DNA of 64,000 nt from Negaprion brevirostris (GCA_030324005.1 JARDVH010000137.1:31931888-31995887), one strand, 5' to 3'; shown: positions 1 to 64,000, numbered from the stretch's first letter. The notes: generated from the sequence alone by a model not told the origin. Numbers and translations are program-made.

Positions 1-9
1 CCAATTCAG

Positions 10-550
10 TTGCAAAAAAGGCCATGTGCCATATGTCTTAATTATTTATTTTACCCGCATGTTAACTTTCTGCATTCCTTGTGCCAGCACACCCAAGCAT
101 CTTTGAACATCAACACTTAAAATTTCTCGCCCTTTAAAAAAAGATTGTTTTCTTATTCTTATGACTTCACATTTCCCTGGAATTGTACTCCATCTGCCAT
201 CTTGTTGCCCACTCACCTAACCTGTCTATATTTCTTTACATCGTCTATATCCACCACCTGTCCCCCAAGCTTACCTTTCTACCTAATTTGGTATCATCAG
301 CAAATTAAGATGCATTACTCCCTGTCTGTTCATCCAAGTCACTAATTTCAATTGTAAGTAGCTAAGGTCCCTACACTGATTCTTGTGGCACTTACGAGGA
401 TTGAAGAGGGTAATAAAGTTGATACATAGACATTTAAATGGCATTTGATAAAGTGCAACATTATAGGCTTGTCAACCAAGTTTGAGTCCATAGAATAAAA
501 AGGATATTTGCAGCATGGATACAAAATTGGCTGAGTGACAGAAAACAATA
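10..550. mobile_element. Decayed CR1-type LINE fragments, both orientations
   Basis: RT-region remnants such as gtatcatcagcaaatt (minus-strand KFADD-type) and gacatttaaatggcatttgataaagtg (D.F.KAFDKV-type). Confidence 0.65.
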
Positions 551-1289
551 CAATAATTCCTCACTCAATATAGTTACACACTCTGAAATTGCAATATTAA
601 TTGAAATGACTTTAAGCGTAGGAATTATTGAAACCGGAGTTAGGTCCTTTTCGATAGTTTGCCTGAAAAACAGTACTGTGGAGTCCAAGCTGAAATAAAT
701 TTAAATAAATTTAAATTAATGCCAGATGATTTTTCTGTCATCCAAAATAACCTTATTAATACCTCTTGTGACTTCCACAAAGAACATTTGTTCTTTCTGT
801 CTGCTTTTAATTTGACAAATGGAACAGCTTGCATCAAAAATAACAGGGATGCAAAGTTCTTTACTGTTTTCCCCCCCCCCAGTCTCTCTGAAGTGAGATG
901 TATCTTAACTGTTCGCTTTTGTTTTCTTCTAAAAGTTGTTTAAGCAAGAAAATAATAGTCACCTCAGACCAAGTAGCTCAAAATGCTGTCCAGCAATGGA
1001 TTGTACAACTTGAAATAAATTGGCATTCTTCCAAAATAATTTGTTTTTGAATCAAATTTTACCTTTAAACGCAACATTCAATTCATGAATTAAATTTTAT
1101 TCTGAATGCTCTTTTCTGTGAAATAACGGATGTTTTCGTCTCTACTTCCCTTGTTCCAACACTCAAAATTTCATTCCTGCCATTTGTGGAGCATTAGGAA
1201 GTCTGATGATCAAAAATTCCTGCATGCAAATGACATTGGAATGAACTTTAGGTATGTGCTTCATTTGCATTGAACAGTATTGATCAGGT

Positions 1290-3060
1290 CAACATAGAGC
1301 TGGGAATTAGTGTAGTGATGAACTGCTGTTTCTCAAACAGACAAAGGTGTATAGCAGGGGTCCCCACAGTGTCAGTATTAGGAACGCTGGTTTTTTCCTG
1401 ATATAAATTAATGATCTAGACCTGGATGCGCAGGGTAAAATTTCAAGTATTGTCGGTGACACAAGCTCGGAAGTATTGTGATCTGTGAGGATAGTGATAA
1501 ACCTCAAATGGATAGAAGGCTGATGGAATAGATAAGTGACAGATGTAAGTTAAGGGAAGTGTTAAGTCTTCCACTTTGGTAGGAAGGGATGAAGAGTACA
1601 TTTCTAAAAGGAATACAGGAGCAGAAGGATCGGACTAATATTCAAGGTAGGAGGTGATATAATTCAGGTCAGAAACTCCAAAGTGTTTTATGAAGCCCGC
1701 CTGGATCATAAAGTTTGCAATTTGCATTTGGCTTGGGTAAGCACAAGATGTTTCATTTCATGTATGATTCAAATGACCCACTAGGGAATGTTTATCAAAC
1801 AAAGTTTATTTAAGAGTACAGTTGACACGTATAGAAAGAAAAATAGCAATAACTTTTACTAATTAAAAACAACCATGACATTGTATAAACCATAACAGCT
1901 AAATACCATCCCAAACAAACAAATTCCATAAACAAAACCTTTGTCACGGTTTAGCACAGAAAATGCAAATTCTCACGTGATGCTGGAACTTAGTCCTTTG
2001 GATGCTGCAGTTCTCTTGATACACACACAATCAAGCTTGAAATCAGAAGAGCTTCCCAACACACCAGGAGGAGAGAGTGAGAGGCTCCAGGTACTAACTT
2101 ATAAGACACGAGGAGCAGAAGTTTCACTCAGGAAGGCATGAAACCTTGCTTCCAACTAGCTAGCAGAATTTACAATACCAGGAAAGAGAGAGAAAAATAC
2201 TGCTTTTCAATCTGATGTCCAAAAAGCATCTAACTTAAAAAAAAGCCCAACTGAAAATGAAAGAACTCCTGTCAGTCATTCTCCCTCCTAACAATGCGGG
2301 GTCATAAAACATCCCAGGAAATACCCGAGGCCCAGACTAAAAATAAACAAAACCTCATTTAAACCATTGAAGCAGCAATAAAAGGATGTTTAGCAGATAG
2401 CTCAGCAAGAATAAAAAAACCAAAGCTGCAGAACTGCAGAGAACATGATTTTAAAAAAAAATTCTTAAAGGTACACTAGTGTCACATAGGACAGGTTGTG
2501 AAAGATTAATAAACCATCCAGCACCCTGGGCTTTAGAAATAAAGTTTAGAGTATAAAAGCAAATAATTTATGATAAACCTCTAAAATACTGGGCGTCACT
2601 TTAAGAGGGTGCAGAAAAGATTCACAAGAATGGTTCCAGGGACAGTTGAATGGATAGATTGGAGAAACTGGAGCTGCTCTCCTTGGACAGCAGAAAATGA
2701 TGAAGCAGTTTGGTAGAGGAATTCATGAGGGGTCTGGGCAAGAGATGGGAGAAACTGATCCCATTTTTGGAAGCATCGAGAATCGAGTGACTGACAAAAA
2801 AAGCAGTAGTAACATGTAGAAAAACCTTGATATGCAACAAGTGGTTAGAATCTGGAATAGACCTCCACAGAGAATGATGGAGGCAGATTCAGTCGTGGCT
2901 TTCAAAAGGGAATTGGAGAATTATTAACCATTATTAATCATAATTATTATAAACCATTGTGGAGCTCCAGGGAAAATGGCAGTGGAGAGGGATTAGGTGA
3001 GTTGCACCACTTTCACAGAGCCAGCACAATCATGATGGCCGGTAATATCCTGGCTCCCTA
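1290..3060 (+). mobile_element. CR1-type LINE 3' portion, interrupted by a solo LTR
   Basis: Remnants of GVPQGSVLG (ggggtccccacagtgtcagtattagg) and a CR1 tail (gattcagtcgtggctttcaaaaggga). The CR1 text resumes after 2491. Confidence 0.7.
1653..2486. mobile_element. Solo LTR with 5-bp target-site duplication
   Basis: Ends (g)GTGAT...GTCACA. TAGGA is duplicated at 1648-1652 and 2487-2491, and removing the insert restores contiguous CR1 sequence. Confidence 0.7.
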
Positions 3061-3893
3061 GCATAGAATGTGGAGGCGGGTGTTTGGCCCGGGGAGGGTG
3101 GTACCCCAAAGATTGGGGAATCCTACTTGAAGTTTCCAGGTAAGAATTTATGTGACAGTTCTCCAAAGGCTCTAACATTTGTTCCCTGGGCAATTGCACT
3201 GGGCTGGGAACCATCCAATTAAGTGGTATAAATCGGAAACTTTGGATGGTTCTGCCAGTGTTATATTAATAGCAGCTCTGAAAATGTAAGAAGAAATAAA
3301 ACTTTTTCTAACTTTGGTATTTAAAAGTTAGACTAATCAGGTCCCTACATGAGACACAACTACCTGCCCCACTTACCCCCACATGGGATTCCTCACACTG
3401 CCCGATCCAAAGCAGTTGGTTACACCCCCTCCCAAACTGAACTGAGACACCCACTTCACGCCCCTCTCCCAATTTAGCCTGACAACCCCCACTCTTCCAT
3501 GTCTGACCACTGATTCCCCAATGTGCCACACACTGCCACACCACCCCACCATGTCTGACATTATGGCAGCTAGTGCCATAAAAAGAGGTTGAGGCTCTCC
3601 TCCTTCACTGCAATTCTTTTGTGGTCCGACACAGGATCCAGGGACCCATTGTGCTGCCTGAATCTCGCCCAGCCTGAATCAGGAAGGTCGGGTGAGACAG
3701 GCACTAAAGAAATTAGCGCAATTAAGTGGGTATGGAGTGGCAATCTGACACTGATTATTCATGAAATTATGGCTCCATCATTTAATGGTCTGTCTTTGTA
3801 CCATTCTGTGATTCTGAAATGCTTACATGTGAAGCATTTATTCTCTTTCCTGATCCACTGTGTTGATTCTGTTTTCTGTATCTTTATTCGCAG

Positions 3894-4156
3894 CAAATGA
3901 CCAGACCGACATTTTTTGCTCGGAAGTTTGAATCATCAGTTAACCAGGAAGTGATTGATATATTGGATTCACACCTGTATGGCAATTACCCTCCAGGGAC
4001 ACCAGCTCTAAAAGCATACTGGGAGAATGTCTTTGATCATATGGACGGATTGAGCAGCCTCACTGATGTTGCAATTACCAGCTACATTGCTTTCTTCAAG
4101 CTCGGCCTGAACAATATACAGACATTATCGCAAGCAGGAACAGACAACTACTGTAG
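3894..4156 (+). CDS. XYLT2: Xylosyltransferase 2, internal coding exon (4th from last)
   Basis: Acceptor tctttattcgcag|CAA and donor TGTAG|gtatga (phase 2). Translates QMTRPTFFARKFESSVNQEVIDILDSHLYGNYPPGTPALKAYWEN..., matching vertebrate XYLT2 (RPTFFARKFES.VNQEV...HLYG.YPPGTPALKAYWEN). Confidence 0.96.
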
Positions 4157-5089
4157 GTATGATAGTAAGCACCAGCCCAGTAGCAGAGCCACACTGACTA
4201 ACATGCCTGTACGCACTTAGCTTGCCTTAGGCAAGGCACAGCATTGAAATTGGTATCGGTGTCTCCAGACAAAAGAGTGGAAAATAAGGTCAGGTTTTTT
4301 TCTGGCCAGCCAAATGATACTAGTTGTGAAGTGTGTGATAAGGTCATGATGGCTATGGAACTATACTCCCGCAGTGTTGAGGGAAAACGCAAGACAGTTT
4401 CAATACTGAATGCAATGATGTTATCACAGTCTGTGTGCTCTACTATACCATCAGATCAGGACAGGCAACAGCAATGTATTTAGACCAGGAAAGGTTGAAG
4501 CAGAATATAAGGAGAGGGTTTGGCATTGCATTGTTAGGGAGAGAGTCTAGGGACAAGAAGAGTTAGAGGGTGAAGCAGACTATCAAGACAGAGTGTGAAG
4601 CAGAAGGACAAGACAAAGCAGAATATCAGAAGAGGTCAAGACGAGAATATTGGAAGAGAATAAGGGAGGGACAAAGTATCTGGACAGTGTGAGGATGAGT
4701 CAGAGTATCAGAAGTGAGAGGGACAGATATCATTGAGGGAGCGAGGCAGAGTATATAGAAAGAGAGAGAGACAGCAAGAAATGTATAAAAAGGAGAGGAT
4801 AAGGCTTGAACATATGTCATTAAAGGTCATGAATTTTCTAAGGGTGCAGGTGATGGTTTCTTGTACAATATGGCCAGCAGCCAACCAGATTAGATTTAGT
4901 AATAAGCAATGAGCTGCAATTATCAACCTAATGGGGCACAAAAATTTATCTAATAAATGTTAAAGCTTCTTCAATAAAGACCTCCTCCTGATTACTGATG
5001 GCAAATTCACTGGCCTGTCATTCCCTCTTTTTTATGGGAACAGATGCAAGATGAACAGGTTTTTTTTTTCAGATGGCTTCATTATGAAT

Positions 5090-5226
5090 ATAAACAAACA
5101 ATACTGCAGATGCTGGAATCTGAAACAAAAACAGAAAAATACCAGAAAATCTCAGTGGGTCTGACAGCATCTGTGGAGAGAGAATAGAGCCAATGTTTCA
5201 AGTCTGGATGACCCTTCATCAGAGCA
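5090..5226 (-). mobile_element. Penelope-like element end with hammerhead-ribozyme-like core
   Basis: Minus strand reads gctCTGATGAagggtcatccagacttGAAAcattggctc, followed by ...cagatgctgtcagacc..., a terminus I recognise from shark Penelope-like elements. Confidence 0.6.
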
Positions 5227-6384
5227 CAGGCAGAAAAATTGAGATATGGCCACAGTCAGAGCAGCCATGACCTAATTAAATTACAATGATTCTATGATTA
5301 CTAGGGACATTGAAAGATGATCCTTATAATGTTGTGAAGAATAGTAATAGGCCTGAGAACTGGGACACTATCAGAAACCAGCAGAGGGCAACCAAAAAGC
5401 TGATGAAAGTGAAAAGATTGAATCTGAGAGCAAAGATGAGCCACAAATTATAGACTGATTGGCCAATTCTTGCTCCTGTTTCTTATAACAATCTTATGAA
5501 AAACACTTACAATCTATTTTTATATTCCTGTCATCTTTCGTCTCAGATTCAATCTTCTCACTTTTGTCAGCTTTTTGGTTCCAGAGTATTATTACTTGCC
5601 ATGTAAAAACTTTCTTCCTCTCACTCCCCTTGTATCTGTTGCCCAAGACCATAAATCTACGTCTCCAAATCCTTGTACCATCAACTAATGGGAAATGTTT
5701 TTATCTACCTCACCTGAACCCTGTCATAATTTGTAAACTTTGTTAAATGTTTCCTGTTTATTTACCACCATATCATTAAGTCTGTTGAACTAATCAAATC
5801 TTAGCCAATTCTCCCCCATACTAATGTAATTGGTGTAGTTTAAGATTCTTATTTTGGACTCAGGTATGTTACTTTCAGACTCAATACTACGCATGGTTAT
5901 TACTTTTTACCAGAGGATCGTTTACTTTGCAGCTGCTAAGTTGTTCTGTCACATTATACAATACCAAGTCTATGATACTGTTGTCCTTAACTAGCTGTAC
6001 AGTGTACTGTTCTGGCAAACTGTTGCAAAATTATTCTAGAAACTCAACTGCTAACTTGATTTGTCCAATATACATGAAAGTTAAGGTCGCCCATGGTTAT
6101 GGCATTGTCTTCATAGAGAGTTATTTAAAGCACTGAAGGAGGCCATTCGGTTCATCAAGTCTATGCTGATTCTCCATAGAGCAAGCAAATTAGTTCCATT
6201 CTCCAATTTAACGTTGGATCGATATGTGAATCAAATAAGTTTGTAATACTACAATTTTCTTTTGAAATCATTGGTCATCTCTGCTTCCATCATCATCATA
6301 GGTAGCGAGTCCCAGATCATTATTGCTTGTTGTGAATAAAGTTCTTCCTCACATCCATGCTGCATCTTCTGCCCAAAACTGTGT

Positions 6385-6710
6385 TAAAGAACAAAGAACA
6401 AAAACAGCCCGGGAAACAGGCCCTTTGGCCCAACGAGCCTGCGCCGCCGTTTTAACATTACCAGTCCCCCCTCCACCCATGACCCTTATCTATTGTTTAT
6501 GACATTCCACATTGAGGGAAACTAATTTATGGACAATTTATTACCTCCAATTAGCCTAAATAGCACATCTTTGGGGTGTGGGAGGAAACCGGAGCACCCG
6601 GAGAAAACCCCCACAAGCACGAGGAGAATGCGCAAACTCCCACAGACACTGGCCCAAATCCATGTGTCTGCAGAGAACAGTGATAGTCACTGAGCTGTCG
6701 TGTTGCCCAG
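6385..6710 (-). mobile_element. HE1/V-SINE-type tRNA-derived SINE (diverged)
   Basis: Core gtgggaggaaaccggagcacccggagaaaaccc on the + strand, the reverse complement of the V-SINE central domain. Confidence 0.7.
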
Positions 6711-6920
6711 CATCTCGTCCAGTTTAAACACACACTAATGACTTGAAGCACTAGGCTACTCTCGAACATCCAAGAGCAGCCCCAGTACGACCCATTGTGT
6801 GTATGCCCCTCGTTGGACAACAAGGCGGATCGACTTAAAACCTGTGAATTAAAAGAGAAAAACATTAGTATCATACCACATCCTTTTACGTAACCAGGGA
6901 TGTCCCAATGTTAATGAACC

Positions 6921-7240
6921 TTAATTAAAACAATCTGTCCTATATCCTCCCATTTCCAACCCACTCATGTGTCTGTCTAAGTTACTCTTAAACAAGTCCA
7001 GCATGCCTGTCTCCACCACCTTACTTGGCAGAGCATTCCATACCTCCACTACCCTCTGCGTGAAAAACCTCCCTCTAATATCCGTGTTATACCTCTTCCC
7101 CCTCACCCTAAGCCCGTGGTCCCTCCTACTGTGTGTCTCTAACATAGGAAATAGCTTATCTCTGTTTTCTCTATCTATACCCTTCATAATCTTATGTACC
7201 TCTATTAGATCCCCCTTCAGTCGCCATCTTTCAAGGGTTG
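6921..7240 (-). mobile_element. CR1 LINE 3' end
   Basis: ORF MKGIDRENRDKLFP...RGRFFTQRVVEVWNALP is the CR1 ORF2 C-terminus. Confidence 0.85.
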
Positions 7241-7544
7241 CTTAGACCTAACGTACGCCTCTCATTTCTTCCTGACCAGGTCCTCAATATCTCTAGTAAT
7301 CCACGGCTCTCTATTCCTACCTTTCCCATCCTCCTTCTAACCAGCACATGCCTTTCCTGCAACCATGTCAGTTTTCCCTTGAAAGACTCCCACATACTAG
7401 GGAACTAGTGTTCTCTAGTCCTAGTATCATCAGCTGATGGGATCAGTTTTACCTTGTCTACCTTAACTAAATTGTCATCACCTCGAATACCTCTATAACT
7501 CTCCTTTGCTCCAGGAACAACCCCAGCTTCATGGGATCATAAAA

Positions 7545-7852
7545 TCATAGAATCCCTACAATGCAGTAGGTGGCCATTTGGCTCATCAAATGTGCACCAA
7601 CTCTCTAACAGAGTAGCTTTCCTTGATCCTCTCCCCTGCTCTATCCCTACATCCCACACACTTATCGTAACTAATCCATCTAACCCATACATCCTGGAGC
7701 AATTTTACCACAGCCAATCCACCTAACTTGCACACCTTTGCCCTGTGGGAGGAAATGTGTTGAGTTTGCACAGTAAGTCATCCAAGGCTGGATTTGAACC
7801 TGATCCCTGGTGCTGTAAGGCAGCAGTGCTAACCACTATGCCACCATGCTGC
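7545..7852 (-). mobile_element. HE1/V-SINE-type SINE
   Basis: tRNA-like head on - (ggcagcatggtggcatagtggttagcactgctgcc) and tail catagaatccctacaatgcag. Confidence 0.75.
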
Positions 7853-7879
7853 CCAAGCTTCTTCAACTTAAACTTGCAG

Positions 7880-9560
7880 CTAAAATCCCTGATCCCTGGA
7901 ACCACTTAGTGCCATTAGCCTGTTTATGACTGATTTGCAGCCCAACTTCATATTCCTGCCTTTGCCCCATATCCCTTAATACCTCTGATTGACAAAAATC
8001 TATCAATCTCTGCTTTAAGACTACGAATTGATTAGCAGCAGTTATCATTTGCCGAGGAGTTCCAAATTTCTACCACCCTTTGCGTATAGAAGTGTTTCTT
8101 AATTTCAGTCCTGAAAGGCCTAGCTCAAATTTTTAGGTACTAAACTCTGCAACCACAGGCAAAGTTTATTTTTATTTACTCTGCTTGCTCCCTTCAGTCT
8201 GTAACTTTCTCAATTCCAGGAATGCCATCCTAGTTTGTGAAAACTCGCCTCGTAAATTAATCTTGGAATCCAGGTCTGGTAAAACTATACTGCTCTCCTT
8301 CCAAGGCCAGTATATCCTTGCTAAGGTGTGTTGTGGTGTGGTGCCTAGAACTGCTCACATTATTCCAGATGTGATCTAACCAGATTGAACCATGACTTCT
8401 ATTCCCTTGCATTCAAGTCCTCTGAAAGCAAAGTTAGTGTTCCATTGTCCTTTCTGTTGATTATTTCTGCAACTGTTCATGATATTTAATGGTCTGTGTA
8501 CCTAGACATCCAAGTATCTTTAGCCCTTCAATGTTTTTAGCTTTTTGATATATTTAGAAAATATTCTGTTCAATTCTATTTGGATCCGAAATGAATGACC
8601 TCGCATTTGCCTATATTAAAATCCTCATGTCACTTTTGGTCATTCAATTAACCTAGCAATATCTACTTGTAATTTTATGCTTCCATCTATACTGCTTAGA
8701 ATGCCACATGTTCTTGTGTTATCAGCAAATGTTGGTATTTGTCTTTCTTTGCCATCATCATAGAAAGCAAACATGGACATCACAAGTTATGTGTTAGCTT
8801 TATTGCAAAGAAATTGGAGTACAAGAGTAAAGTAAAGGCTACACTTGTACAGGGCTTTGGTATGATCCCACATGGGAGTGCTGTGCACGATTTTGATCTC
8901 CCTAAGGGAGGATATACTTGCTTAGGAGGGAGTACATCGAAGGTTCACTAGGTTGGTCCCTGGGATGAAAGGGTTATTCTCTGATAGGCTGAGTAGATTG
9001 GGCCATACTGTCTGCAGTTCAGAACAATGGAAGGTGATGTTATTGAATCTGAAGGAGCCTAACAGGGTGGACACTGAGAGGTAACTCTCCTGACTGGTGA
9101 ACCTATTGCATAGGGGCACAATTTCAGGATAAGGGTCAATTACTTAGGTCATAAAAGGTGGATATAAATAAACTATCCCATTAATGGTAATGTTCAGCAA
9201 CAAACCGAAATCGTACAGATTTCCCTCACACTACTTGTGAAAGCTGAATTAATGTTTCTGCCCAAAGGAATGCAAAACAGAGGGCATAGATTTAAGTAAT
9301 TGGCAAAAGAAGCATTGGCAACATGAGGAAAAACTTTTTCACGCGTGATTAGGATCTAGAATGTGCTGCTTGAGAGTGAGGTGGAGACAGGCTGAATAAA
9401 AGCTTTCAAAAGAGAAATGTATTATCTGAAAAGAAAGAATATACAGATCTACTGGGAGAAGGAAGGGGAGTGGCACTAGGTGAATTGCTCCTTTAGAGAG
9501 ACTGCACAGACACAAAATGGCTATGGCTTCCTTCTGTCTTGAAGGCATTCTAGAATTCTA
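7880..9560. mobile_element. Cluster of decayed CR1 fragments (minus 7880-8730, plus 8760-9560)
   Basis: CR1 RT and 3'-tail motifs, e.g. gttatcagcaaat, aggttcactaggttggtccctgggatg, cagagggcatagatttaag. Confidence 0.65.
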
Positions 9561-9710
9561 CAATAATGAAGGTGCATGATTTATTGAGATATACTAAAGA
9601 TCTGACGTGTGCAGTTAACAGAAAACAATAATTATTTAACCCATGGTTTGTAATATGGCTTGTTTGCCCTTGGACAGATCTTGAAAGAATTTGCTTTTTG
9701 TTTCATTTAG

Positions 9711-9858
9711 GTACGAGCCTATGGAACACACCCTATCTGTCCACCTTTACTTCTACGATGACCAATTCCAAGGCTATTTAGTGATGCAGCAAGTTAAGAA
9801 TGTGACTTCAGGTCAGAAGGAGATCCTGGAGAGCTGGGTGGCACCTCGTTCCATGCTG
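9711..9858 (+). CDS. XYLT2: Xylosyltransferase 2, coding exon (3' end and donor lost in N gap 9859-9910)
   Basis: Acceptor tttcatttag|G completes the Arg codon from the phase-2 donor at 4156. YEPMEHTLSVHLYFYDDQFQGYLV...EILESWVAP matches XYLT2 SVHLYFYDD.FQGYLV. Confidence 0.93.
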
Positions 9859-10689
9859 NNNNNNNNNNNNNNNNNNNNNNNNNNNNNNNNNNNNNNNNNN
9901 NNNNNNNNNNAAATAAACTTGAGAAAAAAATCATTCATTGTCAACTTTACACTTACTTTGTATGAGTTTATGCACTCAACATCAGGGTAGTTGCTGCTTG
10001 AGAATGGAAACATTGCTGTCCCAATGTCCCTGTTTCCATGTTGAGGATCCATCATTGATACTTCTATGTTCTGCAACAGCATGATTCGAGTAAGCATAGA
10101 TAGAGTACGCTGAACAGACTTCTCTCATATGCAGCATAGGTGACCAATCAATACTGTCGGCAGAATGGCCTTTTGACATCTCTCTTTGGAGCCCTCCAGC
10201 TCATTACTGAAAACCATACTCTTTGATACACTTTGCTTTGTCTACAGCAAAGATGCATGTCACAGATACAACTTCGTGATGCATCAGTCTCTGAATCCTT
10301 GAAAAGCAAGCTGTTTGCATAAACAATTTCGGTTGTTACTCCATAGATATCCTCAAAAATATTTCCTGTTCTTGAAACCTGAGTGATGAAAGTTTCTTCC
10401 CCTACCTCAGTCATAAATGGTCAACCCATTATCCCGAGACTGAGACTGCTAGTTCTAGACTCAATCAGTGGAAACAGCTATTCTGTTAAGTGTCTAAAAA
10501 TTTTACATACTTCAACGCCATCACCTCTCATTCTCATAAACCCAGAAGATCACAGGCCCATTCAAAAGATCCTCTCATCCCAAGAAACAACCCGATAAAA
10601 CTTTGTTGCACCAGTTAAGAAAGTATATACGTTGCTCCACCAAAGGTGTCACTAAGTAGAATGGCAGCAAGGTTTCCTTAATTTTTTTT

Positions 10690-11345
10690 TTACTGGATGC
10701 GGATGCCACTGGCAAGTCATTGATTGACCTTGAACTAAATGGTTTTACTAAACCATTTCAGAAGGCAGTTAAGAGTTCACCATACTATGGACATGTAGGC
10801 CAGACCAGCTAACATTGGCAGATTTCTTTCCTAAAGAACATTAGTGAACCAGATGGGTTTTTACAGAAATGACTGATATAGATTCATGGTTAGCATCTCT
10901 GAAATTAGCTGTCAGTTCCAGATTATTTCTGTTAATTGAATTTAAATTCCACCAGCTATCATGGTGGAATTTGAGCCCATGTTCCCTGAGCATTAGCCTG
11001 GGTCTCAGGATTAATTTCCAAGCTAGCACTGAATATATTAGCAAACATGGACACATTTGTTGGTCAGTTGGAGAATTCGTTATAACCCCAGGGGACCTGG
11101 GTTCAAATCACATTATGGCAAATTGTGAAATTTGAATTCAATAAAACCCTGATTGTCGATTGCTATAAGGTTCCTGAATATCCTATAAGGAAGGAAAGCT
11201 CTCATCTTTACCTGATCTTACGTATATGTGACTCCAGACCCACAACAATGTTGTTGATTCTCAAGTGCCCTCTGAAATGGTCTAAAGGCAGTTAGGGATG
11301 GGCACTAAATGATGGCCCAGCCAGTGATGCCCACATTCCATGAAA
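10690..11345. mobile_element. Two oppositely oriented copies of a second abundant SINE family (minus ~10690-11030, plus ~11080-11345)
   Basis: Shared core tgtgactccagacccacaacaatg...aagtgccctctgaaatgg, and its reverse complement ccatttcagaaggcagttaagag...catgtaggccagaccag. Confidence 0.65.
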
Positions 11346-11359
11346 GATTTTTTTTGAAA

Positions 11360-12430
11360 ATGTTGTGAAGATGACATAAGGAATCTACAAAGTGATATAG
11401 ATAGGATATGTGATTGGATGCTGACCTGTCAAATGGAGTATGATATGGGAAAAGGTGAAATTGCTCACACGGAATGAAGAATTAAAAAAAAAGTATCAGC
11501 TAAATGGTGAAAGATTGCAAAGCTCTGAGGTGTAGAGGGATCTGGGTGCCCGAGTGCATGAATGCACTGTGTCAGTATGCAGGTACAGCAAGTACTTAAG
11601 AAAGCTAATAGAATGTTATGATTTATTGCTTGGGGGATTAAATACCAAAATAGGGAGGATATACTTCATTTATCTAGGGCATTGATGAGACCACACCTGG
11701 AGTACTGTGTACGAGTGCAGTACTGGTCACCCTATTTCAGGAAGGATGTAAATGTGTTGGAAGCTTGACCAATACCTGAAATGAGAGGATTTTATTATAA
11801 GGAAAGACTGGGCAGGCTAGGCTTATATCAGCTGGAGTTTAGAAGAGTAAGAAATGTCTTTTTCGAACCTTAGGCCGCACTTGGAATACAGCGTTCAGTT
11901 CTAGTTGCCACACTACCAGAAGGATGTGGAAGCTTTGGAGAGGGTACAGAAAAGATTTACTAGGATGTTGTCTGATATGGACGGTATTAGCTATGAGGAG
12001 AAGTTGGAGAAAATTGGTTTGTTCTCACTGGAACGACGGAGATTGAGGGGCAACCTGATAGAAGTCTACAAGATTACAAGAGGCATGGACAGAATGGATA
12101 GTCAGAAGCTTTTTCTCAGGGTGGAAGGGTTAATTACTAGGGGGCACAGGTTAAAGTGTGAGGGGCAAGGTTTAAAGGAGATGTACAAGGCAGATTTTTT
12201 ACACAGAGAGTAGTGGGTGCCTGGAACTCGTTACCGGGGGGAGGTAGTGAAAGCGGATACGGTAGTGACTCTTTAAGGGGTATCTTGACAAATACGCGAA
12301 TAGAATGGAACAGAGGGATATGGTCCCCGGAAGGGTAGAGGTTTTAGTTCAGTCGGGCAGCATGGTTCGAGTGGGCTTGGAGAGTTGAATGGCCTGTCCC
12401 TGTGCTGTAATTTTCTTTGTTCTTTGTTCT
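11360..12430 (+). mobile_element. CR1 LINE 3' fragments (two tandem pieces)
   Basis: ORF PHYQKDVEALERVQKRFTRML...LFSLERRRLRGNLIEVYKI and a terminal ttctttgttctttgttct tail. Confidence 0.88.
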
Positions 12431-12939
12431 TTATTCTTGATCAGATGGGAAGTCGAGGGTCACTGGGTGATTGGGGCGATTGAGTCGTGTGGTTACCCAA
12501 GAGTTAAACTTAGGATTTTTCTGCCTAACATTTCTTAGGCAACTATCCAGATAAGTAAATTTGAACTGCCCGAAGTCTCCTGTTCTAACAAAGACTTGGA
12601 GACTTTTTGAAAAGCCTGAAGAAGCAGGGCAATTAACCATCAGAAGTTCAAACTTCTTGAGCAGTTCCCAGCAAATCAGTGCATTGGGACTTTCAGGGGT
12701 CCTGACATGTATCTTAGGGGATTGTCTGGTCTCTGACAATAAGAGACTGGAAGATCTGGCCATAACGTCTACTACTACACTATTCCTCATGATTTCTCCT
12801 GTCTTTGCCTCTAAGGTTTATTTTCTCTAATCTTACTTGTAAAAGCTTCTTACTGTATTACTCTCTGTTTACTTTCTTTTATTCAATCAATCTCTTGGTT
12901 AATCTTCTCTGAATTCTTAAATCTTGCTGACCCTCAGGC

Positions 12940-13250
12940 TTGCTCTTCTTTCTTCCTGTCCTACTTTCCCTCTCCCTCCATCCTCTTGTGTCACTTTCCC
13001 TCTCTTGAATCTCTTTCTCTCCCCCTCCATCCCTCTTTCCCTCCCCATGAATCTTCTCTTCTCCCTTTATCTTGTGCTCTCTCTCTCTCCCCTCATTTTT
13101 CTTTCCTCCCATCTATCTCTCCCCCTCCCTCCTCTTTCTCCCTTTTCCCGTCATCTCTTTCTTGCTCCTCCCTCGTCTCTGCCTCTCTCTACCCCCTCAG
13201 CTCTTGGTTCTTGTCTCTACCCCGCTCCCTTCCCTCACCTTTTTATCCTT
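12940..13250. repeat. Polypyrimidine (CT-rich) low-complexity tract
   Basis: Almost only C and T on +; generates spurious L/S/P-rich and E/R/G-rich ORFs. Confidence 0.9.
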
Positions 13251-13420
13251 TTACAATTGCTATATTGGATATTGTTATTGGGACTGAGGTCTATTGATAT
13301 GAAAGAGCAGAGGGAGACTGCTTGATGTGAAACAGTCCAGTGTCTTGCTTTGTTTTTTTAATAGATTCTTGACTGCAGCTGTTGATGGAGCTAACCCCTG
13401 CATTTCCATCCCATTGTTAG

Positions 13421-13754
13421 GTGGGAACTGAATGGGATCCCAAGGAGCGACTGTTCCGTAACTTTGGTGGATTGATCGGGCCCTTTGATGAGCCAATTGC
13501 CATGCAGAAATGGTCCAAAGGCAGTAACATGACTGCCACAGTCGTATGGATTGATCCCACTTACATCATTGCGACATCCTATGACATAACAGTGGATTCA
13601 GAGACAGAATACACACAGTACAAGCCCCCATTAAACCACCCACTGCGGCCTGGCAGCTGGACTGTGCGGGTGCTGCACCTGTGGGTTCTCCTGGCAGAAA
13701 CCAAGTTCCTGGTAGTACCTCTGGCCTTCAGTGGGAAGCAACCATTTAGAAAAG
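13421..13754 (+). CDS. XYLT2: Xylosyltransferase 2, penultimate coding exon
   Basis: Acceptor ccattgttag|GTG and donor AAAG|gtatgt (phase 1). Translates [25 protein letters not shown]...[39 protein letters not shown]. Confidence 0.97.
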
Positions 13755-14190
13755 GTATGTTAAATCCTACACAGTATTGAGGCTGGAATCTGCCTCCTGT
13801 CACATATTTTGCAGCCACACTGCATACAGGCTCACCCTTTTCCATACTGGGCTGCTGTGCTCAGTCAGTCTGGTTTAAAAACATCCTATAGTTCAACAAA
13901 TATTAAAATTGTCGAGGAATTACAGAAAGTGAGTGTTTTCTAATTGGAGCAGAGAAGGTTAAGGGGGCTTTTGACGTGGTCTCGTATGTCAGACTGGTAA
14001 CTAAAGCAAAATTCATTGGACCCAAGGCAAAATTGGCTCAGAGACAGGAAGCTAAAGGTAAAGTTCAATGGACCGTTTTGTGACTGGAAGGTTGTTTCTA
14101 TTGGGGGTCCACAAGGCTCAACTCCCATTCTTTTCTGGTATATAATAAATGATGTAGACTTGAATGTAGAGGGTATAGGATCAGGAGAAT

Positions 14191-14490
14191 GACATGGTGT
14201 CACAGTGGTTAGCACTGCTGCCTCACAACGCCAGAGACCTGGTTCAGTTCCAGACTTGGGTTACTGTCTGTGTGGAGTTTGCACATTCTCCCCGTGTCTG
14301 CATGCATTTCCTCTAGATGCCCCTGTTTCCTCTGTCACTCCAAAGATGTGAGGATTAGGTTGATTGGCCATGCTCAGTTGCCCCTTAGTGTCAGGGAGAT
14401 TAGCAGAGTAAATGCATGGAGTTACGGGGAAAAGGCCTGGGTGGGATTGTTGTTGGTGCAGGCTCGATGGGCTGAATGGTCTCTTCTGCA
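14191..14490 (+). mobile_element. HE1/V-SINE-type SINE, near full length
   Basis: cacagtggttagcactgctgcctcaca...gtgtggagtttgcacattctccccgtgtctgc...ccaaagatgtgaggattaggttgattggccatgct. Confidence 0.88.
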
Positions 14491-15269
14491 GGAATGCTAT
14501 TCTGTGAGGAGGCCATTTGGCCCTTCGAATCGATTATCCAACTCAATAACCTGATCCCACCTTCCCCTATATGATTAAGAAATATGTAGACAATGTAAAA
14601 GTTGGCCTTGTGATTGATGATGAAGATGAGAGCAGGAGGCTTCAGGAAGGTATTGATGGAGCAACCAAATGAGCAGGACGGCAATAAATGGAGAACCTGG
14701 AGAAATGTGAGGTAAAGCATTTGGGGAAGGCTAACAAGTCAAGGGAATACAATAAATGCACAGCATACTGAGAAGTGTAGAAGAACAGAGGAACCTCGAT
14801 ATGCATGTCCACAGATGCCAGAAGGTGAATGAATAAGTAGATAGGGTACTCAAGAAGGCAACCTGAAGAATAAGAGGTTATGGTGGAACTGTATAAAACA
14901 ATCTGCGTGGTTCTAGTCACACATTATGTTCCCCTCGAACTGAGTTGTCAACCACATTGTTGTAGGTTTGGGATCACATGTCGGCCAGACCATGTGAGGA
15001 CAGCAGATGTCCTTCCCTAAAGTCCATTAGTGAACCAGGTGGGTTTTTCCAACAATTGACAATGGTTTCATGGTCATCATTAAAATGGGGAAATCTGGAA
15101 CTCTGTTTTGTTTCCCAAAAAATAATTCCATCATGCTCTAACACACTACCTTCAAAAACTTCTAGACATTGTTGAAAAGTTGTTTGGTACTCCACTGAGG
15201 TCTGGAGGCTTGTTTGGTTGAACTTAAACCATTTATTGATAATTCATAACTATTGACATCTCCAAAGTC

Positions 15270-15900
15270 CTATCATGCATGATTGCTGTCCCCATGCTGG
15301 CTTTTTTCAGACTTTGACATACAATCTACCAGTGTGAGTCTCCACATTGTACCACGGGCACTGCTGTTCTCTAATACCACATTAATCCTTAGTCTCCCAA
15401 GCGCCCTTACACTACCCCTCCCTCAAGTCCTTACAAAATATGTTTACAATACAATCTTTTTTAATTGCTACCCCCTTCGCCCCTCAAGTCTCTGGCTTTG
15501 TAAATTCAGAATGTCCAGAATCGCAACAGTTCTCCCAGATCGTGTTCTGTCACGTTTGGAGAAATGGTAGTCCCTGCTATTTTTTGTTGACTTTGTTGGT
15601 TTGGTGCTGCATTTGTAGTGCTCAATGTTTCTGGTACTTGATTGCCTCCATTCAGGTCACGTTTTGTACTCCTTCAAGTCGCATTTCTCTTTATTGACAG
15701 TCCATCTACTTGGTTCAGGCACCTTGGGTTTGACTGTTCTTTTTCAAAGGTAACTTGTTTCACAGTTTTAGCCAAATATTTGTTTGCATTCTCATTTTCC
15801 TAATCCTTTTTCGAGCCTATTTTTTGTTCATTTACTCAGCAGTTACTCTGGTGAGTTCAGTTGCCTTTGTCTAACAGTTATCTGCTTTTAAAGTCAGGAT
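15270..15900 (-). mobile_element. Probable Gypsy-like 3' internal remnant
   Basis: Minus strand encodes RTRSGRTV, typical of integrase C-terminal tails, followed by a purine tract gaggggcgaagggg. Confidence 0.4.
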
Positions 15901-16337
15901 TTGCTCTTCCGCACATTTTGCTCTCCCAGGTGTACCTTTCATGTTTTTCACATAGGATTGAAGTTCAAGTATTACATTACTCCTTTCATGATGCTTACCA
16001 GATACTTCTGAGATTTGAAATGCGTACATTTCTAATTTNNNNNNNNNNNNNNNNNNNNNNNNNNNNNNNNNNNNNNNNNNNNNNNNNNNNNNNNNNNNNN
16101 NNNNNNNNNNNNNNNNNNNNNNNNNNNNNNNNNNNNNNNNNNNNNNNNNNNNNNNNNNNNNNNNNNNNNNNNNNNNNNNNNNNNNNNNNNNNNNNNNNNN
16201 NNNNNNNNNNNNNNNNNNNNNNNNNNNNNNNNNNNNNNNNNNNNNNNNNNNNNNNNNNNNNNNNNNNNNNNNNNNNNNNNNNNNNNNNNNNNNNNNNNNN
16301 NNNNNNNNNNNNNNNNNNNNNNNNNNNNNNNNNNNNT

Positions 16338-16596
16338 ACTCCCACATCCCCATATATTTACCTGCTAATCCCTCTAACCTATGCATCTCAGGACACTAAG
16401 GGGCAATTTTAGCATGGCCAGTTGACCTAACGCGCACATCTTTGGACTGTGGGAGGAAACTGGAGCATCCGGAGGTAACCCACACAGACGTGACAAGAAT
16501 GTGCAAACCCCACACAGTTAGTGACCCAAGTCGGGAATTGAACCTAGGTCCCTGGAGCTGTGAAGCAGCAGTGCTAACTATTGTGTTACCGTGCCA
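16338..16596 (-). mobile_element. HE1/V-SINE-type SINE
   Basis: gacactaaggggcaattttagcatggcc...ctttggactgtgggaggaaactggagcatccggagg...gcagcagtgctaac. Confidence 0.88.
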
Positions 16597-17426
16597 GCCT
16601 TCATTGGATTTAAATTTTCAGTCTTATTTCTGTATTTCTTTTCTCTGTCTTTATTTTAATTTCAGTGTCAGCCAGATCTGTCTTCAGTAAAGTCTTAACT
16701 TTGTTATTTCTCTCAGCTTGGGAAGTTCAATGGCTTTTCTTTTCAATGCCTCCTTATTTCCATTCAGCTGGTTCTTCAGCTCTGTTTCTTGTATCTTTTA
16801 CATTCCTCCTAGAATATGGAACGTTGCTGAGTCTTCTCTGCCACTGGTTCTTTAGTTCATTAAGACTGACATTAAATTCATTTTGCTTCTCTTTGAAATT
16901 TTTGAGAGGAACAAACTTGACCTGAGGGATCCTTGTAGTGTGTAAATGTAATTCAGCAGAGTCTCCTTGACTTTAATCTGCTGTTCTTCTATTCTTTTAT
17001 TCAAGAACCTTCATTACTTCACTTGAAGGGTTATGTGCNNNNNNNNNNNNNNNNNNNNNNNNNNNNNNNNNNNNNNNNNNNNNNNNNNNNNNNNNNNNNN
17101 NNNNNNNNNNNNNNNNNNNNNNNNNNNNNNNNNNNNNNTATGTGCTCCTTTTGGATTTGATCTTGAAAGATGATGATCAACTGTGCTTCCAGTTGTTTAT
17201 TTTCTTGTTAATCTCTTGTCAACCCATGCTGCACTTCAGTGCATCGATTTATCACTACTGAGGGTTCTAGTGCAGCTTTTACTGAAGTAGTATTCAACAT
17301 TGTTTAAGACTCCCCTCAAATGTTATCCCTTTGACCAAGTTTTTGTTTTTTTCCCATAATATTACTTTATGTGGGCTGATGTGGAATTTTGCTTTATAAC
17401 GCTGCTGTGAAGCACATTGGGACATT

Positions 17427-17790
17427 CATAGAATCCCTGCAGTGCAGAAAGAGGCCATTCGGCCCCTCAAGTCTGCACTGATTCTCAGAATATGCATCCC
17501 ACCCAAGCCCTCTCCTCCACTCTATCCCCTTAACTCTGTACATTTACCTTGATTTATCCACCTAATCTGTACATTTTTGGANNNNNNNNNNCACTAAGGG
17601 GCAATTTAGCATGGCCAGTCAACCTAACCTGCACGTCTTTGGACTGTGGGAGGAAACCGAATCACCCGGAGGCAACCCATGCCGACAACACGCAAACTCT
17701 ACACAAACACTCGCCCAAGGCTGGAATCAGACCCAGTTCCCTGGTGCTGTGAGGCAACAGTGCTAACCGCAGTGCCAGCTTGCCACCATT
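17427..17790 (-). mobile_element. HE1/V-SINE-type SINE
   Basis: Same core and head as 16338-16596, plus the catagaatccctgcagtgcaga tail. Confidence 0.85.
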
Positions 17791-18499
17791 TATACAAAAG
17801 GTGCTATGTAAATGTAAGTTGTTGTCAGTGGTGTTACCGTGGTATCTGGGTCAGCTACCAGCAGACATATATTTAAGGTAGTTGATAAAAGAACCAGGGA
17901 GAGATGAGAGTATTTTTATGTAGTGAAATGTTGTGACCTGGAACACGCTGCCAGACAGACTGCTGGATGTAAATTTGTTAATAATTGTCATGAAGGAATT
18001 TGGATACATGCTTGAAGTGGAGACCTTTGCCGTGCTATGAAGCAAAGGCAAGGGGAGTGGGGCTTATTAGCTGAAGAGTCACATTGGGCCATATGGTCTC
18101 ATTCAGGCTGTATGATTTACTTGAGAGTAACAGTAGCTCTGTGCTATAAAGAGTGTATGGTCGGTCTCTCAATCCCAATGTTTCTCTGTTGGTGGTGGCT
18201 CTGAGTTGATCTCCATGCTGCACAGTACATTGAACGTGCTGGATTGCTGGGTTCCAGTTGACTGACGGAACCCTCCACTATAATTCTGGAAGGCTCTGCA
18301 TTACAATCCCAGATCATGAGTGCCCCAGGTTAGCCTGTTTTGTCAAGAGGGTTGTGAGGATTAGAAACCTGAACTCAAATGGGAAATCGACAAAGCAGTT
18401 CCATTTGCCGTGAGTGATTGGTGCAAGCTGCTTGAACCAGGTCATAGACAAGAGGTAAGATAATCTTTGGAATTGCATTCCATTTCCATCTTATCAAAG

Positions 18500-18775
18500 A
18501 GTGATTTTGCATTTATATGGTGCCTTTTGCAACCTCAGGTCACCCCAAAAGGCTTTATAACCACAAAAAAAGTTTGAATTGTAGTCACTGTAGCATTGCA
18601 GAAAATGTGGCAGCCAGAAGATTTTGCAATTGTAACCTATTAAATAGCTGCTTGGATGAATAAATATTGACCAGGACATTGGGGATATCCACCCTGCTGC
18701 TTGTAAAATAGTGCTCTGGGATCTTTTGCAGCCACCTGAGGGGCAGACAAGGCCACACTTAGAAACTGTCCTATC
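18500..18775 (-). mobile_element. Deu-domain SINE remnant (SacSINE1/AmnSINE-like)
   Basis: Minus strand reads ctcaggtggctgcaaaagatcccagagcactatttt...gtcctggtcaatatttatt, resembling the Deu domain. Confidence 0.65.
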
Positions 18776-18878
18776 GAGAGAAGGGTGGAGGAAGATCGCC
18801 ACTGCTCACTTATGTTTTACAGCTGCCATTCTCAATCATTCAGTAAAAATAAACTTTTTTCTCCTTTCTGTGATCCAG

Positions 18879-19201
18879 GACAAGACCAGTGGTTACATGC
18901 TGGCCCACCAAACAATGAGTATATGGACCAGAGCTTCCAGCACCTAAGTGGGATTTTGAACATTCCTCCACCAGATGTTGCTGTGAGGGAGGCGCTAAGT
19001 AATGCTCAGCTATTCGGAAAATCCCTGGAATCGTGGGTGTACGAGAGCGTGGGCAAGTTCTGGTCAGCTACCAATACCTGTGCAGTTGAATCTTCACCAT
19101 GCCCATTACTGCCGCCCTGTCAAAAGACTGCCTGGAGTTCTCTATCAGACGACCCCAAATCTGAACTGGGATCAGTCAAAGGTGACGGTCGTCTGAGGTA
19201 G
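18879..19201 (+). CDS. XYLT2: Xylosyltransferase 2, last coding exon
   Basis: Acceptor ctcctttctgtgatccag|GA fits the phase-1 donor. [24 protein letters not shown]...[22 protein letters not shown] is the canonical XYLT C-terminus. Confidence 0.97.
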
Positions 19202-19929
19202 CACAGGAGGTGGGGGTTGTGGGGAGGAAGGTGCACAGGAGTCAACCGAGCAGAAAGAAACCTACTTGTGAACTGGCGCATTGATCCAGTGTCCTGTCAC
19301 TAGTGGCCAGAAGAATGACTGCAGCATGTTAAAAAGACAGCACAGAGTTTAAGCGAAAGACGAAACAACAGACTACAGATACCCTGCGTCAAAAGGTCGA
19401 CCCAGTCCAATGCAACAGTTGGATTTTTGGCAGGATTTGAACTGCGGTGTCTGTTCTCAGCACATGGTGGCTGCAAGAGGAATTATGGTACAGAGGTCCC
19501 TGGTTGAATGGCCATCAGTTGAACAGAATGGCGGAGCCTGAACATTACTAGTTTCACCCAGATGCCTCTGGAATCTTTGTTTCTGCACACTTTTTCTGGG
19601 GTCTAGTTTGGGTGGAATGAAATGATCTGATGATTTGAAAGCCATCACCAACATTCTTTAGAAGAAGTGACCAACTAATTAAGTTGTTAAACATTAACAT
19701 ATAGCCCCAACTTCAGAACTCTTGTTGAAAAATATTGTCTTCAGATTTTGCTCATCAAGCAGAACGATATCAGTGCTGGGAAATGGAGCACTTTCCATTT
19801 CAGGCATCCAGTATTATCATCAAACACTTCCAAGGGCAGATACAGCACAGGTTAGAGAAAAAGTAAAGCTCCCTCTTCACCGTCCCATAATATACTCCTA
19901 AACAGGTACAGTACTTGTTAGACACAAAG

Positions 19930-20053
19930 GGCAGGATTTTACGGCCTCGCTTGTCCCGAAACAGTAAAATCCCACCTGAAGTCAACACACATTTCCATTG
20001 TCCTCTCTCACCTGCTCCGATTCTGTGGCAGGCAGGGTGGTAAAACTCCAGCC
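19930..20053. mobile_element. Short MITE (Harbinger-type TIRs) inside a degenerate satellite-like repeat
   Basis: Termini ggcaggatttt...aaaactccagcc, flanked on both sides by aaag. Confidence 0.65.
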
Positions 20054-21348
20054 AAAGTAGAGCTCCCTCTATACTGTCATAAAGCACTCCCATGGCAAAG
20101 ACAGCATACGTTGCATATAGAGTAAAGCTCCCCCATACTGTCCCAACAGCAAAATTCAACCCTAATCTCAGATGTGTGCATTTTAGTGTAGCCATATGAT
20201 TACTTTCCACTTCTTACACCAGCCATTCTGACTGAGATTCCCAAGGTAGTGCTGAATGAACAAATATGGAAGGATTTAGTTTCTAATCGGCCCAGTCACC
20301 TCCATGGGGGATGTCACGAACGGCTTAGTATTCATTTTATTACAATTAACAATCCAATCATTTTTAAGACACACCAAATACAAATGAGCATATGGATGAT
20401 GATGTAAAAATAGTGAGCAATGATTCTTAAAACTAATGTCTGGTTAGATGGGGCAGTAGTGAGGGCATTGAGTAGTGCAACTCTCAATCATGGACTAGTG
20501 ACCTGTATTGGAAAGGACAGCATTGGATTTATCATGTGGGTTTCTGTGTTTGAATTGCTTTTTGATTCCCATTGTCTTGGTTGATAAAACAATGATCAAT
20601 TGTGTGATGTGCAGATTTAAGGTAATGACAAAATAGTAGGGGTGAACAATGAGTAGAATTTCTTAATTCAGTTACTTAAGATCCGGAATGCACTGCCTGA
20701 ACTGGCATGGAGGCAGATGCATCATAAACTTCCATATTTGAGTTGGATTCTTCAAAAGATTTGTGAAGCTGTAGGGAAAAGGGGAGTGAGACAAATTGCA
20801 TTGCTTCTCAAAAGAGCCAACATAAGGCATGTGTGGCCTCCTTCTTCTGTGCTGTATATTTCTATAATCAGAGCGTGAGCTGTGCTGTACCCCAGTAAAG
20901 GAAGAACTTTTAAAAACATTTTTCACTCTGGAATAGTTGTTGGCACACAGATTAGTTTTCATTTGAGAAACATATGATATGGTAGTGCTTCCTGTATCAG
21001 TGCAGCATCCTGGCTGACCTTACTCCCCTATTTCACTTTAAAAACAAAGAAATTTGGAGTCTGGCATTGAAAGATCTGGTTCATTGAAAAGTCTTTCCAT
21101 TCAAATTTGCTACCCATGACTACCTGGCCAACTTGTTTTAATGAGGACAATACCTAATGGAATATTGTGTAGTTCCTGTAATATAGAAAATGATATGTAC
21201 ATAGTGTATAGTTACTTCAGTATATGACCATATCCACATTATAACGTGATGAAACCCCTTCCCTGATTCAGCTGTCAAGATCAGTATCTTGCTTCTTTGT
21301 CCTACCCCTCAAAACCCACAGAAAAATGAGAATACATATTTTTTCAGA

Positions 21349-21354
21349 AATAAA
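21349..21354 (+). promoter_or_regulatory. Candidate XYLT2 polyadenylation signal
   Basis: AATAAA about 2.1 kb after the stop codon; position only, no transcript evidence. Confidence 0.3.
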
Positions 21355-21362
21355 GTATACAG

Positions 21363-23849
21363 TGTTATGATCTCTGTCGAAACCAGTAACTTTCTTTGAA
21401 AAGTAGACAACATTGGAAAGTCCCAGCTACTTGCTAAAAGAATGAAGCCACAGTTTAAAATAGAATAATGTTTTACTATACAAGGGTCAACAGAGCATAA
21501 ACTTAAGTATTATCTATCCTGTTCTCTAACATCTGGAATTTGCAAGTTAAATAATTAACAGGCAAATCATGGTTGAATATAAAATATAAATTGAAAATCA
21601 AATGACAGTTACAACTAAGCCAGATCTTGTATTGTCTCAGCAGTCCACTCAAATTTTAATGATCACTGAGTCACAAAGTCCTTCAAGCTCTTTATCCCAC
21701 TCGAGGAATTTCAACTCTCCTCTTCTTAGAGCTAGTTTGATTCCTAACCAATAGCAGCGCATAACTAGTCTGTGCTCCCCAAGCGCAGCCTTCACTATAA
21801 ATGACACACGTCCTTCAGCTCAGTCTGAATGGGACAGGTCCACAGATGTTATCTTCCAGTAACAGAAGCAGTTGCAGTAAATTATTCACAGCTTCTCGAT
21901 CGGGACTGCCATCTTCAGTCTTCAGCTTGCTTATGCTGCATCAGCGGTCTCTTAACTGTTACTGCTGCTTGGACTGATCTGTATCCATTTTGAAGCTTTC
22001 AACAAGGTTTCCATTTTAATTACCCAAGTTTAATTTGTTTATGGTTTCCTTAGAAACTGGGAAGTTCAGTTTTATTTCAATGTTTACCTTTACTGCTTCC
22101 CTTTCAGTCTTTTCTCAGTTCAGTTTCTGACTTAAGATAAGGTTTGCCTCAAAAAACATGAATTAAATTTAACAATACAGATTCTCTCACACTGTTATCC
22201 CCAGAAAGGACAGGGTAAAGGAAACTTTACAATAATGAAAGTTTCTATACAATAACTTTGCACTTACAATATTTTCTTATCATTTTCAACATTTTAACCA
22301 ATATGTAATAACATACTATACGGATAACCTATTATTACACAATTGCATATATTTACAAAGTTGTAAGGGCCTAATCAAAGCAAAGTACGTAAATGTAATA
22401 AGTAGAATTAGCAGGATTAATCATAAAATTGTCTCCTACAACCTATTTTTTGAACTCTGGACATAGGAGAAATGATTACATTGTTCTACCAACAACATGC
22501 TCGGTCTTTAAAGTCAAGTTTATGTATTAGTCACAAGTAAGGCTTACATTAACACTGCAGTGAAGTTACTGTGAAATTCCCCTAGTCGCCACAGTCCAGC
22601 ACCTGTTCGGGAAAATGTTCCTAACCTACACGTGTTTCAGAATGTGGGAGGAAACTGGAGCACATGGAGGAAACCCATGCAGACACGGGGAGAACGTGCA
22701 AACTCCACACAGGCAGTGACCCAAGCCGGGAATCGAACCCGGGTCCCTGGCACTGAAACAGCGGACTGTGTTACCATGCCACCCAGATTAGGTTGAAGAG
22801 CTGCAACAACAAGCTCCAGTGAAACAACTGAAGATTCTTCATGTGGAATTTCTCCAAAATCAGCAATGGATAATGATCCGTATAAATCAATGTTTCTCCT
22901 TGATTAGTCTCTCTCATATCCCGGTATCAAAGTATGTCTTTAGCCAGCTCATGCAGTCAGATTTCCTTCTTTCTTTGAAGCTGTCTTTCCTTATCTCTCT
23001 CCTCCTTTGCTAATCTGTCTGGTAGTTCAAATTCAAGCCTTCACTGTTCTCTTTCTTCCTTTTTTTACGTTTTTTTCATTTATTTTCTGAGTTTTGAGTT
23101 TTTGCTTCATCTATCTTAAGCTGCTTCATTTCTTGTTTTTCAATCTTTTTTATGTGCAACTGAATTCTAGACAACTCGAGCAGCATTGTACCTGAATCAG
23201 GCTTTTATTGTTCCAGTGTCAGATTTTGTGCAATTATTCAGTTAGGTCTGCTTTTTTAGCCCCTGTTTTTAACTCCAACTTTTCTGCTAATGCTGTTCAT
23301 CTAATCTTGGTTAATTGTAGCAAGTCAATTGGGCTTAAATCGTCTGTTTCCAGAAAAGTGGTAGTAATTGACAGAACTATCACATTTTTCAAGAAGTATA
23401 GTAAAATTTATGATGAAATCCTGTTCAGCCTAACTTCAGCAATTACCAGTATCTGCACCTCTGGATCAGAATTGTGGATGAGCACCAACTTTATTGCAAT
23501 CTCAGTAAAAACCAGTAGTTTTGTTTTAAAATAGACAAAGGTCTACTTTAAAACACTAAAGGTCTTTCTACCCTAAAGGTTGCCTTGGTTGCTAAGCAAC
23601 ATCTCATTCTTTCTCCAAGCTCATATTTACTTTTCCCATTGTATATCCTCCCTCAGCGCAATAGAGACACAGTTTGAACCGAATCCAAACAGCCCCATAC
23701 ACGTGAACACCTTTGATCAACATGAATCTAACTAGAGTTGTACCCTTTCCTACACAAAACACTAAATTAAACCCCACTTAAATCTATACCTTATTTCTAA
23801 TATTCAACAATGCAAATATAGATCATTTAAACCTACCTGTTTCCTGACA
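21363..23849 (-). mobile_element. LTR-retroelement remnants (LTR-like ends, gag-like N-terminus ~23000-23330) with an inserted SINE at ~22510-22785
   Basis: Minus-strand start TGTCAGGAAACAGG at 23849, decayed gag-like LAEKLELKTGAKKADL, and the SINE core at 22640-22760. Confidence 0.5.
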
Positions 23850-26099
23850 CTCAAAAACATACAAATTAAATTTAAAGGTACAGATTCCCTCAATGTTAAA
23901 TCAGCAATTGAAAGGTAATTGCAATTCATTTGGCCCCACTAACCCATAATGGAGTTTATGCTCCAGAAGAGTTTCCTTCCACATGTCTTTATCTAACCCT
24001 GCCAACATACACTTCTATTGCTTTCTCATTATCTAGCTTCCCCTCCAGGGCATCTGTACTATTTGCCTGTGAGTAGCGAGTTCCACATTCCCACTACTAA
24101 AAATAGTATTATCTGGTCATTACCATTTTTTTTGTTTGTGAGAGTTTGTTGAGTGTAAGTTGGCTGCTCCACTTCCCAGCATTATAATGAATACACTTCA
24201 AAAAATACTACTTTGGCTGCAAAGCAACTTGAGATATCCGACCATTGCCAAAAGTGCTATTTCACTGCAGTATTTTACTATTCAGATAAAAAAATTTCTC
24301 CTCAATTTCCTACTGGACTCATTCATGGCTATCTTAAATTTATATTTATAGCTTCAGAGTACAGACACAGTGAAAAGGATCTGTTACACTTTTTTTTTTG
24401 AATCCTCAAATAAATGATTTTCCAACTTTCCCCAATGAGTCTGTTCAGATTTATGTGGTCATTGGTTGAGCCATCTACCTCAAAATGCCTAGTTAGATCT
24501 CGAACAAATTGTTTCTTGGGTGTTTGGCTGCAACACCTTTTTTAGGTGCAAAAAATAGCACCCAAAATTCCTTCTGTTGATCAGCCCAGCAAACTCCCTT
24601 TCCCCAACACCACTGACCAGGTCAGTGGCTCAGCTGGAGGCAGGATTCACTGGATGGGCAATAGGTTAAGGGAGCAATGGACTGGATGGAGGGGAAATAG
24701 GTTGGATAGCCAATTAACCAACATTGGAATTTGGTGGCAGGATTAATGGATTGTGATGCATCCTAGGAATGGAAAGATCTTAGTGCAGGTAGAACTAATG
24801 GAGTTAACTGAAATGGATTGAGCTGGTGATGGACTGAAATGACCAATTGATGTTTATGAATGGTGGAGCGAGGTTTATGATGGAAAAGGCACATGAAGAA
24901 CTGAAATGAGCTGGTGGAAAGATTCGGGGAGTGTTCTTATGATGGATGGAGCTAGTGATAAAAGAAATGGGTGAACGAAAGTGATTAATTTAATGATGGA
25001 AAAAGATGTATTTTTTCCTTTTGTTCAATGACGCAAAAGCAGAGTAAATGGGAAACAAACTTTGGTGTTGTAACATTTATTTCAATTGGTTTACATTTTG
25101 AACAAATGTTCAGTCTTAGCAGACTTGCAGTTTTAATGTATCGTAAGTATATAACTGATTCTAACTATGCTGATGGTGTACACCTAAGAGGAGCATAAAA
25201 TAAGGTATACATTTGTGCAAAAACATTCAGAAAAATGTGTCTTAATTACAGCAGCAGTGCATTTTGTTAGACACATTTAGTATTGTGATTATCGGACAAT
25301 TTTGAGACATAAATTCCTTGTAACAAAGATTGGCATGACCTTTCTGGAGCTTCTGGCTTTAAACCATGTGATTTCTGAAGGTGCTGTGGTTTGTAGACTT
25401 TTAATAACCCACTCTTCCATCCATCCAGGAAGAGGAATTTATCATCCAGGACTCAAATAGGCAAATAAATATTGGCTTGGATTAAAGATTCACTTTTTTG
25501 GGAAATCTGTGCCCTGAAGTTAGCAAAAATGAGCCAGGTTGTCAAATTGCTACTCTCAAATAGAAGCAGGAAGCATACCTTTAATTCAGGGTACAAGGGA
25601 AACTGGTTCACATGAGTCTATGAAAAAATGATGGAAATAAAGGCTTGTTTAGTGTGTGTTAACATTTTCAGTATATGAAGACTCCTGATCACAGCTTGCT
25701 GCCTACAGTATCTTCCTGTAAGAGTTAGAAATAACAATTGGATCTTCAGATATGATGCATGGAGCTGCTTATTCAGGGTTCAAATAGTCTAGAATTTCAA
25801 AATGATTAATAACTCTGAGGAAGATTGAGTTAGGAGAGGTTAAGTGGAAATCAATGAGGATGTGCTTGCCATCAGTTTTTATCCAGGAGGGTGACCATGG
25901 AATAAGAGGTAAGTCCTGACTTTATTTGTTCACAGGATATGAGTTTTTCTGGCATTTTCAGCCATCCTTAATTGTCCTTGATTAAAATGAGGTAAGAAAT
26001 ATTGTAAATAAAAGGAAAGTTGGAGAGAATTTAGGTTAGATAAAGAGGGAGAAAACTCCAGGATCCTAAGAGAAATGGGCCTAAAAAGGAAAGGCCTTG

Positions 26100-27920
26100 A
26101 GCAAATAGGTGTGTGTTCCACTTGGCAGGATATGATTCAAGATGTCCATCAGGATCTGTACTGGACCACTTTTCATGATATAAATAACTTGGATGAACAA
26201 CTATAGAACGTCGTTCATTTGCTCATGACACTGAATTAGGTGACACAGTAAATTATGTGGGTGGGAGGAGAAAGTATCAAAGGCATATCAATACATCAAG
26301 TAGGCAACACTGCAGCAGCTTAGAGTTTTATGCCCACTCTTTAGATTCAAAGAAGACCCAAATTGTAATGGTTTATCATAGGGTGATGTATGCGATGTAA
26401 AAATGAAGTGCTTACTGTAACACAAGACTGTAACACTGGCAATTCAATTATGATATTCAGAGCTTGATTGCAAAAGGTAAGAGTACAAAACCATACTTTG
26501 CATCCCACACTCCTTTGAGAGGCTAAGTGTTTTGTAAGTCGTACAAAGCTAGGAATTGTGGAGAAGGATTTAGGAGCCCTGGTACAGAAATTGCTGGTGA
26601 ACAAGTACAAGGAAATAATAGAAGTGTCTGGAGGAATGCTGTCCTTTACTCAGACTGGAATAAAACAGGTAGGTGTTATTGTTCAGTTATATAAAGCTCT
26701 GGTTAGGTTGCTCCACGGTACCTGTTCGGTTTGGGCACTATACCTCAGGAAATATATATTGATATTGTAGGGGGTACAATTTAGACAGAATAATTGAAAG
26801 GTTAGATTATGAGGTCCAGTTACAGTTAAGGTTTACTTTGCTTAACTATTGAAGATCAAAGGGCAATGTAATTGAGGAGTTTAAGACAATTAAAGGATTT
26901 GATAGGGTAGACAAGGAGAATCAATCTCATTTGGTGGAGTCTAGAATAAGTGAACCATCTTACCATGCTATTCAGATTGACATAGTAAGAAGTTTCACAA
27001 CACCAGGTTAAAGTCCAACAGTTTTATTTGGAATCATGAGCTTTCAGAGCACAACTCCTTCCTCAGGTGAGACGTCAGGGAGCACCTCTTCACTCAAAGC
27101 ATAGTGGAAATCTGGAATTCTTTGTCCCAAAAGGATGTGGAGATAGTTAAGTCAAGATCTATCTGAATGGTGGAACGAGCCTGTGGGGTTAAATAGCTTA
27201 CTTCTGTTTCTATGTTCTTAGGTTTCTAATATCAGTAGGCATTATTTTCCTGTGTTTTGAGTGTAGTCATCTATAATAGCCCCTCCTGCACTCTACTGAC
27301 AGTGCTTACCTGATATGTGTTTTCCCACAGTTCCCGCCTCCCTAAACCACTCAAGCAGACTATTGTGCCTGATTGAATGATTTTTCACTGGATCCCTTTT
27401 AACCTCAGCTCCAATTTTATCTTTTATGCCCTCAGCTTTTTGTTTCCCTTGCTTTGCATGCAGCAGTACTCAAGAAATTAATCCTTAATTCTTGCAGATT
27501 CCAGGTCATACGAACACACAAACATACAAATTAGGAGCTTGAATGGACCATTCGGCCCCTCGAGCCTGCTCCATCACTTAATAAGGTCTTGGTTGATTCG
27601 ATTCAGGCCTCAACTCTAATTTCCTGTCTACCACTATTTACCTTTGACTCCCTTGTCAATCAAGAATCTGTCNNNNNNNNNNACCTATTGCTCTCCCCTG
27701 TAAAGGGAAACATCCTCTCAGCATCCACACTATCAATTCCCCTCAGGATCTTTGAGTGTTTCAATAAGAGCACTACTTATGAGCTTCAATGGGTATCAGC
27801 CTAACTTTTCCTCATCAGATAATCACTTATCCCAGGAATCAAGTGAACTTTCTCTGAACTGCTTCTAAGGCACTTATATCCTTTCTTAAATAAGGAGACC
27901 AAAAATATACACACTACTTG
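26100..27920. mobile_element. Decayed CR1 fragments with an embedded Penelope end (26985-27070)
   Basis: CR1 tail motifs, plus agtaagaagtttcacaacaccaggttaaagtccaacag...gaatcatgagctttcagagc...tcaggtga. Confidence 0.6.
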
Positions 27921-27921
27921 A

Positions 27922-28637
27922 GAGCCAGAATTTTATACTCCCCGCTGGTGGATATTTAGGGTGGGAGTGAGTGGGAAATTGCAGGGACGGGATTCCCTCT
28001 GGATTCCTGCCCACTCCAACCTCGCAACGAATTTACACTGGAGCATTCAAGGCTTCAATTGAGAAGCCCATCCTTGCCCCAAATGAGGCCCTTAAGCAGC
28101 CATTAATTGGCCACTTAAAGGCTGTTTCCTGTCCAGCCTCAATTTTTCTCAATTTGCTGGAAGATGGACCTTCTTGTGGGGGAAGCCAAAAGTAACAAAG
28201 TTGCATTTCAGGTGAGAAAGCAGAGGACCATGCCTCCATCAGAAGCCCCCTTCTGAAATTGGGTGCCTTCCCTTTTACGGTCCATCTCCCATCCTGGCCT
28301 TTTCCCCAGGATTCCAGCAACCCCATTGTGGCTCTCCAGACCTTTCCCTCGCAGGATGCCATGAACCTACCTGAGCCTCCCTTTCCTGAACTTGGTCCCT
28401 AAAGTCCTTGAACTTCCTCTTCTGTCCACTGCAGCACTGCTGTTGAAGAGACTTGAAAGCTGCCAGCCAATCAGATCTCTAATGTGTGTCTTCCTCCTAA
28501 GTGGTGGTCAGAAGCCCCACTCGCAGCCACTCAACACTCATTGGAGTGTAAAATGGCTGTGGGGCACCCAGAACCATGGGGCATTGCATTCCCACCAACT
28601 GTTTGGATAGCCCCCGCCGTCTGAAAAATTCAGGCCC
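27922..28637. mobile_element. Non-autonomous DNA transposon (Harbinger-type TIRs) inserted in CR1
   Basis: Termini gagccagaatttt...aaaaattcaggccc; CR1 text continues across it. Confidence 0.55.
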
Positions 28638-29167
28638 AAATGTGATCTCACCAATGTCCTGTACAACTGTAGCAAAACGTTCCTACTTTTATATTCCATT
28701 CTCCTCGGGATAACAAGAACCTTTGATTTACATTCCTAATCACGGCAATTCTGGGCTGATTGGCAACTTGTCGATGTCAACTTACATTGACTGCTTGGCT
28801 TGAGACACGATAGAATTGAGAAGTGGGTGAGGCCCTCATGTTTTGATCTACAGTGAGTCAAAGGTTATGGGGAAAAGGCTACAATCAGATCTGCTGTTAT
28901 TGAATTACGGAGTAAACTCGAGGGGTAAAATGGATGTTATTGCATTGAACTCAGATTTACATAGAACAAACACATATAAAAAATAGAAGATCATCCTCTC
29001 TCTATAAAACAAGGGGTCCCTAATATTTCCGAGGACCCCACTTTATCAAAGTTCTATCTTCTGTCCAACAACAGTCTTCATTTAACCACTTTTCCAAATA
29101 ACTTTGGAAAAATGCTACATTTTTAATTGACTGTGAACACATTACCCAATGTCCTTCATGAGAGGGG

Positions 29168-29529
29168 CTACTTGATCCTTGACCATATGGTCGCCAAGAA
29201 TGGTGGGCATTTAAGGGTGCTGTTCAGCGAGTCACATGATGTGGAAATAGTGTCCTGGCAGGTGACCTGCACACAGAATGTATTGGTTGTGGTTTTGAAA
29301 GTGTTTGTCATGTCAAATTTGATGCCACACTCCTCACTCATTATTGAGCTGGTGAGCTCTGGGGTCTTGTGTACACCTTGAACTGACGTAGCCGTGGCTG
29401 AACTCAGTTCATAACTGGTGGACGAGTTGACTTTTTCCTTGTTGGTGTCTAAGAACACAAAGGCTTTGTCCAGCCGCTCTCCATTCCTGCAGCGCAAGTA
29501 AGAAGGCCAACAGTATTCGTTCTCTCTGG
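29168..29529 (-). CDS. Uncharacterised secreted Cys-rich (CUB-like) protein, last coding exon
   Basis: Minus-strand acceptor ccatcttccttatcttattccaacag|CC. Open for 362 nt to TAG: (A)RENEYCWPSYLRCRNGERLDKAF...EECGIKFDMTNTFKTTTNTFCVQVTC...CPPFLATIWSRIK*. Phase matches the donor at 36441. Non-repetitive sequence. Confidence 0.8.
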
Positions 29530-29579
29530 CTGTTGGAATAAGATAAGGAAGATGGTTAGAATGATTTCATTTGAACTTT

Positions 29580-29850
29580 AATTGGAGGTGTTGTCTTTCT
29601 GATAAGACATTAAACCAAGGGACAGTCCATCGCCTCAAGTGGCTGTAAAAGATGCTGTGATGTTATTCACAGAAGTGAAGGGGACTTCTTACTGATGCCC
29701 AGGCCAATATTCATCCCTCAACTAATGTCACTTAAAGGAGATTATCTATTCCAGTTCATATTGCTGTTTTTGGGAGCTTGCTGCATGCAAGTTAATGTTG
29801 GTCTTTCCTACATAATGGTAGTGACTACATTTCCAAAAGTAATTTGGGAG
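29580..29850 (+). mobile_element. Deu-domain SINE remnant
   Basis: ggaggtgttgtctttctgataagacattaaaccaagg...caagtggctgtaaaagatg...ggccaatattcatccctca. Confidence 0.65.
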
Positions 29851-31522
29851 AGTATTAAAATCTACAAGTGTAGATTTTGGACTGCCATCTTTCAACCCCT
29901 ACCTGGTACTTGTCACTTGTTCCACAGGTGTTCATGAACAACATAGTATGCAATCAGGAATAAAAACATCAACATTGATTTTGTTGTATTTACAGTGGTT
30001 ATATGTTGTAATCCCTACAATCATGATGCCCCTTGAAGAGTATACAAGGTATATTTTCATGGAGTGAAGAGCTGGATTATTGTCGGTGTTACTAATTGAC
30101 CTGGATCTCTGGGAACTGGGTTTTGGAATTCTTTATCGTACCTGGAATCTGTTTGACTGCAATCTGGTCTTCCCTGGCACTATGGAGTGGGTAAGTATGA
30201 AGGTTCATTGACTGGATTTTCCCCTTTCTGGCAGTGTATCTGTAGGGCTTCTGCCCATTACTTGGTATGGATGGTGGGTGCTGGGAACTTTCTCACCATC
30301 AGGAGGGAGAACATCATTACCAACATGGACAATCCAGTGAGAACAGCACTGCAACATCAGAAGGCACAAAGAGGTCTNNNNNNNNNNNNNNNNNNNNNNN
30401 NNNNNNNNNNNNNNNNNNNNNNNNNNNNNNNNNNNNNNNNNNNNNNNNNNNNNNNNNNNNNNNNNNNNNNNNNNNNNNNNNNNNNNNNNNNNNNNNNNNN
30501 NNNNNNNNNNNNNNNNNNNNNNNNNNNNNNNNNNNNNNNNNNNNNNNNNNNNNNNNNNNNNNNNNNNNNNNNNNNNNNNNNNNNNNNNNNNNNNNNNNNN
30601 NNNNNNNNNNNNNCGGTTTGTGTGTGTGTGTGCCTGTATTGAACAGGATGGGTGGTATCTCGACTATGTATGTTATAGATCTCACTCAAGACTTTTGACA
30701 TTCTTTCTCATCTAAATTTATCATTGTAACTTTTATTCCTTGTCCAACTTTCTCTTAAATACATCTATAGTATGCTTCAACCATTCCCTATAGTTGTGAG
30801 TTCCACATTCTTATAAATCTGACAGTAAAGAACTTTCCTGCGTCCCCTGTTGGGTGTCTTGTTAAGTATCTTATATTAATGTTACTTTTAGATTTTACCT
30901 GTAAACCCCCAAATGTCTGACTCTCTGTCTTTCTCTCTGCCGATTATTTGTTTCTCGCTCTCTCCGAAGTCTTGCTTCATGGGCTTCCCCTGTAGCAAAG
31001 CATGAGTCAGCTACTGAAGGTCAGAAAAGATAGAAAATAAAAGGAGCGCTTCTTTTCCTCTTCTCTGAACTCCCTCTCACCAAACTCCACATTTGCAATC
31101 TAATGCAGCCCAAAAGAGCATCCCAGTGCAGACTTCTTGAAGTTTAATGCTATGCTCTTCGCAGTTAACAAATCTTGCAAGTGTTGTGTCATATGCAAAT
31201 TTTGAAATTGTGCCCTGTACATCCAAGTCGAGGTCATTAGTATGTGTCATGAAAAGCAGACCCCTGACTCCAATTCCTAGGTAATCCCACTATAAACCTT
31301 TCCTTAGTCCAAAATGTCACCTTCACTGTTGCGTTTACAGTCACTCAGACAATTTTGTATTATTTTGTCTTTAATTTCATGAGCTCTAACTTTACTGACA
31401 AACCTGCTGCATGGCATTTTATTAAATGTCTTTTGGTAGTCTATGTACATTATTTCAACCACATCACCCTGTTAAATATTCTGTTACCTCATCAAAAAAC
31501 TTAAGCAGGTTAGTTAAACATG

Positions 31523-31710
31523 GGTGACTGTGGACTCTGCACATTCTCCCTGTGTCTGCATAGGTTTCCTCCCACAGTCCAAAGATGTGCAGGTTAGGTT
31601 GCTTGACATGCTAAATTAACCCTAGTGTCAGCGGGATTAGCAGGGTAAATAAGGGAATCAGACCTGGGTGAGATTGTGGTCGGGGCAACTTGATGGGCCT
31701 CCTTCTGTAC
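31523..31710 (+). mobile_element. HE1/V-SINE-type SINE, 5'-truncated
   Basis: gcacattctccctgtgtctgc...tcctcccacagtccaaagatgtgcaggttagg. Confidence 0.8.
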
Positions 31711-31965
31711 TGTCTGCGAGCGATGGGGGAAAGAGAGAAAGAAAGAGTGCCTGTGAGCGATGGGGGAAGGAGGGTGCCTGCGAGCGATGGGGGAAGGAGG
31801 GTGTCTGCGAGCGATGGTGGGGAAAGAGAGAAAGAGTGTCTGCGAGCAATGGTGGGGAAAGAGAGAAAGAGTGTCTGCGAGCAATGATGGGGAAAGAGAG
31901 AAAGAGTGTCTGCGAGCGATGGTGGGGAAAGAGAGAAAGAGTGTCTGCGAGCGATGGGGGAAAGA
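31710..31965. repeat. Minisatellite, ~28-35 bp unit gtgtctgcgagcgatggtggggaaagagagaaaga, about 8 copies
   Basis: Directly visible tandem units. Confidence 0.92.
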
Positions 31966-32599
31966 GGAGGTGGGGAGGAAGAGTGTAAATCTTCACTGGT
32001 AGTTGCAATTGCTTGGTATGATCCTAACTGTTTGCCACATCTCCATTTTGGTAGAATCAGCAACTACTGACAACTTAATTTGCATTCCAATATCCAAGTC
32101 ATCTGTGAAATAAATTATCAATAAAAAGCATCGGTGACTCTTGGAAAACCCCACCCAGTCTGAAAGATAATCCATGACCCTGACTCACTGAGCAGGGTTT
32201 TCCAGCCATGCTTGCTGCAAGGCTGGAAATTCCCGCTCAAGTCAACAGACTTTTGCGTGATCCGACCCCACCTGCTACAGTCCCGTGGCAGGCGGGACAG
32301 GAAAACGCCACCCACCATTTTCTGCTCTCTTAACTTTTTTAATTCAAGCTCCAATCTCATGAGCTGCATGCGATGATCAGCCTTTGTGGGTATTTTGTCA
32401 CATGTTTCCTTATAGTCCATATCCACTGCATTATCGTCAATACCCTCTGTTATTTTATCAAATAATTAGATTAGTCAAGCACAATGCTTGTTAAAAAATC
32501 CATGCTGGTTTATCTCAGTCACTTTGAACTTCTCAAAGTGCCTGTTAACATTTTCCCCTGACTATTGTATCAAAAACCTTATTCAAAACTGACTGGCCT

Positions 32600-32900
32600 G
32601 TAGTCACTGGAAACTAACCACCACCCGCGGACATGCACAAAAGTCATAGTCGATAGGGTAGTCCTCCTGTATGGTTGTGGAACCTATGTAACCTATCGTC
32701 GATATATGAGAAAACTCGCCTTGTACCATCAGAATAGATGAATTGCCATACAAACAATGGGTCTTCAAGGAAGCAAGCGTCCAGAGTACTGTGATGACCA
32801 GCTCACCCAACAACTGTAGTGGACAGGCTATTGCATCAGAACATTGAATCCATACCTTCTGAGAGCACCCAGTTCTCTATTGCTTGAAACTGGTCAAGAT
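32600..32900 (+). mobile_element. RTE-like LINE remnant
   Basis: Translates VLLYGCGTYVTYRRYMRKLALYHQ, resembling the RTE LLYGCETW..YRRH...L..FHQ motif. Confidence 0.5.
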
Positions 32901-33049
32901 CAGAGGAAAGCAAAAAAAGATTGGATTTGACCTCAACAGCTGGGAAGAGAGCTCAGTGGACCACCTATGGTGGCAAATCCGGCCTTCACCAAGGTGGGTG
33001 TGGTTTTGCATCAGAGCGGATATCACAAACTAAACATGGAAACGTTCAA

Positions 33050-34760
33050 AGTAGGATTAAGCCTGAACCACCATTCAACATCATAGCTGATTTGCTATCC
33101 CAAAGCCATACTCTTGCTTTCTCCCCATACTCCTTGAAGCCTTTAGTGTCTAGAAATCTATTTCTTAAATATATTCAGTGACTTGGCATCCACTGCCTTC
33201 TGCGGTAGAGAATTCCATTGGTTCGCCACCCCCTAGTGAAGAAGTTTTTCCTCATCTCAGTCCTAAATGGCTGACTTGTATCATGAGTCTGTGACCCCTT
33301 ATTTTGGATCCCCAGCCAGGGGAAACATCATTCCTACATTCAGTCAGTCCAGCCCTATCAGAATTTTATGTTTTAGTGAGATCCCCAGTCATTCTTCTAA
33401 ACTCCAGTGAATATAGTCCTAGTCAACCAATCACTCCTCATAACAACTCTGCCATCCTTGTAATCAGTCTGGTGAATCTTCACTCTCTATGGGAAGTACT
33501 CCTTTCTTAGGTAAGTAGACCAAAACTGCACACAATACTCAAGGTGCAGTGTCACCTAAGCCCAGTATAACTGCAGAAAGACTTCCTTGCTCCGGCACTC
33601 AAATCCACTTGCAATGAAGACCAACATACCATTTGCCTGCCTAACAGCTAGATGTACCTAGTTGCTTTCAGTGGTGTACAAGAACAGCCAGGTCCCTTTA
33701 TGTATCAATATTTCCCAATCACCATTTAAATAATACTCTGCCATTCAGCTTTTCCTACTGAAGTGGATAACTTTGCACTTACCCATGTTGTAAGGCATTT
33801 GCCACATACTTGTTCACCCACTCAGCTTTTCTAAATCATCTTGAAACTTCTTTACATTGTCCTCCCCGCTTGCATCCCATCAAATGTGTCATCGGAAATA
33901 ATACTTGTGATTTCCTCATCCAAAGCATTGCTGTACATTGTGAATAGCTAGGACCCAAACACTGATCCCTGCGATACCCCACTAATCATCACCTACCACT
34001 CTGAAAAGTACTCATTTATTCCTACTCTGTTTCCTATTTGTCAATCCATGCCAATAAATTATCTTTCATTTCACGTGCTTTAGCTTTAATTCTGCATACT
34101 AATCTCTTACGTGGGATTTTATCAAAATTATATGAAATTCCAAATACACCATGTCCACTAGTTCCCCCTTATCTATTATATTAATTAAATCCTCAAAAAA
34201 AAACAGGAGGTTTGTCAAACATAATTTCCCTAGGTTGACTTTGTCGAATCCCTTTGTTATTTTCTAAGTGTCCTGTTGTCACATCCTTTATTATTTTCAG
34301 ACTACCGATGTTAGGGTAACTGGCCAGTAATTCCGTGCCTTCGTCCTCCCTCCTTTTTTAAAAAGTGGGGTTACATTTATCAATCTGCTGGAACTGTTCC
34401 AGAATCTACAAAATTTTGGAAGATAATAACTAATGCATCCACTATTTCTAGAACCACTTCTTTTAGTGTCCTAGGATGTAGATCATCAGGACCTGCGGAT
34501 TTATTGGATATCAATCCTATTAATTTCACCAACACTTTTTTTTTGGCAATACTAATTTCTTTCAAGTTCTCCTTCTCACTGAACCATTGAAAACTTAGCA
34601 TTTCTGGAAGTTATTTGTGTTTTCCTCCATGAAGATGTAACTAAAGTAGTTTAATTGCTCTGCCATTTCTTTGTTCTCCATAATCAGTTCCCTTTCCTGA
34701 GCACTAAGGGATCTACATTTGTCTTCATTAATCTGTTTTTTTCTTAGAAGCTTTTACAGT
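33050..34760 (-). mobile_element. CR1 LINE, long decayed ORF2 fragment
   Basis: ORF KSAGPDDLHPRTLKEVVLEIVDALVIIFQNFVDSGTVPAD; 3' tail at 33050-33300. Confidence 0.85.
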
Positions 34761-35870
34761 CCACTTTTATGTTCCTGAAGACACAGGAGCAGAAAGCTCA
34801 AGAAGATGCATAACCTCTCATTGACTACAAAGCGACTAATGACTGTCTGCCAATGCAGATTTTAGATATTTTACCTTGCTTCCCCTTCACTAACTCCTTT
34901 ATCTTGCACTGTCTTCACCCCTACCTCTTACCACTTCCTTCACTCCACCTTTCTTTATTCCTCTCACGCCCCCTCTCCATTCTATGTCTTCACAGCAAGC
35001 ATCCTCCTTGCTCCAAGGTGTACCTGGATGCAATTACTGGGATGCCTTTTTTGAATAATAATATCACATTTGCCAAATTTCACTCCTCAGGCACCTGCCC
35101 CATACCTAGTGAAGATTCCAAAATTATGGAAACCCTGCTGTGACCCCCCACTGTCTTCATTTAGCAACCCAGTATAAGCCATCCAGACAGATGACTTATC
35201 CATTTTAAGCATAGCCAGAACATCCTATCTATTCATTCTCTCCTCTTCCATTACCTCTACTATCTCCACTTGTAACAATATTTTCTCAGCCTCTTCTTAG
35301 TAAACATTGATACAAAGGACTTACTAAGTATTTCAGCATTATCTTGTACCCCTAAAGATGACATTGCCTCAAACACACCCCACATCAAGCTCTACCTATT
35401 TATTATTTANNNNNNNNNNNNNNNNNNNNNNNNNNNNNNNNNNNNNNNNNNNNNNNNNNNNNNNNNNNNNNNNNNNNNNNNNNNNNNNNNNNNNNNTGGG
35501 CAGGATTTTAGTGCAGGCTTTAGGACTTTTTCTTCAGGATGAAATGCAGGTATTGAAAATGTGCTCGCCAAGGGGAAGGCTGTCTCGCTGATTTTAGTAG
35601 AGGTGGCTTCCTCATTGATTGTCTCTGGGCTTCCTGTCAAATTGCATGGGCAGAGTGCAGATCCTGTGGGTCAGTCAGAGCATCTCTGAAACCTCAAGAG
35701 GCAAGCGCTGAAGAGGCAGGCCAGTGAATAACGGAGCACCTCAAACATGGAGACACCTTTGGAAAGGTAAGCAAACATTTAAAACCACATGCCATCCTGA
35801 TGGCCCACTGTGAAAATCCTACCTCTGGGCTAGTGGCCCCATAGAGATTCACTGCAAAGCTATCACGTCT

Positions 35871-35978
35871 GTCCAATTCCCTGTTTCAATCCCCATAGTC
35901 CAATTCCCTGTCTCATTCCCCAATGTCCAATTCCCTGTCTCCATCCCCATAGACCAATTCCCTGTCTCCATCCGCATA
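35871..35978. repeat. 27-bp tandem repeat x4 (gtccaattccctgtctccatccccata)
   Basis: Four adjacent near-identical units. Confidence 0.9.
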
Positions 35979-36081
35979 GGCCTGCAGCTTTATGATCAGA
36001 TGCATACCCAAATTCTTCTTGAGATTATTCATCATCTCTGCTTTCACCACCCTTGTAGGCAGCGAGTTCAGAGCTTTGTAG

Positions 36082-36416
36082 CTGTGTTTGTCTGTGTGTG
36101 GGGCTGGGGGTGTGTGTGTGTGTTTGTGGGTGGGTGGCTGTGTGTCTGTGTGCGTGAATGTGACTGGCTGTGTGTGTGTCTTTGTGTCTTGGGATGTGTT
36201 AGTGTTTGTGTTTCTCTGGGGTTGTGTACGTGTTCATGTATGTGTCTGTTAGTGTATGTTTGGCTATGTGCATTCTTGTCTGTCACCCACAGGGGTGTGA
36301 TTTTGTATATGTGTATCTGTGTGTGTGTCTGTGTTTGTGTGCGTGTTTAATTGTGTCTGTGTGTGCATGTGTGTCGTATGTGCTGTGTGTGTCTTTGTAT
36401 GTGCTGTGTGTGTGTG
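36082..36416. repeat. Degenerate (GT)n/(CA)n microsatellite
   Basis: About 330 bp of interrupted GT dinucleotides. Confidence 0.92.
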
Positions 36417-36440
36417 GGGCTGTGCCCTTCCCCTGTTTAC

Positions 36441-36693
36441 CTGTCACTGAGTTATGCAAACGAACGGTCATTCTCTTCTGTTGTCGGAGGATCTTCATGT
36501 AAGTCAGCACAGTGCAGTTCAACATGCACTCGTTTGATGGAGGAAGCCGTTTAGGACCCTCCGATAATCTGCGTACTTCATTCTGGATAAGGCAGGGAGG
36601 CGATTCCAACGGTGCTACGCTGATGTCATGTGTACTGAAGCAAGTGGAAAGAAACCAGATACTGACTAACCCCCAAAGATAGGCCTGAGCCAT
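36441..36693 (-). CDS. Uncharacterised secreted Cys-rich (CUB-like) protein, first coding part of exon 2 (exon 36842-36441)
   Basis: Start in strong Kozak context (agaATGG). Signal-peptide-like MAQAYLWGLVSIWFLSTCFS. Donor ACAG|gtaaac after 84 codons +1 nt. Upstream acceptor cacctttgccag|G at 36842. Confidence 0.8.
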
Positions 36694-37267
36694 TCTTATG
36701 AAGTCTTGTAAACGTCACTGCGATTACACATCTGTCAAAGCTGCTATGAATTTGCGGCCTTGGAGGTGGAAAAACGTTTGAGCGATTTTTACAGCCCTCA
36801 TAGGGCTGACGCGGACAAAGTTGGCAGTATGTTTGGAATCTCCTGGCAAAGGTGATTCTGAGTAAACAGCAATATATCACCCTAGCTCATGGCCCATTTC
36901 ACAGATGTGAAAGCCATTTGACCTGATAGTGGAGCTTAACCCTTTCAGTAGCATAATCTCAATGCTAGAATTTAAACAAAATAACCTCGAACTTTCTCTG
37001 CCATTTAAGACAATTGTAGATAATCTATCCTTCGGCTCCATTTATCTGTCTTTTCACCAAAGTTCACCCCTAGAAATCTCTCAATTTAATTCCTTAAATA
37101 CTCAACTGACCTCCAGTGTCCTCAACCCTTGTAGGGATGGGAGGCTAGCTGCAGATTTCCACTATCCTTTGTGTGATTAAACCGCTTCTTGATTTCGCCG
37201 CTGCAACCAGTAACCCGCTGGTCTGCTGTTGAGAGCGGGTTAGTGCCATGCCTGGCAGTGCACTTAC

Positions 37268-37448
37268 CCCCAGGACACAAGGAGCTTTAACTTCATCTTT
37301 CCATTCTGTAACCTCGCTGTGTGTTCAACGGGGTGGAAGGTACAGCTGGAAACGACAGACTGGCTGCTTGTCTGCTCGCTCTCTCTCTCTCTCTCTCTCC
37401 CTTTGACTGATCAGCCCTGCCCAAAAATCCCCTGCCACAGAAAGCGCT
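37268..37448 (-). other. Predicted 5' leader exon of the minus-strand CUB-like gene (TSS approximate)
   Basis: Strong donor GGG|gtaagtg at 37268/37267. Begins about 25-30 nt downstream of a TATA box and contains a (GA)n tract. Confidence 0.6.
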
Positions 37449-37473
37449 GGGACACTCCTGCTGAATGCATCGA

Positions 37474-37479
37474 TTTATA
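37474..37479 (-). promoter_or_regulatory. TATA box
   Basis: gggaTATAAAtcg on the - strand, upstream of the leader exon, in unique sequence that visibly retains CpGs. Confidence 0.55.
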
Positions 37480-37789
37480 TCCCTGATGCTAAGCCGTGAA
37501 TTCTGCCAGAATTCTTCAAAGAGAATGGAAAACTGCTGTCTCCAGATGTACAGAGGGAGAGAGACCCAAATGAACCATTTAAAAACAAAACAGAAATAGG
37601 TCAGTGACACCGTAGGGATGGAAACAAGGAGAAAGTTCTCAACAAGTTATTTCCTGGATAATAATTTGTTTTTAACTTGTTCATGGAGAGAGTTACAAGA
37701 GTGGCATTTGTTGTCAATAATTGTCTAAGCCATTGGACATAAGGGAGTAACTTGTTTGCCCATTTCTGTGCACGATTGCAGTTCCATAA

Positions 37790-38285
37790 AAACTAGGAGG
37801 AGGAGTCGGCCATTTGGCCCCTCGAGCCTGCTCCACCCTTCAATAAGATTATGCCTGATCTTTTTGTGGACTCAGATTCACTTATCTGCCTGCTCACCAT
37901 ACCCTTAATTGTTCAAAAATTTATCTATCCCTTGCCTTAAAAACATTCAATGAGGTAGCCTCAACTGCTTCACTGGGCAGGGAATTCCACAGATTCACAA
38001 TCCTTTGTGAGAAAAAGTTCCTTCTCAACTCAGTTCTAAATCTGCTCCAACTTATTTTGAGACCATGCCCCCTAGTTCTAGTTTTGCCTGCCAGTGGAAA
38101 CAACCTCCCTGCTTCTGCCTTTTCTATTCCCTTCATAATCTTATGTGTTTCTATAAGATCTCCCCTCGTTCTTCTGAATTCCAATTAGTCCCAGTCTACT
38201 CAGTCTCTTCTCATAAGCCAACCGTCTCAACTCTGGAATCAACCTAGTGAATCTCCTCTGCACCCTCTCGAGTGCCAGTATATCC
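37790..38285 (-). mobile_element. CR1 LINE 3' end
   Basis: ORF EFRRTRGDLIETHKIMKGI...RRNFFSQRIVNLWNSLP. Confidence 0.88.
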
Positions 38286-39309
38286 AGTAAAGGTTGATGT
38301 CTTGCATAATAATATAAATTATTATATTTAATACAACTTTATTTTCATCTTTCACTGCCTCTATCATCTCGAAATTATCGCACTGCTAATTTGTCATCAA
38401 GGACAGGACATTTGAGATAGTGGTGCTTCTTGTCCAGCCACCCAAAGAGTCAGTGGGGGAACAGATCACTGCCATTGGTGGCAGCCCCACAGTCAATGAA
38501 CACTATGAGGCAGCTCTGGTAGTCCAAGCAATGCCAGCAGTGACCATGGCTGGGACACAGTCAGTCCGCTGATTCTAAATACTGGAATCTCCCAGCCAGG
38601 TGGAGAGGGTGTTCTTTATGGAGAGACATGGGGAGGGAGAAGGAAGCATCCGAGGGTGACAGACTTTTGTGGTGTTAGGGTATCCAATATGGAAAGTGGG
38701 CCTTTGAGACGGGTGTCAACAACACCATGCCCCAGGACCGAGCAATGTAATCTTCCAGACTTCCTTCATAGAAACATAGAGTATAGGAGCTACAGTAGGT
38801 CATTTAGCCCTTCCTTCCCCTGAGCTCTTTCTGACTCAAAGTTGAGCCTGGGTGGGAAGCAGCCCTTAAACATACAACCAGCAGCTTCCTATTTCCCGTA
38901 AGCTTATGAAGAGCAGTTAAAATCCAAAATGGTGCGGTGTTTCTGCCCTTTAACACAGCCACTTCATTAACACCCAGCTTCTGCGTTTCCCAACAATTAA
39001 TGGCAGATGGCTTAATGTCGACATAATAATGACAATCTCAATTCCAGTACTGAAAGGAACATCATATCAAGCCAAAACGTGAGTAGTTGATTTTTGTTGG
39101 TGGTGTTAGTGTGCTTGTTATTGTTGGTGTTGGTGATATAGTTGGTCTAAATGTTACTGCTGTTGGTGTGTTATTGCCGTTCTTGGCGTTACTGTTGGTG
39201 ACTTTCTGCTTTGGTGTGTTTGGTGTCGGTGTTCTGGCTATACTCAGTGCCATTGGGGATGTTGCTGCTATTAATGCACATTGTGTACATTGTCTGCATC
39301 TTTAAGACT

Positions 39310-39520
39310 TGATAACTGTAAAGACTCGCATTCTAATCAGTATTCTGTAAATTGTGTGTGCCTTTAAATGCACTGTTTGTGATCAGACCTCCCACTCACC
39401 TGATGAAGGCGCAAACCCCGAAAGCTAGTGGCATTTACTATTAAATAAACCTGTTGGCTTTTAATCTGGTGTTGTGAGACTTCTGTGTTTACCCCAGTCC
39501 AATGCCGTCATCTCCACATC
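39310..39520 (+). mobile_element. Penelope-like element end with hammerhead-like core
   Basis: cacCTGATGAaggcgcaaaccccGAAAgctagtg...aaataaacctgttgg...tggtgttgtgagactt...ccccagtccaatgcc. Confidence 0.65.
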
Positions 39521-40269
39521 ATGATATATTTCCAAGTCAGGATGGTGAGTGATTTGGAGGAGAATTCCCAGGTGGTGGTGTTTCTGGCATCTGCTGTCTT
39601 TGTCCTTCTAGATGGGAGTGGTTGTGGGTTTAGAGCTGCTGTCTAAGGAGCTTGGTGAGTTCCTGCAGCGAATCTTGTAGATAGTACTCACTACTGTCAC
39701 TCTGGCTCACTCATTCTTCTCGCAGAGATCACATGCAGGAGAAGAGGCATTGTGGTTTGGGGCAGTGACTCGAACATTAAAGGTATCTGCTAGAGCTGCT
39801 ACTGACATGTCACACTCCAGCTTCTCCTTATTATCTGGGTGGGCTCACTATTCTAAAGGGCATTAGGCCAAAACCCTTTTACACAACCTGCAGTGCATCA
39901 ATCAAATGCCACACAATCCATTGGGTTATGTGTAAGACTGGAAACATCAGAAGGATATGTGAAATTGCAATGTCCAATTGAATGATAAATACAGTGCTTT
40001 TCAACTTCATTTTCTCTGTTCTCTTTTTGCAGGAGAAGTTACGTCGTAATCACCGAGAGAGAGAAGACTGGAGAGGGTCGATCTTACTTGAAATAACTCA
40101 TGGTTTTTGAGAAATGAGCAGTTGACAGGCATGGGCTGAGTTAGGGCCATTGGAAATGGGGAGGTGGGCTTTTGAACTTCATCTATTGAGGATCCATGTA
40201 TGTCATCGAAAACTTATGCTCAATGGTGCCTCCGTGTTGGAGGCTGTAATGTCCCAAAAATGTTAGGGG

Positions 40270-40910
40270 TTGTTTTTGATTTGATTTATTGTCAAATGTA
40301 TTAACATACAATGAAAAGTATTGTTTCCTGCACACTGTACAGACAAAGCACACCATTTATAGAGAAGGAAATGAGAAAGTGCAGAATGTAGTGTTCCAAT
40401 CATAGCTACGTTATAGAGAAAGATTAACTTAATGTAAGGTAAGTCCATTCAAAAATCTGACAGCAGCAGGGAAGAAACTGTTCTTAAGTCAGTTTGTATG
40501 TGACCTTAGACTTATGTATCTTTTTCCCAATGGAAGAAGGTGGAATAGAGAATATATGGGGTGCGTGGGTCCTTAATTATGAAGGCTGCTTTGCTGACGC
40601 AGCAGAAAGTGTTGACAGAGTCAATGGATGGGAGGCTACATTCACGACCTTTTGTAGTTCCTTGATGTTTTGGGCAGAACAGAAGCCATACCAAGCTGTG
40701 ATACAGAATGCTTTCTATGGTGCATCTGTAAAAGTTGGTGAGAGTCGTAGCTGACATGCCAAATTTCCTTTGTCTTTTGAGAAAGTAGAGGCGTTGGTGT
40801 TGGCATGGGGGGACTAGGACAGATTGTTGGTGATCTGGATCCCTAAAACCTTGAAGTTCTTGACCCTTTCTACTTCGTCCCCGTTGATGTAGACAGGGAC
40901 ACGTTCTCCT
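40270..40910 (-). mobile_element. Rex1/Babar-like LINE 3' end
   Basis: ORF MSATTLTNFYRCTIESIL...KAAFIIKDP is the typical Rex1-like RT C-terminus. Confidence 0.7.
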
Positions 40911-40911
40911 T

Positions 40912-43200
40912 TGTGAGTTTTAAACAAAAAAAGAAAAAGAATTGGTTTGTACACACAGATGCAAAGTAACACACAATAGGTTTATTGAAAGATGCTTTCT
41001 GCACAGAGCAGAAAATGAAACTAAGACAGAAGTCTGTGAACCACCCTAATGACATGACCGTCAATCATGTGATCAGCTTTTAATGCAATCAACAATCACT
41101 TAAATATATAACATCCCTCCCCCTTTACTTCTGTGGTCATGACAATAAATTGCTACAATGGTATACGCAGGATCAATAATACTCTATACACAGTACGATG
41201 CACCATTAATCATTATACACAATTAATAAAAAAGTCAATCAGGAGGACGTCCGTTCCCCTTTGGTAGTGTAACATGTTCTGGAATTTAGCTATGCTTGAC
41301 GCTAGAAGTATGATTTTAGTAGACACTTCTTCTCTTGGACCTAATTTGGCATCATTCTCATGTGATATAGAAGCTAAGAGACAATCATCAGGCAACTCAG
41401 ATTCAACTAAGTCTTCCATTGAAGAAACCAGGAACTGAAGAAATTGGGAGATGATTCTGAAAATCATTTCAAAATGCCAACAATTGATGAGCATGACGTC
41501 GCCAAACTCGTTCACCTTCGATTTGGCCCATGTAAGAAATTGGACCTGTTTTTGCTAAAACTATGGCTGGTATCCATTTCTCACTTATGACATAATTAAG
41601 TGCTAATTGATCTCCTTGTTGGAATGAGTGTTGTATTGCCCTCGCTTGACTTGAGATTGTTGTTCATACTCTACTATCTCTGAAGTGTGTGGAGATAACG
41701 ACAAATCAACTGTAGTCCTCAACTGTCTCTCTAAATGCAGGTGAACTTAGATTCGCCTCAAAAGTAATGTTTCTATAAGGTACCAAAAAGCTATCTACAT
41801 GACAAGATAATGAACATTGCTGTGTTGAAACTTTTAAAGAATGTTTCAAGGATTGTATGAATCTTTCAGTTAATTCATTGGTTGATTCTATATGCTGAAT
41901 ATTATTTATTTTGAGATAATCCTCAGTCTTGTGAAGTTAACTGTGAACTATTATCACTAACAGTCTATTCTAGTTTACCAAACCTTGCAAACAATTTTGT
42001 CATTTTTCAAAGGTTTGTTCAGATGTAGTAGATCTCACGATAACTCCTGGTCACTTTGGATGTGCATCAGTTATGATGAAGAACATGTAATTCTCAAAAC
42101 CACCAGCACAACCTACATACAATTATTGCCATGGTATTTTAGACAATTCCCAATGATGTAGACAATGTGGTGTATTTGTTATTCATGCACTCCCACTTTT
42201 TCTTCAATCTGAGCATCCAGACCTGGTGACCAAAAATAACAGTGCTAATTCCTTCTTCTGGATTATACCAGGATAGTTGTGCAAGAACTCTTCCATGCAG
42301 ACTAAGAGGAATGATCATTTGGATTCCCCACAATAGAGATCCACCTTGGGTGGTTAACTCGAGCTTCCTTGACACGTATCATTGTGAATCAGGATGTATA
42401 CCATGCATTTCAGTTATCGTTCATTTCAATACCATATCCAATACCTTCCCCATCATTTCTGTTATGTCTCTGAACTTGAGAAGCTGTTACAGACATATGA
42501 TCTACTAGTGAAAAACAAAGAATATTAGCAAGGCTTATCAGTGGTGTCTGCTCAATAGGTAAAGGTAAGCATGATAATGCATCAGCATTAACATGCCACT
42601 CTGGCGATACTTTGTCGTAGGAGTGTGCAGTTAAGGTCAGTGATCACCTTTGCAATCAGCTAACAAATGCATGCCTTCTAATGACCAAAAAATATTAGTT
42701 AAGTGTCAATTATCAGTCAATAATATGAAATCATGACCTTGTAAATAATGATGAAACCTTTCTCTGCCAAATATTATACTCTGTGCTTTGTTTTCTAGCT
42801 GAGCTGAGCATGGTTAGATTCATCACTAGTCAGGGGATGTAAAGTAAAAGCTATTGGTCATTCTTCTCCCAAACTAATTGCCCTCACTCCAGAAGGTGAG
42901 TGTTGCAAGCAAGCAGTAATGGTAGCTTTGAATTAAAATGAACCAATACTTCAGACTTCTGCAAAGTTTCTTTAACATCCTTGTATGCTTTCTCACATTC
43001 TAGTGTCCTGTCCCATTACTGTTTCAAGCACAGCTATATTATTAAAGCCTTTGCATAAATTACTATATTAAGAACAAATGTTCCCTTATAATTTGTTAAT
43101 GCTAGAAAGGACCTCAATTGCACCAAATTTTCTGGATACGGTTCTTTTAAAATAGCTTCTATCTTTTTAGGTACTTTATCTAAGCCTTTACTATCAATAA
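40912..43200 (-). mobile_element. Gypsy LTR retrotransposon remnant: 3' LTR 40912-41113, PPT, decayed RT/RNaseH/integrase
   Basis: Polypurine tract aaagggggaggga directly before TGTTATA on -. Remnant peptides EAILKEPYPENLVQLRSFL, VNADALSCLP, EKWIPAIVLAKTGPISY and VWRRHAHQL. Confidence 0.8.
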
Positions 43201-43239
43201 CATGATCCAATTACTGGACTGGCCACTTCCTTGAGATTG

Positions 43240-43720
43240 CAACAGGAGCCTTCCCATGTGACCACAGTGGTCTTGACGCTGGTTGCTGCAGAGGTTAGTG
43301 CCCATAATGCCCAGAACAGAAATGCCCGGCATTGTCGGAAGAGGATGAATGATCTGCTGTGCTCCACCAGGGTAAGTACATCATCTACTCTCACAGCGAA
43401 GTGACACTCCCAATGGCATCAGGAAATCTAAGTCTGTGGGTGCAGAGGGATGTTACACAGGAGTTTGGGTCCAGCAGATGGGATCGCTGCACTGAATATG
43501 TGACTTCATTCTCTCAATCTCACATCAGTTGCAGGATAACCTGCTTGCTGATCATTTACTGGGAGGAGTGAGGGAGGGAGGGTGCTCAGCAGCTGCAATA
43601 AGCAGGCATACACCTGAACTGCTCACACAACCATTAGGATGACAATCAATCATTCTGTTTTTCAGCAGGACAAGAAAGGGAGCAATCCCAGACTGGAGAG
43701 AGAATGCTGGACATTCATGT
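43240..43720 (+). mobile_element. Harbinger Myb/SANT-like gene remnant with intron
   Basis: VAAEVSAHNAQNRNARHCRKRMNDLLCSTR|gtaagt, then an acceptor tgtttttcagcag near 43668. Confidence 0.6.
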
Positions 43721-43749
43721 CTTCATCTTTGTATTAAATTTGAAGGTGG

Positions 43750-43928
43750 AGATTCTGGCGTTGGACTGGGGTGGGCACAGGAAGAAGTCCCACAACATCA
43801 GGTTGAAGTCCAACAGGTTTATTTGGAATCATGAGCTTTTGGAGCATTGCTCCTTTGTCAGGTGAGTCTGATGTATCTCATCTGATGGAGCAGCACTCCA
43901 AAAGCTCGTGATTCCAAATAACCCTGTT
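43750..43928. mobile_element. Inverted pair of Penelope-like ends
   Basis: Arms 43812-43866 and 43877-43928 are near-complementary. Confidence 0.7.
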
Positions 43929-43931
43929 AAA

Positions 43932-44175
43932 TGTGGAGGTAACTTGATGTGGTTTCAGCACAAAAAAGTTTATTAAACATATATATACAGTCTGACAGAA
44001 CACTTGCACAGACAGGTCTACTCTCTCCTCCCTGGCTCCAACTGAAGGTCCTCCCCATCCAGCACACATGTCCTTCCTTCTGATTGGCAAGGCTTCCTGT
44101 GCGGCTGCTCCATAAGGTCCAGCGTGATCATGTGACCTGCAAAGGATCATCCCTTAAAGGCACCACATTACCACA
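43932..44175 (-). mobile_element. Solo LTR (Gypsy-type)
   Basis: TGT...ACA ends. The end cccttaaaggcaccacattaccaca resembles the LTR end at 48980-49004. Confidence 0.6.
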
Positions 44176-44281
44176 ATCATAGAATCCCCACAGTGCAGAA
44201 GGAGGCCATTTGACCCATCGACCCTTTGCATTCACCTACGCATGAAAACAAGATGGATACACCATTATACGCAGCCACAAT

Positions 44282-47200
44282 GGGCAGAATTGTACGATCT
44301 CGTCACGCCCGCTTTGCAATGGGAAAATGTCGGAAAATCGGGTATGATGCCACTCGTGGGAATGGTGCCCGTTTTCAGCCCATTATAAAGACCATAAGAC
44401 GTAGGAGCACAATTAGGCCACTTAGTCCATTGAGTCTACTCCGCCATTCAATCATGGCTGATGTTTTTCTCATCCCCATTCTCCTGCCTTTTCCCCATTA
44501 CACCTGACCCCCTTATTAATCAAGAACTTATCTATCTCTGTCCTAAAGGCACTCACTGACCTGGCCTTCATAGCTCTCCACAGCAAAGAGTTCCACAGAT
44601 TCACTGCTCTCTGGCTGAAGAATTTTAAAGGATTGTCCCTTCAGCCTGAGGTTGTGCCCTCTGATTCTAGTTTTTCCTACTAGTGGAAACATTCTCTCCA
44701 CGTCCACTCTATCAGGCCTCGCAGGGTCTTGTAAGTTTCAATAAGATCCCCCCTCATCTTTCTAAATTCCAATGAGTACAGACGCGGAGTCCTTAACAGT
44801 TCCTCATACGACAATCTCTCCAATCCAGGGATCCTTCTTGTGAATCTCCTCTGGACCCCTTACAAGGCCAGCACATCCTTCCTTAGATATGGGGCCCAAA
44901 ATTGCTCACAATACTCTAAATGGGATCTGACCAGAGCCTTACACAGCCTCAGAAGTATACTCCTGCCCTCTTGACATGAATGCTAACATTGCATTTGCCT
45001 TCTTAACTGCCGACTGAACATGCACGTTAACCTTGAGAGAATCTTGAACAAGGACTCCCAAGTTCCTTTGTTTTTCTGATTTCCTAAGCATTTTCCCATT
45101 TAGAAAAAAGTCTATGCCTCCATTCCTCCTTTCAAAGTGTATAACCTCAGTTTTCCACATTGTATTCCATCTGCCATTTCTTTGCCCACTTTCTTAACCT
45201 GTCCAAGTCCCTCTGCAGCCCCCCTGCTTCCTCAATACTACGTGTTCCTCTACATATCTTTGTATCATCTGCAAACTTAGCATCAGTGCCTTCAGTTTAT
45301 TCCTCCAAATCGTTAATGTATATTGTGGTGCTAGCACCAACACCTGAGGCACAACACTAGTCACTGGCTGCCATCCTGAAAAAGAACCCTTTATCCCTAC
45401 TCTTTGCCTTCTGCCAGTCAGCCAATTTTCTATCAATGCCAGGATTTTACTCTTAACACCATGGGCTCTTAACTTATTTAATAGTCTCCTATGTGGCACC
45501 TTGTCAAAGGCCTTTTGGAAATCTAAATAAATCACGTCCACTGGTTCTCCTTTATCTAACTTCTTTGTTACCTCCTGAAAGAACTCTAACAGATTTGTCA
45601 GACATGACCTCCCCTTGATGAAGTCGTGCTGACTCAGTCATATTTTATCATGCACTTCCAAATACTCTGCGATCTCATCTTTAATTAGAGAGAATATCAC
45701 AGCAATACTGAGAGTGGATATACCCGAGGGTTCGCTCACTGAGTCTGTATGAGTAGAACTGAGAAATAAGCAGGGGGAAATCACTTTGATAGGTTTATAC
45801 CATACGCCCCCAAATAGTCAGCAGGAAATTGAGGAGCAAATATGTAAGGAGATTACTGATAGCTCCAAGAAAAATAGGGTGGTAATAGTAGAGGATCTTA
45901 NNNNNNNNNNNNNNNNNNNNNNNNNNNNNNNNNNNNNNNNNNNNNNNNNNNNNNNNNNNNNNNNNNNNNNNNNNNNNNNNNNNNNNNNNNNNNNNNNNNN
46001 GTCCTTCAAGCAACTGTCAAACCTCTCGTGCTGCTGATGGCTCTGGCTCCAAAAGGAGACAGTGCAACAACTGTGCGACTTGTTGTAGGACCTGGCACCT
46101 CAGGGCACAGGGGGGTACCTACTTGTAAAGGTGATGGCAGCCTTAAGCTTTTACGCCACTGGGTCCTTCCAGACCACCACTGGAGACCTTTATGGCATTT
46201 CCCAAGCATCCGTCCACAAGTGTGTGAAGGAGGTTATGCATGTCCTGTATGCCCGGGCTGGCCAATATGTTAAATTTAACTTGGACTAGGCCCAGCAGGA
46301 AGCCCAGGCTGAAGGATTTTCAGCCATTGTGGAGATGGTAAATGTGCAGGGAACTATAGGCGCTCGTGAAGAGTCCAGGATGATTCATGAACAGCGAGGG
46401 CTTCCATTCAATAAATGTGCAGTTGCTGTGTGGCCTTCATCTAAGTATCATACACTTCCATGCTCCAGCCTGACTACGCTGTCACTAATGGTCCATATCC
46501 CTTCCTCTCCCGCAAGCTCCAGCGCCCTCTTCTCAAAGGGGGTGAGGATCTGAATCTCAATCTCAGGCACACTACCCCCTGTCTTCACCCTCTCCTGGCG
46601 ATTGTGGGCATTCTTCTCCTGTGGGGGTAGAAGGAGTCATGTAAAATTTGGCACAAATCCTGCAGGGTATCAGGGGATGGCCCTCAGAGGGCAAGGATTG
46701 TGACAGTCTTGGGTAGGAGAAGGGAGGTCCTTGGGGGTCAGGGGCTGAAAGCATACTGGGGGTGGATGCGGGGGGTCNNNNNNNNNNGGAAGATGCTGGA
46801 TGAGGTTAAACACTGACCCTTGCTACCTGGATGAGGTCATTCAGTTTTTTGCGGCACTGTTTCCTGGTTCTCCTGACCAGTGCCCTGGCACTAACACATG
46901 CTGCCACCTCTTCCCAGGCTGTGTTTCCATCCCTTTCTCTGGGACAGCATCCTGCTATGAGGAAGAGGGTGTCCTGACTTGTCGCCACTGCCTCCAGCAA
47001 CTTGGCAAGATCAGCATCAGAAAATTAGGGCGGCGGGGAAGCTGTCTTCCTCAAAGCCGTTTCTTCCTGAACTGCCTGCCTATTTGTCCATCCTTGGAGT
47101 TTTTATGGAGCTGTCCTTTGTTAGGGCAGATCAGCTGCAGCCAGTTTGGATGAGTCACCACATTTGTGGTTTAAAGCAGTTTGCCTTGTTACCACGGAAG

Positions 47201-47648
47201 GGAAACCAAGACAGCATTTGCAGGTGTGCTGATGGCGTGGGGTGGTGGGTGGGGAGCAGACTTGTGCCTCTGTGTTGTTCAGGAGCAGGAGATCATGTCA
47301 GTCATTGGGGGTGGGGGGGTTGATGAGGGGTCATGTCTAAGGCAGTCTCTGATGTCCATTGTGGGGGGTGGGGGAGGCTGTATCTGGCCCAGAAGTGTTT
47401 TATCAGCAGAGCTGTTTCGTCTGCTTTTCCTGTGCATATGCAGTTTGGGGCTCTGATTTCAGCAGCTGGCTGTCTGGTGAATTAGATCCAGCCCACTGCC
47501 TCTAGTGGCTAGAAATGACCTAGCCCATATTTCCAAACACTAAATGCATAAAATTGGGCATGAAAGCTCACCCAAAAAAACGGATCAGGAACTCTCCCCG
47601 TTTCATGCTAGCTGCACACTTAGAAAAACATCTCATAAAATTCCACCC
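44282..47648. mobile_element. Decayed Harbinger DNA transposon: TIRs, 3-bp TSD, transposase (+) and Myb/SANT (-) remnants, nested CR1
   Basis: TIRs gggcagaattgtacga and tcataaaattccaccc, with AAT on both flanks. The + strand at ~46140-46330 reads ALSFYATGSFQTTTGDLYGISQASVHKCVKEV (HARBI1-like). The - strand at 46806-47000 reads AWEEVAACVSARALVRRTRKQCRKKLNDL. Confidence 0.8.
44390..45900. mobile_element. CR1 LINE nested in the Harbinger element (minus 44390-45690; inverted endonuclease piece 45690-45900)
   Basis: ORF DVIYLDFQKAFDKVPHRRLLNKLRAHG on -, and IGLYHTPPNSQQEIEEQICKEI on +. Confidence 0.88.
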
Positions 47649-47949
47649 AATATCACATTTGAGAAACCATAGAAAAAGTCCTGTCGCAAAGTCAGTCAGT
47701 CCAGGGACTTCTGGACTCTTGCAGGATGCCACAACACATACTGGGTCCTTCAGCAAGCAATGAATCTAGTTTGGCAGAAACAAAAAGTAAATTCATCAGC
47801 TCGGGGTGACATCTTCCCCAGTGGCTTCTTCCTCCTCGGCTATAGAAGCCAGAGGCTGCCTGGGCTCCAGAAAGGCTGCAGATAACCCTGGATGTGTAGC
47901 TGGCATATATGAGTCTGTAGCAGGGCACACTTGCTGGTCCCCTAGGTTA

Positions 47950-49004
47950 GGCTTGGTTCTTTTCCTCAAATGATCCACGTGTTTTTCACGTAACAATCTT
48001 ACACTTCCAATGCCTATAAAATTGGTCCTGTTCTCTCTCTACAATTCTTCCCGACACCAGGCCAGTGCACCATCGATCTCGAACGCTGTTTTCTCCTTTC
48101 TTCAAGTTGTGGTGTTCTTTCTGGGAGGCTTGCCGAGCCTTCACCCTCCCCAACAAATCCGAAAATATCAAATACAATTGAGTTCGTGGGTGGTGCCCAA
48201 TTAATAACTCGACTGGCATAACTCCTGTGGTAGCGTTTGGCATGGTATTATATGATAACAAGAAACTTGCTAATGTAAGGTCAGTGGCCTCTGAGCTTGC
48301 TTCTTCATTGAAGCTTAAAATGTTTGTACAGCTTGCTCTGCCAAGACATTCAAGGCTGGGTGGTAAGGGGCTGACNNNNNNNNNNATACTGACTTTGACT
48401 TGGCAAGTTGGTGGAACTCCTCAGCTGTAAATGCTGTGCTATTGTTGGACACTAAGACCTCAGGGATGCCATGGATGGTAAACATCTATCACAATCTGTG
48501 GATGGTGGCTATGGCCATTGTAGAAATGGATCAGATTTTTCCAGGCATTCACTGCCAGCTAGGATGGCGAATTTGGCGCTCAGCCAAATCTCCATTCACT
48601 GCAACTGTAGGATCCTGTTCCTCAATAGCAGGACGTGTAACCATTTTCAATGTGCATCAACTGGAATGAGGAACGTATGTCCCATGGACGCTCCAGTGAA
48701 GTCTATGTGCAGTCACGACCATAACCAGCCCGGCCACTCCCATGGATGCATCTTTATTGGTGGTGGCATCGACTGCTGGGTTTGGCGACTTGCTGACCAT
48801 TCTTTCGATCTCCTTGACAATGCCAGCCCACCAAGCATAGCTTCAGGCCATAGCCTTCATCCTATTTTGTTCAGGGTTTGCATCATGCAAGCTCCTGTAG
48901 TAAAAGCCATTGCCACTGGGGTGGCACTAAAATACATGCCCATAGGGTCCAGCTTGACCACATGGCCTTAAAGGATTGCCCCTTAAAGGGTCCACATTAC
49001 CACA
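47950..49004 (-). mobile_element. Gypsy integrase remnant with LTR end
   Basis: LSYNTMPNATTGVMPVELLIG, LHIDFTG and VWRKHVDHL-like motifs; LTR start TGTGGTAATGTGG at 49004 on -. Confidence 0.75.
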
Positions 49005-49269
49005 ACCCCTTTTGGGGATCAGGCCAGTGAGCTAGCTGGGGAGGAGCAAGCTCATTATCCTGTGTCAGGATAGAATTGTCCCAGGAATGAGAATATCTCC
49101 AGTCTGTAGTTGTCAAGTGGACCCATTGAGTGAGAAATTTATTTAATTGAGGCACTTGCTTAGTCAATTGATCACTCAAATTCTAGCAAGGTACCAGCAA
49201 GAAAAGAAGGCCAGTCAGGGAGGCCACAGCTCCGTATCCAACCCCACTTCTGAAGAGGATTTCTCAGAA

Positions 49270-50804
49270 GTCCCAGAAGACAAGTCTCCTGGCCCTGATG
49301 GAATGCATTTCAGGGTACTAAAAGAGTCGGTGGGGAAATAGCAAATGCTCTAGTGGTAATTTGCCAAAATTCGCTGGACTCTGAGGTTGTTCCTTCAGAT
49401 TGGAAAACAGCAAATGTGACGCCACTGTTTAAAAAAAGGTAGACAAAAGGCTGGTAACCATAGGTCAGTTAGCTTAACTTCTGTAGTAGGGAAAATGCTT
49501 GAATCTATCATCAAGGAAGAAATAATAGTGAGACACCTGGATATAAGTTGTCCCATTGGCAAGACGCAGCATGGGTTCATGAAGGGCAAGTCGTGGTTGA
49601 CTAATTTGATGGAATTCTTTGAGAACATTACATGTGCAATGGACATTGGAGAACCTGTGGATGTGATGTATCTGGATTTCCAGAAGGCATTTGACAAGGT
49701 GCCACACCAAAGATTGCTGCATAAGATGAAGGTACATAGTGTTATGGGTAATGTGTTAGCATGGATAGAGGATTGGTTAACTTACAGAAAGCAAAGAATT
49801 GGGGTAAATGGATGTTTTTCTGGTTGGCGATCAGTGGCTAGTGGTCTAGTGCCTCAGGATCAGTGTTGGGATTGCAGTTGTTTATGATTTACATCAATGA
49901 TTTGCAGTTGGGGACCAAGTGTAGTATGTCAAAATTTGCAGATGACATTAAGATGAGTGGCAGAGCAAAGTGTGCAGAGGATGCTGAAAATCTGCAAAGG
50001 GATATAGATAATCTAAGTGGGTGTTTGAGGGCCTGGCAGATGGAGTACAATGTTGGTAAATGTGAGGTCATCCATTCTGGTAGGAATAACAGCAAAATGG
50101 ATTATTATTTAAATGGTAAAAAATTGCAGCATGCTGCTGTGCAAAGGGACCTGGGTGTCCTTGTGCAAAAATCACAAGGAGTTGGTTTGCAGGTGCAGCA
50201 GTTAATTAAGAAGGCAAATGGATTTTTGTCTTTCATTGCCTAGAGGGAAGGAGTTTAAAAACAGCGAGGTTATATTACAGCTTTGTGAGGTGCTGATAAG
50301 GCCACATCTGGATACTGTGTATAGTTTTGGTCTCCTTACTTGAGAAAGAATACAGTGGCACTGGAGCGGGTACAGACGAGATTCACTAGGTTGATTCTGG
50401 AGTTGAGAGGATTGGCTTATGAGGAGAGACTGAGTAGACTGGGGCTATACTCGTTGGAGTTCTGAAGAATGAAGGGAGATCTTATAGAAACATATAAGAC
50501 TATGAAGGGAATAGATAAGATAGAAAAAGGGAAATATTTTCCACTCGCGGGTGAAACTACAACTAGGGGTCATAGCCTCAAAATAAGGGGAAGTGGATTT
50601 AGAACTGAGTTAAGGAGGAATCTCTTCACCCAAAGAGTTGTGAATCTGTGGAATTCCCTGCCTAGTGAAGCAATTGAGGCTACCTCATTGAATGCTTTTC
50701 AGGCAAGGATAGATACATTTTTGAAGATAAAGAAATCAAGGGTTATGGTAAGCGGGCGGGTAAGTGGAGCTGTGTCCATGAAAAGATCAGCCATGACTTT
50801 ATTG
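49270..50804 (+). mobile_element. CR1 LINE ORF2 (RT to 3' end), frameshifted
   Basis: KSPGPDG, QHGFMKGKSWLTNLMEFFE, YLDFQKAFDKVPH, SKFADD and FTQRVVNLWNSLP. Confidence 0.93.
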
Positions 50805-51378
50805 NNNNNNNNNNNNNNNNNNNNNNNNNNNNNNNNNNNNNNNNNNNNNNNNNNNNNNNNNNNNNNNNNNNNNNNNNNNNNNNNNNNNNNNNNNNNNNNN
50901 NNNNNNNNNNNNNNNNNNNNNNNNNNNNNNNNNNNNNNNNNNNNNNNNNNNNNNNNNNNNNNNNNNNNNNNNNNNNNNNNNNNNNNNNNNNTTCAACCAC
51001 ATGCAGCTGATGAGCTCTGTCATCAGGCAAAAGATATCTGCTGGTGATGCAGTGACAGGCGGGGAACTTGAGGCAGAGATGCCAAAGGCCATGTTCAAAC
51101 TGGACCCAAGACTCAAGAGGGCCATTCACATTCTGTCAGCCATGGTGGTTCCAGCATGTGAGACCCGGGTCCAGCAGAACACACGGCGACTAAGGGAATG
51201 CACCCAGCCCTGTACTCCATCACTCTAACCATAGGTACAGTGCAGCAGTGGTTGGGCTAAAGGGGAATGGGGTTCCTCAGCCTCCCTCCAGAGTGTGAAA
51301 TACACAATTTAACAGAAAATCAAAATCTTTCACAAATGACAACGACTGTTGTGCCTTTATTGAAATAGGAAAACATCA

Positions 51379-52767
51379 CAAAAAAATGCTGAACTCAATG
51401 ACATGAGCACTGTCTGTCTGAAAATGAAAAAGTTTCAAATATTGATTGAACACCATAAAAAAAGTAATACATCACAAAAATAAAACACTGAACTCACTCT
51501 GAGAGAAGAACTTTGTGCCAGAAAATCAAAGCTCTTCACAATTGAATCAAATGTTGTTAGACCTTCAACAACACAGTAGTACATTTTTAAAAAAATGCTG
51601 AGCAAGCAGAAGAGATGTGTAAGGGCCAGACAATGCCTGAATAAGATGTAGCTGGAGTGAGAAGTTGGGAATATGATGTAGTGGAACAAAGAGACTTTTT
51701 TCTCTTTTTTTTTCAGCTTCCAGTAGTTGGTTCCTTGTCTCCAAGCTAGGTAAGTGCAACTTACTGTCATTTTTAATTATTTAATTAACATTACAGTTAA
51801 CAACTGTATAAGCTATTAACAAATTGACTAAATAAATAAGGTTGGGCAGAAATGACAGGGTTGGTGGTGAGCCACGACTACAGATTTGGGAATCTGTGGG
51901 ATGCACTGCAATCCTGTGCACCCACGCCTATGGGAAGTATCTGCAGCTTAAGTAACTTCAGCTCCGAGTTGCTGAGCTGGAGTCTGAGTTGGGGGCATTA
52001 CGAAACTTCAGGGAGGGGGAAGAGTTACCTAAATATTTTGCAGGAAGCAGTTACTCCCCTTGGGTTAGACAGAACTTGGTCAATGGTTAGGGATATCATA
52101 TCAATACTGTCATTAGACAAATCAGGCAGGTACTAGCATGTAGCGATGGAGTTTCAGCCTTTGACTTTATCCAAGAGGTACAAGAAGGTGCCTGCTACCT
52201 GTGTGGATCAGGAGAAGGACTGCAACATGAATGACTGGATTGACTATGGCACTATGGTGAAGGATGCCATTAATTGAGGGGTATGAAGAGGAATATGGTC
52301 GGGATAGGGGACAGATACTGTTCCCCACTGTCGGGAGTCTAAGTCCAGACAGCTGTGTAGTTTGTTTTGGGTTTGGGATATCTGCTCAGGGCTGGAGGGG
52401 AATGTGCAGTGGGAGGTGAAGGAACCAGTGTTCATGATGCATGTAACTACCAATGGAAGCGATAAAACAGGCTTCTGCAAAGAATGTATGTGGGCAAAAA
52501 AATTGCTGACCTCAGTGAGATGAACACTCTGGCAGAAAATGAAAAAGTTTCAAACATTGATTGAACGCCATAAAGAAAAATATATCACAAAGAATAAAAC
52601 GCTCAACTCACTGGAAGAATTTTGTGCCAGAAAATCAAAGCTCTTCACAATTGAATCAAATGTTGTTAGACCTTCAACACAGTAATACATTTAAAAAAAT
52701 GCTAAGCAAGCAGAAGGGATGTGCAAGTACCAAACAGTGCCTGAATGAGATGTAGCTGGCATGAGAA
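51379..52767 (+). repeat. ~280-bp diverged direct repeat (51379-51663 and 52495-52767) flanking a CR1 ORF1-like fragment (~51850-52480)
   Basis: The two copies align along their length, with a 59-nt identical core. The spacer encodes LRVAELESEL..LRNFREGKSYL..LQEAVTP-like CR1 ORF1 remnants. Confidence 0.8.
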
Positions 52768-52775
52768 TATCAACA

Positions 52776-52995
52776 AATTCCCTAGTCGCCACACTCCGGC
52801 ATCTGTTTAGGTACACTGAGGGAGAATTCAACATGGCCAATGCACCTAACCAGCACATCTTTGGACTGTGGGAGGAAACCAGAGCACCCGGAAGAAACCT
52901 ACACAGACGTGGGGAGAGCGTGCAGACTCTGCATGGTCAGTGACCCCGGGTCCCTGGCACTGTGAGGCAGCAGTGCTAACCACTGAGCCATGATG
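52776..52995 (-). mobile_element. HE1/V-SINE-type SINE
   Basis: gcacatctttggactgtgggaggaaaccagagcacccgg...gaggcagcagtgctaaccactg. Confidence 0.85.
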
Positions 52996-53199
52996 CTGCT
53001 CTGTATACCCACTGAGTACCAGTGTAAGGGGAAAACTACAATTTCTACTGTCTAAGAGGAAAGTGCTGATTGGTTGGCAAGTGGACTCTGGTTGAAGCAT
53101 TGCCATGGAGAATGCACCAGATGACTGACAGATAAATGGCAAGCATGTAATGATGCAACACAATATAGGGTAACCTTATTGTGAAGATGGGACTTTGTC

Positions 53200-53870
53200 T
53201 CCAAAAGGGCTATGCGGTGATCACTCCTACTGATACTGTCGAGGACAGATGCATCTGTGGCAGGCAGATTAGATTGGTGAGGATGGGCGCAGGTATGTTT
53301 TTCCCTCACCATTTGCCGCAGACCCAGTCTAGCAGCTATGTCCTTTAGGATTCAACTGGCTTGGTCTTCGGTGATACTACTGAGCCATTCTTGGTGGTGG
53401 ACATTGAAGTCCCCCATCCAGAGTACACTCTGGTCCTTTGCCACCCTCAGTGCTCCATCTGCATGGTGTTCAACATGAAGTAGTACTGATTCATTAGCTG
53501 AGGGGCTGCAATACATGATCAGCAGATTTCCTTGCCCATGTATGATGTGATGCCAAGAGATATCACGGGGTCCAGACTCAATGTTCAGAACTCACAGAGC
53601 AACTCCCTCCCGATTGTACATAACTTTGCCATCATCTCTGCTATCTGTCCTGCTGTTGGGAATAGGACATGCCCAGGGATGGTGATGGTGATGGTGATAT
53701 CTGGGACATTACCTGTAAGGTATGATTCTGTAAGTATGTCAGGCTGTTGCTTGCCTAGTCTGTGAAACAGCTCTCCAAATTTTGGCAGATGTTAGTAAGA
53801 AGAATTTGGTAGGATCGGCAGGGCTGTTTTTGCTGTTGTCATTTTCAGCATCTAGGTTAATGCTGGGTGG
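53200..53870 (-). mobile_element. LINE endonuclease fragment (CR1-like)
   Basis: Minus strand reads ALRVAKDQSVLWMGDFNVHHQEWL (APE-endonuclease GDFN motif). Confidence 0.75.
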
Positions 53871-53919
53871 TCAGTCTGGTTTTATTTATTTTTAGTGGCT
53901 TTGTAGCGGTTTGATACAA

Positions 53920-55590
53920 CTGACTTGCTAGGCCATTTCAGAGGATGTTTAGGAGTCAACCACTTTGCTGTGGCTCTGGAGTCACATGTAGGTCAGACCA
54001 GGTAAGGACGGCAGATTTCCTTCCACAAAATAAATTAGTGAACCAGATATGTTTCTGTAACAATCGACAATGGTTTCATGATCATCAGTAGGCTCTTAAT
54101 TCCAAATTTTTATTAAATTCAAGTTCCACCATCTGCTATTTGGGTCTCCAGAACATTACTCTGGGACAAATGCCAAGCTTGTCATGTCTCTGCATTATCA
54201 GTCCAGTGACAATACCACTACGCCACTTCCTCCCCCATCTGGTGTATGGCCACCAACAGCAGATCCTTCCAGGTTTGAACAAGATATCACGGCAGTTGCC
54301 ATCATTCTTATATTTTAGTAATGGAAAATATAAGAATCATGGCAACTGTTGTGATATCTTGTTCAAACCTGGAAGGAAGGCTGTTCGTAGCTTCTGCATC
54401 TGGACGGCTGGCCAGTAAAGAGATAAAGGGTATTCTCTGAAAAAGTGGCTAATGACACCCATTAGCATTAAAGAACAAATATAGAGGACTGCTACAATTC
54501 CTGTGGAGAGCAGGGTGGGAAATGGTTCAGAAATTATTGGAACNNNNNNNNNNNNNNNNNNNNNNNNNNNNNNNNNNNNNNNNNNNNNNNNNNNNNNNNN
54601 NNNNNNNNNNNNNNNNNNNNNNNNNNNNNNNNNNNNNNNNNNNGAAGAGGTCCCACCCTCAAGCGTTTAATGATATTCACAGCTGTGACCTCTGCAGTAC
54701 ACAGAGCGCGGAGATTTGGGTGAGAAGCTGAACTGACAGAACAGTCAGGATTTAAAACAGTTTTCCCGCCAAATAAGCACTTTTGGGAGAATCGTCCCCA
54801 CTGCTTCAGTCTGTACTGGATTTTTGCATCTATAGCTCTTCAGCACATGGAAAAAAACTAAACCACCTTTTAAACAGACAATTTTACAAGTATTTATAAC
54901 TTTACAAACACTAACTACACAACACTTAACCCTAATTCCCTCATACTTCTTCTCCCACCCCTCCCCCACTGCTCGCATTAAACCCCTGCAAGGGACAGAA
55001 GCCAAACGTGCCACAAGCTGCTGGGCAATCAGAGGCCTCAATCAAGTACCCAGTGCCTTTGAGCATGGGACCCATCCCAGGGAGTCAGAAGCAGCACAGA
55101 CATGGTTCACTTTTCAGGTTTCCCACATGATGCACCCCCACTCACTGTCAGGTGAATACCCAATGATGGCAGCATGATGATGCCCCTTAAGTTGGGATTA
55201 AAAGGCCCTCATTTGGGGGTTTGGCAGAACAGCCATCAACAAACCTTCTCATCGTGGAATAACTTTTGAGGTGAAGCAATGGCCTAGTGGTATTATCGTT
55301 AGACTATTAAATCAAGAAACTTAACTAATGTTCTGGGGACCCGGGTTCGAATCCTGCCACAGCAAATATATCTGGAATTAAGGATCTACTGATGACCACG
55401 AAACCATTGTTGATTGTTGTGAAAGCCCATCCATTCACTAATGTCCTTTAGAGAAGGAAATCTGCTGTCCTTATCTGGTCTAGCCTACATGCGACTGCAG
55501 AGCCACAGCAAGGTGGTTGATCCGCAACTGCTGTCCAAAGGCAATAATTGCCAGCCAGCCATGAAGCCCGTTGTCCCATGAATGAATAAC
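53920..55590. mobile_element. Two oppositely oriented copies of the second SINE family (minus 53920-54235, plus 55275-55590)
   Basis: ggcctagtggtattatc...ggggacccgggttcgaatcc (tRNA A/B-box-like) and gaaaccattgttgattgt...gaaggaaatctgc, with the reverse complement at 53920-54235. Confidence 0.75.
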
Positions 55591-56070
55591 AAAAAATACT
55601 CTGGATATAGGTGGCAAGGCAATGGTCATCCCACTCGCCATCACCAGTCTGAATAAATACCCCCTCATTACCAATTCACCACAGGAAAAAGCATTATACC
55701 GCCTGGGCAAGATAAATGATCTCCAATTAAATCATCAATCCAGGTGGTGAATTTTGCATAGTGCATCTGTTTGAGATCATGAAGATTGGTAATTTATTCC
55801 ATGGGGGAAACTGTTTCCTTGAACATATCAATCCAAGATGAATTGACATCCTCTAACTTTTTTGATTACACTTGACAATCAAGGAGTATTTAGGTAAAAC
55901 CTTCTCTTCTGAGACTAGATTAAAATTGAATGTATAACAGAGAAGCTTTGTTGCTTGGTGGTGAAATGAGCAAGTTGAAAAAATAACATGGTCTTTTCAG
56001 ACCTTCCTGTAATCTTGTAAGTATCCCTGGCTGCCAATAGTATTTCAGAGCAATTAACAGTGATTGAAGA

Positions 56071-56152
56071 CCAAGTGGCGCCTCTCGTCAAAAGCCCACC
56101 AAGGTGGCGCCTCTCGTCAAAAGCCCACCAAGGTGGCGCCTCTCGTCAAAAN
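56071..56152. repeat. 29-bp tandem repeat (ccaaggtggcgcctctcgtcaaaagccca), about 3 copies running into a gap
   Basis: Directly visible near-identical units. Confidence 0.85.
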
Positions 56153-57669
56153 NNNNNNNNNNNNNNNNNNNNNNNNNNNNNNNNNNNNNNNNNNNNNNNN
56201 NNNNNNNNNNNNNNNNNNNNNNNNNNNNNNNNNNNNNNNNNNNNNNNNNNNGGTTGGACTGAAACCTGGCGTTGTCAGACTTTTTACTATAACAACTGGT
56301 TCACTGTATTCTGGGACATGTCCTGACAATGACAGCCATCAGAGGGCACCCTTTACTAAGGAGTTCATCTTGACTGGACTTCATGCAGTTAGCTGGTTTG
56401 TCGATCTGGGTAACGTTTTCAGTTCGCTGAGCATTGGTGCTTGAAGTTAAATTGTATTATTACAAAATGTCCTCCCAGGTTTCTGTAATGTGGAACAAAC
56501 AGTAAAAGTAGTGCTGTTTAGTGTGACCACTACTGGCACAGTTTGTAGTTTGTGTTCACATTCTCTCATGGTGCGCAACTTTCATTGGTCTGTTCAGTAT
56601 GCTCTGAATCATAGAAATATTAGAATGGTTGCCCTACTGAAATAAGCCATTTGGCCCTTTGTGACTGTGCCTGTCTCTGCAAGAACAACTCAGTTGGTTC
56701 CACTCCCCATCTTTTCTCTGCAGTCCTATATTTTGCGTAATTGTCCAATTCTCTTCTGAAAGTCATGATTGTATCTGCTTCCACCACACTCTCGGACAGT
56801 GTGTTCACTGCGCAAATAACATTTTTCTTCTTGTCATCTTTGGTTCATTTTCCATCACGTCAATTTGTTAACTCTGTTCTCGACCTTTCCCACAATAGGA
56901 ACTGTTTCTCTCTACCAAGACTCCTCATGATTTTGAACACCACTATTAAATCCTCTCAATTTTCCCTTCTCTAAGTTTCAGCTTTTATTCACATAATTAA
57001 AAAGTCCTTCATCCCTGCAACCATTTTCATCAATGCTTTTTTCATCTAATGTCTTCACACCCTTTCTAAAGTTTGGTTTCTAGTAGTGGACACAATATTC
57101 CAATTGAAGCCAAAATCTTTTAAATATTCACCAGGACTTCCTTCTGTTTGTGTTCTATGTCTTTACCCAGGTTTCTGCTTCTTATTAACCACTTTCTGGA
57201 CCTGCCCTGCCAGCTTCAATGATGTGTGTGCATATATACTCTCAGATCCTCTGTAATTGCATCACTTGTAGAATTGCATCCTTTATTGCTGTCACACTGA
57301 TCTACATTACAAAGTGACCATACTTCAAAAATGCTTCATTGTCTGTGTGAAAATCCAAGGTCATGAACAGAACTTATATAGATGTGTGCTCTTTTTTCCA
57401 TATAATCTGCAGCTGAGAATTGCTCTGTCTGGTTGTGCAGTGTAATTTGCACTTGTTCTGTTTGATCATAATAGGTAACTCTTGACTCTGTTCTTGAGGT
57501 GTTATGTCAAGGCCTTGTCTCCCTGTCTATATCAAGACCCTCTCTTCCTTTCTATGTGAATACATCAAAGCCCTGTCCATCTGTCTACCCTTGACCTACA
57601 TCAAGGTCCTGGCTACACATACACCTATCTTCCCATCTACACCAAGACTCTGTCTTTGACAAGACCCTG

Positions 57670-57900
57670 CCAACCTCAGGTGGCTGTGAAAGATCTCTTG
57701 GCACCATTTTGATAAAGAACAGGGGAGTTGTCCTGGTGTCCTTCCCAAAACAACAAATAAACAGATGACCCAGTCGTTATCACATCACTGTGTGGGGCAG
57801 CTTTCTGGATGAAAATTAACAGCCATTTGTCACTTCAAAACATTATCATTGGCTGTAAATCATTTTGGGATGTCCAGTGATCAGCAGAAGTGCTATATAA
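57670..57900 (+). mobile_element. Deu-domain SINE remnant
   Basis: ctcaggtggctgtgaaagatctcttggcaccattttgataaagaacaggggagttgtcctggtgtcc. Confidence 0.65.
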
Positions 57901-58579
57901 ATTCAAAACCTTTTTAAAAAGTTGTCAATTATTTGCATTGTGCAATTTGAGAGTGCTGTTTCTGGTCAAATTATGTCATTCATGGTTTTTACTGATAACC
58001 TGTTTCCTTGACCTGGTTGAGTGCATTCTATACCCAATCATCTGGAGGAACACAAGAACATCCTGTGGCAATCAGCCATTGATTAGGTTTATTATTTAAA
58101 GTGTGGTGAGTGTGGAGATTGGCACAGATAGCTAAGTGGGAAAGTGGTGATGATGAAGACTTGTTTCAAAAAAGGATTTTTCTCTCACCTCCCTCACCTC
58201 CCTCTCCCCTCTGCCCTTCCCAGAACCCACCCCACTGCATCAATCCGGTTGTACCCTTCCATATCTCCCTTCTCTCTCCGAGCATGTCCTTTCTTGCACC
58301 ATATCCCCTGGCTGCAGCCTCATCTGCCATCCCCTTCACTCTTCCACCTATCCACACACCACCACTCTTCCCTTTTTTCTTCCTCACACTCTAAATCCCC
58401 CACCCCACACCCTCAACTTCCAACCCCCTCCATCTCCTCACTTTCCAGCTCTCTTCCCCATCCTACAATTTCCCTCCNNNNNNNNNNNNNNNNNNNNNNN
58501 NNNNNNNNNNNNNNNNNNNNNNNNNNNNNNNNNNNNNNNNNNNNNNNNNNNNNNNNNNNNNNNNNNNNNNNNNNNNNAA

Positions 58580-58962
58580 GTCACTACTGTATCTGCTTCC
58601 ACTACCTTCTCTGACAATGAGTTCTAAGCACCCACCATCCCTCTGTGTAAAAAACCTGCCCTATACATCTCCTTTTAACATTGCCCCTCGCACCTTAAAC
58701 CTATGCCTCTAGTAATAGACTCTTACAGCCCGGGAAAAAGCTTCTGACTATCCACTTTGTCCATGCCCCTCATAATCTTGTAGACTTCTATCAGGACGCC
58801 CCTCAACCTCCGTCGTTCCAGTGAGAACAAACCAAGTCTGTCCTCAATGCTAATACCCCTCCATACCAGGCAACATCCTGGTAAATTTTTTCCGTATGCT
58901 CTCCAAAGCCTCCACATTACTCTGGTAGTGTGGCAACCAGAATTGAACACTATATTCCAAGC
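58580..58962 (-). mobile_element. CR1 LINE 3' fragment
   Basis: LGLFSLERRRLRGVLIEVYKIMRGMDKVDSQKLFP. Confidence 0.85.
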
Positions 58963-59329
58963 CATTAATATGGGATAGTGCCATCTGCTGTCCAGAAGGT
59001 ATTTGCAGAAGGAAGTGTTCGTGAACTACTTGGAGGATTTAGACATATCTCACTATACAGAATACATTGAAAATAGATCTGAAAACAGGGGAGCAATTCT
59101 TGGAGTGGTAGAGAAATTGCCCATTGCAGGAGTTCAATTGATTTTTGGAAATTATAGTGTTGGATTTCAAATATTGACTTCTTCTAGTGGTACAAGAACC
59201 TATTAGACTATAAGATATTGGAGCAGAATTAGGCTGTTCAGCCCAACGAGTCTGCTCTACCTTTCAATCATGGCTGATATGTTTCTCAACCTCATTCTCC
59301 TTCTTTTCTCCTAACCTTTGATGCCCTTA

Positions 59330-59645
59330 CCTTACCACTGCCTCAGGAAAGCAGCCAGCATCATCAAGGAGACCACGTACCCCGAACGTTCTCTTTTCCA
59401 CCACCTTCTGTTGGGAGAAAGATGCAAAAGTCTGAAGTCACGTACCAACTTACTCAAGACCAACTTCTTCCCTGCTGCCATCAGACTTTTGAATGATCCA
59501 ATCATATATTAAGCTGATCTTTCTCTTCACTCTACCTGTAACTGCAACAATATATTCTATGCCCTATCCTTTCCTTCTCCCCTACGTACTCTATGAATGG
59601 TATGTTTTGTCTGTACTATGTGTGAGAAACAATACTTTTCACTCT
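59330..59645 (+). mobile_element. Rex1/Babar-like LINE 3' end
   Basis: CLRKAASIIKE..YP...LF...RCKSLKSRTNLLKTNFFPAAIRLLN; same family as 40270-40910. Confidence 0.7.
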
Positions 59646-62600
59646 GGCACGCTCAATTACATCTGGGCAACAAATGTTTTTGACAAATGGGCCAGAATTC
59701 TCCAGCTGTTCATGCCACAGGGATTCTCAGGCCCCACTGCAATGAATGGAGATTTGGCTGAGCACCAACTTCTCCATCCTCGTTTGCAGTGGCAGGGGAC
59801 ATGAAAAGCCAGAGAATTCCAGGCATGGTATCTGCCAGGACCATGCCATGCTCACAGAACCCTTATATTGTTCAGAACCCAGTTCCTCAAAGCTTTGCAT
59901 TTTTTAATTCTCTCCTTCACTATTTTTATAGTGAGGTAATATTTGATCCAACAGACTTGCCATTATCTCAGATGCATTTCTCCATCTGCTCTGCAGCAAT
60001 GGCTATGGGAATGGTGGATGTTGATGCGTGTGACTGCACCTGTCCTACTTCTTTACTGACACTTTATTTTCAGGTCTGTACTAGAGATATGTTGCCAGGA
60101 AATGCAGGGCATTTATATGACAGTCCTTGGAGGAAAATCTTACCATCACGCCCTGCCAGCTGGTAAGATTATGCGGGAGCCGAGAAATCAGATTCGCGCC
60201 CGATTTCTTGCCTCTTGCAATCCTAATGGCATTGCATATTTGGCAAGGTCAGTCTCACCCCTGTGTCTGGTTCATGGCTGAATAAATTATTTAAATATAT
60301 GTAATAACTCATTTAAATGAAATTAGCAAGCCCGGGACATCATTGTCTGGGTTCATCTGCCTCTGTGGGCTCACTAGGAGATGTTCTCTACAGCAGGGAA
60401 AACTGCTGGTCCCCACAAATGAGGATCAGTCAAATGGCCTCACTGGTAGAACAGAAGGCCGTTGAGACCCTGAGGAAGTTGTGGGAAAGTGGGGATGTAT
60501 CCTGGCATTGCCCACCAGGCAGTGCCAAGGGGGAGGGGCCTGAGGGGGCAAGAACTATGGTGGGGGGGGGTCGATCAGCGCAGGGGGAGTGCTGCACACT
60601 CTTCAGTCGCAATTGATAGGGAAGGGAGGGGGAGCCCACTGCCACTCTGCAGACAATCGGTGAGGGAGGGGTGTTGGAGGTGTCTTGCCATTGGTAGTGG
60701 ATCCCCATGAAAGCTGAGGTGGGGGAGGGCTGGATTGAGGCTGGCTGCAGCAGCAGAGGCCTAACAGCTCTCTCAGACAGGTCTTTCTCTCTCCCTCAGA
60801 CCTTTCAGACTTCCACTGGTTGCCATTGCACATGTACAGTCATAGAGGTCTGCACATGTGCAATGGTGCCCTCTGCTGCTACTGCAGGCTAACTGGCAAT
60901 TTAAACCCTGCCCCCTTCCCCCACAGGTGAGGTTTAATCCATTTTTTTCCTGAATTAAGTGCATAAGATTCTGTATTTGATTTCACCCAAAAATAGGTGA
61001 GAAACTCTCCTGTTTTCCCGTCCATCCTGGACTTAGAATTATTTTGGTAAGATTGACACCATCCCCTTGTCTTTAAAGTTAACTCGAATAAAGAAATTAA
61101 AGCGGTCAGAGGCAGGAAGTTCCTTAGTTTGTCACCACCTGCGCACAATATTCCAATTGCAACCACAAGAAAATTGTCAAGTAAGATAGGAGAAGACATG
61201 TACTAATCACTAGAGAATATTGAAGTAGAAGTGTTTTGTGTCATTGAAGGGATGAAAATTTCTACAACACCAGAAACTGATAGAAAAGGATGTTGCTTCT
61301 TGGAGGAACCTACAATGTTAAAACATCTTTCTAACTTCTCTGTAATGTCTTCATTCTAAGTGAACTTGAAGGTAGGCCAATCATGTCATCCCTCATTGTT
61401 GCAAGAGCAATGGGGGAAGAGCTCCCATTGGGGGCTCAGCCCAGGGTTTGTCAGAAGGAAAAGATTATAACCCCGAAAGGAGAGATATATGACAGCAATT
61501 CGAATAGAATAGATGAATCCATAGAACAGAAACTAAATTAATTCACAATTACAATAAGTGTGTACAGACTGATGGAAGGCAAGTACAGAACTGCTATCAG
61601 GAACGAGTTTGTAGCACAAGCAATGATCAAAGAGGAAACTGGCAGGAATATTCATGCAATTCTTTTGTTCAGTCCATGGACATGTTTTTGGCTGATCTCT
61701 CAAAATTTCCCTTTGCATTGTCCAACGAAATAGGTCCAGTGCAGGTACAGTAAAGCTCCTACTGCACTGTCTCACATCAAATACTGCCTGCGCAGGAAAT
61801 GATTAGTTGTACACAGATTAAAATACCTTCTCCACCTTTACATCAGTCATATCCTGGGCATATAAAACATGACTTAGATACAGAGCAAAACTCTTTCTAG
61901 AAGATTAATTCACTGGCTGTAGCCAACCCAGATATTATATTTGTTCAAAGTAGTGCACAGCTCCCATGATGTTGCCCAATGTAATACTACAGTTCAGATA
62001 CAACATGGGCAGTCTACAGAATAAAATTTCCAAAACNNNNNNNNNNNNNNNNNNNNNNNNNNNNNNNNNNNNNNNNNNNNNNNNNNNNNNNNNNNNNNNN
62101 NNNNNNNNNNNNNNNNNNNNNNNNNNNNNNNNNNNNAAACAAATAACCACTAACCTTTTCCAGGTGAAGTAGAGGCAGGCCTACATACCAGTTAAGCTCT
62201 GGTGATTTGCTGCATCAACGGTTGAACTAATGGGAGATGTTGGACAACCCCTAGTCGCTGGTTAGACTCGCATTGTGGCTATGTCATGGGCCGGTTGGAT
62301 TTTCAGTAAAATTTCATTGCCCTATTTGGAAGTGAATAAGCTCACTCCCGTAATTGCAATTCCCAAAACTGACAGGTAGAGGTCATGTCAGAGATTAAAA
62401 TGCAAATCATCTGAGACAGGAACTCCAAAATATTCAGGAAATACATTCTTCTGAGTTTCTTTAACTCAATTGGGGCCTCTCTTGCACTTACTAACAACGC
62501 AGGCATCCCTCTGCCATCTCTGATAAGGTGTATGTAACCATGGATATTAACATGTCTCCAGGTGACATCACAAAGGAGCCAGCAGCCAATCAAACACAGC

Positions 62601-63079
62601 AGCCAGGAATGATGTCACAAAGCAGCTGGGGACCACCCACTGGAGGTGTTACATGGTCACATGACCAGCCTCTGCTCAGTGTATAGGTTCACTTTGTAAT
62701 ATCGCTCCCATATATTGAGCTTCCAGATATAATGTAACCTCTCAAAATTGCTTCTTATCAAACCCGACTCCTCTTGTAAATGTGAAGTCCCACTATTTAA
62801 TAGCCACATGTCCACCTCTCGCTTTATACACCACATACTCTGTCTCTCTGTTATCACAACGTGTATCCTCCCTGTCTTCTCCAGCCAGCAGAAACAAAAC
62901 AGTTTGAGGAAGTGGTATTTGGGTGAGGTAGGGATATTGTGACTTCCTCTGTGTTTCGAAGAGACTCCATTCCCTGTAATAGATAGATGCAATAAGTAAT
63001 GAAATCATCAGGAGTATAAGTCAGATAGTTGAAGCGTTGGAACTACAATCAGATCACAGACAATAATGGGCTAATATTC

Positions 63080-63715
63080 CTTTCACATGATCCCATCAAA
63101 TATTCCCAGACCAAGTACAGCTTAAGTTACGTGTAGAGTAAAGCTCCATCTATCCTGTTGTATCACTGCATCCAATTCAGATGAAGAACGCATTTGATAC
63201 AGTTAATTGTGCCCCTATACTGTCCATCAGTCTCTCCTAGGTTAGATATAACACAGAAACTAGGAGCAAGAGGAGGCCATTTGACCCTTTGAGCTAGCTC
63301 CACCATTCATTATGGTCACGGCTGACCATCCAACTCAAAGCCTGATCCTGCTTTCCTCCCGATATCTTTTGATCACTTTCACCCCAAGAGCTATATCTAA
63401 CTCCTGCTTGAAAACATACAATGTTTTGACCTCAACTGCTTTCTGTGGTAATGAATTCTGCAGGCTTACTACTCTCTGGGTGAAGAAATTTCTCTTCATC
63501 TTAGTCCTGCACATTGTCCAGTTTTCTGCACTGTCCTATTAAACAATCCCAGGGCAAGTATAGGACAGATCAATTCAAAATAAAATTCCCTCTACAATCT
63601 CCTGTCAAATGCCCCTCATACACATCTAACACAGGATAAATACTAAGTAAATCTTCCTCTGCTCTGTCACCTCAAACACCCCTGGGACAGGTACAGCATG
63701 GGATTAGAAAGAGCA
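63080..63715 (+). repeat. Degenerate ~65-bp satellite-like units (ggtacagca.g.gttaga.acagagtaaagctccctctatactgtccc), interrupted by a CR1 tail
   Basis: Related units also occur at 19830-20150 and 61700-61900. Confidence 0.55.
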
Positions 63716-64000
63716 AACAGATGTAGAGGAGGGGAAGAGGTTAATAATTCAAATAACTTCATTGAACATTTCTCAATATTAAAGATAATTATATATTAAA
63801 CGAGAAATTTGTAAAAATGGAGATTGAAAGAGTTCACATTCACGTCACAATTAGGATGATGTTTATAAATAACTGACCAAAGAGATACGGTATGTTCTGA
63901 TAGTCAGAGGTGCAACAACAAAGAGAATAATAACATGTATTGAGAAAGAGCAGATTATCAGGTATAAACAATGAAAATAACAATGGACAAAGCATTGTGC

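Follow-up and report, generated by a model that had tools for sequence, protein, structure and literature searches.

A shark gene that very probably encodes a TGF-beta-type prodomain and no growth factor

The prodomains of BMP9 and BMP10, which consist of a helix alpha2 and an arm beta-sandwich, are cut from growth-factor precursors. The arm fold is shared by the prodomains of latent TGF-beta1/2, pro-myostatin and pro-activin, whose precursors carry an alpha1 straitjacket, a furin site and a growth factor. In INHBA, MSTN and TGFB1, a phase-1 intron lies directly after strand beta1. A propeptide-like domain also occurs with no growth factor at all, in the secreted Drosophila glycoprotein Anachronism. 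In pro-BMP9, alpha2 and beta1 of the prodomain are reported to be laid on the finger of the growth factor (PMC7113306).

The TGF-beta family also includes Gsdf (gonadal soma-derived factor), described for several fishes as an early or master signal of sex determination (PMC5979292) and still termed an orphan ligand whose signalling is uncharacterised (PMC12989411). A glycine-less cysteine motif is given as diagnostic of Gsdf (PMC6007259), and the coelacanth GSDF CDS is reported to be 693 nt long (PMC3636272). The sea bass gsdf1 gene is listed among ppef2, nup54 and aff1 (PMC12989411 supplement), and amniotes are stated to have lost gsdf (PMC7096497).

Here we describe a gene on the minus strand of a 64-kb stretch of DNA from Negaprion brevirostris. 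This whole stretch is called the window, and all positions are counted from its start (Table 1).

Table 1. Features of the gene and its surroundings in the window
Feature	Position	Strand	Basis or remark
TATA box candidate	37474..37479	-	Sequence
Candidate 5' non-coding exon 1	37268..37445	-	GT donor; start inferred ~30 nt below TATA; two upstream ATGs
Exon 2, 5' untranslated part	36694..36842	-	Acceptor uncertain; another AG before 36858
Coding part of exon 2 (residues 1-84 + 1 nt), with leader, Cys-containing linker, helix alpha2 and strand beta1	36441..36693	-	
Probable signal peptide (~residues 1-26, end approximate)	36616..36693	-	Hydropathy, column variability, newt homologue name
Predicted ligand-contact helix, alpha2 equivalent (residues 55-71)	36481..36531	-	Model; BMP9 prodomain alignment from residue 55; fish-homologue interface
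beta1-equivalent strand (residues 76-81), predicted partner of ligand finger	36451..36468	-	Model, predicted complex
Phase-1 intron, 6.9 kb	29530..36440	-	Repeat-like sequence; assembly gaps 30378-30613, 35410-35496
Last coding exon (residues 85-204 + stop: remaining arm beta-sandwich)	29168..29529	-	Homology, model
Proximal polyadenylation signal candidate ATTAAA	29122..29127	-	Sequence
Distal polyadenylation signal candidate AATAAA	27023..27028	-	Sequence; mRNA would be ~3.1 kb
Last coding exon of convergent neighbouring xylosyltransferase gene, not part of the gene	18880..19201	+	Homology; start approximate

Much of this structure had been proposed by a sequence-only reading of the window, and inspection bears it out. 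TATAAA occupies 37479-37474 (-), a GT donor follows 37268 (-), the start ATG at 36693 lies in a strong context (A at -3, G at +4), and the phase-1 donor after 36441 and the acceptor before 29529 are both present. The resulting CDS is uninterrupted (253+362 = 615 nt, encoding 204 aa plus stop), and the protein has 11 cysteines, one in the leader and the proposed ten in the mature part, as well as three sequons (N59, N119 and N187) and, by hydropathy, no stretch of transmembrane length. An AG dinucleotide also precedes 36842, which makes this position a candidate for the proposed acceptor.

Judged by consensus alone, the splice sites are ordinary: 30 of 596 GT sites equal either donor in score, while 10 of 417 acceptors match the one at 29529 and 67 of 417 the one at 36842. 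The exon join is instead proven by homologues that span both exons. The joined protein and Mustelus asterias XP_078081590 agree at all but 4 of 204 positions, each coding exon matches the same five elasmobranch clusters (shark and ray proteins of 203-204 aa), and both coding exons lie within one ORF of a 3,003-nt Logan contig (P0071) whose source is a ray-like animal. The upstream extension of this contig has no significant tblastn match in the window and so lends no homologue support to the 5' exon. The intron junction is found again in gene models of bony fishes and snakes, and it would match the phase-1 position in INHBA, MSTN and TGFB1. The gene is real. Its mRNA leader carries four upstream ATGs absent from the sequence-only reading, one of which starts an 81-codon ORF that runs past the main start in another frame. 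The mRNA length expected from the distal polyadenylation signal is close to that of the contig from the other species. The convergent neighbour that had been proposed as XYLT2 is recognised at the level of a xylosyltransferase gene, XYLT2 or XYLT1, and is the only neighbour identified in the window, in which no second copy of the family was found. An Rfam search gave no match.

An unrestricted search with a shark-only profile produced 46 matches, 44 of them credible. The other two are spurious, one being a repeat (P0052) and one a 2,356-aa bacterial-Ig protein (P0053). Looking up 21 of the 46 matched clusters by name yielded 15 named matches, which include lungfish, bichir, sturgeon, gar, teleosts, amphibians, snakes and a marsupial, the sugar glider. 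The suggested restriction to cartilaginous fishes is thus contradicted by lungfish, ray-finned fishes, amphibians and snakes, and a loss in mammals as a whole by the sugar glider; placental mammals and birds do not appear among the 15 names from these 21 clusters. The tree of 56 rows, from which ten stored proteins were omitted as spurious, partial or near-duplicate and seven more, including five shark or ray rows, were dropped by a cutting rule, is consistent with a single gene family. It unites the ray-finned fishes in one clade (100/97) and joins shark with lungfish weakly (81/27). Eight cysteines are kept family-wide. These members form a single unnamed family of genes spanning the jawed vertebrates.

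A characterised name is indeed lacking, since 9 of 11 elasmobranch records are called 'uncharacterized' or 'hypothetical'. The other two carry the NCBI label gsdf, and the two RefSeq shark proteins so labelled have no TGF-beta domain. No published description of the family was found in the literature searched, mostly papers outside subscription journals, and none of six gene identifiers of the family is mentioned in the papers searched.

The shark protein is conserved, cysteine-rich and probably secreted. A hydrophobic leader, variable in sequence, runs across the family; in the shark protein, the N-terminal 19-residue hydropathy is a modest 1.28. Among the 11 elasmobranchs, only 4 of the 32 columns at positions 1-32 are invariant, compared to 35 of 52 at positions 33-84. 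The UniRef title of the newt homologue is 'Secreted protein'.

The protein is very probably a TGF-beta-type prodomain encoded with no growth factor. An AlphaFold model was built on the M. asterias protein, which is 98% identical to the shark protein, and reached a pLDDT of 71, compared to 31 for an earlier model from 11 close sequences. It contains a helix (H55-71) and a strand (E76-81), and the predicted fold shows a prodomain arm with a preceding helix alpha2. TGF-beta-family prodomains fill the first ten Foldseek rows, with E values from 1.6e-3 to 4.5e-3, all above 0.001. After realignment of 996 Foldseek chains, rows 1-15 are all prodomains, led by that of BMP9 (6sf2_F; Z 10.4, rmsd 3.2, 130 aligned, model residues 55-203), and against 48,161 representatives rows 1-4 are prodomains, the best being BMP10 (7poi_C; Z 9.2, rmsd 3.5, 117 aligned). 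Best Z values of 7-8 are commonplace in such searches; among the top rows, only prodomains exceed 8 with helix alpha2 aligned. The carbohydrate-binding module 8wab ties the lower prodomain rows (Z 8.0-8.1, rmsd 3.4, 113-114 aligned), and its alignment begins at model residue 71-73, without alpha2.

The closest likeness is to the BMP9 and BMP10 prodomains (6sf2, 4ycg, 4yci, 7poi; Z 9.6-10.4, rmsd 3.1-3.5, 118-133 aligned), although identity to them is 12-14% and the shark protein has its own gene and additional conserved cysteines. Latent TGF-beta1/2, pro-myostatin and pro-activin share the arm at Z 8.1-8.8, and structural identity to prodomains as a whole is only 6-16%. ESM Atlas features assign TGFb_propeptide clusters to both the shark protein (0.90, 153 features) and a snake member (0.94, 189 features). 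For the shark protein, the first match is the Anachronism cluster, in which 56% of proteins carry PF00688; this arthropod protein is longer (~350 aa in the cluster) and may be an independent case, and no paper tying it to a TGF prodomain was found. The likeness is seen only through structure and language-model features, and sequence methods are blank: none of 49 members matches Pfam TGFb_propeptide (PF00688) at E up to 10, Pfam searches of the two exon pieces, 11 elasmobranch proteins and 49 members give no meaningful family, and two profiles searched against PDB sequences retrieve only chance matches.

In the shark protein, only ~30 low-confidence residues precede alpha2, and this segment seems short for a full alpha1. 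In the alpha1/latency lasso region, residues 17-28 and 38-47 fall below pLDDT 50, and pro-myostatin aligns from model residue 36; no clear alpha1 straitjacket is evident. The protein contains no CxC, CC, CxxC, CxGxC or RxxR, and hence neither furin site nor cystine knot. Across the family, a terminal motif is present in 68 of 73 stored proteins and is followed by a median tail of 12 residues, with CxC in none. No growth-factor exon was found downstream in the window.

Neither the prodomain likeness nor a link to gsdf formed part of the sequence-only reading. In four of the 46 matches (bichir, sturgeon, Arapaima and Nibea), gsdf-like sequence precedes the last exon, and these fused gene models suggest that gsdf adjoins this gene in those fishes. 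In ray-finned fishes, gsdf seems to lie just upstream, as judged from gene predictions rather than from DNA. All four fusions join in frame at one common junction, and they leave gsdf at differing points, as prediction errors would. Other neighbours, namely a TB domain and a C-type lectin, are also fused in gene models. Two of the gsdf-like models have the glycine-less cysteine motif, and in two such models only 74-75 residues separate the first prodomain cysteine from the growth-factor CC. This spacing and the 693-nt coelacanth CDS leave no room for an arm in Gsdf. Both Gsdf and the shark protein have an alpha2-like helix, but Gsdf combines a straitjacket with a cystine knot and lacks the arm, whereas the shark protein has the arm and lacks the cystine knot.

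The shark protein itself contains no gsdf motif or TGF-beta domain, and the family profile scores at most 1.7 bits on parts of Gsdf. In the window, the identified neighbour is the xylosyltransferase gene, whereas sea bass gsdf1 has ppef2, nup54 and aff1 listed around it. Searches of the window for a gsdf or cystine-knot exon (tblastn, local profile and motif scans) gave nothing significant; the best of 2,729 ORFs scores E 0.28 with a gsdf profile of four partial ray-finned-fish sequences, which a divergent exon could escape in a window with 15 gaps. Two weak spots, 30027-29944 (E 0.21) and 24538-24494 (E 16), have neither the motifs nor the splice sites to be expected and were rejected.

A complex of fish Gsdf and arm was predicted with a score of 0.74, compared to 0.01 for the best of three controls, with at least 86% of contacts shared between runs and a partner pLDDT of 75. 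Among solved pairs, 51 of 78 microbial and 39 of 65 eukaryotic ones attain the score mark; 2 of 108 mismatched microbial pairs and 2 of 126 unrelated eukaryotic pairs do so too. The predicted interface lays alpha2 and beta1, the same elements as in BMP9 and BMP10, on the Gsdf finger. The inputs were a truncated Gsdf piece from the chimeric Arapaima model and the arm of a different fish rather than the shark protein. The score may reflect memory of solved pro-BMP9 and pro-TGF-beta, and it does not single out Gsdf because the controls held no other TGF-beta ligand. The 12 least-error interface residues have a mean conservation of 0.60 versus 0.41 elsewhere (106 of 20,000 random sets reach this), a subset chosen afterwards whose conservation may serve folding, and the full 29-residue interface is not conserved above chance (5,564 of 20,000).

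The reading we favour, with some reserve, is that of a stand-alone TGF-beta-family prodomain that grips a family ligand in trans. Its architecture would comprise a signal peptide, then a short linker tied by disulfides, then helix alpha2 and the beta-sandwich of the arm; no growth factor would be released by furin. The secreted protein would lay alpha2 and beta1 on the ligand finger at the type II receptor face, as the cleaved BMP9 prodomain does, and the ligand might be chaperoned, solubilised or dampened. Binding to some TGF-beta-family ligand is reasonably likely. In fishes, the first candidate would be Gsdf, which keeps the N-terminal straitjacket and the growth factor and has no arm; that it is the physiological partner there is a tentative proposal. 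A Gsdf-only role is disfavoured because the family persists in amniotes, unlike gsdf, and because no gsdf was found in the shark window. In snakes and marsupials, which have no gsdf, the partner would have to be another family member. It is conceivable, at somewhat less than even chances, that gsdf and the arm gene are complementary remains left when a complete precursor gene was duplicated in tandem long ago, gsdf losing the arm and this gene the growth factor. Their products would then reassemble, outside or inside the cell, as a two-gene pro-complex setting Gsdf secretion, latency or receptor access, and the amniote arm would have been kept for another ligand. More speculatively, the gene might be a leftover from an INHB or MSTN/GDF11 paralogue of the HOXB chromosome.

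A less likely reading is that the protein descends from a prodomain and has a job independent of any growth factor, as a secreted beta-sandwich binding glycosaminoglycans, matrix or its own receptor, much like Drosophila Anachronism; adjacency to gsdf would then be only history. Retention of the gene where gsdf was lost, and the absence of any gsdf match in the shark window, fit such a job, and the eight cysteines kept across the family suggest that the domain was remodelled to stand by itself. The fold likeness to 8wab, a chondroitin-sulfate-binding module, the Anachronism cluster as first Atlas match, and an interface that as a whole is not unusually conserved point the same way. However, the BMP9 prodomain contacts its ligand through three elements, and two of them, alpha2 and beta1, are kept here. 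Non-cysteine residues within these two (shark T61, T64, Y65 and R78) show 76-83% conservation across 29 non-redundant rows, and the complex prediction passes its mark.

It is improbable that the arm exons belong to the gsdf transcription unit, with alternative splicing or read-through yielding Gsdf, the arm protein or a hybrid of straitjacket and arm, in which case the NCBI label would be right at the level of the locus. The in-frame fusions at one junction and the two gsdf-labelled elasmobranch records would agree with this, but a TATA box candidate, a leader and a probable signal peptide belong to the shark gene itself, searches of the window found no gsdf exon, the fusions leave gsdf at differing points, and the amniote gene stands alone. 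Moreover, a fish protein near Nibea in the tree (P0039) has a 20-residue insertion at the junction that resembles a short retained intron, with no space for a nested gsdf. Finally, a common jelly-roll fold unrelated to the TGF-beta family, which would suit the blank sequence searches, the Foldseek E values above 0.001 and the alignment of carbohydrate-binding modules and TssK at Z 7-8, is very improbable given that only prodomains among the top rows align alpha2 at Z above 8, that language-model features assign two distant members to the same family, and that a TGF-beta-family gene is the recurrent fish neighbour.

A stand-alone prodomain would bear on how the TGF-beta family is counted and studied. 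Inventories of the family presumably rest on the growth-factor domain, and a member without one, ranging from sharks to marsupials, can be overlooked. The gsdf label on two shark proteins that have no TGF-beta domain can likewise mislead surveys of orthologues. A separately encoded arm would offer a testable reason why work with recombinant or knockout Gsdf might miss a cofactor, and it raises the question of whether deletions around gsdf touch the neighbouring arm gene. If the precursor was indeed split between two genes, the resulting pro-complex may bear on sex determination in fishes.

The candidate gene for a secreted, cysteine-rich protein can be re-read on the minus strand as the sequence-only reading had placed it, and all of its coordinates hold. 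The two coding exons join in phase 1 into 615 nt encoding 204 amino acids, with 11 cysteines, three sequons and, as had been claimed, no transmembrane stretch. By consensus the splice sites are unremarkable, and it is therefore homology that supports the join. Searched separately, each exon matches the same five elasmobranch clusters (203–204 amino acids), the joined protein differs at 4 of 204 sites from Mustelus asterias XP_078081590, and both exons lie within one ORF on a 3,003-nt contig from a ray-like animal. An alignment of 11 shark and ray proteins shows a variable leader, with 4 of its 32 columns invariant, ahead of a strongly conserved block of 52 columns, of which 35 are invariant.

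Both the TATA box of the gene and its 5′ exon are candidate features. From one of the ATGs upstream in the proposed leader runs an 81-codon frame that begins with hydrophobic residues and extends over the main ATG in a different frame. P0071, the protein of the ray-like contig, carries a 77-residue extension that, unlike this upstream ORF, shares the frame of the main protein. Translational control by the upstream ATGs is possible, and the frame itself is not conserved. The window contains 15 assembly gaps, two of them within the long intron. The neighboring xylosyltransferase gene matches the human XYLT1 chain, an assignment at the family level; the paralogue may be XYLT1 or XYLT2.

Features of the window in and around the prodomain-like gene
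Feature	Position	Strand	Observation
First coding exon	36693-36441	-	
Last coding exon	29529-29168	-	
Upstream ATGs in proposed leader	37296-36629 (approximate)	-	Four, across exons 1 and 2
Gsdf-like stretch	24541-24490	-	4.6 kb downstream of the stop
Xylosyltransferase gene, 3′ part	640-19201	+	Xylo_C in three ORFs
Broken retrotransposon-like frames	32100-35400, 44900-45640, 47990-50250 and elsewhere		Seen by eye
Two ORFs	near 48 kb		No Pfam match

Pfam and PDB sequence searches with family members are blank. An AlphaFold2 model of the M. asterias protein, built from 49 aligned sequences (pLDDT 71, pTM 0.68), has a helix at residues 55–71 followed by a β-sandwich, and all ten best rows in Foldseek are TGF-β-family prodomains, none of which reaches an E value of 0.001. 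On structural realignment the first 15 entries are prodomains, headed by BMP9 (Z 10.4, rmsd 3.2, 130 residues aligned over 55–203). In an unbiased search of 48,161 chains four prodomains lead (Z 9.2–8.1), with a carbohydrate-binding module close behind (Z 8.0). Independently, the ESM Atlas returns TGFb_propeptide clusters for the shark protein (0.90) and for a snake protein (0.94, 189 shared features). The intron in the window is in phase 1 and falls directly after strand β1, a place and phase probably shared by the first introns of INHBA, MSTN and TGFB1. Another ESM Atlas cluster, “Uncharacterized LOC111231597” (328 amino acids, chordate, 83 members, without a common Pfam family), scores 0.89 against the shark and 0.94 against the snake protein, and may represent another orphan family of prodomain-like proteins.

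The growth-factor domain is absent from the studied family. A motif scan of the shark protein finds no CxC, CC, CxxC or RxxR, and no CxC occurs in the tails (median 12 residues) of the 68 of 73 stored proteins that bear the terminal motif. The protein is prodomain-like and, as this domain was tested for and is absent, is neither a TGF-β ligand nor Gsdf. An RxxR lies directly past the last strand, where a full precursor would hold its furin site, in six of the 68 proteins, from sturgeon-like fishes and gar (P0013, P0029, P0036, P0057, P0058 and P0070); it is possibly a remnant, or chance. In the family alignment, the cysteines at shark positions 175 and 183 are both present in sharks, lungfish and most tetrapods and are missing together in ray-finned fishes, a joint pattern that suggests a disulfide pair. 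Eight other cysteines are retained in most members.

A profile of 11 elasmobranch proteins, run against 1.84 billion representatives at E values up to 0.001, gives 46 matches, most of 140–260 amino acids; two were discarded as spurious. Clusters were looked up for 21 of the 46, yielding 15 with names and six Logan sequences. The named relatives are lungfish, sturgeons, bichirs, gar, Arapaima, Prochilodus, Alosa and Nibea among fishes, and a caecilian, a newt, snakes and the sugar glider among tetrapods. The proposed restriction to cartilaginous fishes does not survive these members, with which the gene is gnathostome-wide and not shark-specific. No bird or placental mammal occurs among the 15 named matches, which is no test of absence. 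A tree of 56 last-exon sequences (17 stored proteins left out) fits a single gene family that tracks the species; its ray-finned fishes form a clade, and the join of sharks and lungfish is weak. Bichirs have two copies in each of two genera; these are near-identical pairs in Polypterus and Erpetoichthys with close gene numbers on contigs of equal length (P0014, P0059, P0060 and P0061), suggesting tandem duplication.

Two of the 11 elasmobranch records, P0009 (XP_060700379) and P0010 (XP_048411205), are named “gonadal somatic cell derived factor” in RefSeq and contain no TGF-β domain; the name may reflect a shared locus. Four of the 46 matches (bichir, sturgeon, Arapaima and Nibea) are gene models where gsdf-like sequence stands ahead of the last exon of the family, and the front part of the Nibea model is presumably teleost Gsdf. 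Pfam recognizes TGF_beta in two of the four (E 1.2e-8 and 0.0094), which also show a cysteine motif without glycine, and the N-terminal parts of the other two align with them. This glycine-less motif is reported as diagnostic of Gsdf (PMC6007259). Because of these fused models, which are gene predictions, we infer that the studied gene shares the strand of gsdf and sits downstream of it throughout the ray-finned fishes. An apparent short retained intron at the junction in P0039, a fish record near Nibea in the tree, speaks against a gsdf nested within the gene. In Gsdf about 75 residues separate the first prodomain cysteine from the growth factor, and the coelacanth GSDF coding sequence is reported as 693 nt (PMC3636272), so Gsdf lacks the arm, the β-sandwich of a prodomain. 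Between them, gsdf and the studied gene thus encode complementary portions of a single precursor, with α2 as the overlap. In P0038 (bichir) an LTBP-type TB domain separates the gsdf-like sequence from the last exon, and in P0055 (fish) a C-type lectin piece follows the last exon; both fusions hint at further neighbor genes.

Several observations speak against Gsdf as a simple answer. Searches of the 64-kb shark window, where the neighbor is the xylosyltransferase gene, turned up no gsdf exon, and in some models the last exon is fused to neighbors other than gsdf. For sea bass, one source places gsdf1 among ppef2, nup54 and aff1, and among the genes that it names around gsdf1 none of the studied kind is annotated (PMC12989411). 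While gsdf is reported as lost in amniotes and frogs (PMC7096497, PMC8292791), the studied gene is retained in snakes and a marsupial despite the amniote loss. The Gsdf-like stretch in the window is similar to the beginning of a Gsdf-type growth factor: paired cysteines come first, and a match of four residues follows (tblastn E 16). A stop directly precedes the stretch, and neither motif nor splice site comes after it; the likeness is probably chance and could be a relic.

In pro-BMP9 the prodomain touches the growth factor via α2, β1 and α5, with β1 probably contributing the most energy (PMC7113306); α2 and β1 are kept in the studied protein. It is somewhat probable that the free prodomain would grip the finger of a TGF-β-family ligand in trans. 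The main rival, a ligand-independent role in the matrix or at a receptor, seems unlikely. For binding in trans, Gsdf is the leading partner candidate in fishes, a tentative choice. Two copies of an Arapaima Gsdf piece (residues 40–208, without the last cysteines) were modeled with the full arm protein of another fish. The prediction scores 0.74 against 0.01 for the best control, with chains from different species, Gsdf as the sole ligand run, and a mark that the halves of a split precursor can reach through their resemblance to solved pro-complexes. Runs agree in at least 86% of contacts, and the partner pLDDT is 75. Among microbial pairs, 51 of 78 solved and 2 of 108 mismatched ones reach the mark; among eukaryotic pairs, 39 of 65 solved and 2 of 126 unrelated ones do. 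In the predicted interface α2 and β1 lie upon a Gsdf finger, with further contacts to Gsdf’s own N-terminal segment. Conservation exceeds chance for the 12 tightest interface residues (106 of 20,000 random sets) but not across all 29 residues of the interface (5,564 of 20,000). Given those limits, the prediction supports a plausible geometry only, and does not thereby show Gsdf to be the partner.

Cleaved prodomains that act on ligands are known, and Anachronism is a propeptide-only protein of flies. No description of the gene was found in the accessible literature, including by six gene identifiers, with subscription papers and bioRxiv supplements beyond reach. The gene is real, overlooked and, as its relatives indicate, gnathostome-wide; it encodes a TGF-β prodomain without a growth factor, and its link to Gsdf is credible.
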